In this document: positions 1-32,000 of the stretch, piece after piece
Layout of the letters: each line of letters opens with the position of its first letter
Numbering within the stretch: the stretch's first letter is position 1
Assembly: GCF_021209385.1 (NCBI RefSeq)
Contig: NZ_JAJOIL010000032.1
Span: 6,340 to 38,339, forward strand
Direction of reading: 5' to 3'
From: Seleniivibrio sp.
GTDB taxonomy: Bacteria > Chrysiogenota > Deferribacteres > Deferribacterales > Geovibrionaceae
Length of the DNA: 32,000 nucleotides
The notes under the pieces: model-generated
Databases searched by the model: none
What the model was told of the DNA's origin: nothing
The model's input: the letters and a program-made list of their open reading frames with translations, nothing else
Position numbers and translations under genes: made by a program

Positions 1-109
1 AGGGGTACAGGGCGGTAACAGGCTCGGCGGAAACGCAATCACCGATACAGTGGTATTCGGAAGAATTGCAGGAGCCAACGCAGCTTCTTACGCGGCATCA
101 GTTAAATAA
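1..109 (+). CDS. 3' end of a FAD-dependent fumarate-reductase / flavocytochrome-c-type flavoprotein (5' end outside window)
   Basis: Frame 2 reads [35 protein letters not shown] followed by TAA at 107-109. GGNRLGGNA...FGRIAG is the conserved C-terminal FAD-contact segment of the FAD_binding_2 fumarate reductase family. Confidence 0.6.
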
Positions 110-141
110 ACTCTCCCAACAGAAGAGGGCGTACCATACAT

Positions 142-168
142 GGCTCCGGTATATGCCGGAGCCTTTAA
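142..168 (+). terminator. Rho-independent terminator candidate after the flavoprotein fragment
   Basis: GGCTCCGG (142-149), loop TATATG, CCGGAGCC (156-163), then TTTAAAAA. It lies 33 nt after the stop codon. Confidence 0.5.
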
Positions 169-180
169 AAAGCAACATTT

Positions 181-253
181 GCCGGAACGGTTTTAGTCAC
201 TGCCAGAAGCCGTAAGCTAACAAATCAGCTCTATACAATCGTTCCGGCTTTTT
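181..253 (+). promoter_or_regulatory. Long leader hairpin with U-tract immediately upstream of the MFS start (attenuator candidate)
   Basis: Positions 181-192 (GCCGGAACGGTT) pair with 237-248 (AATCGTTCCGGC; one G-T pair), closing a 44-nt loop. TTTTT at 249-253 ends 12 nt before the ATG at 266. Confidence 0.3.
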
Positions 254-265
254 CAGGTTTATAAA

Positions 266-1420
266 ATGAAAAACAGCGTAAGCTTTAAAGGGTTGTTTTA
301 TATCAACTTTGCAGTAACCTGCGGTTTCGGGGCTTTGGACATATTCATGACGCTGTATGTTATAGAGCTTGGAGCGAAAGGTTTTCTGGTCGGTGCACCT
401 GCAATGCTTTACGCTCTGACGAAAATTATATGCGGGTTATCCCCTTCTGAAAGACTTCTTGCAATGGGGAGCAAAAAGCTGCTCATTTTTTCTCTTTTAT
501 TATTCTTTATTGCTGCTTCCGGCTATTTTATTACGGAAAATTTATACGCTCTGATCCTTTTCAGAATTCTTCACGGCTTCGGAACCGCAGTCTTCAGACC
601 GGTTCTCACGGCAAGTCTCTCTTCATGCACGGCAAAGGATGAACGCGGCAGGAAACTGGGTCTTTTCGATACGTCTTTTTATGCGGCTCTGGGCATCGGT
701 CCCGCAATAGGCGGTACTGTCAAGAGCATTTACGGATTCAAAGGATTATTTGCGCTCGTCATGATTCTCTCTTTTTCGGCATTGATAACCGCTCTCTTCA
801 TCAGGATAGGAAACATAGGCAAACCTGAAATATCAGGTAAATCCGCCGTTTTTACCAGCAGAGTGATTGGAATGAATATCTTTATTTTCGGAAGGGGTTT
901 CGGCATAGCATCTTTTTTCAGTTTTCTCCCTCTGCTGGCATGCAGTAAATTTGCAAACGGAGAACATACTGCCGGAATCGCGGCGGGTCTGGTGACACTG
1001 GTTTCATCGGCATTCATTACATTCGCAGGCAGACTTGCAGACAGAATGGATATCAGAAAACTTATAATTTCCGGAGGCACCGGATTGGCAGCTGTATATT
1101 GCCTCCTGCCCGGTTCGTCAGGAATAATAAGTTTTACGGCTTTGTGCTGTGCGGCGGGATTTTTCAGTATTGTAACTCAGCCGGCATGTTCTGCGGCATT
1201 AATGGAAAAGAACACACAGGAAAATACTTACAGACAGGCATCGGTTTTTAATTCATTCATGAACATGGGTTATGCGCTCGGGGCGCTTTCATCCGGTTTA
1301 ATCTATTCGGCTTCCGGTACGGAACAGGTATATTACACAGCGGCACTTGTCGGCATAACATGCTCTGCGGCATCATGGGCTGTAATGTACAGTGCTGAAA
1401 AGTCTGAAAGTCTTTCATAA
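266..1420 (+). CDS. MFS transporter (384 aa), paralogue of 13731-14918
   Basis: ATG start. Polytopic hydrophobic protein with about 12 predicted TM segments. Clear similarity to the second MFS ORF (ILHGFGTAVFRPVL...GRKLGLFDTSFYAALGIGPAIGG versus VVQGISCALFRPIM...GKILGTFDISFYSALALAPLVGG). Confidence 0.8.
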   Translation: MKNSVSFKGLFYINFAVTCGFGALDIFMTLYVIELGAKGFLVGAPAMLYALTKIICGLSPSERLLAMGSKKLLIFSLLLFFIAASGYFITENLYALILFRILHGFGTAVFRPVLTASLSSCTAKDERGRKLGLFDTSFYAALGIGPAIGGTVKSIYGFKGLFALVMILSFSALITALFIRIGNIGKPEISGKSAVFTSRVIGMNIFIFGRGFGIASFFSFLPLLACSKFANGEHTAGIAAGLVTLVSSAFITFAGRLADRMDIRKLIISGGTGLAAVYCLLPGSSGIISFTALCCAAGFFSIVTQPACSAALMEKNTQENTYRQASVFNSFMNMGYALGALSSGLIYSASGTEQVYYTAALVGITCSAASWAVMYSAEKSESLS

Positions 1421-2101
1421 CTTTTTAACATATCTTCTTTCGGGTCTGCCGATGGTTCCGTATTCAAGTTTTATATCAAGTATATTCAGGCTGTACAGAT
1501 ATTCCAGATACTTTCTGGCGGTTGTTCTGCTCAATCCGGCGGCAGAACCGACTTCGGAGGCGCTTAAACCCTGTTCCTGGCAGTTTTCAAAAACCTGCGC
1601 AACTTCATCAAGCGTAATGGCTTCTATCCCCTTGGGCAGATCCAGCCTTTGCTGACGGAGTTCACGGACGACCCCGAAAACAGCATCAGCACTCTCCTGC
1701 GTAAGTGTCTTTTTCCCTGAAAGAATACTGTATCTCTGTTTATACTTTTCAAGTGCGGCAGTAAACCTCTCGAAGAACACCGGCTTGATTATATAATCAA
1801 AGGCGCCACCTTTCAGTGCTTTGTTTATGTTCTCAGAATCGTTTGCCGCTGTAATAAGTATAACGTCAACATCCGCATGTTCGGAACGAAGAGTGTAAAG
1901 CAGATCCATTCCGTTCTTGTCGGGAAAATACAGATCCAGCAGGATAAGCTTCGGCTTTATCTCCCTGACCATAAAAAGAGCATCATCTATATTTCCGGCG
2001 ATTCCGATAAGGGAGAATCCCTCGACCTTCTGAAGGTACATTGCATGTATCTTCGCAACTCTGGTGTCATCCTCAACGATAAGCACATCAATGGTGTCCA
2101 T
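1415..2101 (-). CDS. Response regulator, CitB/DcuR family (receiver + C-terminal HTH)
   Basis: MDTIDVLIVEDD...LILLDLYFPD receiver motifs and a C-terminal GLSASEVGSAAGLSRTTARKYLEYL HTH. The ATG at 2101 follows GGGGG and lies 1 nt after the kinase stop. An alternative ATG at 2113 overlaps the kinase 3' end. Confidence 0.85.
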   Translation of the reverse strand: MDTIDVLIVEDDTRVAKIHAMYLQKVEGFSLIGIAGNIDDALFMVREIKPKLILLDLYFPDKNGMDLLYTLRSEHADVDVILITAANDSENINKALKGGAFDYIIKPVFFERFTAALEKYKQRYSILSGKKTLTQESADAVFGVVRELRQQRLDLPKGIEAITLDEVAQVFENCQEQGLSASEVGSAAGLSRTTARKYLEYLYSLNILDIKLEYGTIGRPERRYVKKL

Positions 2102-2102
2102 T

Positions 2103-3659
2103 TCAACCCCCATGATTTTTCGGAATTATTACGGTAATAAGCGCTCCGCCCATATCTCCGTCTTCTATAGTAACCGAGCCTTTAAGGTATGTTACCGCAT
2201 TTTTCATAAGATACATTCCAAGTCCTCTGCCTTTCTGACTTTTAGACGAATAGCCCCTTTCAAATACTTTCTCCCTCAGGTGGACAGGAATTCCCGATCC
2301 GGAATCTTCCACCTCAAATATCAGATCCTTACCGTAATCCGACATCGAGAGTGTAACAACATGTTGAGTTTTATTCTCGAGAGAAGCATCAAAAGCATTA
2401 TCTATAATATTGCCGACAATTGTCAGAAGATGAGTTCTGCTGATACTCTTCGGCACATCGAGCATACTGCTCTCTTCATCAATACGGAATTTTATCTTCT
2501 TTTCTGAAGCTGTCATATATTTTCCGAGTAAAAGAGACATCAACGCATGATCAGAAACGATTGTTTTCAGATTATGCGCAAGATATTTCTGCTCTTCGCT
2601 CAGCTCCATAATATATTCCAGCAACCCGCCGTATTCTCCCATCTGAACCATGCCCACTATCGCATGCATACGGTTATTGAACTCATGGGTCTGAGCACGC
2701 AGCATCTGCGCATATTCCTGAACCTGAGTAAGCTCTTTTGCAATCTGCTCGATCTCATCCTTTTTTCTTATCGTTGCAACAAAACCGATTATCTCTTTGC
2801 TCATAAAAAGGGGCATTATGTTCATAAGCAGTTCTGTCCCGTTGTAAACAACTTCCATATCTTTCAGTTCGCCGTTGCTGCCGGTTAATTTCAGTTCCGG
2901 AACTATTTCCTGAAATTTCATCCCTTTGATATCACCGAATATCTCTGTTGATTTACCATTCATGAGTTTAACTCTGCCTTTTATGTCCGTGGAGACAACA
3001 GCCTCTCTGATAGATTCCACAATTGCTGAAAGCTCCTGAAACATAACGGCAATTTCATAAGGTTCAAGCCAGAATATTGATTTTTTGATTTTTTTGGCGA
3101 TGATCACAGCGGAAATCAAAGCAAATGTTATGAAAATAAAGATAAAAAATACCATGTTGCTGAAATATTTGCTGATGACTGTCTCCACCCAGAAAAGAGG
3201 ATAGCTTACTGCGGCTGCGCCTTCTCCTTTGTTGATGGGACCGACAGCTGTTATCGCCGGCATATTATTTATTCTGTCATGAAGAATATAAAATGACTTT
3301 GATTTCGCAGCCTTGTCCAGCGCCAGTGAAACCTGAGCTTCTCTCGGTGCTTTTTCGGGAAAATATCTGACTTTTCCGTTAACCAGAATGACCACTCTTT
3401 CAGCGTTTATCTCCTGCCTGAAAGTTTCCGGTTTATACTCCAGATCAGCATTATCCTGAAATATGAAATGCGATATGCCATAAACCGCCTGAACGGCTCT
3501 GCTTTCCGTCTGTTTCACGGCAACATCGAAAAGCATACGGGAAACAACCCCGCCGAATGTCACAACAATAATGATGATCAGGCTGAGAACCACCAGCACA
3601 ACGGTATCAAGCAAAGTACCCTTTTTAAATATCTTTAAAACGTTTCCCGGCAAATTCAT
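2103..3659 (-). CDS. Sensor histidine kinase, DcuS/CitA family
   Basis: Two TM segments flank a periplasmic domain of about 130 aa. A cytoplasmic PAS domain follows, then the SpoOB-like phosphoacceptor box HEFNNRMHAIVGMVQMGEY and the HATPase motifs NIIDNAFDA, EDSGSGIP and GRGLGM. Confidence 0.85.
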   Translation of the reverse strand: MNLPGNVLKIFKKGTLLDTVVLVVLSLIIIIVVTFGGVVSRMLFDVAVKQTESRAVQAVYGISHFIFQDNADLEYKPETFRQEINAERVVILVNGKVRYFPEKAPREAQVSLALDKAAKSKSFYILHDRINNMPAITAVGPINKGEGAAAVSYPLFWVETVISKYFSNMVFFIFIFITFALISAVIIAKKIKKSIFWLEPYEIAVMFQELSAIVESIREAVVSTDIKGRVKLMNGKSTEIFGDIKGMKFQEIVPELKLTGSNGELKDMEVVYNGTELLMNIMPLFMSKEIIGFVATIRKKDEIEQIAKELTQVQEYAQMLRAQTHEFNNRMHAIVGMVQMGEYGGLLEYIMELSEEQKYLAHNLKTIVSDHALMSLLLGKYMTASEKKIKFRIDEESSMLDVPKSISRTHLLTIVGNIIDNAFDASLENKTQHVVTLSMSDYGKDLIFEVEDSGSGIPVHLREKVFERGYSSKSQKGRGLGMYLMKNAVTYLKGSVTIEDGDMGGALITVIIPKNHGG

Positions 3660-3744
3660 TTTATTTACTTATCCTCTGGCGGCAAGGTCAGAAAAATGCT
3701 ATAGTTTTAATATATTTAACCACGCATGAGGTCTTGTTTGCAAG

Positions 3745-4179
3745 ATGATTCACAGGTTATCGTACATATTCCTATACACGATTGCACTGGCTAACGCAGC
3801 ATCCGCAGTTTTTCAATATTATCATGAAAAAATGCTCTCGTTTGCTGTTATTCTGCAACTGATCACAGCCGTCGTAACAATCATATCAATCTCTTTTGTA
3901 AAAAGCAGGGAGAATACGGAACGTATTGAATCATATCTTTCACTTAAATTAACGGTTTTCATAATCGTTTATGCAATATCCATACCACTCTGCGGGTATC
4001 TTTTAAGCACGACTATTTTTGTTTACCTCATAAGCCGCGACTATTCAGTCAACTGGACAGACTGCATGCTGACGGCACTTATATCATCGCTTATCATTTA
4101 CAGTTTCTTCTTATACGGGCTGCATTTTACCCCGCCTCTCGGCAGACTGTTCACCTTTATGGGGGGCGCGTTATGGTAA
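3745..4179 (+). CDS. Small 4-TM membrane protein, TctB-like (tripartite tricarboxylate transporter small subunit)
   Basis: 144 aa with about 4 hydrophobic helices. The C-terminal pattern ...IYSFFLYGLHFTPPLGRLF resembles the TctB end motif. It neighbours a TctC gene and its stop overlaps the next ORF's start. Confidence 0.45.
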   Translation: MIHRLSYIFLYTIALANAASAVFQYYHEKMLSFAVILQLITAVVTIISISFVKSRENTERIESYLSLKLTVFIIVYAISIPLCGYLLSTTIFVYLISRDYSVNWTDCMLTALISSLIIYSFFLYGLHFTPPLGRLFTFMGGALW

Positions 4180-5315
4180 GCACTAAGCTGTGTATATTCC
4201 TCTTTACGCTTCTCGGAACCCTTTCGATGGTATTTCCGGCTATGCTCCGGCTGAGAAGGAGCGAGGCACTCGGAATATCTGTTCTTTTTATAGGAGCCTT
4301 CGCGCTGCCCAGAGAGAACGTTATCGCATATACAGTTGCGGCAGTCTCCTCGACTTTCTTTTATTATTCACTCACAGGGAAAGAGAAACTGGGCAGAGAA
4401 CGGCTTATTAAACTTGCTGTGTGTTTTTCGGCAGGCATGGCGCTGACTTTTGCCGGTTCGTTTTTCTCCGGTCTTGCGATATATATGCGTTCGGGCGGAA
4501 TGCTTGCGGCAATCCTGCTGTCCGTTATAATCTATATAACCATGAACCGCGGACGCAGAGCGGAAACAGCCGCCGGTATATTTTCCGGAATGAGTATCTT
4601 TTTTGTGACGGCTGGCATAGAGGGACTTGCCAGCACCTCTTTCACAGGTGAAAGAGGACTTATGATCGCACTGGTATCACTTCTCATACTCCCGAAGATT
4701 TATGTAGGTCGTCTTTGGGACGAACAGGAACTTAAACCTTCCGCCGGGATTTTCATAGCACTGCCCATCCTTTTTTTCTCATCGGTGCCGGTAAATTTTT
4801 CAACATCCGCAGTGCTTGCGGCATTCAACAACAGCAGCATTGTGACCGGAGGTTACATCAGCATAGCGGAAGAACCTTTCCAGAGCGCGTTTACATGGTC
4901 AATGTTTTTTTCCATATTACTGATAGTTTCAGTTTTATACTCCGCAAAGTATCTGAAAAGATACAAAATCTCGGTACCAGTCACAGCTGTCAGATTCGGC
5001 AGACCATTCATGGTGGCACTCAGTCTGGCAATGCTTATCATGCACGGAGCAGCATGGCAGGAGATTTCCGCTGCGGCAATTATGAGCTTCTTTGGATTTG
5101 TTCTTTATAAATCATTCATAACACCGGAAGCGGTGTTCATGGGATACAGCATATGTGCAGTTATAAGGGAAGAGAGCATCAAAACCGGAATGGCTGCCGC
5201 AGAAACAGGCTACATTCATTATTTTATGAACCTGCCCTTTCAGGGAATAGCCGCAATAACCATTATAGCAATAGCAGCCTATATCACTAACGGATGGGGA
5301 AGAGACCGTAAATAA
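4173..5315 (+). CDS. Polytopic integral membrane protein of unknown family (380 aa)
   Basis: ATG preceded by GGGGGG. It overlaps the TctB-like gene by 7 nt, suggesting translational coupling. About 10 hydrophobic segments. I could find none of the G-x3-G-x3-PG-type TctA motifs. Confidence 0.6.
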   Translation: MVSTKLCIFLFTLLGTLSMVFPAMLRLRRSEALGISVLFIGAFALPRENVIAYTVAAVSSTFFYYSLTGKEKLGRERLIKLAVCFSAGMALTFAGSFFSGLAIYMRSGGMLAAILLSVIIYITMNRGRRAETAAGIFSGMSIFFVTAGIEGLASTSFTGERGLMIALVSLLILPKIYVGRLWDEQELKPSAGIFIALPILFFSSVPVNFSTSAVLAAFNNSSIVTGGYISIAEEPFQSAFTWSMFFSILLIVSVLYSAKYLKRYKISVPVTAVRFGRPFMVALSLAMLIMHGAAWQEISAAAIMSFFGFVLYKSFITPEAVFMGYSICAVIREESIKTGMAAAETGYIHYFMNLPFQGIAAITIIAIAAYITNGWGRDRK

Positions 5316-6281
5316 TCATTTACGGAATTTCTTACCTTTTACAACAGATTTGTAAACCTCGTACTGACCGTTAATAAAACGTTCCGCATAAATCGTATCG
5401 GTTATCCCGTCATCATTGCCGCTCAGCATCATTTGGTACTCTTCTGACTGCATAACTTTTCTGACGGATTCATTGATATATCTGCGTATGTATTTAGGTG
5501 TTTCCCGCCTGACCATAAACGCCCGCCAGCTGGTTATCGGAGTGTTCAGTCCGAGTTCGCCGGAACAGGGAACATCTTTCAGCATCCTGAGCCTTTCGTC
5601 GCCAAGCACCAGAACCGGTTTTACCAGCTCTTTATTTATCATGGGCAATGCGGAAATAACTTTATCTATGTATACTGAAGTTTCGCCGGAAACTATCCCC
5701 GCTTTCGCTTCTGCACCGGATTTATAAGGAACAAGTCTGAAATCCACACCTGTGCTTTCAGCCAGAAGCGAAACCGCAATGCTGTCAAGACCGCCCTTGC
5801 TTATTCCCGATACCAGCACAACCTTGCCCTTTTTTGCCTTCATCATATCCTCAAATGACCTATATTGGCTGTCTTTTGAAAAAGATACGATGTAATTGTC
5901 TGACTGTATTTTTGCTATCGGAACGAAATCCTGCATCAGTTTTTTCTTTCCGCCGTTTTCCAGAATATCGTGTATTATGATTGAAGGAGTTATTTCAAGA
6001 ATGGTATAGCCGTCGGCGGGACTTCTCTGAGCTTTCTGCATTGCATATTGTCCGCCCTGACCAGATATGTTGGCAAAGGTTATTCCGTAATGAAAATCTT
6101 TTTGCATCAGCCGGCTGAAATCGCGCACAAATATATCGCTGGCTCCTCCCTCTCCGAAAGGAATGATTATCTCCACAGGTCTTTCAGGATAGTCCCCCTC
6201 GTTGACCAGTCTCGATTCAATATCGTTCTGGGATTTACAACCGCAAACAGCAAGCAGCAGCAATATCAAAATATATCTCAT
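5316..6281 (-). CDS. tctC: Tripartite tricarboxylate transporter substrate-binding protein (TctC/Bug family), probable lipoprotein
   Basis: YPERPVEIIIPFGEGGASDIFVRDFSRLM...GQGG...PADGYTIL is the family signature. The N-terminus MRYILILLLLAVCGC looks like a lipoprotein signal. Confidence 0.85.
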   Translation of the reverse strand: MRYILILLLLAVCGCKSQNDIESRLVNEGDYPERPVEIIIPFGEGGASDIFVRDFSRLMQKDFHYGITFANISGQGGQYAMQKAQRSPADGYTILEITPSIIIHDILENGGKKKLMQDFVPIAKIQSDNYIVSFSKDSQYRSFEDMMKAKKGKVVLVSGISKGGLDSIAVSLLAESTGVDFRLVPYKSGAEAKAGIVSGETSVYIDKVISALPMINKELVKPVLVLGDERLRMLKDVPCSGELGLNTPITSWRAFMVRRETPKYIRRYINESVRKVMQSEEYQMMLSGNDDGITDTIYAERFINGQYEVYKSVVKGKKFRK

Positions 6282-6320
6282 AATTAAGAATATTCTCTAA
6301 AATATACATAATCAATAAAA

Positions 6321-6348
6321 AAAAGATGCCGCATACACGGCATCTTTT
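6321..6348 (-). terminator. Rho-independent terminator after the OprD-type porin gene
   Basis: On the minus strand: AAAAGATGCCG, loop TGTATG, CGGCATCTTTTTTTT. An 11-bp stem including A-T pairs with a long U-run, 26 nt after the porin stop. Confidence 0.7.
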
Positions 6349-6373
6349 CAAAATAAAGCAAAAGGAGGATAAT

Positions 6374-7624
6374 CTATTTAGGTGTTGAAGATGCTCCGAA
6401 TTCAAAAGAATATGTTGCGTATACTCTTTTGTCTGTGTAATCGACGCTTTTATGTGTGCCGTCGGTGTTGATATCCGCATAACGGAATCTTAAAGCAAGT
6501 CCTTTAAGAGCCTTAAAGGGGAGCTTATATGTCAGGTCATAATCAAGTTCTTTTGCATCATACCCGGCATTGTCGCCTGAATCCGGTGTGTCATAATCCG
6601 CGTAGAATATTGCAAATTTAAGCCCTTTTGCGCCGAGTTTTGAAAAATCATATCCAAGTTTAACGCCATATGCAGTCTCTTCGGCTCTTTGTGAGCTGAG
6701 AACCTGCTGAACTAAGATCTTTGAATGTCCCCACGGTGTGGAAAGCGCATCATCTCCGGTCTTAGCATAATACAGAGAAAGAGAGGCATCGCCGTATTTG
6801 GCTGTACCGACAGCTCCGTATTGGTGAGTATCCAGATCGCCGCCGTCTTTATCGCCGATTGCTTTCTGAATGAGATATGAAGGTTTAAGGCTGAGGGAAA
6901 CTTTACTGAATTTTGAAGAGAGTTCAACTGCACTGTAAGTAAAGCCGAAACCGTCCTCAATTGTATAATACCACGCCTGAGGAACAACTTTAACGCCTTC
7001 AGCCGCATTCCATGTGTACATTAATCCTGCGGCATAGAGGGGATTATCATCCATATTATTGTTAAATGAAGATGCTATGTCGGTAAATTCAGTATCAGTG
7101 CGATCCAGAGTATCTGTTAAATAGTACAGTGAAGCCTCAAGGTTCGGAACTGTATTATTCACAACCGACAGACCTTTATAGGTTTTCGGAAGCATTCTGG
7201 TATCAAATCCGTTAACAAAAGGAGTATCAACCTCCTGTGCGCCGTACTTGATTTTTGTATCAGCCCACTCACCCTGAATGAAATATTCACCGAGCTTAGT
7301 TAAGCTCTTGTGAGACTCAGAGGAGGAGTTCTGCAACAGATCATATCCGCCCTTGTCGTCGTCACTGTTGATGTTGTTTGATGTATAAAACCCTACACCA
7401 AGTGAAATTCCGTAAAGAGGAGCGGTCTTATAATGGAATATGCCGCCGATCGCCTGTTCGCCAAGATCCTGTTTTGAGCCGTCATAATCCCTTTCAAAGA
7501 ACATGGTTCGGATCTCTGCCGATCCGCTGCCCTGAGAAAACATTTCGCCGATATTAGTTGCCGCATTTGCTGAAACAGTTATTAAGCAGGTCAGCAGTGC
7601 GCTGAAAAAAAACCTGGTTTTCAT
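6374..7624 (-). CDS. OprD (Occ) family outer-membrane porin, 416 aa
   Basis: Signal peptide MKTRFFFSALLTCLITVSANA. OprD-like motifs: AEIRTMFFERDYDG, GISLGVGFYTS, KIKYGAQEVDTPFVNGFDTRMLPKTYKGLSV. GGAGG RBS. Paralogue at 16913-18142. Confidence 0.75.
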   Translation of the reverse strand: MKTRFFFSALLTCLITVSANAATNIGEMFSQGSGSAEIRTMFFERDYDGSKQDLGEQAIGGIFHYKTAPLYGISLGVGFYTSNNINSDDDKGGYDLLQNSSSESHKSLTKLGEYFIQGEWADTKIKYGAQEVDTPFVNGFDTRMLPKTYKGLSVVNNTVPNLEASLYYLTDTLDRTDTEFTDIASSFNNNMDDNPLYAAGLMYTWNAAEGVKVVPQAWYYTIEDGFGFTYSAVELSSKFSKVSLSLKPSYLIQKAIGDKDGGDLDTHQYGAVGTAKYGDASLSLYYAKTGDDALSTPWGHSKILVQQVLSSQRAEETAYGVKLGYDFSKLGAKGLKFAIFYADYDTPDSGDNAGYDAKELDYDLTYKLPFKALKGLALRFRYADINTDGTHKSVDYTDKRVYATYSFEFGASSTPK

Positions 7625-7813
7625 AATACCTCCTTAAAGTATAACAAAATTCAAGTATTCATAAAACCTGCCTAATCATATAACTGATTGATATTATGTC
7701 AACTTTGTGGTGTTATTGAGCTTTATGGCTATATAATCATTTATGGTGTTTTTGGCGGCAGAAATGTGAAAGCTGTGTATTGGATGGAGGAAAGCTTATC
7801 GTCCTAAATGAAT

Positions 7814-7843
7814 TCAGGCATCAGCAGAAATGCCGATGCCTGA
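7814..7843 (-). terminator. Hairpin downstream of the cytochrome c gene (weak terminator candidate)
   Basis: TCAGGCATC (7814-7822) pairs with GATGCCTGA (7835-7843) around a 12-nt loop. The trailing sequence on the minus strand is only partly T-rich. Confidence 0.35.
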
Positions 7844-7875
7844 TGACTATAAAAAACACTACAGGGAAACGCTTG

Positions 7876-8538
7876 TTATTTAACTATTTTCTGTTTCCAG
7901 ACAAATCCCCACTGATGGCATTTTACGCAGTAGTCCTTAAAATCACCGTGCATGCTGTGGCATTTCGTACAGGTGAGGTTCGGGAAATGCGATTTATGGG
8001 GATTAGCCTTATAAGGAGCTTTGGCTGTTTTTGCCATCATCTCGTTAAAATCTCCGTGACATCCCACGCATTTTTTATGCATTTCGTCAGCTTCGTCTTC
8101 GTCGTATGTTTTGTGGCAGTCGGCACACATCAGTCCGGCATTTTTATGTGAATTTGCTAATTTTCCTGTGGTATAGAGTGAATTAAACTTTTCCGCTCCG
8201 TCTTCAGAGTCAATTTTTGCACCGCTGGCGGAATTTACCGTGATATTTCCTTCTGAATCTGCCACATGGCATGACAGGCAGGTATCTTTAACTATCTCCA
8301 TCTGAGCGAAATGGACATTATGTATTTTGCCGCCCAGTTTCGGACCTTTTCCGCCGTCCGCGTGGCAATCGAAACAGCCTTCAAATGCTGTTTTCTTCAC
8401 ATGTTCTTTCGGAAGTATCTTGCTGACACTCTCGTGGCAGTCCTTGCATCTGAATCCTATTTCCGCGGCATATCCCCATGAACAGACGAAAAGAACAACA
8501 GCGGCAATAAGGGTTAATCTATATTTATACAGAGACAT
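7876..8538 (-). CDS. Heptahaem c-type cytochrome (periplasmic or membrane-anchored)
   Basis: Seven CXXCH motifs: CKDCH, CFDCH, CLSCH, CADCH, CVGCH, CTKCH, CVKCH. N-terminal hydrophobic segment LTLIAAVVLFVCSWGYAAE. The ATG at 8538 sits 6 nt after AAGGTG; the ORF-track start at 8547 is a GTG. Confidence 0.9.
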   Translation of the reverse strand: MSLYKYRLTLIAAVVLFVCSWGYAAEIGFRCKDCHESVSKILPKEHVKKTAFEGCFDCHADGGKGPKLGGKIHNVHFAQMEIVKDTCLSCHVADSEGNITVNSASGAKIDSEDGAEKFNSLYTTGKLANSHKNAGLMCADCHKTYDEDEADEMHKKCVGCHGDFNEMMAKTAKAPYKANPHKSHFPNLTCTKCHSMHGDFKDYCVKCHQWGFVWKQKIVK

Positions 8539-8564
8539 TGTTTTCACCTTAATTAAAATATGTT

Positions 8565-8593
8565 AAAAAGCGGGCGCTCCGAAGAACGCCCGC
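8565..8593 (-). terminator. Rho-independent terminator after the OM barrel gene
   Basis: On the minus strand: GCGGGCGTTC, loop TTCG, GAGCGCCCGC, then TTTTTAA. It lies 20 nt after the stop at 8613. Confidence 0.7.
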
Positions 8594-8612
8594 AAGTCTA
8601 TAGGAGGCTGTT

Positions 8613-9509
8613 TCAGAATGAGAATACCGCTCTTACCCAGTATTTATCGCCTTCGGATCTGTTTTCAACCAAAGTCTCTTTCTGATATTTGACGTGAATA
8701 CCTATGTTTTTGTAATTGTACTGAATTGTAGGACCTACACCAAGAACCCTGCCTTTGTAATCATCAACGGTTTCGCCGTCGGATTTATCGTCAGTTATCT
8801 GCTGATAGTAGTATCCGCCAAGACCTACAGTCCAGCTGCCGAAGTGCTGTCCTGTAAAATAGTCGACGTGAAATTCCTGACCGGACTTATAGTCCGTGTC
8901 ATTGTTCTCAGTATTAAAGTCATACATGAACTTTCCGGACACTTCATATCCGCCGTCGGTAACATAGCTTATTCCGTATGCAGGCTCAAAGGTGTAATAG
9001 TTGCGGCCTATATTGGCTATGTCGTTTTTGTCGTATGCACCTGTGGGAACGTCAATATCAAGGGCTATCGCCTGATGAAGATTTTTTGAGTGCCATGAAA
9101 GATTCACGCCGACATCAATATCGCCGAGACCTGAAGCGTTATCCTTTCCGGCGGGAGTTTCCAGGTGCATATTCACAAGAGGGATCAGGGTCTGAAAACC
9201 GAGATTTCCTCCGGCGATCTGAGTTTTGGTAACATAAACAAATCTGGAAACGTCAGCCAGAACGTTTGCCTTAAAGTGGACGTCAATCTTGTCGCCGTTA
9301 TTGTCTTTAAGGGCATCCGCTGTGTAATAGTTCAGATAGTTAAGATAATAAAAGCCCGCGGGAGGAATGGCACCTGCCATAACATCCTCCGCTCCGTTTG
9401 GATATGCTCCGCCGCCGCCCTCTGTAGCAAAAGCGGAAGAACAGGGAACAGCAAACGCAGCTGTTATTACAGACATGATAATGAATTTTTTAAGTCTGCT
9501 GATTATCAT
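8613..9509 (-). CDS. Outer-membrane beta-barrel channel, MetA-pathway/phenol-degradation-like family
   Basis: Signal peptide ...AAFAVPCSSAFA. GGGGAYPNGAEDVMAGAIPPAGFYYLNYLNYY is typical of this family. Alternating beta-strand pattern and terminal ...VRAVFSF. The ATG at 9509 follows AAGGG; a GTG at 9518 is 2 nt from the flavoprotein stop. Confidence 0.7.
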   Translation of the reverse strand: MIISRLKKFIIMSVITAAFAVPCSSAFATEGGGGAYPNGAEDVMAGAIPPAGFYYLNYLNYYTADALKDNNGDKIDVHFKANVLADVSRFVYVTKTQIAGGNLGFQTLIPLVNMHLETPAGKDNASGLGDIDVGVNLSWHSKNLHQAIALDIDVPTGAYDKNDIANIGRNYYTFEPAYGISYVTDGGYEVSGKFMYDFNTENNDTDYKSGQEFHVDYFTGQHFGSWTVGLGGYYYQQITDDKSDGETVDDYKGRVLGVGPTIQYNYKNIGIHVKYQKETLVENRSEGDKYWVRAVFSF

Positions 9510-9520
9510 AACATTCACCC

Positions 9521-11041
9521 TTATTTGCCTGTTTTAATGTATTTGACAGCGTCAGCACCTGCAAGGCGTCCTGATGTTGCGGCAAAGCCGAATGCAGAAC
9601 CTGAAGCCCAGAGGGTGTATGTGTCACCGTAAAGTCCGCCGACATCACAGCCGACCACATAAAGTCCGTTAATGGCTTGGTCGTTGCTGTCGATAGCCTG
9701 CATCCTTTCGTTGATTCTGGCTCCGCCAAGAGAAACGAAATAGTAGGGCAGGACTTTAACCGCATAGAAGTTTCCGGTCTTAACGTGAGTCATTCCCCTT
9801 GTGTCTCTGTCAAACTCAGGATCAAGGTTATTGTCAATGTAAGAGTTATAGTTTTTAACGGTTGTTGTAAGAGTGGCGGGGTCAACACCTATCTGTTTTG
9901 CAAGGTCGGCTATGCTTGAGGACATAGCGACGTCTTTATTCCCTTTAGCTATTTCGCCTTTGATCTCGTCAACAAGTCCAGGGATCTTTGTTCCGAGAGG
10001 AATAAGAACGCCAAGACCGTTATCAAGACCTTTTTCGCTGAGATGTTTGACTGTTTCGTCATCGAATATAGACCAGACAAAGTGTCCGTTCTGACGCTCA
10101 ACAGCATTTCCTGCAAGCGCGAAGCTGTAAACAACGTCCTCGTCAACGATTCTCTTTCCGAATTTGTTAACCCAGAGGCTGGGCTGCCATGTCATAGCGA
10201 ACATGGGTCCGAGAGGTCTGTGGGTTCCGGGGTGCAGCATAAGACCCCATCCTTCAGTATCTGCTCCGGCAGACATAGCCATGTCTATACCGTCGCCTGT
10301 TTTTTCAAGAGGCGCTGTGGCAAAAACTGTTTTTCCGTCAAAACGTGTGTATTTTGAAACCATATCGGGGTTATTGGGAAAACCGCCTGTTGCAAGGATA
10401 ACGGCTTTTGCGTTGACAATAACTTTATTGCCTTTTGCATCCTCGCCTTCAACACCGCTGATTTTGCCGTTTTTCATGATGAGCTTTTTGCCGGGTGTCT
10501 GATAAAGAACCTTTATACCAAGCTCGTCTGCTTTTTGTACCATTGAATAGATCAGAGAAGCTCCGTGGTGTATGCCGTTTTTATCTTTCACAAGGTGCCA
10601 TGTGAAACCTTCGGTGGGAGATATTTTAACCGGATCAAACTCCACGCCCTGTTTTTTGAGCCAGTTGATGGTATTTTTTGATTCGTTGATATAGAGGTGT
10701 ACCAGTCTGGCATCAGCTCTGAAGTGGTTGAACTCCATTGAATGTTTGAAAGCTTCCTGAGGCGTAAGTCTTTCTGATTTAAGTCTGAGCTCGTCTGTTT
10801 CCACAGCGAAAAGCCCTTCCGCAAGATTCGAGCTTCCGCCCGCCATGTCCTGTTTCTCAAGAACAATTACCTTTGCTCCGTTTTCAGCGGCGGATACGGC
10901 TGCTGAAAGCCCTGATGAGCCGGCACCGACGACGACAACATCGGCGTCATAGACTTTGTCTTTCGCATATGCAGAAAAAACAAACATAAAAGACATGAAT
11001 GTAAATACGAAAGAAAGAAACTTTTTAGAAACCCTTTGCAT
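9521..11041 (-). CDS. Periplasmic (Sec-signal) FAD-dependent oxidoreductase, fumarate-reductase/flavocytochrome flavin-subunit superfamily
   Basis: Strong GGAGG RBS. Signal peptide MQRVSKKFLSFVFTFMSFMFVFSAYA with no twin arginine. Dinucleotide fold DVVVVGAGSSGLSAAVSAAENGAKVIVLEK...GGSS. The C-terminus GGLYGDTYTLWASGSAFGFAATSGRLAG differs from the canonical GGNRLGGNA motif. Confidence 0.85.
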   Translation of the reverse strand: MQRVSKKFLSFVFTFMSFMFVFSAYAKDKVYDADVVVVGAGSSGLSAAVSAAENGAKVIVLEKQDMAGGSSNLAEGLFAVETDELRLKSERLTPQEAFKHSMEFNHFRADARLVHLYINESKNTINWLKKQGVEFDPVKISPTEGFTWHLVKDKNGIHHGASLIYSMVQKADELGIKVLYQTPGKKLIMKNGKISGVEGEDAKGNKVIVNAKAVILATGGFPNNPDMVSKYTRFDGKTVFATAPLEKTGDGIDMAMSAGADTEGWGLMLHPGTHRPLGPMFAMTWQPSLWVNKFGKRIVDEDVVYSFALAGNAVERQNGHFVWSIFDDETVKHLSEKGLDNGLGVLIPLGTKIPGLVDEIKGEIAKGNKDVAMSSSIADLAKQIGVDPATLTTTVKNYNSYIDNNLDPEFDRDTRGMTHVKTGNFYAVKVLPYYFVSLGGARINERMQAIDSNDQAINGLYVVGCDVGGLYGDTYTLWASGSAFGFAATSGRLAGADAVKYIKTGK

Positions 11042-11122
11042 CTTAATCCTCCTTATTTTTAAGGACAGCGTCCTCTATAAGAAAGATTATATTGTTACGG
11101 GCAATTGAACCATTGGGCTGAT

Positions 11123-11151
11123 TACCGTTTCTTATACCTGTAAATACTTAG
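11123..11151. promoter_or_regulatory. Three TAC-heptamers (TACCGTT, TACCTGT, TACTTAG) upstream of the flavoprotein gene; candidate NarL-family regulator sites
   Basis: Heptamers start at 11123, 11135 and 11145 (spacing 12 and 10 nt), 82-110 nt upstream of the ATG at 11041. The same words recur at 13550-13588. Confidence 0.25.
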
Positions 11152-11214
11152 CCGAACCGAGTCTTTCCCCTAGGCTCCACCGTAAAAAACTCCATACGGC
11201 TACGGTAAATCTAC

Positions 11215-11883
11215 CTAAGATATCATATCCTGAAAATGCGACCACTTGATAGCATACTGGGAGAGTTCGGCTGCGTTTTTGAGCCCCAGCTTGTGTTTCA
11301 TGCTCTCCCTGAAAGCGTCTATAGTCTTAACGCTGAGATTCAGATTCTCCGCAATCTGCTTGGATGTAAAACCGTTGCCTATCATCTGAAAAACCTGAAA
11401 TTCCCTGTCGGACAAAGTCTCGACGACGTCCTTATCGGGAGATTCCTTTGCACTCATCGCCTTGTTAAGAACATATTCTGTCATTCTGGCACTGAGATAT
11501 ATCTTCCCTTTCAATATCCTTCTGATTGCTTCAATGATAACTATGGGTTTTTCGCTCTTCATCACATATCCGGAAGCTCCGGCTCTGATGCACCGTTCGG
11601 CGAAAATAAGCTCTTCATGCATTGAAAGCACAAGAACAAATACGGAAGGGTACCTGGCTTTTATGCTTTTTATGATATCCAATCCGTTTGAGGCACCGAG
11701 AGAAAGATCAACTATGGCAACATCAGGCTCTATTTTAAACAGAAGATTTACGGCAGAAAGAGCATCCTCGGCGGCTCCGCATACCTCCATATCCGATTCG
11801 TGATTTATAAGTCTTACAAGCCCTTCTCTGACGATGGCGTGGTCATCCACAATAAAAACTTTGCATGCGTTCTGAATACTCAT
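11215..11883 (-). CDS. Response regulator, NarL/FixJ family (receiver + LuxR-type HTH)
   Basis: KVFIVDDHAIVREGL...VAIVDLSLG receiver motifs. C-terminal LSDREFQVFQMIGNGFTSKQIAENLNLSVKTIDAFR is a GerE/LuxR HTH. Confidence 0.9.
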   Translation of the reverse strand: MSIQNACKVFIVDDHAIVREGLVRLINHESDMEVCGAAEDALSAVNLLFKIEPDVAIVDLSLGASNGLDIIKSIKARYPSVFVLVLSMHEELIFAERCIRAGASGYVMKSEKPIVIIEAIRRILKGKIYLSARMTEYVLNKAMSAKESPDKDVVETLSDREFQVFQMIGNGFTSKQIAENLNLSVKTIDAFRESMKHKLGLKNAAELSQYAIKWSHFQDMIS

Positions 11884-11893
11884 TGTAATCCTC

Positions 11894-13402
11894 TTATGGA
11901 GTAAGTTTAATTATTACAGAGATGGACGTTCCTCTGTCTGCTTTGGAGTTTACCTCTATGTCCGCCCCTATGATGGAAGCTCTGTATTTCATTATTCTAA
12001 GTCCCTGACCGCTTGTAATTAAATCAGGTTTAAGTCCTATTCCGTCATCGGAAACTTCCAGACGCAGAAAACCGGACTTCATTTTAAGACACAATTTAAT
12101 ATTGCTGCACCTGCTGTGCTTGACGGCATTGTTAACAGCTTCTCTCGCAATGAAATACAGATGATTGGAAAGCTCATAGTCATCAACGTAAACCGGATGA
12201 AGACATTTGTATCTGCACTTTATCCCGTACAGTTTTTCAATGGCGGACGCCATGCTTTCAAGGGTACTCATAAGCCCTGCCGAATCTTCGCTTACAGGGC
12301 AAAGTCCGTTTATTATATTGCGCATGGTGGTCTGCGCTTTTTTTGTGTTCTCAACAATATCCTCAGCAGTATTTGCCGCTTCGGGATATTTATCTTTCAG
12401 TTCCTGATAAAGCACTGTTGAAATGAAAGATATACCTGTCAAAACCTGTCCCAGACCGTCATGGAGATCGTTGCCGATTTTCCTGCGCTCGCTGCTTGCA
12501 AGCTCAAGTATCTGGCGCTCCATCTCTTTTCTCTCAGTTATGTCACTTATGACCTGAACAAGACCGGTAAATTTTCCAAATTCGTCAAAAACAGGATGCG
12601 TCTGAATAAAAAACACCATTCCTGCGGCTCTGACTTCTCCTGACAGCGGTATTTTTGAACTTTGCGGGCGACCGACAGGACATCCTTTACAAAACCCCTT
12701 CTCTTTGTGACATATCTCATAGCAGAATTTCCCTTTGATCTCTTCCGCCGGAATTCCGGAAAGAACTGAGGCTACTCTGTTCGCCCAGATGACCTGCATA
12801 TTAACATTATAAAAAATAATACAGTCAGACATTACATCCAGAATAAGGGCTTTTTCCCTCTCAGACCTCTTCAGCGCTTCGTCTGCAATAACCTTGTCCG
12901 TTATATTCAGAATTATTCCCCTCGCCTGAACGAAATTGCCATCGGCGTCATAAACCGCTTTGCCGTAAAGCACAACGGTGATCACATCTCCATTTTTACG
13001 TTTCATCTTCCATGTTAAGTTTTTGGCAATGCCCGTCCTCTTAAAAACCGGAAAAATTGCTTCATGCATATCAATACCTTCTGCCAGAAGATCATGAAAC
13101 CGCATAGACAGGAACTCTTCCCTCGAATATCCGAGGAAAGTCTCAAAGCCTTTATTAACGTCCACAAGCTGGCTGTCGGCATCCAGAACTATTTCGCCCA
13201 TAGGCACATCGTCCAGAAGAAGCATCTTTCTGCGCTCGTCATTAAGCAGCTCAATATAAGCCGACTTAACCATGGATACCTCCTGACGGAGATTCCTTAT
13301 CTCTTCCTTCGCCTTTTCAAGTTCCGCCGAATAGTCGCTGGTTACGTTCATAAAGCCTCCGGACGGTGAATTATGACTGATGTCCATAAATCTACTATAC
13401 AT
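11894..13402 (-). CDS. Soluble multi-PAS sensor histidine kinase, HisKA_3 (NarX/NreB-like) type, with a 4-Cys motif
   Basis: No TM segment. At least two PAS-like modules. C227-x3-C231-x6-C238-x2-C241 (CYEICHKEKGFCKGC). H-box GNDLHDGLGQVLTG and a C-terminal HATPase domain. The start is uncertain: ATG at 13402, 13387, or 13351; the last lies 4 nt after GGAGG. Confidence 0.85.
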   Translation of the reverse strand: MYSRFMDISHNSPSGGFMNVTSDYSAELEKAKEEIRNLRQEVSMVKSAYIELLNDERRKMLLLDDVPMGEIVLDADSQLVDVNKGFETFLGYSREEFLSMRFHDLLAEGIDMHEAIFPVFKRTGIAKNLTWKMKRKNGDVITVVLYGKAVYDADGNFVQARGIILNITDKVIADEALKRSEREKALILDVMSDCIIFYNVNMQVIWANRVASVLSGIPAEEIKGKFCYEICHKEKGFCKGCPVGRPQSSKIPLSGEVRAAGMVFFIQTHPVFDEFGKFTGLVQVISDITERKEMERQILELASSERRKIGNDLHDGLGQVLTGISFISTVLYQELKDKYPEAANTAEDIVENTKKAQTTMRNIINGLCPVSEDSAGLMSTLESMASAIEKLYGIKCRYKCLHPVYVDDYELSNHLYFIAREAVNNAVKHSRCSNIKLCLKMKSGFLRLEVSDDGIGLKPDLITSGQGLRIMKYRASIIGADIEVNSKADRGTSISVIIKLTP

Positions 13403-13549
13403 ACGAAAAGTTATATTTCAATAAACGTATTCTGATGTTTGGTCACACGCACGCACTAGTAATTTTTGACATAAAATACTGTTAATTTTCATTTTTTAGT
13501 ATAGATTATGATTTAAATAGGTCAATTTTTAAACAAATTTAAGTAGTTT

Positions 13550-13588
13550 TACCTAAGGCAGAATACCGTTACCTGCATAACCTAAGTA
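13550..13588. promoter_or_regulatory. Cluster of TAC-heptamers in the divergent kinase/MFS intergenic region
   Basis: TACCTAAG (13550-13557), TACCGTT (13564-13570), TACCTGC (13570-13576), CTAAGTA (13582-13588, the reverse complement of TACTTAG). They sit in a 328-nt AT-rich intergenic region with phased A/T tracts. Confidence 0.25.
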
Positions 13589-13730
13589 TTTTCACCTATA
13601 CGTTGCTAAGCAATAGTGTCGTGATTAAACAGTGGATACACCGATTCATATAATCAGTGGAACAGCTATTATGTTAAATCATCATCAGTAACACTCCATA
13701 AATGGGGAGGAGAACCGCAGGGAGTACAAA

Positions 13731-14918
13731 ATGACGGAGAGCAGACTCAGTTTAAAATTCACGTCTCTTTTCGCAATCAATTTTCTTATCACTTTTTGCT
13801 TTGGCATTAACGATTCACTGTTCTCCCTGTACTACAGCTCATACAGCGTGAACGGACTTCTGTTCGGACTTTCCTTCACGCTGTATTCCATGTCAAAAAT
13901 AGCGGTCAGTCCTTTCACAGGCGCATTTCTCGACAGATATAAACCAAACAGGGTGCTTTTTGTGACTTTGGCGATGTATTTTGCCGTATCCGCATCTTTT
14001 TATCTGATACACAACGAAGTAGCCATAATAGCCGTAAGAGTCGTTCAGGGGATATCCTGTGCCCTGTTCCGTCCGATAATGTATTATATTCTCGGCAGAA
14101 ACGCCGAAAGCGGCAGCGGAAAGATTCTGGGTACATTCGATATCTCTTTCTATTCCGCTCTGGCTCTGGCTCCTCTTGTCGGCGGTTTCGTTGTGAAGTG
14201 GGGCGGATTCGGCACCGTCTTTATCGTTATGATGCTCTGCTGTATGGCAGCCATAGCTGTCGCCCTGACTTTTTCCGGTCTTTACAGGATACGAAAAGGG
14301 TGTGAAACACATGAAGAATCTTCCGAACTCTCAACAGGAATCCTTAACCGCCTTATGGTCTATATTTTTTTCAGAGGTCTGGGGATATCCGTCATAACCG
14401 CTTTCCTGCCTATATATTTATCCGGAATAAACATTGATATCAGTGCCATAGGGATTTTACTCTGTGTCATAACAGCATGTACCGCTCTGTTTCTACCTTT
14501 AACAAGTTCGCTTGCGGATAAGATGAACAAAGAGATTCTTATAGCCTCCGGCGGTATAGCCGTATCTCTGATATTAATGACCCTGACCAGTTTCACAGGA
14601 TTTATTCCGCTGATCGTTGCAGCCGGATTAAGCGGTTTTTTCAGCGCTCTGTCCCAGCCTGCCTGCTCGTCGCTGATGATAGAAAAGACAGAAAAGAAAA
14701 AACTCGGAAGCACCATAGGCAAGTTTAATTCATCCATGGGACTCGGATTTGCCTTCGGTCCGTTTGCAGGGATGCTTATAAACAGGACTTTAGGCATAAA
14801 TGCAGTATTCATAATCGCAGGATTTCTGGGGATAGTGACATCCGGTATATTCCTTTTCCCTGCCGAAACAAAAACGGTATCACTGTCTGAAGAGATCGGA
14901 AATTCCACTCTAAATTAA
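13731..14918 (+). CDS. MFS transporter (395 aa), paralogue of 266-1420
   Basis: ATG preceded by GGGAG. About 12 TM segments. Shares motifs with the first MFS ORF throughout its length. Confidence 0.8.
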   Translation: MTESRLSLKFTSLFAINFLITFCFGINDSLFSLYYSSYSVNGLLFGLSFTLYSMSKIAVSPFTGAFLDRYKPNRVLFVTLAMYFAVSASFYLIHNEVAIIAVRVVQGISCALFRPIMYYILGRNAESGSGKILGTFDISFYSALALAPLVGGFVVKWGGFGTVFIVMMLCCMAAIAVALTFSGLYRIRKGCETHEESSELSTGILNRLMVYIFFRGLGISVITAFLPIYLSGINIDISAIGILLCVITACTALFLPLTSSLADKMNKEILIASGGIAVSLILMTLTSFTGFIPLIVAAGLSGFFSALSQPACSSLMIEKTEKKKLGSTIGKFNSSMGLGFAFGPFAGMLINRTLGINAVFIIAGFLGIVTSGIFLFPAETKTVSLSEEIGNSTLN

Positions 14919-15078
14919 TCATCACTCCTCTTTTTTGCTTATTTATACGAAACCGCCGGCATCAAAAGCTTAAAAATAATTCACACCAATAACTTTTATT
15001 TATAAAAATTCAATATAATCCTCACCAAAATTTAAAACCGCTGTGCAACTACTTAATAAGCAAATTTGGAGGGTATCA

Positions 15079-16866
15079 ATGAAATACTTAACTAGAATAC
15101 TGGTTATGTTATTGATCGCTTCCGGCATATATGCCTGTGGAAGCGACGGTTCCGACGGAACAAACGGAACCGATGGAACCGACGGCACAAACGGTGCGGG
15201 ACAGGTTATTGGTCTGACACAGAAAGGACGTTACTCATCAGGTGTTTTTGACGCCAGCGCCGCAGAGATCGTCGCATATGACAAGGTAAACAACAGAACC
15301 TATGTTGTGAATGCAAATTCAGGACATGTTGATGTTCTGAACAGTTCCGATCTTTCAAACGTTACATTGGTAACAAGCATTTCCGTTGCCGACGACCTTG
15401 TAGCGGCGGGAACTGTTGCAAACACCTCTCTTGTCGGTGCAGCAAACAGTGTCGCTGTTAACGGAAATATCATGGCTGTGGCTGTTGAAGCCGACCCCAA
15501 GACTGACAACGGCTGGGTTATGTTTTACAGCACCGCTGACAACACACTGCTGAGAGCGGTTCAGGTCGGCGCTCTTCCCGACATGCTCACCTTCACTCCC
15601 GACGGAAGTAAGGTTGTTGTTGCCAACGAAGGCGAACCCGACGAAGGATATGCAAACGATCCGGAAGGCAGCGTAAGCGTTATCAAAGTTTCAGACTACA
15701 GCGTTGTGAACGTCGGCTTCACCGATTTCAACTCCGGCGGAACACGCTATTCCGAACTGCCTCTGAGCAAAATGGTAATCGACGGCTTTAACGCAACAGT
15801 CGCAGAAAGCCTTGAACCTGAATATATCGCTGTAGACGCGGATGGTGCGAAAGCATACGTTTCCCTTCAGGAAAACAACGCAATAGCCGTCATAAACCTT
15901 TCAACCAACACAGTTGAGAAGATATTCGGTCTCGGATTCAAAGACCATTCAATCCCCGGCAACGAGCTGGACGCAAGCCAGAAGGACGGCGTAAACATTA
16001 AAAACTGGCCTGTAATGGGCGTTTACATGCCCGACACCATCAGCACCTTCACTTCTAACGGCAAAACCTATCTGGTTACAGCCAACGAAGGGGATTCCCG
16101 TGCAGATTGGCTGAAAGATATAACCGATCAGACGGCATGTGAAGCCTCCGGTTATTTCTTCTCTACAGACGACACCGAATGTGTGGATGAATTCTCCGCA
16201 AAAGACTATTACGACAGCGACAACGTAACGCTTGTAAATGCGGACGGTGACCCCTATATCACAGACAACACAGGAACTGCCATCCACGGAGGATTCGGAG
16301 GAGACAGCGACCTTTACCGTCTGAAATTCTCCTATTCTCTGACTGTAAAGAAGAACGGAGGCACCGATTTTGAAAAACTCTATGCCTACGGCGCACGTTC
16401 ATTCTCCATCTGGGATGCGGAAACAGGTCTGCTGGTTTACGATTCAGGCAGCGACTTTGAACGCATCACTGCAAACATATACGGAGCAGACTTTAACAAC
16501 GACAACGCAGCAAATGCAGGCGACGACAGAAGCGACAACAAAGGACCCGAGCCTGAGGCACTCGCAATAGGCGTGATCAACGGTCATACATACGCTTTCA
16601 TAGGTCTTGAGCGCATGGGCGGCATTATGGTTTACGATGTATCCAACCCTTATGCACCGGCGTACGTTCAATACATCAACAACCGCAACGTTTCCGTTAA
16701 CTTTGACGCATCGAACTTTGAAGAGGCGGGCGATCTCGGTCCCGAAGGATTCGCATTCGTATCATCTGCAAACAGTGCAGATGGAATACCTATGCTGATA
16801 GTGGGTAACGAGGTCAGCGGAACGACTACATTCTATTCGATATTATCGAAAGCACTCTCACAATAA
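15079..16866 (+). CDS. Secreted lipoprotein, beta-propeller 'choice-of-anchor I' / atypical alkaline-phosphatase-like family (function uncertain)
   Basis: GGAGGG RBS 5 nt before the ATG at 15079. Signal MKYLTRILVMLLIASGIYAC with Cys20. A Gly-x-x linker follows. Motifs PDMLTFTPDG, VANEGEPD, EPEYIAVD, VTANEGDSR, GPEPEA and GPEGFAF are as I recall them for this family. Confidence 0.65.
   Translation: MKYLTRILVMLLIASGIYACGSDGSDGTNGTDGTDGTNGAGQVIGLTQKGRYSSGVFDASAAEIVAYDKVNNRTYVVNANSGHVDVLNSSDLSNVTLVTSISVADDLVAAGTVANTSLVGAANSVAVNGNIMAVAVEADPKTDNGWVMFYSTADNTLLRAVQVGALPDMLTFTPDGSKVVVANEGEPDEGYANDPEGSVSVIKVSDYSVVNVGFTDFNSGGTRYSELPLSKMVIDGFNATVAESLEPEYIAVDADGAKAYVSLQENNAIAVINLSTNTVEKIFGLGFKDHSIPGNELDASQKDGVNIKNWPVMGVYMPDTISTFTSNGKTYLVTANEGDSRADWLKDITDQTACEASGYFFSTDDTECVDEFSAKDYYDSDNVTLVNADGDPYITDNTGTAIHGGFGGDSDLYRLKFSYSLTVKKNGGTDFEKLYAYGARSFSIWDAETGLLVYDSGSDFERITANIYGADFNNDNAANAGDDRSDNKGPEPEALAIGVINGHTYAFIGLERMGGIMVYDVSNPYAPAYVQYINNRNVSVNFDASNFEEAGDLGPEGFAFVSSANSADGIPMLIVGNEVSGTTTFYSILSKALSQ
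15139..15198 (+). repeat. Imperfect 9-nt tandem repeats encoding GSDGSDGTNGTDGTDGTNGA
   Basis: The unit (a/t)cNga(c/t)gg(n) is repeated about six times directly after the lipobox Cys codon (15136-15138). Confidence 0.6.
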
Positions 16867-16877
16867 CCGTTTATAAA

Positions 16878-16901
16878 GGCAGGGGTTTTAAAGCCCCTGC
16901 C
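16878..16901. terminator. Bidirectional terminator between the convergent lipoprotein and porin genes
   Basis: GGCAGGGG (16878-16885) pairs with CCCCTGCC (16894-16901). AAA precedes it and TTTCCCCCC follows. Confidence 0.65.
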
Positions 16902-16912
16902 TTTCCCCCCGA

Positions 16913-18142
16913 TTATTTGCCGTTAAAGGCAAATTTATAGGTCACATAAAATCTTGTATCGGTATAATCCTCGCCGCCGTCGATTTCAATTGACGCGTAT
17001 CTGGCGCGCAGACCGATACCGTCAAGCTTTCCGGAGAACGCATACTGAATATTGTAATCCGTTTCTGACATATCCTTTCCGGTGGATGCCGGAACGTCAT
17101 ACTGTCCGTAGAAAACGTATGCGCTGAGTCCTTTCACACCGACTTTCGTAAAATCATATGCAAGTTTGGCGGCATAGGCATCCTCTTCAGCCCTGCCTGC
17201 GGCAAGCACCTGCTGGATGATGGCTTTGTCATCACCCCAGGGCGCAAGGAGCGTATCATCACCTGTCTTTGCATAAAATCCGGTGAATGTAACCCCGTAT
17301 GCACTGACTCCGGCATTCAGACCAACCTGATCGGTATCAAGCTCGCCGTTAAGCTCGTCACCCTGAGACTTCTGATAAAGCAGCGACGGTGCAGAGAACA
17401 GAGTAAAATCGCCGAACGTCTTGCTCAGAGATACTTTGAAATAGGTTTCCCTGAACACGTCGGGCATGGTGTAGAACCATCCCTGAGCTGTAGATTTAAA
17501 TGACTGAACAGGCAGAACGTAGCTAAGTCCGCCGATTATCATCGGTTTTTCATCGTCAATGGACGAAGCACCGCCCGGTTCTGCGGCGACGGCATCCGAC
17601 ATTGAGATAAAATCGTCATCTGTCCATCCCATGGAATCGGTTATGTAGTATGCGGAAGCTGTCAGACCGCTCACGGAATTATTCACCACTGAAAGTCCTT
17701 TGTAGCTTCTGGGAATCATACGCAGGTCGTGTCTGTCCAGAAACGGAGTGCTTATCTCCTGTGCGCCGTATTTAACGGTGGTTTTGAACCATTCGCCCTG
17801 AATATATGCCTCCTGAAGTCTGGTCATGCTTTCGTGGTCGCCGTCGTCGCCTTTTTTCAGAATGCCGTATACCGCGTCGTCCTCATCGCTGAACATATCG
17901 TTGACGGTTGCAAAACCCAAGCCGAAAGATATGCCGTAAAGCGGCGCTGTTTTGAAATAGAAGAGACCGCCCACAGCATCATCTCTTCTGGTATCGGTAG
18001 AGCCGTCAAAGTCTCTGGAAAAATCCAACACTCTGATCTCTCCCCTTGCAGTGCCCTCTGAAAACATGGTCTGCAGGCTGTCTGCGGCATAAGCGCAGGA
18101 AAACGAAATAATAAGAACTGACATTAAAAGAATCCGTTTCAT
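16913..18142 (-). CDS. OprD (Occ) family outer-membrane porin, 409 aa, paralogue of 6374-7624
   Basis: The ATG at 18142 is preceded by GGAGGAACG. Signal MKRILLMSVLIISFSCAYA. Motifs GEIRVLDFSRDFDG, GISFGLGFATV and VKYGAQEISTPFLDRHDLRMIPRSYKGLSV align with the first porin. The longer ORF reaching 18313 is rejected. Confidence 0.75.
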   Translation of the reverse strand: MKRILLMSVLIISFSCAYAADSLQTMFSEGTARGEIRVLDFSRDFDGSTDTRRDDAVGGLFYFKTAPLYGISFGLGFATVNDMFSDEDDAVYGILKKGDDGDHESMTRLQEAYIQGEWFKTTVKYGAQEISTPFLDRHDLRMIPRSYKGLSVVNNSVSGLTASAYYITDSMGWTDDDFISMSDAVAAEPGGASSIDDEKPMIIGGLSYVLPVQSFKSTAQGWFYTMPDVFRETYFKVSLSKTFGDFTLFSAPSLLYQKSQGDELNGELDTDQVGLNAGVSAYGVTFTGFYAKTGDDTLLAPWGDDKAIIQQVLAAGRAEEDAYAAKLAYDFTKVGVKGLSAYVFYGQYDVPASTGKDMSETDYNIQYAFSGKLDGIGLRARYASIEIDGGEDYTDTRFYVTYKFAFNGK

Positions 18143-18166
18143 CGTTCCTCCTTGTAGTAAAAACCC

Positions 18167-18183
18167 TTCCGCTAAAAGCGGAA
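18167..18183 (-). other. Short intercistronic hairpin between the NapH-like and porin genes
   Basis: On the minus strand: TTCCGCT, loop TTT, AGCGGAA, then GGGTTTTTAC. A 7-bp stem with a 3-nt loop; a weak attenuator at best. Confidence 0.3.
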
Positions 18184-18186
18184 AAT

Positions 18187-18939
18187 CTATTTTCTGAATT
18201 TTATGGAACCTGTGGGGCATTTCTCCGCACACTCCATACATGACGTACATTTCTCCGTTATGTCTCCGCCTCCGTCGGTTATCTTTACGCTTTCCGGACA
18301 GGTTTCCTTGCATACGGAACAGGTGCCGCCATTACCGAGAATACAGGTGCTGCGGTTCACAGCAGGTCTGAATTTAGGTCCCGGTATCTTTGACACCAGA
18401 GAGAACAGAGCGCCTATGGGGCAGAAACCTGAACACCATCTCTTAAACAGGATCACTTCCGCCGCTATCACCACCGGAAAGACAATAAGTGTCAAACCCG
18501 CTTCCTGAACGGCAAAGAGCTTAAAGACTGCGAACAGAAACCCGAAAAACAGCCCTATTGGGCAAAAGAGACAAAAAACCGGAAATTTCAAAAAGAAAGA
18601 AAGCACTACCGAAAGACCAAGTACCAAGTACGGAAGATAGCGCATATATATGTTTTCTGTGGAGGGACATCTGCTCCCGCTGCATTTTCTCACAAGCGAA
18701 GTGGAACAGAACCATCCACAGAAGAATCTGCCGAAAAAATATACCGCGATAAGACCTGCAAACACCCATGCAGCCATTTTCCAAGGTATACTGCGTGATG
18801 CCGCCGACACTTCCAGAAAGCCCACCGGACAAATATTGCAGAACGTTCCGGGAATGGTATTTCCCGCCGTAGCCGCCATCACCGATACCGCAGCACCTAT
18901 GAGTACATATTTTCTTATTGCCGAATACTTCAGCTTCAT
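18187..18939 (-). CDS. NapH/MauN-like membrane polyferredoxin (quinol dehydrogenase membrane component)
   Basis: Four TM helices with Cys motifs CPVG, FFCGWFCS, FCLFCPIG and WCSGFCPIG. The C-terminal soluble domain has two 4Fe-4S motifs (CSVCKETCP, CTSCMECAEKCP). Its start overlaps the upstream stop as ATGA. Confidence 0.75.
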   Translation of the reverse strand: MKLKYSAIRKYVLIGAAVSVMAATAGNTIPGTFCNICPVGFLEVSAASRSIPWKMAAWVFAGLIAVYFFGRFFCGWFCSTSLVRKCSGSRCPSTENIYMRYLPYLVLGLSVVLSFFLKFPVFCLFCPIGLFFGFLFAVFKLFAVQEAGLTLIVFPVVIAAEVILFKRWCSGFCPIGALFSLVSKIPGPKFRPAVNRSTCILGNGGTCSVCKETCPESVKITDGGGDITEKCTSCMECAEKCPTGSIKFRK

Positions 18940-19547
18940 TTTGTGTCTCTCTTTTTATGCAGTGACGGATCTCTGGGCAAAGTTCCCGCCTGTCTGGGCT
19001 TAACCAGTATGCCTTTGCCTTTTGCCGACTTCCTTATGGAAGTGGACGGGCATTTAAGCTCACATATTCCGCAGCCGTTACATTTTTCCGGTTCAACAAC
19101 GGGTCGCTTGTGCTCGTCGAGGTAGATAGCTTTTTCTGGACATTCGTCAACGCATACAGTGCACCCAACCCAGTCCCATGCAACGCAGTCCTTCTCAATT
19201 ATCACAGCGGCACCTATGTCAAGCGTCGCCTCCGTAACGGGTAAAAGAGCGCCCGTGGGACACACCAGCGAACATTTAAGGCACGAGTTGCAGTAGGATT
19301 TTCTGAATGACACCACCGGTGTGTTCATCCGCTTTATCCCTTCTGCAAACGACAGCGGAAAGATCACCCTTTTCGGGCAGACCTGAATACACCGCTGACA
19401 CCTGATGCATTTTTCCAGAAAACGTTCTTCACCGAGAGCGCCAGGCGGTCTTAAAAAGGACCTCCCCCCTTCTGACGCTTCGGATGTGCTGAACGTTACA
19501 AGCGAAAGAACCATCAGTTTGTTAAATTCTCTTCTGCTGTATTTCAT
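18936..19547 (-). CDS. NapG/MauM-like Tat-exported poly-[4Fe-4S] ferredoxin
   Basis: Tat motif SRREFNK and the LRPPGA box. Four Cys clusters: CIRCQRCIQVCP, CNSCLKCSLVCP, CTVCVDECP, CNGCGICELKCP. Confidence 0.75.
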   Translation of the reverse strand: MKYSRREFNKLMVLSLVTFSTSEASEGGRSFLRPPGALGEERFLEKCIRCQRCIQVCPKRVIFPLSFAEGIKRMNTPVVSFRKSYCNSCLKCSLVCPTGALLPVTEATLDIGAAVIIEKDCVAWDWVGCTVCVDECPEKAIYLDEHKRPVVEPEKCNGCGICELKCPSTSIRKSAKGKGILVKPRQAGTLPRDPSLHKKRDTK

Positions 19548-19559
19548 TTTAAGAACCTG

Positions 19560-20369
19560 TCAGTTAAAAAACATCCTGCCCTCTATCACGTTTGAAACAG
19601 GCGGAAGCTGGTTTATAAGAATACAGACGGCAAAGACACCCAGAACAACCGCCGCACGGCAGGTCTTTACGAGATAAGCCTCTTTCCGCATGCAGGCTAT
19701 GCTAAGCATCAGCGCCGGTAATGCGGCTGTCAGAAGCAGACAGAGGACAAACAGCGCTGTCAGATCACCGCCGAAAAACCTTTCAGCAGTAAGTATCCTG
19801 TCAGGATACTGCATCAAAGCAATCCGCACGAAAAACAATATTTGTATCAGAAGGTTCACTGCTGTCACACCTGTTATGGCAAGCAGAACCCTGCCCTTCG
19901 TCTCATTTGAAAAAAGGAAGAAAACAGCGGCTGTAAACGACACCGACAGCAGATAGATATAAGACAACGGGCTGTTGAGCGCGTGCCGTGTTGTTACCGC
20001 GTAGAAACGGAAAAGACAGAATATCACCGCCGCAAGAAACAGGGCGGAGAAGACCGGATAGGACATTATCTTCACCGATTTTCTGAAATAGAAAAAAATC
20101 GAAACAAAAAAGACCGCTATCTGCGACAGAACCGCTGTGCTGAACCCTGTCTCTGGTTTTGCCAGCAGGCTTATGAGGTTCGCCGGATCGTTCAGACCGA
20201 AAGCCACCGCACCGACCGCCGCAAAAGAGCAGGCGGCTGAAAGCAGATAGAGTTTTCTGCGGCACTCTGAGCCTTCGCTTAAAGCGGACTCGGCGCATGT
20301 ATAAAAAAATGTACAGGTTCCTGCCAGTGAAAAGAACAGGAACAGGGTCATGTTCCAATTGGTATGCAT
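19560..20369 (-). CDS. DmsC-like (or NrfD-like) integral membrane anchor subunit, 269 aa
   Basis: About 8 TM helices. The N-terminus HTNWNMTLFLFFSLAG resembles the DmsC HEWPLMIFT start. The C-terminal EGRMFF resembles the DmsC GRGVFY end. GGGGAGG RBS. Confidence 0.55.
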   Translation of the reverse strand: MHTNWNMTLFLFFSLAGTCTFFYTCAESALSEGSECRRKLYLLSAACSFAAVGAVAFGLNDPANLISLLAKPETGFSTAVLSQIAVFFVSIFFYFRKSVKIMSYPVFSALFLAAVIFCLFRFYAVTTRHALNSPLSYIYLLSVSFTAAVFFLFSNETKGRVLLAITGVTAVNLLIQILFFVRIALMQYPDRILTAERFFGGDLTALFVLCLLLTAALPALMLSIACMRKEAYLVKTCRAAVVLGVFAVCILINQLPPVSNVIEGRMFFN

Positions 20370-20384
20370 AATAACCTCCCCTGC

Positions 20385-21059
20385 TTACGCAGAGTACCTT
20401 CCTGCAAACTCTTCGATGAGTTCCATATCCATTTTGATGTATTGTTCAGTAACCTTTGCCAGACCTTTATAAAAGTTTGTCATTGAATGTTTTTCCACAT
20501 CATCACAAAATTTGGGAACCCAGTTTATCAGGTGTTTCTGAATAAACTGTTTCTGTTCGTTCAACAGCATTCTGAACGCGGCAATATCACCTTCGTCCAT
20601 AGCCTGCAGGGTTTTACCGCAAAGTACCGCCATAAATTCCAGTTCAATGTATATGTGGTCTTCGGGAATGGTGAACGGTCCGTCGGGCTGAAGCTGATGT
20701 TCGCGGAGCTTCATGAGCATCTGGTCTCTGGCATCCTGCATGATGAGTTTTTTGGGGCTGGTATAGACAGATTCGTAAGGGTACGCCGCCTTATCGGACT
20801 CAATGATTCCTGCGCCCAGAAAGACCTTCGCATAGTCGATGGCAAGCTCCGTAACAGGGTCAATGTACGGATGAAAAAAGAAGCTTTTCATAAGGGAGTA
20901 TCCCTCCTGAATATCTTCACCCTCTCCGCACTGATAGTCCGCATCTTTCAGGCAGGCATATATTTTCTCGTCAACTTCGGTTCTGTAAAGCTGTGAAAGG
21001 AAACGGTACATATTCTCTCTGTGGGACATTATTTCTGTTTGTTCTGTTACTTGTTTCAT
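20385..21059 (-). CDS. TorD/DmsD-family redox-enzyme maturation chaperone
   Basis: The N-terminal RENMYRFLSQLYRTEVDEK pattern and the size (224 aa) are typical. It lies between the FeS and anchor genes of a molybdoenzyme operon. Confidence 0.7.
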   Translation of the reverse strand: MKQVTEQTEIMSHRENMYRFLSQLYRTEVDEKIYACLKDADYQCGEGEDIQEGYSLMKSFFFHPYIDPVTELAIDYAKVFLGAGIIESDKAAYPYESVYTSPKKLIMQDARDQMLMKLREHQLQPDGPFTIPEDHIYIELEFMAVLCGKTLQAMDEGDIAAFRMLLNEQKQFIQKHLINWVPKFCDDVEKHSMTNFYKGLAKVTEQYIKMDMELIEEFAGRYSA

Positions 21060-21082
21060 AGTTCACACATCCGTTTTAATGA

Positions 21083-21105
21083 GGGGCAGGCGACACACCT
21101 GCCCC
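21083..21105 (-). other. Intercistronic stem-loop between the FeS-subunit and chaperone genes
   Basis: GGGGCAGG (21083-21090) pairs with CCTGCCCC (21098-21105) around a 7-nt loop. No clean U-run follows, so it is probably an mRNA stability or processing element. Confidence 0.35.
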
Positions 21106-21127
21106 GAATATAAGAGAACCCAAAGAC

Positions 21128-21730
21128 CTACTTGCTCTGGAAGAAAGTCCAGCTTTTCCTGTTCTGCCATTTTGCAGTTTTGGGATGGAGAATATACCTT
21201 GTTGCGGGGTGGTTTCCTTCATCCGGCAGGCTGTGAGCGTTCTTTCCTGCGTTGGCGATCTTTTTGGAAACTTCGCTGTTAGGATCGTTCACATCTCCAA
21301 CTATCCTCGCTTTCGCGCAGCATGCCTTAACACATGCGGGTTTATCGCCTGCTTCAAGCAGGTGTTCGCACATATGGCATTTCTCAACGTACTTGGCTTC
21401 CTCGTTGAATTTACGGGCGCCATAGGGACAAGCAGAGATGCATGAAAGACATGCGATGCATTTTTTGCTGTCGATAAGTATTACGCCGTCCTTTGCAACA
21501 TATGATGCGCCTGTTGGGCAGACTGCCACACAGGGTGCATCCTTGCAGGACTGGCACATGGCGGGCAGGTAATACATTTCAAGGTTCGGGAACTTTCCTG
21601 TCGGTCCCATGGTAAATACTTTGTTGTACTGCACGCCGAGGGCAACGTTGTTCTCGTTTTTGCACGCCACTTCGCATGAGTAGCATCCGATGCAGCGGTC
21701 AAGGTCAATTACAAGTGCTGTCTTTTTCAT
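21128..21730 (-). CDS. Four-cluster [4Fe-4S] electron-transfer subunit, DmsB/PsrB/NrfC family
   Basis: Cys clusters CIGCYSCEVAC, CQSCKDAPCVAVCP, CIACLSCISACP and CHMCEHL...PACVKACC. The ATG at 21730 is 9 nt after GGAG; the ORF-track start at 21736 is a TTG. Confidence 0.9.
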   Translation of the reverse strand: MKKTALVIDLDRCIGCYSCEVACKNENNVALGVQYNKVFTMGPTGKFPNLEMYYLPAMCQSCKDAPCVAVCPTGASYVAKDGVILIDSKKCIACLSCISACPYGARKFNEEAKYVEKCHMCEHLLEAGDKPACVKACCAKARIVGDVNDPNSEVSKKIANAGKNAHSLPDEGNHPATRYILHPKTAKWQNRKSWTFFQSK

Positions 21731-21732
21731 GT

Positions 21733-24413
21733 TCAAAGCTCCACAGTTTTAGTCGGTTCAGAGACTTTAGGCATCCATGGTTCAAACTGTTCGGGTTTTT
21801 GCCAGATACCTTTCGGTGCGCCGGAAGCTTTGGATATTTTCACCTGATAGCCTCTGAGTGTGTATGTTCCGCAGATGTCATTGAACGGCGCAGTCTGTTT
21901 ACTGAGTACGTTCACGTTCATTTCGCGCCAGCCGTGTGTGGCTGAGTTCAGTGTTTCGGGGTTCCAGAAGCGTTCCATATAAACAACGCCTTTCGCCATT
22001 CCTTCGGTGACAAGGGCTTTCGCCTGAATTTTACCTCTGGCGGATTCAACCCATACCCAGTCGCCCTGAGATACGCCGTATTTCTTAGCATCCATAGGGT
22101 TGACCCATATCTCTGCGTAGGGCTTTATTTCCCTGAGATAAGGAATGTTTCTGAGCGTCGTATGGTGCCAGAAAGGCAGACGTCCGTTTGTCATTACCAG
22201 CGGGAATTTCTTACCCACTGAGTTATAAGGGTTTTCTGACGGTGTCATGTAATATGGCAGCGGGTCATAGTCCTTGGACGCGGGAGACTGAGGAAACGTT
22301 GTGAACGGTTTGCCTGTACGTCCGAGAACAATAAGGCTTTCCATATATCCTTCGACTTTGCCTGTGGGTGTGTTGAACCCTTTCACCTTTCCTGTTTTCG
22401 GGTCGGTTTCTTTATAAACGTAGTAGCGTCTGAATCTGTTCATGGGAATATATTCAAACGGACATTTCGCTTTATACTCTTTCCATGTCATGCCGAAGAA
22501 GCTTGTCCATTCGTCAAGCTGATGTTCGTATGTATCGAAATACGGTGATTCGGGCGCTGTATTCGCTTTGACAAAAGACCTCTTGCAGTTCTCATGTCCA
22601 AGCTCGCCGCAGCGTTTTGCTATTCTCGCCCATATCCATGCTTCGTTCACTGTTTCGTAAAGGTGTGTTGTCGCCTGACGTGCAAACATCTGGTTGAACG
22701 ATGCAGTGATGAAGTCTGTTTCAAGCCACTCTGTGACGGGAAGCAGATAATCTGCATAGGCGGAGAAGGATGTCGGGTACATATACATATGCACGATGAG
22801 TTCAAGGTTGCTCATGCCTTTAACCCATGCGCCGGCATTCGCCACGGTGCCGAGTTTGTTGCCTGAACGCTCAAGCCACGCTTTCATCTTATAGGGTTTC
22901 CCTGTGGTCATAGCGTCAAGAATGGCTGTGGGCTGGGCTATCCACCAGTGGAGCATACCTTTGTGTTCCTTACTGCCGAGACGTTTGTTCAGCTGTTTCT
23001 CGGAAAGGAAACCTTTCAGTTTTGAAGTTCTCAGTACACCGCCGACACCTTTGTCCTCATAACGCTGGAGCATAACGCCGGGTTTCTCAAAGTTGCCCAT
23101 GAGGATATTGAGAACCGCGGACATCTGTGCCGCCTGTGCGGAGTTGGGAGTCTGGTCAGTTGCAACACCCAGAGCCACGCTTGAAGGGGTGTCTTTGGTG
23201 TATATTTTTATGGCTTTTTCAATTGATTTGGGGTTAAGCCAACATTCTTTGCCGCCTTTTTCCAGTGTCCAGGGTTCCGCTCTCTCTTTAAGGAGCTGAA
23301 ATCCGGGTTTGCACTGGATGCCGTTTACTGTGAAAGTGCCTTCGAGAGCGGGTTCAAGATTGTCATCATATGGGAAAGGCAGAGGTTTTGCCGAATTGGT
23401 CTTTTTATCCCATACGACAAACGTTTTATCATCGGCACCCTTGAACAGTTCATTGCCCTTGATAATCATTTTTGTTTTGGTGTTAACAAGGAAAGGCAGG
23501 TTTGACCATCTTTTTACGAAATCTGCGTCATAGAGTTTGTTAGCTATTATGTAGCGTATCCATGTGAGACCGAGTGCAACGTCTGTGCCGGGTCTGATGG
23601 GAAGCCATACGTCAGCTTTTGAAGCGTCGGCAGTGAAACGCGGGTCGATTACCACTGTTTTCATACCTCTCGCTCTGTTTTCAACCAGTACCCTGCCCGC
23701 CTGGGAAGGTCCGCTGAACGCGGGAGCTGTTCCCCAGAGAACAAGGCTTTTCGCTTTTTTCTCTTTATAGAAATACAGTTCAACGCCGTTTGAATCGCCA
23801 AGGCTGGTGTCGGCACCTGATATGTTCCGTTGTTTCCGTATGCCAGACCGTAGATAAGCGTTCTGGGCATATAACATTGTGCGGCGCCCGGCTCGAACCA
23901 ATTGGGAGTATCGAAAGTATCGCAGAAACGGCAGGCACCGTTAAAGTTGGGGTTACCGCCGCCGCCTGTTGATGCGAATACCGATTCAGCACCGTATTTA
24001 GAGCGGATTTCCATCAGTTTATGGGCTATTTCGTCGATAGCTTCTTCCCATGACACGCGTTTCCATTTGTTCTCACCGCGCTGACCAACCCTTTTCATCG
24101 GATATTTAAGTCTGTTGGGGTGATAAAGCGCCTGAATACCGGAAAGACCTTTAACGCAGAGTGCGCCTTCGCTTCTGCCGAATTCCGGGTCGCCTTCGAT
24201 CTTGATAACACGTCCGTCGCGGACATGGGCAAGAACACCGCAATCCGCCGTACAGTTGCGGCAGTTTGTGCGGATGATCTTAACGCCTTCGTTTGCAGCG
24301 GCATGAGCCGACGGAACAAGACTTGTTCCGGTCAGCGAACCCATGGAGATAACGGTACCGGCAAAAGCTGTCGCTTTCAGGAAGTCCCGTCGGTTAATTC
24401 TGAAACGATCCAT
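21733..24413 (-). pseudogene. Tat-exported molybdopterin (Mo-bisPGD) oxidoreductase catalytic subunit, Psr/Phs/Arr-like with Cys ligand; the reading frame is broken by a -1 shift near 23815-23830
   Basis: The N-terminal ORF (24413 to 23661) has the Tat motif NRRDFLK, the FS0 motif CRNCTADC-x27-C and the candidate Mo ligand GAAQC (TGT at 23874-23876). The rest (to 21733) contains ...SLVLWGTAPAFS, VVIDPRFT, IRPGTD and the C-terminal barrel PLVMTNGRLPFWHHT...GDWVWVESARGKI in the frame displaced by -1. The two ORFs overlap over 23661-23901. Confidence 0.8.
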
Positions 24414-24461
24414 TATTTTCCTCCAAAAATTAATATAAAAGCTATAAGAACAATTTATGAC

Positions 24462-25031
24462 TTAAGAAGAATACGCCTGCACAGCGGCAAGCCCGTCCTG
24501 TGCTGTCTTCCACTTAACATCCCACCTAAGGACACCCGCCTCTTCCAGCTCGCTTATAAAATAGCTGGCAAGGATGTTCTCACTCGCCATCACTTCGTTT
24601 CCTACGAGAATATCCTCTATTTCATCAAGTGTTTTTGGTTCCGAACATGATATGAGTATGGAGAGGTAGATGTCTTTATATGCGGAATCCCTTTTAAAGA
24701 GTTCATCTACAAGCGTGGCAGGGCAGGACGCAGACGCAATCTCTCTGCCCTCTTCGGTTGTCTGAAGCAGGATATTTCCTTCGCCTTCGTCTGTAACTGT
24801 CAGTCCTCCGTTTTCAATCAGGATATTCATCAGCACCTGAGGTGAATGAAAACATGATCTTCCTGACAGAAGAGCCTTTATCTCCTGCTCAACCTCAGAA
24901 AGACGGCGCGGTGTTCCGCAGAAACGGAGTATCCCGTAAAGAACCGTTTTGTAACCGGGTTCAGATTCTATCTTGCGGGCAAGCGAACTGTCTGTCTGTT
25001 CATCCAGTTCGTCGATCTCGTTTTGTATCAT
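24462..25031 (-). CDS. Hypothetical acidic 189-aa protein with two internally similar winged-helix-like halves; first gene of the sigma-54 operon
   Basis: ATG 6 nt after GGGGGA. The repeat is visible by eye: GILRFCGTPRRLSEVEQEI...LIENGGLTV versus ILISCSEPKTLDEIEDIL...LEEAGVLRW. I recognise no family. Confidence 0.55.
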   Translation of the reverse strand: MIQNEIDELDEQTDSSLARKIESEPGYKTVLYGILRFCGTPRRLSEVEQEIKALLSGRSCFHSPQVLMNILIENGGLTVTDEGEGNILLQTTEEGREIASASCPATLVDELFKRDSAYKDIYLSILISCSEPKTLDEIEDILVGNEVMASENILASYFISELEEAGVLRWDVKWKTAQDGLAAVQAYSS

Positions 25032-25107
25032 GGCATCCCCCTGTAACTTTCAGCCGTTATTTTTTTAAGACTGCTTTCAAGGTTGGTTTCAACCTTATGC
25101 CTGTAAT

Positions 25108-25123
25108 TGCAAAGGTGATGCCA
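25108..25123 (-). promoter_or_regulatory. Sigma-54 (-24/-12) promoter
   Basis: The minus strand reads TGGCAT-CACCT-TTGCA against the consensus TGGCAC-N5-TTGCA, with correct GG/GC spacing. It lies about 77 nt upstream of the ATG at 25031 and faces a divergent sigma-54 activator gene. Confidence 0.65.
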
Positions 25124-25278
25124 TTTCATAAAAAATGATTTTTATTATATTTAAAAATAAGTTACATTATTGATGCGTTATTCTCATGTCTTACCCGTGA
25201 GAAACGTCTCATTTTTGATACATAATTTTTCTATAAAAACAGGCGGATATTTTGTGCTATGTTTGATAAGAGGTTTAT

Positions 25279-27267
25279 ATGAGAAAAAACACAAAAACTC
25301 AGTTATGTAAGCCCATCGTTCTGTCGAGCTGCGATCCGCTGGTATGGGATCAGGTGCGTCAGGCAAAACAGATAATGATAGAGACCGGATATCTGCCTTC
25401 ATACGCGGATTTCATTCCGGAAGAGATAGTTTTCATGTGGGAACGCTCCATAAGATACGGCATCGTCTGGGACGGTCAGGTGAACGTGCCGCATCTCACC
25501 GAGGCTCAGTTCGATGCGGTGAGGGAGCGCAAAAAACTCTTCATAGATATAGCAAAAGAGTTTATAGGGGAATTTCAGGGGATTTTGGAAGATACTGAAT
25601 TCACCATGTCCATCACAGATGAGAACGGGGTTATCCTCACAAAAACGAACAATTCAGACAGAATATGGCACAACGAAATGAGCATAGACGTAGGAGACGT
25701 GTGGAACGAGCAGTATGTGGGTTGTACGGCGCACACACTCGCCCTTGCATATAACAGACCCGTACAGATAATCGGTCCCGTCAATTTCTTCAAGGTGCTT
25801 GAAAACAACATCAGCTCCGCCGCGCCGATATTCAACGAATACGGCGACACCATAGGCACAATAAGGCTTGTGCAGAAAAACGCTGACGTTTCAAGGCTGA
25901 TGACACACACTCTGGGCTGGGTTACGTCTGTCGCCACGGCGATTTCAGGACACCTTAAGCTTTCCAGACGCGATAAAAGACTGAAACTGATGAACTCCAC
26001 CCTTAACGCCACATTCGCACACACCGAAGACGGATACCTTTCCATAGACGAATCGGGCTATGTCATCCATATGAACAAAGAAGCCTCAAAACTGCTGAAC
26101 CTCGGTAATGAAAAGATAAAATCAAGTTTTTTCAATATACTGACAGATTCAACACTTGTTAAGGATTCTCTGAAAAGCGGCAGAGCAATGCTTAATCAGT
26201 ACCTTTCAGTCGATACAGGCGAGGTTATCACCTTCACCGCAGATATTGAACCTTTCTTCGGAGAGAGAAAAAAACACGCGCAGGGCGCTGTTATCCGAAT
26301 AAAAAGAAAATCCGATCTGATAAAGGCAAAAAAAGATTTCAGCACGGCAAACATCACATTCAACAGGATAATCGGAAAATGCTCAGCAATGGAAACTCTT
26401 AAAGAGACAGCGAAGCTTATAGCCAAAAAGCCTATAAACGTTCTTCTGCTGGGCGAAAGCGGCACGGGCAAAGAGGTCTTCGCGCAGGCGATACACAACC
26501 ATTACAACCAGACAGGTCCTTTCATAGCCATAAACTGTGCGTCAATCCCTGCAAACCTTATAGAAAGCGAGCTTTTCGGGTACGAGGCAGGTGCTTTTAC
26601 AGGGGCGGAAAAACAGGGCAGGAAGGGAAAGATAGAGTATGCCGACGGCGGTACGCTGTTTCTGGACGAGATAGGCGACATGCCGATGGAATTGCAGCCC
26701 GTACTTCTGCGTGTGCTGGAAGAGAAACGGGTCACGCGTATCGGCGGGTATAAGAGTATTCCTGTCGATTTCAGAGTGATAGCCGCCACCAACAAGCCCA
26801 TGTGCGGAAAACTGGCAGAGAACAATTTCAGACAGGATCTTTATTTCAGACTGTCGGTCGTTAATCTAGAGATTCCGCCGCTGCGGCAGAGAGGAGAGGA
26901 TATCCTTCTGCTGGCGGATAACTTCATCAAGAACATATGCAGTAATTTCAATATCCCCGCCTGCACGCTTTCCGCAGAGGCGGAGAAACTGCTTCTGGAA
27001 TTTAACTGGCCGGGCAACGTGCGCCAGCTTCAAAACGCAATGACATACGCGGTGACAGTTGCGTCTTCACGGACTATATACCCCTGCGACCTGCCGAAAG
27101 ACATCACGGAGAACGATGTCGCTGTCTCCGCCACAAAACTTGACGACATAAAGAATATTGAAAAACAGGTTATACTCAGAACTATCAAAGATATGGGCAA
27201 CGCAACCGATGCCGCAAAATACCTCGGAATCAGCAGAGCCACCCTTTACCGGAAGGTGAAGGAATAG
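25279..27267 (+). CDS. Sigma-54-dependent transcriptional activator, AcoR-like (GAF-type sensory domain + PAS + AAA+ + Fis HTH)
   Basis: AAGAGG RBS. N-terminal AcoR-type segment GDVWNEQYVGCTAHTLAL...SSAAPIFNEYGDTIGTIRL. Walker A GESGTGKE, then ESELFGYEAGAFTGA (the GAFTGA loop) and the C-terminal HTH AAKYLGISRATLYRKV. Confidence 0.9.
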   Translation: MRKNTKTQLCKPIVLSSCDPLVWDQVRQAKQIMIETGYLPSYADFIPEEIVFMWERSIRYGIVWDGQVNVPHLTEAQFDAVRERKKLFIDIAKEFIGEFQGILEDTEFTMSITDENGVILTKTNNSDRIWHNEMSIDVGDVWNEQYVGCTAHTLALAYNRPVQIIGPVNFFKVLENNISSAAPIFNEYGDTIGTIRLVQKNADVSRLMTHTLGWVTSVATAISGHLKLSRRDKRLKLMNSTLNATFAHTEDGYLSIDESGYVIHMNKEASKLLNLGNEKIKSSFFNILTDSTLVKDSLKSGRAMLNQYLSVDTGEVITFTADIEPFFGERKKHAQGAVIRIKRKSDLIKAKKDFSTANITFNRIIGKCSAMETLKETAKLIAKKPINVLLLGESGTGKEVFAQAIHNHYNQTGPFIAINCASIPANLIESELFGYEAGAFTGAEKQGRKGKIEYADGGTLFLDEIGDMPMELQPVLLRVLEEKRVTRIGGYKSIPVDFRVIAATNKPMCGKLAENNFRQDLYFRLSVVNLEIPPLRQRGEDILLLADNFIKNICSNFNIPACTLSAEAEKLLLEFNWPGNVRQLQNAMTYAVTVASSRTIYPCDLPKDITENDVAVSATKLDDIKNIEKQVILRTIKDMGNATDAAKYLGISRATLYRKVKE

Positions 27268-27276
27268 AGTTAAAGT

Positions 27277-27306
27277 AAGGCGGGGGTCACGGAAAACCCC
27301 CGCCTT
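27277..27306. terminator. Bidirectional terminator between the activator gene and livF
   Basis: AAGGCGGGGGT (27277-27287) pairs with ACCCCCGCCTT (27296-27306) around an 8-nt loop. Confidence 0.7.
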
Positions 27307-27315
27307 TGTGAAGCG

Positions 27316-28029
27316 TTACATTCCCAGATAAGCTTCTTTGATGTGCGGATCTTTAAGAAGGTCCTGTGCGGTACCCTCAATAACAATCTGTCCCTGCTCC
27401 ATGACATATGCCCTGTCGCTGATGGCGAGAGAGTTCATAACGTCCTGTTCAACAAGAACGATCGTTGTTCCATATTCAACTGCAATGCGTTTCACCGCCG
27501 CAAAGATATCTTTTTTAAGCACCGGAGCAAGTCCCAGTGAAGGTTCGTCGAACATCATAACTTTCGGGCTGGACATCATGCCACGTCCTATTGCCACCAT
27601 TTGCTGTTCACCGCCGGAAAGAGTTCCAGCAAGCTGTTTCTCCCGCTCTTTCAGTCTGGGGAAAAGCTCGTGAACGTCCTGTATGTTCTTTTTGAAATCC
27701 TTCTGCGCACGTCTGCTGAAAGCGCCCATCTCAAGGTTCTCGAAAACGGTCATAAGGCTGAAAAGCCTTCTGCCTTCGGGAACATGGATAAGTCCTCTTT
27801 CAACTATCTCATCGGCGGGAAGTTTAGTGATGTTCTCGTCGTTAAATGTTATTGTGCCTGAAGTCGCCGGAATGAGACCGGACAGCGCTTTCAGAAGGCT
27901 GGATTTGCCCGCTCCGTTCGCACCGATAATGCTCACAATCTCACCCGCCTCCACACGCATGGAAACATCGAACAGAACGCCTATCTCGCCGTATCCGGCG
28001 CAAAGATTCTCAATGGCTATTAGCGACAT
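27316..28029 (-). CDS. livF: Branched-chain amino acid ABC transporter ATP-binding protein (LivF type)
   Basis: Walker A GANGAGKSS, signature LSGGEQQ, Walker B MMFDEPS, and the LivF-typical end KEAYLG. The ATG at 28029 is 6 nt after GGGGGA; alternatives are 28035 and 28071. Confidence 0.9.
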   Translation of the reverse strand: MSLIAIENLCAGYGEIGVLFDVSMRVEAGEIVSIIGANGAGKSSLLKALSGLIPATSGTITFNDENITKLPADEIVERGLIHVPEGRRLFSLMTVFENLEMGAFSRRAQKDFKKNIQDVHELFPRLKEREKQLAGTLSGGEQQMVAIGRGMMSSPKVMMFDEPSLGLAPVLKKDIFAAVKRIAVEYGTTIVLVEQDVMNSLAISDRAYVMEQGQIVIEGTAQDLLKDPHIKEAYLGM

Positions 28030-28741
28030 ATTCATCCCCCAGATAGGCTTTGATAACCTCTTCGTCAGCAACCACCTTGTGAGGGTCGCCCTCGGCTATC
28101 TTTTTACCGAAATTGATAACATATACTTTCTCAGACAGGTTCATAATAGCCTGCATGATGTGTTCAACGATAATTATGGAAACTCCCACAGAGTTTATCT
28201 TACGGATAACGGGGAGCATCTCTGCAACCTCGGAAGGACGCAGACCCGCCATAACCTCATCCAGAAGCAGAAGTTTCGGTTCGGTTGCAAGCGCCCTTGC
28301 AAGCTCCAGCCTTTTGCGCTCCGGCAATGTAAGGTTTTTTGCAAGGATATCCTTTTTATCATAAAGGTCTATTAGCTTCAGAACCTCCATCGCTTTCTCT
28401 TCCGCAACGTCCAGCCTGTTCGTTTTTGCAAACGCACCCACTGTGGTGTTGTAAAGAACAGTTTTGTTTGCGAATGGTTTAACCACCTGAAAGGTTCTGG
28501 TTACGCCCAGTTTACATATATCATAAGGCTTTTTGCCCGCAATCTCTGTTCCGTTGAATTTTATGCTCCCTTTGGTGGGAACGTGGGAACCGGCTATACA
28601 GCTGAACAGGGTGGTTTTTCCGGCTCCGTTGGGACCGATGATGCCCACTATCTGTCCTTCCTGCACTTCCATGTCCACGCTATTCACCGCCGTAAGACCG
28701 CCGAACTGTTTTGTTACGCCTTTAACTTCCAAAAGTGCCAT
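28010..28741 (-). CDS. livG: Branched-chain amino acid ABC transporter ATP-binding protein (LivG type)
   Basis: MALLEVKGVTKQFGGLTAV, Walker A GPNGAGKTT, a signature-like LPERKRLELARAL, and Walker B LLLDEVMAG. Confidence 0.9.
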   Translation of the reverse strand: MALLEVKGVTKQFGGLTAVNSVDMEVQEGQIVGIIGPNGAGKTTLFSCIAGSHVPTKGSIKFNGTEIAGKKPYDICKLGVTRTFQVVKPFANKTVLYNTTVGAFAKTNRLDVAEEKAMEVLKLIDLYDKKDILAKNLTLPERKRLELARALATEPKLLLLDEVMAGLRPSEVAEMLPVIRKINSVGVSIIIVEHIMQAIMNLSEKVYVINFGKKIAEGDPHKVVADEEVIKAYLGDEYVANSH

Positions 28742-28743
28742 GT

Positions 28744-29763
28744 TTACGCCCTCCTCCTTTTCTCGATGCGGTCAAAAAGAATGTTCAGCCATCTTGAAAC
28801 AGGCTCAACGAGACCGCGGGGCTGATAACGCATAACGATTATGAGTACCAGACCGAAAATGATAAGGTGCAGACCCGGAAGGGTATCGCCGAGATATATT
28901 CTCGTAAGCTCGCCCACGGGGCGCAGAAGGAAAGCACCCAGAACGGGACCCATAATGGTGCTTCTGCCGCCGATAAGTGCTATGAAGGCTATCTCATAGG
29001 ACATATCCAGTCCCATGATAGACTTCGGATAGAAATACAGCACAAGCTGGGCATAGAAAGTACCGCCCAAAGCTGTCAGGAAGCAGCTTATCGCCATTGC
29101 TATAAGTTTATATTTCGAGACTTTGATACCAAGCGCTTCCGCCGCTTCCGGCTCTTCGCCGCCTGCCGCGAGGTAGTAGCCCACCTTTGAGCGCATCATG
29201 AAGAAGGTAAGTATCAGAACCAGCACAAGCATGGTCAGAATTATGTAGTAATAAGGAACTTTGCTGAGGAACTGGAAATCCTTGAAAGAGTTGCCCACTA
29301 GGTTGATAAGAAGTCCTTTGGGACCTCTGACCTCGAAGGGGCCGAGTTTTTCGACGTTCTCAACAAGAACTCTCAAACCCTCTGCGAACGCTATCGTCGC
29401 CAGTGCGAAATATGCTCCGCGCAGTTTCAGCGTGGGCAGACCGATGAGAAGCCCGAACGCCGCCGCTACGATACCGCCTGCGATCATACCTATCCAGGGG
29501 CTGATGTTATATGTGAGATACAACAGTGTTGATGTGTATGCGCCGAGACCCACAAACGCGGAGTGACCCAGAGGCAGAACTCCGGCGAAACCGCCCACGA
29601 AGTTCCATGATGATGTCAGATATGCATACAGAAAGATGAGTATGAATATCTGGAGCATAACGGGACTTGTGATAAAGATCGGCAGTGCGTAGAGTACCGC
29701 CAGAACAAGCGCCGCGAATACTTTATGTGTTGTTTGTACATTGCTTAGAAATTTCATCTGCAT
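28744..29763 (-). CDS. livM: Branched-chain amino acid ABC transporter permease (LivM type)
   Basis: Polytopic protein with GHSAFVGLGAYTS and YYLAAGGEEPEAAEALGI motifs. It lies 2 nt upstream of livG. The alternative ATG at 29757 has better RBS spacing. Confidence 0.9.
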   Translation of the reverse strand: MQMKFLSNVQTTHKVFAALVLAVLYALPIFITSPVMLQIFILIFLYAYLTSSWNFVGGFAGVLPLGHSAFVGLGAYTSTLLYLTYNISPWIGMIAGGIVAAAFGLLIGLPTLKLRGAYFALATIAFAEGLRVLVENVEKLGPFEVRGPKGLLINLVGNSFKDFQFLSKVPYYYIILTMLVLVLILTFFMMRSKVGYYLAAGGEEPEAAEALGIKVSKYKLIAMAISCFLTALGGTFYAQLVLYFYPKSIMGLDMSYEIAFIALIGGRSTIMGPVLGAFLLRPVGELTRIYLGDTLPGLHLIIFGLVLIIVMRYQPRGLVEPVSRWLNILFDRIEKRRRA

Positions 29764-29769
29764 CCCCCG

Positions 29770-30654
29770 TCAATAATCCTGTCTCAGACCGAAAAGTCCG
29801 GACGGTTTAACAAACAGAACAACAAGGAAGAACGCATAGATGAGCATTTCAGTCCATGTCGCCGCCATAAACTGTGCTCCCACAGTTTCTATGATGCCGA
29901 TGATTATGCCGCCGAGAATCGCGCCCGGAACACTGCCAAGTCCTCCGAGAACAACTATGACGAACGCCTTAATATCGAAAGGAACGCCCACCGTCGGGTA
30001 GACGTAGTAAAAAGGAACCAGAACGCACGCCGCAACGCCGCAGCAGGCGCAGCCCATGCCGAATACAATGTTGTAAATGCGGCTCTGTTTGATGCCCATA
30101 AGGGTCGCCGCCTCTCTGTCAAGGCTGGTTGCGCGAACCGCCTTACCCATGCGGGAATGTTTCAGAAACCAGTAAAGATAAATACCCAGAAGCAGTGTGA
30201 TGCCGGCACCGATCATCTTTGCCAGCGGGAAATACATCTCTGCAACTTCAACCATTTTTCCTGTTACGGACGTCTGGGCAACACGGAATTCCGCACCGAA
30301 AACAAGCAGGGCGAGGTTGTCCAGAACATACCAGATGCCCGTTGTGACTATGATGACAGTGATAGGCTCTCTGACATGCTTTTCAGCCTCAAAAATGGGT
30401 TTAATGATGATTTTCTGCATATAATAGCCGAAGAAATAGAGCAGAGGAACCACAACAACAAGCGCCAGATAGGGGTTAAACCCTGTCAGCGTAATAAACC
30501 AGTATGCAGCGAACATCCCCACCATGAGGATTGAGCCGTGAGCAAAGTTTACCACCTTCATCACCCCGAATATCAGGGTAAGCCCCACCGCAGTGAGTCC
30601 GTAAATCGAACCCATGAGTATGCCGTTGATGACGGATTCTATATAGCCGATCAT
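29770..30654 (-). CDS. livH: Branched-chain amino acid ABC transporter permease (LivH type)
   Basis: GLTLIFGVMKVVNFAHGS and AVRATSLDREAATLMGI are classic LivH motifs. Confidence 0.9.
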   Translation of the reverse strand: MIGYIESVINGILMGSIYGLTAVGLTLIFGVMKVVNFAHGSILMVGMFAAYWFITLTGFNPYLALVVVVPLLYFFGYYMQKIIIKPIFEAEKHVREPITVIIVTTGIWYVLDNLALLVFGAEFRVAQTSVTGKMVEVAEMYFPLAKMIGAGITLLLGIYLYWFLKHSRMGKAVRATSLDREAATLMGIKQSRIYNIVFGMGCACCGVAACVLVPFYYVYPTVGVPFDIKAFVIVVLGGLGSVPGAILGGIIIGIIETVGAQFMAATWTEMLIYAFFLVVLFVKPSGLFGLRQDY

Positions 30655-30677
30655 AATAATAACTCCATTTTAAAGAG

Positions 30678-30761
30678 GGTCGGAAGCCGAAACTTCCGAC
30701 CTGCTTCTTTCAAAATATCTGCTTTATCTCCCCCTTGGAAAAAGGGGGATTAAGGGGGATT
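30678..30761 (-). other. Structured intercistronic region between the binding-protein gene and livH
   Basis: A 9-bp hairpin spans 30678-30701 (GGTCGGAAG / CTTCCGACC). A 7-bp hairpin spans 30730-30748 (CCCCCTT / AAGGGGG). The direct repeat AAGGGGGATT occurs twice, at 30742-30751 and 30752-30761. Confidence 0.4.
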
Positions 30762-30821
30762 TTAATTAAGTAAATCAAATCCACCCCTGCCCTCCTTTTA
30801 TAAAGTAGGGAGTAAATTCAA

Positions 30822-32000
30822 TTATTTACCCGGTTGGGGAAATACTACTTTGTATCCTGCCCTTCTAACATTTTTAGGCCATACGGTAATTCTTTCCATC
30901 TTGCCGTCTTTGCCGCTTCTTACCTGAACGATAACAAGGCTTGCGTTCTTGTTTTGTCCTGTCTGGTCAAACTGGATACAGTCGTATGCCAGAAGACCCG
31001 TTTTGCCGCCGCAAAGTTTTGTGGAGGCAAGAGCCGCCTGAAGAGCTTTGGGATTTGTTGATTTTGCTCTTTCAAGAACGTCTTTAAGAAGGTACATAGA
31101 TGCGTATGCGTCAACAGCTTCACCTGTGAGGTTATAGCCGTAGAGTTTTTTGAACTTCGCGTTTGTTTCTTTCAGACCGGGTCTGTTGAGGTCTGTTTCC
31201 CACTCAACGATGTCGAAAAGGTACTCAGCACTTTTGCCAACAGCCGCAAGGTATGAGGGGTCTGCGTGTCCGCCGCCGGATGTGACGATGGCTTTAACGT
31301 TGACCTTAAGGTCGTTCATTGTTTTTGTAAGAAGGATCGCGTCAGCCGCGTTTGATGTCATAAAGACAACGTCGGGGTTGGAGCGTTTCAGCTTCAGAAC
31401 AACGGGTGTAAGGTCGCTTGCAGTGCTGGGATAGGGTTCGTCGAGAACAACTTTATATCCGGCAGCTTTTGCAAGTTCGCGCCATTTTTCAGCGAATCCT
31501 GTTCCCCAGTCGCCGTTTTCGTAAACGAATGCAACTGTTTTAACTTTCACACCGAATTCTTTCTGCATGTCTGCAAGGAAACGAAACTGGTCGCGTGTCC
31601 ACCATGAGTCTTTGGCGGCGATGCGGAAAACGTTTTTGAATCCTCTCTCTGTTATGGTGTCGCGGACAGATACGGGGACAACGAAGGGAACGCCGTATCT
31701 TTCAGCGACCTGTGTTGAGGGATAGGTTACGGATGAGTTCCATGCACCTGTGACCATGCTCACTTTTTCAGTGCTGATGAAACGCTCTGTCTCTGTTACA
31801 CCTGTGGTGGGGTCGCCTTTGCTGTCTGCAAAGAGAAGTTTGATCTTGGCTCCGCCGAGAGATTTGATACCGCCGGCTTTGTTGATTTCATCAACAGCCA
31901 TCTCTCTCGCCTGTTTGCCCTGAATACCAACGGATGCCGAAGGTCCGGACAGGGGAAGAATGTTACCGATCTTTACAACTTTTTCCGCAGCGTAAGCAGA
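30822..32000 (-). CDS. Branched-chain amino acid ABC transporter periplasmic substrate-binding protein (LivJ/K-like, Peripla_BP_6); 5' end outside window
   Basis: The frame stays open to the window edge and reads ...SAYAAEKVVKIGNILPLSGPSASVGIQGKQAREMAVDEINKAGGI, which is a signal-peptide end followed by the family N-terminal motif. Confidence 0.9.
   Translation of the reverse strand, partial: SAYAAEKVVKIGNILPLSGPSASVGIQGKQAREMAVDEINKAGGIKSLGGAKIKLLFADSKGDPTTGVTETERFISTEKVSMVTGAWNSSVTYPSTQVAERYGVPFVVPVSVRDTITERGFKNVFRIAAKDSWWTRDQFRFLADMQKEFGVKVKTVAFVYENGDWGTGFAEKWRELAKAAGYKVVLDEPYPSTASDLTPVVLKLKRSNPDVVFMTSNAADAILLTKTMNDLKVNVKAIVTSGGGHADPSYLAAVGKSAEYLFDIVEWETDLNRPGLKETNAKFKKLYGYNLTGEAVDAYASMYLLKDVLERAKSTNPKALQAALASTKLCGGKTGLLAYDCIQFDQTGQNKNASLVIVQVRSGKDGKMERITVWPKNVRRAGYKVVFPQPGK

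Follow-up and report, generated by a model that had tools for sequence, protein, structure and literature searches.

Gene content and transcription signals of the locus

A first-pass annotation of the window (the whole stretch of 32,000 nucleotides of Seleniivibrio sp. DNA analysed here) had described a minus-strand run of four genes, for a flavoprotein, a MetA-type outer-membrane barrel, a cytochrome with seven CXXCH motifs and an OprD-type porin, and all four open reading frames were found on that strand in the places claimed (Table 1). The profiles PF00890, PF13557 and PF03573 were matched by the flavoprotein, the barrel and the porin, respectively, and the hairpins claimed after the barrel, cytochrome and OprD genes were all recovered. 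Seven haem motifs within 223 residues, together with Pfam E-values of such size, place these assignments far beyond chance. The barrel gene starts 2-11 nt past the flavoprotein stop, and an AAGGTGA ribosome-binding site lies ahead of the probable cytochrome ATG at 8538. Signal peptides were called from sequence and hydropathy.

Table 1. Genes and transcription signals at the locus (window coordinates)
Feature	Position	Strand	Basis
OprD/Occ-family porin	6374..7624	-	PF03573 E 4.4e-33
Hairpin ending the conserved module, 13-bp stem, poor T tail	7843-7814	-	sequence
Heptahaem cytochrome c, Sec signal	7876..8547 (probable ATG at 8538)	-	PF14537 + PF14522, 7 CXXCH
Intercistronic GC-rich stem-loop between channel and cytochrome genes	8593-8570	-	canonical terminator: 10-bp stem, 8 GC pairs, T5 run
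COG4313 / Phenol_MetA_deg outer-membrane beta-barrel	8613..9518 (or ATG at 9509)	-	PF13557 E 1e-70
Flavoprotein, Sec-signal FAD, catalytic subunit; VprA-like clade of FAD_binding_2 superfamily	9521..11041	-	PF00890 E 9.5e-56, 506 aa
Control region of the flavoprotein operon	11042..11214	-	sequence + five upstream regions aligned
NarL/LuxR-type response regulator, receiver + GerE HTH	11215..11883	-	PF00072 + PF00196
Sensor histidine kinase, cytoplasmic: two PAS + HisKA_3 + HATPase	11894..13402	-	Pfam
MFS_1 (DHA1-like) inner-membrane transporter	13731..14918	+	PF07690 E 1.9e-41

The sensor kinase has no transmembrane segment (no hydrophobic 19-mer was found in it), which is compatible with a membrane-permeant inducer. 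Its orthologues adjoin the module in the related loci L080, L082, L084, L087 and L002-L005, and the LuxR-type regulator is kept together with it in relatives. The MFS gene, divergent from the kinase gene, occupies the equivalent position in L087, L080, L082, L084 and L002 and lies immediately downstream of the flavoprotein gene in L003, L012 and L030; the NCBIfam models give weak efflux-type matches only, and flavin export, inducer uptake and product efflux are candidate roles. The control region carries a TATAAT -10 box (11091-11086), for which we found no good -35 box in that region, as well as two blocks kept across five genomes, TACCGTA (11207-11201) and CGGTAATCAGCC (11127-11116). Alignment of the five upstream regions gives the invariant columns TAC..T / GGTA..CC..AT, and we infer that the two blocks are candidate regulator sites.

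A hairpin is found at the equivalent channel/cytochrome position in Seleniivibrio, Geovibrio, a Denitrovibrio-like contig and a Geobacteraceae MAG, and an analogous terminator has been reported between the mrd and mcc genes (PMC4427408); the stem-loop is probably a partial terminator setting the subunit ratio. After the cytochrome gene, a relative with a 96%-identical flavoprotein has a hairpin with a proper T run.

Extent of the conserved module

Judged by synteny, the conserved unit is MFS / PAS kinase plus LuxR regulator / flavoprotein–MetA channel–cytochrome, shorter on one side and longer on the other than the four-gene set described earlier, and it is seen again in Deferribacterota, Geobacteraceae, Shewanella, Ferrimonas and Trichlorobacter. 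The flavoprotein–COG4313 pair is kept in these five lineages and also in UBA2219 and Brenneria, accompanied in all but Brenneria by a multihaem cytochrome, encoded either downstream (7-haem) or upstream (4-haem). Next to the modules of S. sediminis, T. lovleyi and a Geopsychrobacteraceae MAG, whose flavoproteins are 48-51% identical to that of the window, lie divergent genes for XylR_N+V4R sigma-54 activators, and a fourth such activator adjoins the module on the Denitrovibrio-like contig L084. The S. sediminis and T. lovleyi regulators find their best matches in MobR and DmpR/CapR (6IY8, E 1.5e-98), and comparison with the phenol-anchoring residues and Zn site of MopR (PMC9556785) shows the phenol-OH anchors H106 and W134 and the Zn site intact in both. 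The L084 regulator has the His anchor only, which counts against a phenol reading. Flavoproteins of the PAS/LuxR and DmpR-type modules are 48-57% identical and their channels are orthologous; given that the window module has the PAS/LuxR pair and no DmpR-type sensor, the phenol assignment is borrowed from orthologues at ~50% identity, a further mark against it.

The four genes had been proposed to be co-regulated and both outer-membrane proteins to be dedicated channels. Neither proposal is supported for OprD, which has its own strong 11/12 sigma-70 promoter (7702-7675) and its own terminator, a 13-bp hairpin followed by a T run (6349-6320). No OprD gene follows the cytochrome gene in Seleniivibrio, Geovibrio, the Denitrovibrio-like contig, the Geobacteraceae MAG or the 96%-identical relative, and in this last genome DNA homology ends at ~7735 of the window, between the cytochrome hairpin and the OprD promoter. 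We therefore rejected OprD as a member of the module; by these signals it is a separate transcription unit. The MetA-type channel retains its place, as it adjoins the orthologous flavoprotein in ~11/13 lineages at at least 47% identity.

OprD is probably part of the neighbouring carboxylate island (TctC, TctB/A-like, a DcuSR-like system, MFS and Fcc). In the OpdH-tctCBA locus for tricarboxylate uptake in Pseudomonas aeruginosa, the gene for an OprD-family porin adjoins those for a TctC/TctB/TctA transporter, and a two-component system controls them. The window block OprD-TctC-TctB/A-like-DcuSR-like can be likened to it, but OpdO/OpdK-type entries resemble the window porin more than OpdH does, the TctA-like protein, at 380 aa, is short and unmatched in Pfam, and the block has at its far end a classical Fcc and an MFS. 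In this lineage, OprD-type porin genes often lie beside periplasmic reductase genes (flavoprotein-OprD-MFS in L090, OprD-flavoprotein in L082) and after Mo-oxidoreductases (L091/L092; window 16913-18313).

The flavoprotein, its cytochrome and the MetA-type channel

The flavoprotein N-terminus reads MQRVSKKFLSFVFTFMSFMFVFSAYA followed by KDK, with a single hydrophobic segment (residues 8-26) and, on inspection of the sequence, no twin-arginine motif. Its C-terminal motif is GGLYGDTYTLWASGSAFGFAATSGRLAG, whereas the fragment encoded on the plus strand at window 2-109, which ends in ...VK and a stop, carries GGNRLGGNA; both C-termini thus read as previously described. Its placement outside the classical fumarate reductases is likewise borne out by family scores and residue replacements. 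The best curated family is the vinylphenol reductase VprA (NF053717; 357 bits, E 1.6e-106, end to end over model positions 6-480/481), as it is across the whole clade, but this score is far under the equivalog cut-off of 600 bits, which counts against our preferred explanation, as does the lack of a characterised enzyme in the clade. On TIGR01813 (flavocytochrome c, cut-off 285 bits) the protein reaches 201.8 bits, and the KstD models give scores far below that of VprA. Aligned to Fcc3, it retains H365 (as H270), with R402 replaced by Y305, H504 by V436 and R545 by Y475, the last invariant in 34 relatives, and with no counterpart of the E378/R381 proton path. An Fcc/Mrd-type flavoprotein was rejected on these grounds: the fumarate-binding Arg/His are gone, the score lies under the flavocytochrome-c cut-off and a twin-arginine motif is missing. 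An AF2 model (pLDDT 90.6) gave its best TM-scores with UrdA (0.77/0.85) and KstD (0.77).

The seven CXXCH motifs of the cytochrome lie at residues 34, 58, 90, 141, 160, 193 and 207. Seven further invariant His, which we read as bis-His haem ligation, suggest low-potential haems, compatible with electron donation; bis-His haems and Fcc-type tetrahaem domains are typically low-potential electron donors. The protein is built of an N-terminal trihaem part and a C-terminal Fcc-type tetrahaem domain: residues 141-215, which carry haems four to seven, match the haem domain of Fcc3 (E 6e-9), and the whole is collinear with Mcc-like heptahaem cytochromes, although at only 25-31% identity. Both comparisons agree with the two-component Fcc / Mrd-Mcc design of a periplasmic reductase put forward in the first-pass annotation.

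Mrd/Mcc of Geobacter sulfurreducens AM-1 (PMC4427408), with homologues in Deferribacteres and delta-proteobacteria, resembles the window module in its separate periplasmic FAD_binding_2 flavoprotein of ~50 kDa, its Sec-exported cytochrome c of ~220-230 aa with 7 CXXCH and the grouping of both genes in one cluster with a terminator-like hairpin in between. However, Mrd is Tat-exported (RRDFLK) and of the flavocytochrome-c family, whereas the window flavoprotein has a Sec signal and a COG4313 channel gene separates it from the cytochrome gene; on TIGR01813 an Mrd-like protein encoded beside an Mcc-like cytochrome reaches 409 bits and the window flavoprotein 202, while on VprA the order is reversed, with 151 and 357 bits, respectively. 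Fcc3/FccA, W. succinogenes FccAB and the S. woodyi acrylate reductase ArdAB (bioRxiv 10.1101/2024.02.11.579808) share the fold, the tetrahaem donor domain and the periplasmic location, and gamma-proteobacterial orthologues of the window flavoprotein have a small 4-haem cytochrome encoded upstream, like ArdB/FccB. In contrast to the window module, these systems are without a dedicated outer-membrane channel, and the flavin subunits of the split flavocytochromes (FccAB, ArdAB) carry Tat signals; Sec export of a haem-less FAD subunit would require FAD loading in the periplasm, a further point against our reading. The vinyl C=C that Lactiplantibacillus plantarum VprA reduces is in conjugation with a phenol (PMC10295242), a reaction compatible with a hydrophobic channel and with the phenol-type regulators of the orthologues, but VprA has a LysR-type regulator and neither the signal peptide, the cytochrome partner nor the outer-membrane channel found here.

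The gut reductases CirA-D, CrdA-D and IrdA, compared by description, are secreted FAD_binding_2 enzymes for cinnamates and other plant- or host-derived alkenes, often adjoined by two-component systems and in several clades with Tyr for the active-site Arg (bioRxiv 10.1101/2022.12.26.521950). The characterised members come from Gram-positive bacteria, and their descriptions mention no COG4313 channel or heptahaem partner; the window flavoprotein shares 41-44% identity with Sutterella homologues. COG4313 proteins have been linked to the uptake of hydrophobic compounds, including trichlorophenol and sphingosine (PMC4493636), and the window barrel shares PF13557, size class, signal peptide and a place within the operon of the pathway served with TcpY (trichlorophenol), SphA (sphingosine) and Pput2725. 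Its similarity to the solved member, Pput2725 (PDB 4RL8), is marginal (E 0.0033), and what enters through those channels goes to catabolic or protective pathways in the cytoplasm rather than to a periplasmic reductase. By its synteny the barrel is genuinely dedicated to this module, and its substrate would be hydrophobic or amphipathic.

Substrate, direction of the reaction and proposed mechanism

The gene content, domain families, residue replacements, synteny and transcription signals are direct observations, from which we infer the direction of the reaction, the substrate class, the electron path and the physiological role. A periplasmic cytochrome-c-dependent flavoprotein reductase acting on a hydrophobic phenolic alkene is the explanation we prefer, at somewhat better than even chances, with a plant-type phenolic compound the most likely substrate. 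The earlier proposal, taken here to mean that an unsaturated or aromatic carboxylic acid from outside the cell (an enoate of the kind of cinnamate, coumarate or caffeate) is respired, with OprD passing the anion and the MetA channel the protonated or hydrophobic form, is not favoured: the carboxylate-binding R545/H504 and the proton-donor R402 are replaced, VprA is the best family and the orthologues have phenol-type regulators. The island genes TctC, TctB/A-like, DcuS/DcuR-like and classical Fcc are a more natural partner for OprD, whose own transcription signals and absence from all relatives, with the breakpoint ahead of its promoter, argue in the same direction. Since OprD/Occ porins are carboxylate channels (the PDB matches here include the vanillate porins OpdK/VanP, and OpdH) and often lie beside periplasmic reductase genes in this lineage, and some cinnamate reductases of gut bacteria lack the Arg pair, we keep this as an unlikely alternative. 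Aromatic acids may be substrates, and the Tyr-for-Arg replacement in carboxylate (cinnamate) reductases of other clades counts against our preference, as do the notorious substrate switching and convergent specificities of the superfamily (bioRxiv 10.1101/2022.12.26.521950).

An oxidative direction, with a KstD- or cyclohexanone-dehydrogenase-like periplasmic desaturase of an alkylphenol, steroid or cyclic ketone passing electrons through the cytochrome to an anaerobic chain, appears improbable. KstD and cyclohexanone dehydrogenase give TM-scores of 0.72-0.77, on par with UrdA, the Tyr at the R545 position is presumably like the catalytic Tyr of KstD, catabolic pathways are the usual targets of DmpR-type regulators, and another fold family has alkylphenol-oxidising flavocytochromes in the periplasm. 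However, C-C desaturation needs a high-potential acceptor, whereas a cytochrome with seven bis-His haems and a tetrahaem domain of the Fcc type is typically a low-potential donor; the characterised cytochrome-linked periplasmic members (Fcc, Mrd, ArdAB) are all reductases, KstD models fall far under VprA in score and downstream catabolic genes are absent from the window. Equally doubtful is a non-aromatic hydrophobic substrate (an unsaturated lipid or sphingoid base, a quinone or a terpenoid alkene), the phenol-type regulators elsewhere then reflecting divergent specificity. While SphA is a COG4313 channel for sphingosine, the window PAS/LuxR pair lacks a diagnostic ligand signature and specificity drifts fast in the superfamily, three independent hints are phenolic (VprA as nearest family, TcpY-type channels, MopR/DmpR-type sensors with an intact OH anchor), and modules of both regulator types, PAS/LuxR and DmpR, have orthologous channels and flavoproteins that are 48-57% identical.

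In the phenolic-alkene reductase that we favour, the substrate would be unsaturated and hydrophobic or amphipathic, most likely an aromatic phenolic such as a vinylphenol or a related phenylpropenoid derived from lignin. It would enter through the dedicated COG4313 (MetA-type) barrel, and its C=C bond would be reduced in the periplasm by the FAD of the Sec-exported VprA-like flavoprotein. Electrons would pass from the quinol pool, via a quinol dehydrogenase encoded elsewhere (none is encoded near the module, which we count against this explanation), to the soluble heptahaem, all-bis-His cytochrome, whose C-terminal tetrahaem domain would dock on the flavoprotein like the Fcc3 haem domain. The cytoplasmic PAS kinase and the LuxR-type regulator would drive expression at an activator-dependent promoter, and the stem-loop between the two genes would tune the channel:cytochrome ratio. 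For the organism, the reaction may be an electron sink in anaerobic respiration, a means of detoxification, or both.

Gene content and placement of the flavoprotein

The four minus-strand ORFs that the first-pass annotation described between 6374 and 11041 are all present, with families supported by Pfam (PF00890 for the flavoprotein, PF13557 for the barrel and PF03573 for the OprD porin), and the three hairpins that it claimed proved real in the sequence. The ORF map places the barrel start 2-11 nt past the flavoprotein stop codon, and an AAGGTGA ribosome-binding site precedes the probable start codon of the cytochrome. Scanning the window for Rfam families and tRNAs gave no matches, and no FMN riboswitch was found upstream of either MFS gene.

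Features of the studied module and its surroundings, in window positions
Feature	Position	Strand	Details
Fcc-type flavocytochrome, C-terminal end	2-109	+	
MFS (MFS_1)	266-1420	+	
DcuS/DcuR- or DpiB/DpiA-like two-component system	1415-3659		
TctB	3745-4179		
TctA-like membrane protein, short	4173-5315		380 aa; no Pfam match
TctC	5316-6281		lipoprotein-like N-terminus
Hairpin 3	6349-6320		13-bp stem and T run
OprD porin	6374-7624	-	PF03573, E 4.4e-33
Promoter before OprD	7702-7675		TTGACA-16-TATGAT, 11/12
Hairpin 2	7843-7814		13-bp stem, poor T tail
Heptahaem cytochrome	7876-8547, probable ATG 8538	-	PF14537, PF14522; 7 CXXCH
Hairpin 1	8593-8570		canonical terminator: 10-bp stem, 8 GC pairs, T5 run
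MetA/COG4313 barrel	8613-9518 (GTG) or from ATG 9509	-	PF13557, E 1e-70
Flavoprotein	9521-11041	-	506 aa; PF00890, E 9.5e-56
TATAAT before flavoprotein	11091-11086		perfect match
LuxR-type regulator	11215-11883		
PAS kinase	11894-13402	-	
Module MFS	13731-14918	+	
Choice-of-anchor I protein	15043-16866	+	607 aa; lipoprotein-like N-terminus; Gly/Asp/Thr-rich linker
Second OprD porin	16913-18313		
NarJ-like chaperone	20385-21059		
Molybdopterin oxidoreductase, catalytic subunit	21733-24413	-	two overlapping ORFs in different frames (23661-24413, 21733-23901)

To place the flavoprotein, whose nearest named relative is from Seleniivibrio woodruffii (Deferribacterota, Geovibrionaceae; 78% identity), we used NCBIfam model scores and PDB alignments as a proxy for phylogeny. 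The VprA model (NF053717) is its top match over the full length at 357 bits, ahead of TIGR01813 (201.8), TcuA (192) and KstD (161), yet this score lies below the equivalog cut-off of 600; relatives of the flavoprotein score 290-480 bits on the same model. The models rank in the same order for orthologues and in a large outer clade, among whose members are Sutterella enzymes, Gram-positive lipoproteins and cytoplasmic forms from Dehalococcoidia, Actinomycetota and Acidobacteriota. Among PDB sequences, Fcc3 (E about 1e-47) and UrdA (2e-32) match best, and alignment to Fcc3 shows that of H365, R402, H504 and R545 only H365 is retained, as H270, the proton donor R402 being replaced by Y305 (a position that varies among relatives), H504 by V436 and R545 by Y475, while the E378/R381 proton path is absent. 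Invariant across 34 relatives are Y475, Y461, H149, E75, K247, R297 and E301. An AlphaFold model (pLDDT 90.6) confirmed the fold, with TM scores of 0.77/0.85 to UrdA and 0.77 to KstD; a fold search with this model returned nothing nearer than Fcc3, UrdA and KstD and did not narrow the substrate.

The proposal that the flavoprotein stands outside the classical fumarate reductases is borne out by its score below the TIGR01813 (flavo_cyto_c) cut-off of 285.45 and by the replacement of the Fcc3 carboxylate-binding and proton-donor residues, and the motif comparison behind it holds as well: the fragment at the window edge forms the C-terminal end of a classical flavocytochrome c and reads GGNRLGGNA where the flavoprotein has GGLYGDTYTLW. 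By contrast, at locus L089, where the gene of an Mcc-like cytochrome directly follows a flavoprotein gene, the flavoprotein carries the Tat signal SRRSMLKG and scores 409 bits on TIGR01813 and 151 on VprA. Based on the model ranking, the residue replacements and this contrast, we assign the flavoprotein at the sequence level to a VprA-like clade, as neither an Fcc/Mrd/Ard-type enzyme nor a VprA orthologue. We rejected its reading as a fumarate, acrylate or methacrylate reductase on account of the residues missing from the Fcc3 alignment.

Sequence and hydropathy reveal a single hydrophobic stretch and a signal-like segment at its N-terminus (MQRVSKKFLSFVFTFMSFMFVFSAYA, followed by KDK), with an AYA/K site, and no twin-arginine motif was found in it or in its 13 closest orthologues. 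Sec export of the flavoprotein would imply that FAD is loaded in the periplasm. The fused FccA of Shewanella is in the same situation, with FAD exported by Bfe, which has been linked to FccA maturation. Mrd, FccA and ArdA are Tat-exported, as are the flavin subunits of characterised split enzymes (PMC4427408 among other sources).

A DHA1-like MFS gene accompanies the module in Deferribacterota and in a Geobacteraceae MAG (locus L002). MFS genes of the same subfamily lie directly downstream of signal-bearing flavoproteins at three loci (L003, L012 and L030) from a Smithellaceae, a Syntrophales and a delta-proteobacterial MAG, none with a cytochrome or channel nearby, and in the window MFS_1 starts 157 nt after the end of the Sec-exported Fcc and is 31% identical to the module MFS. 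A role of these proteins in periplasmic flavin supply for Sec-exported flavoproteins is an attractive guess; alternatively, they could be substrate or product carriers. Next to the module MFS, the choice-of-anchor I gene is kept in the relative whose flavoprotein is 96% identical to that of the window (hereafter the 96% relative) and not in Seleniivibrio. In the Geobacteraceae MAG, a bifunctional RibBA gene (DHBP synthase/GTP cyclohydrolase II; L002 6610-7812) follows the heptahaem cytochrome gene, and G. sulfurreducens AM-1 has a GTP cyclohydrolase gene 505 nt downstream of mcc (PMC4427408); the ribBA position may reflect a flavin-supply link or coincidence.

A conserved unit with a heptahaem cytochrome

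Exact-protein look-ups and a phmmer survey, with 89 fetched loci, were used to define the conserved unit. The Deferribacterota contexts stem from the look-ups, no Deferribacterota being among the matches that a genome-collection scan listed; a look-up of P0020 of Geobacter sp. FeAm09 gave no match. Its order is MFS, then a PAS-HisKA_3 kinase and LuxR regulator, then flavoprotein, COG4313 barrel and heptahaem cytochrome of about 220 aa, and it is found in the 96% relative (L087/L088), S. woodruffii (L080), Geovibrio sp. (L082), a Denitrovibrio acetiphilus-like contig (L084) and the Geobacteraceae MAG. A variant with a 4-haem cytochrome (110-130 aa) upstream, followed by flavoprotein and COG4313 barrel, occurs in Ferrimonas futtsuensis, Shewanella mangrovi, bacterium UBA2219, S. 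sediminis and Trichlorobacter lovleyi, and Brenneria retains the flavoprotein-barrel pair. The barrel (301 aa) matches PF13557 over 241 of 242 profile positions and, with its signal-like N-terminus, fits the signal peptide and mature length (270-320 aa) expected of the COG4313/Phenol_MetA_deg family. It adjoins the flavoprotein in about 11 of 13 loci at flavoprotein identities of at least 47%, and in none of the surveyed loci below about 45%, from which we conclude, at the level of gene order, that flavoprotein and barrel form a co-inherited orthologous unit.

Some of these loci showed further peculiarities. L087 (GCA_050253035.1, contig JBFWJU010000002.1) carries the database label "Sphaerochaeta sp." and is probably a MAG that was wrongly binned or labelled, since the block is Deferribacterota-like and all other close relatives of every block gene are Deferribacterota. 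Two features stand out on the D. acetiphilus-like contig (L084 1-5007 and 6485-8020). The flavoprotein gene of its main module is broken into ORFs of 84 and 410 aa, which suggests a frameshift or assembly error, and a second, paralogous triad lies divergent from a XylR_N/V4R regulator, consisting of a flavoprotein of 568 aa with a Tat signal, a 4-haem cytochrome of 165 aa and a barrel of the COG4313 family.

The cytochrome partner beside the flavoprotein is conserved among relatives. It has 220-223 aa with CXXCH at residues 34, 58, 90, 141, 160, 193 and 207, all seven motifs being invariant in ten orthologues, as are exactly seven further histidines (H46, H73, H76, H131, H181, H184 and H197 in the 220-aa numbering); this pattern points to seven bis-His haems, which would then probably have low potentials. 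Residues 141-215 align to residues 16-93 of Fcc3, its N-terminal tetrahaem domain, and are homologous to the small 4-haem partners in gamma-proteobacterial modules, and for the N-terminal trihaem part Pfam gives matches to models of the cytochrome c7 type. With the cytochrome alone as query, a word-indexed search gave 7 matches and a profile search 54, among which none is named Mcc and none comes from Anaeromyxobacter or G. sulfurreducens. The profile search reached a second tier of heptahaem cytochromes (208-249 aa, 25-31% identity). Two of these align collinearly with the window cytochrome, with profile E-values of 1e-24 to 1e-30: P0158, encoded 62 nt after the Tat-type, TIGR01813-positive flavoprotein of L089, and P0168, whose length (208 aa) and 18-residue signal are those given in the literature for the D. 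acetiphilus Mcc homologue Dacet_2522 (PMC4427408). The window cytochrome has the features of the Mcc type (about 210-235 aa, a Sec signal, seven CXXCH and homology to cytochromes that follow Tat-type Mrd-like flavoproteins). On this second tier and its neighbour and length matches, and thus on architecture and neighbouring genes, we classify it as an Mcc-family homologue partnered by a flavoprotein of another clade. An NrfH/CymA-type membrane quinol dehydrogenase was rejected, the local match to that family being just faint, the signal peptide apparently cleavable and Mcc soluble.

The 173-nt region before the flavoprotein gene contains the perfect TATAAT without a -35 box, together with the blocks TACCGTA and CGGTAATCAGCC, which are conserved in five genomes; such an arrangement would suit activation by the LuxR-type regulator. 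A stem-loop between barrel and cytochrome is present in five of five heptahaem-type loci, resembling an intrinsic terminator with a T run in three Deferribacterota loci, and the space between it and the cytochrome start is too short for a promoter, so that expression of the cytochrome must depend on read-through or on a promoter located within the barrel gene. A comparable terminator lies inside the mrd-mcc operon (PMC4427408).

The OprD porin and the adjoining carboxylate block

The porin and the barrel had been proposed as two dedicated channels of one system, a claim that the synteny and promoter data contradict as far as OprD is concerned. OprD follows the cytochrome in no relative examined: its place is taken by an unrelated 337-aa protein in Seleniivibrio, a transposase in Geovibrio, a chemoreceptor in L084, ribBA in L002 and a LytTR response regulator in the 96% relative. 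Nucleotide homology between the window and the 96% relative spans the cytochrome gene and its hairpin and stops at about window position 7735, some 30 nt upstream of the OprD promoter, which is the best sigma-70 match in the 8.6-kb region. For OprD, neither co-transcription nor conserved linkage with the module is thus indicated, and its own promoter and terminator, together with the synteny breakpoint, led us to reject a single operon of the four genes. By its absence from this position in relatives, the breakpoint and the promoter, OprD is in our reading of the sequence a monocistronic unit at the edge of a different block.

OprD probably belongs to the carboxylate-type island at 1415-6281, and a carboxylate porin fits naturally with its TctC, TctB, TctA-like and DcuSR-like genes. 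The block also takes in the MFS at 266-1420 and the Fcc-type flavocytochrome at 2-109. OprD-type porins are repeatedly found beside periplasmic reductase genes in this lineage (the second OprD of the window after a molybdopterin enzyme, and loci L082, L090, L091 and L092), which makes it plausible that OprD feeds some periplasmic reductase; the evidence gives no tie to the studied flavoprotein. When metagenomes were scanned with OprD, all matches were relatives of the second OprD of the window. That second porin lies in a cluster with Fer4 proteins and a NarJ-like chaperone, headed by the molybdopterin oxidoreductase gene, whose split into two ORFs points to recoding, a frameshift or an error in sequencing.

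Candidate substrates and proposed respiratory role

The nearest characterised family, VprA, reduces vinylphenols (PMC10295242), and 4-vinylphenol, 4-vinylguaiacol and 4-vinylcatechol are candidate substrates. Uptake through COG4313 channels has been proposed for trichlorophenol, sphingosine and further compounds of hydrophobic or amphipathic nature, as opposed to hydrophilic solutes (PMC4493636), and on this family literature the barrel would carry a substrate of the hydrophobic or amphipathic kind. In S. sediminis, T. lovleyi and a Geopsychrobacteraceae MAG (L007), the orthologous module divergently adjoins a sigma-54 activator with XylR_N and V4R domains. The best matches of the S. sediminis and T. 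lovleyi activators are MobR (373 bits) and DmpR/CapR (6IY8, E 1.5e-98), with PoxR and MopR as the matches of the sensor domains. Both activators keep H106, W134 and the Zn site C155/E178/C181/C189 in MopR numbering, where H106 and W134 anchor the phenolic OH (PMC9556785). At L084 the XylR_N and V4R activator beside the module is common to the second flavoprotein-cytochrome-channel triad, the module keeping the PAS/LuxR pair too, and of the His/Trp phenol-OH anchors only the His is kept. The window kinase contains a pair of PAS domains and lacks any membrane segment, so that its signal must reach the cytoplasm. The agreement of VprA family, COG4313 channel, phenol-type activators and membrane-free kinase, none of which is proof, points to a membrane-permeant aromatic substrate, probably a phenolic one, with a reducible double bond. 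Substrate range in the flavoprotein superfamily cannot be read from sequence, and its Arg-less clades also reduce cinnamates (bioRxiv 10.1101/2022.12.26.521950). Downstream of the module, T. lovleyi has two HGD-D family genes and a BcrAD_BadFG ATPase (benzoyl-CoA reductase/2-hydroxyacyl-CoA dehydratase type; L086 5233-8882), and the Geopsychrobacteraceae MAG an IclR regulator, an SDR and a DmpF-like acylating acetaldehyde dehydrogenase (L007 9192-11765); these genes may or may not be connected with the catabolism of aromatics.

In the mechanism that we propose, the substrate would enter via the COG4313 barrel and be reduced in the periplasm at the flavoprotein's FAD, with electrons passing from quinol through an unlinked quinol dehydrogenase to the heptahaem cytochrome. 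The main mechanistic rival is an oxidative, KstD-like role of the flavoprotein, and KstD is among the nearest folds to its model; the predicted bis-His haems and every characterised cytochrome-linked relative argue instead for the reductive direction. The design itself is already known, Fcc, Mrd/Mcc, ArdAB, SO_3056/58 and SO_3300/01 likewise combining a periplasmic flavoprotein with a separate multihaem cytochrome. The likeness to the split FccAB, ArdAB and Mrd-Mcc enzymes stands for the exported FAD_binding_2 subunit and the separate cytochrome with an Fcc-type tetrahaem domain, and fails for the Tat signal and the TIGR01813/Fcc3 residues. In the literature searched, we found no account of this VprA-like clade acting with a separate multihaem cytochrome, of the Sec-type signal of its members, of their obligate pairing with a COG4313 channel or of the linkage to phenol sensors.

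Periplasmic flavocytochrome reductases are a means for anaerobes to breathe organic compounds, and to our knowledge just a handful of their substrates are known: fumarate, urocanate and derivatives, acrylate and methacrylate. One could go as far as to suppose that metal- and selenate-respiring sediment bacteria (Deferribacterota, Geobacteraceae, Shewanella and Ferrimonas) share an unrecognised anaerobic respiration of plant phenolic alkenes such as vinylphenols, combining a dedicated COG4313 channel, a heptahaem cytochrome and a VprA-like flavoprotein that is Sec-exported unfolded and loaded with FAD in the periplasm, unusual for a haem-less flavin subunit, with the neighbouring DHA1-type MFS as a new kind of FAD exporter; as a whole, we consider this reading unlikely. 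The module adds a distinct flavoprotein clade, widespread among environmental respirers, and its own hydrophobic-molecule channel, with phenol-sensing-type regulators near orthologues, leads to a concrete, testable substrate short list in cultivated organisms. Two features, a Sec-type signal on an FAD subunit that lacks haem and an MFS gene that recurs as a neighbour, bear on periplasmic flavin supply outside Shewanella. Should a vinylphenol or a comparable lignin-derived alkene prove to be the substrate, the module would provide an environmental respiratory route to ethylphenols, tie plant-phenolic turnover to metal-reducing communities and represent the first COG4313 channel feeding a periplasmic enzyme.

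Follow-up and report, generated by a model that had tools for sequence, protein, structure and literature searches.

Which compound is reduced by the molybdoenzyme encoded at this locus of Seleniivibrio sp., a member of the Deferribacteraceae (Deferribacteres), and by which route do electrons reach it? In this study, the window is the whole 32,000-nt stretch of DNA that was analysed. According to ORF coordinates and junction sequences, a series of genes in one direction runs on its minus strand from 25031 to 16913 (Table 1). The locus is a sigma-54/EBP-controlled periplasmic Mo-bisPGD operon, and its closest studied relatives are the catechol dehydroxylases of gut bacteria. We consider it fairly likely that the operon specifies a Tat-exported, membrane-docked Mo-bisPGD reductase complex of the catechol-dehydroxylase/acetylene-hydratase sector, with the NapGH-like pair as a wire fed from the cytoplasm.

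Table 1. Features of the molybdoenzyme operon and its divergent activator in the window
Feature	Position	Strand	Evidence
Divergent sigma-54 enhancer-binding activator, 662 aa	25279..27267	+	Pfam Sigma54_activat 220 bits, AAA_lid_14, HTH_8
Sigma-54 -24/-12 element TGGCATcacctTTGCA	25108..25123	-	one mismatch vs TGGCAC-N5-TTGCW
Cytoplasmic protein, 189 aa, two winged-helix repeats	24462..25031	-	AlphaFold2 and Foldseek
Catalytic Mo-bisPGD subunit, N-terminal piece	23661..24413	-	Pfam Molybdop_Fe4S4, Molybdopterin, TAT_signal
Frameshift site, 1-bp deletion in GGG run (CAGGGTG to CAGGTG)	23817..23819	-	alignment vs L001
Catalytic subunit, C-terminal part (residues 200-893 of intact protein)	21733..23817	-	Pfam Molybdopterin, Molydop_binding
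Four-cluster FeS electron-transfer subunit, DmsB/PsrB type, 200 aa from ATG 21730	21128..21730	-	Pfam Fer4_11, 80 bits
TorD/DmsD-family chaperone for Tat proofreading and cofactor insertion	20385..21059	-	Pfam Nitrate_red_del 102 bits
Polytopic membrane protein, 269 aa, divergent DmsC/NrfD-type anchor	19560..20369	-	synteny and hhalign
NapG-like periplasmic ferredoxin, Tat motif SRREF, four [4Fe-4S] Cys motifs	18936..19547	-	NCBIfam NapG, MauM/NapG
NapH-like membrane FeS protein, CxxCP motifs, two C-terminal 4Fe-4S motifs	18187..18939	-	Pfam Fer4_5 41 bits, over cut-off
Candidate terminator-like hairpin between napH-like stop and porin start	18165..18185	-	nine-pair stem, then T-run
OprD-family outer-membrane porin, 409 aa, signal peptide	16913..18142	-	Pfam OprD 93 bits vs cut-off 25

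The gaps are 48 nt (189-aa gene/catalytic gene), 2 nt (catalytic/FeS, TGAacATG), 68 nt (FeS/TorD), 15 nt (TorD/anchor), 12 nt (anchor/NapG-like) and 44 nt (NapH-like/porin). A first-pass annotation had described a tight minus-strand series with two ATGA overlaps. The series is real as read at its junctions, but the catalytic gene is not one ORF, and real genes share just one such overlap, the 4 nt between the NapG-like stop and the NapH-like start. When the domain assignments of that annotation were checked against Pfam and NCBIfam, seven of seven held at the superfamily level, but the NapG- and NapH-like proteins fell far under the curated cut-offs and the DmsC-like protein was reached by profile-profile comparison only.

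The catalytic gene of the window is split into two out-of-frame ORFs (24413-23661 and 23901-21733) by a 1-bp deletion near 23818, which was missed when the Mo subunit was first read as a single ORF. In the relative L001, which is 98.5% identical, the gene is intact and encodes 893 aa; the aligned lengths are 2681 nt in the window and 2682 nt in L001, with a single gap at about 23818. The N-terminal piece is identical to the L001 protein through residue 199, and these authentic residues, which include the Tat motif RRDFLK, the FS0 Cys motif and the ligand position Cys180, are followed by 51 out-of-frame residues. The C-terminal part differs from L001 by 33 synonymous and 2 non-synonymous changes. 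Because pN/pS is 0.00-0.02 both before and after the lesion, the frameshift must be recent. Owing to the deletion, the enzyme of the sequenced genome should be inactive as judged from its sequence, and its function cannot be asserted for the sequenced strain. It is possible, but in our opinion doubtful, that the frameshift arose as an error in sequencing or assembly and that the operon is fully functional in the source organism, since the lesion is one base in a short G run, the window derives from a metagenome-assembled genome (MAG), all other genes are intact and the low pN/pS extends across the gene. However, the same deletion is present in the NCBI annotation of the MAG, which likewise has two catalytic pieces (250 and 681 aa), and in an independent Logan assembly of SRR12390699, the only sample in which the allele was seen. 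The deletion is therefore probably in the reads, and GG versus GGG is an untypical context for homopolymer errors of short reads.

With the intact orthologue as query, phmmer gave 278, 277 and 224 bits for Dadh, Cadh and Hcdh, respectively, 209 bits for acetylene hydratase, 190 bits for Salmonella PhsA and 176-181 bits for PsrA. A phylogeny of the catalytic subunit, proposed with the first-pass annotation, placed it outside the named reductase families and in the Dadh-like (catechol dehydroxylase/acetylene hydratase) sector. In this NJ tree, the family was sister to Eggerthella Dadh/Cadh/Hcdh with a bootstrap of 90/100, and the family, the dehydroxylases and acetylene hydratase were grouped with 95/100. 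The catalytic subunit failed every curated equivalog cut-off of NCBIfam. Its best PDB match was the acetylene hydratase of Pelobacter acetylenicus (PDB 2e7z, E 7.5e-61), with whose metal-ligand Cys141 Cys180 is aligned. In contrast to the complex considered here, acetylene hydratase is located in the cytoplasm as a monomer of 730 aa, contains W, catalyses no redox reaction and has no FeS partner, anchor or Tat signal. The ligand-position Cys lies within a C-x-x-P-R motif that the family has in common with the dehydroxylases only, and the Tat signal and the FS0 cluster motif are also shared with Dadh/Cadh/Hcdh.

Seleniivibrio woodruffii respires selenate and arsenate, and an inorganic chalcogen or metalloid reductase (for polysulfide, thiosulfate, selenate/selenite or arsenate) might be expected in this genus. 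The best NCBIfam profile for the catalytic subunit is indeed PhsA (297 bits), and the best profiles for the FeS subunit are ArrB, TtrB and NrfC. We nevertheless regard an inorganic reductase as very improbable. The profile scores are far under their cut-offs (PhsA 297 vs 694, ArrA 109 vs 1600 and YnfE 183 vs 1675), PhsA and PsrA score lower than Dadh and Cadh when compared like for like, and the family was joined to Psr/Phs in 0 of 100 bootstraps. The family is also frequently met in gut Clostridia and Sutterellaceae, the sensor of the regulator is of the cytoplasmic GAF-PAS type, and the operon has a specific OprD-type channel.

In our view, the substrate is probably a small compound of aromatic or other organic nature; an aromatic or phenolic molecule is the most likely. 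Its reduction would take place at the Cys-ligated Mo of the catalytic subunit in the periplasm and may, by analogy with Dadh, be a reductive dehydroxylation. The catalytic subunit is about 26-33% identical to Dadh/Cadh, and the Seleniivibrio-type proteins form a separate orthologous group, which is tightly conserved (72% mean column identity across phyla). In this group, the position equivalent to Arg506 of Dadh is not Arg, so that the reaction may be other than a catechol dehydroxylation. A homologue from Clostridium ljungdahlii is already among the putative dehydroxylases (PMC7028382); the C. ljungdahlii protein P0061, presumably this homologue, is 59% identical to the catalytic subunit.

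The Dadh, Cadh and Hcdh complexes of Eggerthella lenta consist of a bis-MGD enzyme, a 4Fe-4S protein and a membrane anchor (PMC7028382), and a four-cluster FeS protein and a DmsC-type anchor are likewise encoded alongside the Seleniivibrio enzyme. The FeS subunit shares 30% identity with E. coli DmsB (E 1e-31), and its gene comes after the catalytic gene in virtually all of the 80 related loci. The 269-aa anchor, with about seven predicted hydrophobic segments, had no direct Pfam or NCBIfam match. However, the syntenic proteins of Sulfurospirillum and Sporomusa match PF04976 DmsC (E 1e-13 to 1e-14) and PF03916 NrfD, and hhalign aligned the Deferribacterales-type anchors with them at a probability of 98.9% (E 1.3e-17, 255 columns). 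The DmsC-like anchor of the first pass is thus upheld by profile-profile alignment and lacks a direct profile match. As in DmsABC, PsrABC and PhsABC, a Tat-exported Mo-bisPGD subunit is combined with a four-cluster FeS subunit, a haem-free DmsC/NrfD-type anchor and a chaperone of the TorD/DmsD family. Unlike in those systems, the anchor has diverged beyond the reach of Pfam, the catalytic subunit clusters neither with Psr/Phs nor with DmsA, and the operon has an extra NapGH-like module and a porin. We propose that electrons would pass to the catalytic subunit through the FeS subunit, held at the membrane by the DmsC-type protein, which would serve as a dock and possibly as a link to menaquinol.

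The NapGH-like module, which the Dadh/Cadh/Hcdh systems do not share, raises the question of a second electron route. The NapG-like protein gave 87 bits with the NCBIfam model NapG (cut-off 269) and 81 bits with MauM/NapG (cut-off 179), and it shares 36% identity with E. coli NapG (E 4e-24). The NapH-like protein gave 50 bits with NapH/MauN (cut-off 213); its 26% identity to E. coli NapH covers 81 aa only, confined to the C-terminal FeS domain. In 12 related loci (ten of Sutterellaceae, one of Shewanella yunxiaonensis and one of Turicimonas muris), NapH is fused to Fer4_20 and Pyr_redox_2, a GltD-like NAD(P)H oxidoreductase, and a polyferredoxin follows. NapG, NapH and a polyferredoxin are found together in Sporomusa, Sulfurospirillum, Telmatospirillum and Geopsychrobacteraceae. 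In 38 Clostridial loci, the orthologous enzyme is accompanied by NAD(P)H input genes like those of the AsrAB module, namely an AsrA-like polyferredoxin (Fer4_22) and a PyrK/AsrB-like flavoprotein (NAD_binding_1 and DHODB_Fe-S_bind). This AsrAB-like module is absent from the window and bears only on NAD(P)H as a donor for the enzyme family. In the C. ljungdahlii protein, the Tat motif is degenerate (NRSDFL), and the Clostridial orthologues appear to be cytoplasmic.

Because of the NapH/NAD(P)H-oxidoreductase fusions and the NAD(P)H input of the Clostridial loci, we infer by analogy that the NapGH-like pair is a transmembrane electron wire rather than a duplicate quinol dehydrogenase. Together, the NapH-like FeS protein in the membrane and the NapG-like ferredoxin exported by Tat would give the FeS subunit a second wire, a conduit from the cytoplasmic side whose source in relatives may be NAD(P)H or ferredoxin. 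In the Deferribacterales, including Seleniivibrio, the NapH-like protein is short (250-280 aa) and the loci encode no NAD(P)H domain or polyferredoxin in cis; the argument for a cytoplasmic donor is therefore borrowed from relatives.

The first-pass annotation saw two quinol-dehydrogenase modules here, which was a matter of annotation: the scores are under the cut-offs, and the fusions and polyferredoxins of relatives point to the cytoplasm. The corresponding model, in which the DmsC-type anchor and the NapGH-like pair are independent quinol dehydrogenases (for different quinones or a redox loop) feeding one periplasmic reductase, seems to us possible but unlikely. It agrees with NapG and NapH as the top NCBIfam matches, with the identity to E. 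coli NapG and with a NapH-like protein that carries no fused cytoplasmic redox domain in the window. Studies have shown that NapGH of E. coli and Wolinella are quinol dehydrogenases, and a NapGH-like pair linked to the dehalogenase PceA of Sulfurospirillum multivorans was proposed to connect menaquinol with PceA (PMC4585668). Against two quinol dehydrogenases stand the low profile scores, the restricted likeness to E. coli NapH, the NAD(P)H-oxidoreductase domain of the 12 fusions, which is workable only in the cytoplasm, the cytoplasmic polyferredoxins beside NapH elsewhere, and the NAD(P)H input modules of the Clostridial orthologues, which we take to be cytoplasmic.

NapH-like proteins have been described as modular transmembrane electron-transfer units (PMC8238504), and together with the PceA-linked pair this makes the earlier view of NapGH as normally tied to NapAB too narrow. 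Like these systems, the Seleniivibrio module has overlapping genes for a Tat-exported four-cluster ferredoxin and a polytopic CxxCP membrane FeS protein, recruited to a periplasmic terminal reductase. Unlike Nap systems, the operon has no NapA, NapB or NapC, and its module co-occurs with a DmsC-type anchor, scores far under the NapG/NapH cut-offs and has relatives with fused or subsequent cytoplasmic NAD(P)H/FeS modules. The FMN-binding domain of NosR and PceC is absent.

A role of the NapGH-like pair, with the polyferredoxin of relatives, in maturation or reactivation instead of catalytic electron transfer, comparable to the roles proposed for NapF/NapH, NosR and MauMN, appears improbable. 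The similarity of the NapG-like protein to E. coli NapF (31% identity, E 2e-19) almost equals that to NapG, NapF is among its NCBIfam matches besides MauM/NapG, and the catalytic subunit, FeS subunit and anchor are already complete, a set that is enough in E. lenta-type systems (PMC7028382; L089). However, the NapG-like protein has a Tat signal and is therefore periplasmic, unlike NapF. Moreover, NAD(P)H modules are the sole redox-partner genes seen in the Clostridial orthologue loci, and such modules are therefore argued to carry catalytic electrons.

The layout of catalytic subunit, FeS subunit, DmsC-type anchor, TorD, NapG-like and NapH-like proteins was found in about 28 related diderm loci of Deferribacterales, Sulfurospirillum, Sporomusa, Sutterellaceae, Shewanella and others. 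The combination of an anchor and a NapGH-type module, which had been noted as unusual, is thus present but is no one-off, being kept across several phyla according to the orthologue survey. No paper naming such a system was found in the literature, and this multi-phylum layout is apparently undescribed so far.

Dadh, Cadh and Hcdh are controlled by LuxR-type membrane regulators, whereas the Seleniivibrio operon is under sigma-54 control. The element TGGCATcacctTTGCA lies 76 nt 5' of the first ATG and adjoins the divergent activator gene. By itself, the -24/-12 pattern is not above chance (2 matches in the window vs 1.19 expected), but an equivalent element is kept 5' of the orthologous operon in 12 relatives (L001, L005-L009, L013, L016, L018, L019, L021 and L023), which supports the sigma-54 promoter assigned on the first pass. 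The AcoR-type activator named there was also supported: its N-terminus is a DhaR/AcoR-type GAF-PAS sensor without a receiver domain, and residues 53-300 match the sensing domain of DhaR (PDB 4lrx, E 3e-10). The best NCBIfam models, PrdR and DhaR, were both under their own cut-offs. Full-length activator orthologues adjoin the operon in Deferribacterales (44-68%), Geopsychrobacteraceae (57%) and Sporomusa (34-38%). We propose that the activator senses a cytoplasmic signal and turns the operon on, which would make it substrate-inducible.

The 189-aa protein had no match in Pfam or NCBIfam. Its AlphaFold2 model (mean pLDDT 86) gave only weak Foldseek matches, to winged-helix proteins of the PadR/LmrR/MarR type (E about 5e-3). 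It is kept directly 5' of the catalytic gene in Deferribacterales, Sulfurospirillum, Telmatospirillum and Acidobacteriota, and remote family members lie 5' of Mo enzyme/TorD genes in Eggerthellaceae-type contigs, in one case 5' of a Dadh-type cluster. This tandem winged-helix protein is a conserved putative accessory. The chaperone gave 105 bits with the NCBIfam model TorD, under the cut-off of 132. Both proteins would help in maturation or control of the enzyme.

Unlike the Dadh/Cadh/Hcdh hosts, Seleniivibrio is diderm, and the complex is therefore periplasmic and accompanied by a porin. Porin orthologues follow napH in L001, L005, L006 and L095, and in L013 it is the porin gene that comes first after the sigma-54 promoter. 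Porins adjoin the operon in three lineages and are drawn from two porin families, and this recurrence supports the earlier suggestion of substrate import across the outer membrane. The small organic compound would thus enter through the OprD-type channel of the operon. The hairpin in front of the porin gene could partially uncouple porin expression; in L005, the hairpin is absent, and the napH stop and the porin start overlap. The porin ORF of 466 aa, as listed, overlaps napH and was rejected; the true reading frame begins at 18142, with the MKRILL signal peptide.

The minus-strand gene series described in the first-pass annotation was largely right, and the frameshift in its catalytic gene had been missed. 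The spacers, taken from coordinates and junction sequences, are in gene order 48, 2, 68, 15 and 12 nt, a 4-nt ATGA overlap, and 44 nt. Domain calls were backed by Pfam and NCBIfam for all operon genes except the membrane protein. The chaperone belongs to the TorD/DmsD family (PF02613, 102 bits against a cut-off of 22) and scored under the TorD equivalog of NCBIfam (105 against 132).

Features of the molybdoenzyme operon, its promoter region and the adjoining respiratory cassette (window coordinates)
Feature	Coordinates	Strand	Basis or remark
Sigma-54-type -24/-12 element TGGCATcacctTTGCA	25123-25108	minus	76 nt 5' of first ATG, beside divergent sigma-54 activator
33-aa ORF (probably spurious)	25032-25133	minus	public gene calls; ATGA overlap with 189-aa gene
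189-aa protein	24462-25031	minus	ORF listing and translation
Mo-bisPGD catalytic gene	24413-21733	minus	ORF listing and translation
4-cluster FeS protein	21730-21128	minus	ORF listing and translation
TorD-family chaperone	21059-20385	minus	ORF listing and translation
269-aa membrane protein (anchor)	20369-19560	minus	ORF listing and translation
NapG-like ferredoxin	19547-18936	minus	ORF listing and translation
NapH-like membrane FeS protein	18939-18187	minus	ORF listing and translation
OprD porin, counted from signal peptide	18142-16913	minus	ORF listing and translation
HisKA_3/GerE two-component system	11215-13402	minus	
Tat-type FAD_binding_2 flavoprotein reductase	9521-11041	minus	
Phenol_MetA_deg outer-membrane channel	8613-9518	minus	
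Multihaem c3-type cytochrome	7876-8547	minus	
Second OprD porin	6374-7624	minus	
TctC-family binding protein	5316-6281	minus	

The catalytic gene of the window consists of two ORFs in different frames. When it was aligned with L001, a 98.5%-identical metagenomic relative that encodes an intact 893-aa catalytic protein, the sole gap found was a 1-bp deletion (CAGGGTG to CAGGTG) near position 23818. The gene of a second relative, P0001, is also intact. The window gene therefore does not encode one unbroken polypeptide; its product is true up to residue 199 and out of frame beyond. Over 11.4 kb the Logan assembly of SRR12390699 matches the window at 100% identity and has the identical deletion, and the identical lesion appears in the NCBI annotation of the Seleniivibrio sp. 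MAG as pieces of 250 and 681 aa; the deletion was absent from every sample other than SRR12390699. Across the catalytic gene, the window and L001 differ at 48 synonymous and 2 non-synonymous sites, which argues that the lesion is either very recent or an error. Programmed frameshifting at 23818 was rejected, as there is no slippery heptamer and the gene of the relative is plainly in frame. As the gene now reads, it is probably inactive in the window genome, where it is annotated as two fragments. This deletion is the only uncompensated indel against L001 in 11.4 kb. The 189-aa gene and the activator gene (25279-27267) each show two gap openings against L001 that cancel and keep the frame; either compensated indels or artefacts of the alignment could account for them.

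Both pieces place the catalytic subunit in the Mo/W-bisPGD (DMSO reductase) superfamily, with PF04879 at 56 bits, PF00384 and PF01568 at 79 bits, all above the cut-offs, and the FS0 motif CxxCxxxC...C could be aligned. The intact orthologue, the unbroken version of the protein used for scoring, fell under every curated NCBIfam equivalog cut-off tested: PhsA (297 against 694), TtrA (136 against 1750), ArrA (109 against 1600), DmsA (172 against 1600), YnfE (183 against 1675) and NapA (134 against 904). Unlike the Nap nitrate reductase system, the operon also holds no cytochrome NapB/NapC or NapD. The best PDB match was acetylene hydratase (E 7.5e-61), followed by PsrA. With references drawn from the alignment that was deposited for PMC7028382, the phmmer scores, like for like, were 278 bits for Dadh, 277 for Cadh and 224 for Hcdh, which are the catechol dehydroxylases of Eggerthella lenta, 209 for acetylene hydratase, 190 for PhsA and 176-181 for PsrA (Wolinella PsrA 176), with other PDB entries at 132 or less. 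Among the references obtained, the enzyme is thus closer to Dadh, Cadh, Hcdh and acetylene hydratase than to other characterised bis-MGD enzymes.

The phylogenetic placement proposed in the first-pass annotation gave the same grouping. In a neighbour-joining tree on 846 trimmed columns with 100 bootstraps, the family was monophyletic in 100 replicates, sister to the E. lenta dehydroxylases in 90, joined with acetylene hydratase included in 95, and grouped with Psr/Phs in none. Mean column identity was 72% across 19 family proteins from different phyla, and the closest carriers of the enzyme in GTDB, at 82% and 73%, are MAGs of Deferribacterales. Cys180 aligns with Cys141, the metal-ligand cysteine of acetylene hydratase, and the C-x-x-P-R motif around it is common only to the family and Dadh/Cadh/Hcdh. 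Where Dadh has Arg506, the enzyme family has another residue, so the chemistry may differ from catechol dehydroxylation. The enzyme class is an already known one, the Dadh-like sector of the complex iron-sulfur molybdoenzymes. A Clostridium ljungdahlii homologue has already been counted among "putative dehydroxylases" (PMC7028382), and this is presumably the C. ljungdahlii protein that is 59% identical to the intact orthologue. In the literature search, no named system or published characterisation of the gene set was found, nor any description of the conserved combination, of a NapH-NAD(P)H fusion or of the accessory protein. The Salmonella "Xsr" paper was set aside as a description of the system, as it deals with DmsA paralogues.

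The 269-aa membrane protein had been called a DmsC-like anchor. Direct assignment by Pfam or NCBIfam failed: there was no Pfam match even at E <=1, and neither the PF04976 DmsC nor the PF03916 NrfD profile matched directly. The call stands by transitive homology, with hhalign and syntenic homologues as the bridge. Sulfurospirillum, Sporomusa and others have syntenic membrane proteins that match DmsC (PF04976, E ~1e-13) and NrfD; five of the nine proteins in the syntenic profile pass the Pfam cut-off, four with both PF04976 and PF03916 and one with PF03916 only. When the Deferribacterales-type anchor profile was compared with this profile, hhalign returned a probability of 98.9% (E 1.3e-17, 255 columns). 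About seven hydrophobic segments were predicted in the anchor. It is homologous to bona fide DmsC/NrfD members, polytopic, and encoded in synteny with the A and B subunits, which together place it in that group.

The NapG and NapH assignments held at the level of motifs and domains, and both proteins lie far under the NCBIfam cut-offs. The NapG-like ferredoxin scored 87 bits against 269 (NF007012) and 81 against 179 (TIGR00397), with 36% identity to E. coli NapG and 31% to NapF; it carries the Tat motif SRREF, four [4Fe-4S] Cys motifs and the ATGA overlap with the napH-like gene. The NapH-like protein scored 50 bits against 213 (TIGR02163) and 46 against 234 (NF007013), and its 26% identity to E. 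coli NapH extends over 81 aa only. It is polytopic, falls in the PF12801 Fer4_5 superfamily (41.5 bits against 22) and shows the motifs CNICP, CLFCP and CSGFCP, then C-x7-C-x2-C-x3-CP and CxxCxxCxxxCP. On these scores and motifs, we regard the two as members of the NapG/NapH superfamilies and not as Nap orthologues. As a modular part, the NapH-type module is already known. A NapGH-type pair has been recruited to the non-Nap reductase PceA in S. multivorans (PMC4585668), and modular NapH-like systems provide a precedent for recruitment beyond Nap (PMC8238504).

The window proteins were compared by tblastn with 80 genome loci carrying the enzyme, together with Pfam-annotated public contigs and targeted searches. 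Three wiring versions of one orthologous enzyme emerged, and the dual membrane modules noted in the first-pass annotation proved to be real and conserved. In the first version, found in Deferribacterales including the window and in a Geopsychrobacteraceae genome, the order is catalytic subunit, FeS subunit, TorD, anchor, NapG and a short NapH. In the second, which belongs to other diderm lineages, Sulfurospirillum, Telmatospirillum, Acidobacteriota and Sporomusa have the order catalytic subunit, FeS subunit, anchor, TorD, NapG and NapH, plus a cytoplasmic polyferredoxin of 300-410 aa. Within the second version, the C-terminus of the NapH-like protein can also be joined to Fer4_20 and Pyr_redox_2, a GltD-like NAD(P)H oxidoreductase; the fusion is carried by 10 Sutterellaceae loci, Shewanella yunxiaonensis and Turicimonas muris. 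In the third, seen in 38 Clostridial loci, the genes after the catalytic, FeS and TorD genes encode an AsrA-like polyferredoxin and a PyrK/AsrB-like NAD(P)H flavoprotein. No membrane protein is encoded in these Clostridial loci; in C. ljungdahlii, the Tat motif of the catalytic subunit is degenerate (NRSDFL). The Geopsychrobacteraceae-type operon has a gene for MoaA, a radical-SAM protein of Moco biosynthesis, 3' of napH and before the polyferredoxin (L007 16301-17353, L094 16427-17730), and L094 also has a TatA/B/E gene between napH and the polyferredoxin; cofactor synthesis genes and, in L094, export genes have thus been recruited into this unit. Catechol-dehydroxylase-type molybdoenzymes are known chiefly from gut Actinobacteria; the locus defines a tightly conserved orthologous group, in these three versions, that spans Deferribacteres, Campylobacterota, Negativicutes, Acidobacteriota, Shewanella, gut Sutterellaceae and many gut Clostridia. 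Sorted by wiring, the group divides into a NapGH-like module with a DmsC-type anchor, a NapH-NAD(P)H-oxidoreductase fusion and a cytoplasmic AsrAB-like input.

These wirings bear on how the enzyme receives its electrons. The NapG/NapH pair and the anchor had been taken for two quinol dehydrogenases; given the NapH-NAD(P)H fusions, the polyferredoxins and the Clostridial NAD(P)H inputs, the comparative data make this reading the less likely one. The cytoplasmic topology of the C-terminal clusters of E. coli NapH is established, and to our knowledge an NAD(P)H-binding domain is functional only in the cytoplasm. Because such a domain works only where these clusters sit, we infer that the NapH-NapG pair in the enzyme family would supply the periplasmic enzyme with electrons from the cytoplasmic side. 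For Seleniivibrio, which has neither a fused domain nor a polyferredoxin in cis, the same route would be an extrapolation by analogy with its relatives. If NapGH-like pairs do export NAD(P)H- or ferredoxin-derived electrons, this would be a new way to power periplasmic molybdoenzymes, and would offer a concrete case in which genetics could probe what the cytoplasmic FeS clusters of NapH-type proteins do, a question of long standing. A wider proposal, which we hold only tentatively and think rather doubtful in its full form, is that the operon represents a class of Dadh-like periplasmic molybdoenzymes, widespread and so far without a name, that is not driven, or not only, by quinol. Cytoplasmic NAD(P)H or ferredoxin electrons would be exported through a NapH-NapG FeS wire with a DmsC-type dock, and the membrane potential would aid this export, giving low-potential electrons for hard reductions such as the dehydroxylation of poorly activated aromatics entering by a dedicated porin; the 189-aa tandem winged-helix protein would then be a new factor for maturation or control, specific to the family.

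Sigma-54 control was supported by the related loci. A GG-N10-GC element lies upstream of the operon with an enhancer-binding protein gene adjoining it. The -24/-12 element alone was not above chance (2 matches against 1.19 expected, and 2 reached in 32 of 100 shuffles). An equivalent element was found 5' of the orthologous operon in 12 relatives from Deferribacterales, Geopsychrobacteraceae, Telmatospirillum and Sporomusa, and we consider this conservation good evidence that the predicted promoter is real. The 33-aa ORF of the public gene calls is probably spurious, because its start is 5' of the element and the ORF covers it. The sensor region of the activator matches the DhaR GAF-PAS domain, and its top NCBIfam models were PrdR and DhaR, both under the cut-off. 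The search for activator sites in 25124-25278 returned only AT-rich low-complexity inverted repeats; a short TGAGAcgttTCTCA palindrome was spotted there by eye. The possibility that the leader holds a Moco riboswitch or another known RNA was rejected, as no Rfam match was obtained in the window. The adjacent MFS transporter and choice-of-anchor-I genes were dropped as parts of the operon, since they are not conserved with it in relatives. L001 carries an extra 692-aa gene (1579-3657) between the activator and the livF-like gene, with weak P-loop NTPase matches only; it is absent from the window (27268-27315), a strain-level insertion or deletion.

The porin belongs to the OprD family (PF03573, 93 bits against 25, profile positions 71-393) and has a signal peptide; its N-terminus is MKRILLMSVLIISFSCAYA. 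In the window, a terminator-like hairpin (18165-18185) precedes it. Porin genes of two families adjoin the operon in three lineages, and the dedicated porin is in this respect a real and conserved part of the locus. The Deferribacterales porin is of the OprD type; in one related locus (L005) its start overlaps the napH stop, and in another (L013) an OprD-type porin is the first gene behind the predicted sigma-54 promoter. An OprD-type porin also lies beside the operon in the Sulfurospirillum/proteobacterial pair, and a Porin_4-type porin lies directly upstream in Sutterellaceae and T. muris. This recurrence of porins beside the operon favours a functional connection with substrate entry. Nothing in the genes that flank the operon in relatives pointed to the substrate. 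Practical handles for finding it are the sigma-54 promoter, the dedicated regulator and the porin that recurs, and the answer is of interest for how polyphenols and xenobiotics are turned over in guts and sediments.

The 189-aa protein belongs to a small family without a Pfam domain. A search with the single sequence returned only itself and one close relative, and the wider family was found with a profile built from locus-derived homologues. The structure model (pLDDT 86) predicts a tandem winged-helix protein; Foldseek gave only weak winged-helix matches, and so no function follows from them. In Eggerthellaceae-type contigs, remote family members lie immediately 5' of genes for a Mo enzyme or TorD. 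The protein looks like a family-linked accessory. In one Eggerthellaceae MAG (L089 6642-9416), the Mo-enzyme gene 3' of the remote homologue is called as two pieces (361 and 555 aa), which may be another frameshift or selenocysteine/stop read-through.

Next to the operon, the minus strand carries a second respiratory cassette (5316-13402). A similar cassette, with flavoprotein, cytochrome c3 and OprD, stands beside the molybdoenzyme operon of Shewanella yunxiaonensis (L087), and it may be a general design that each reductase cassette brings an outer-membrane channel of its own. A 380-aa ORF on the plus strand (4173-5315) has no Pfam family even at E <=1. By exact match, the window proteins are those of Seleniivibrio sp. 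(Deferribacteraceae), and a flanking transporter of the window clusters at a minimum of 90% identity with S. woodruffii. The whole region is also found, at ~98% protein identity to the window, on the NCBI contig of the proteins P0001 and P0122 (100,730 bp), which bears the label Sphaerochaeta sp.; its 189-aa protein is only 85% identical, and the Sphaerochaeta label is probably a binning error.
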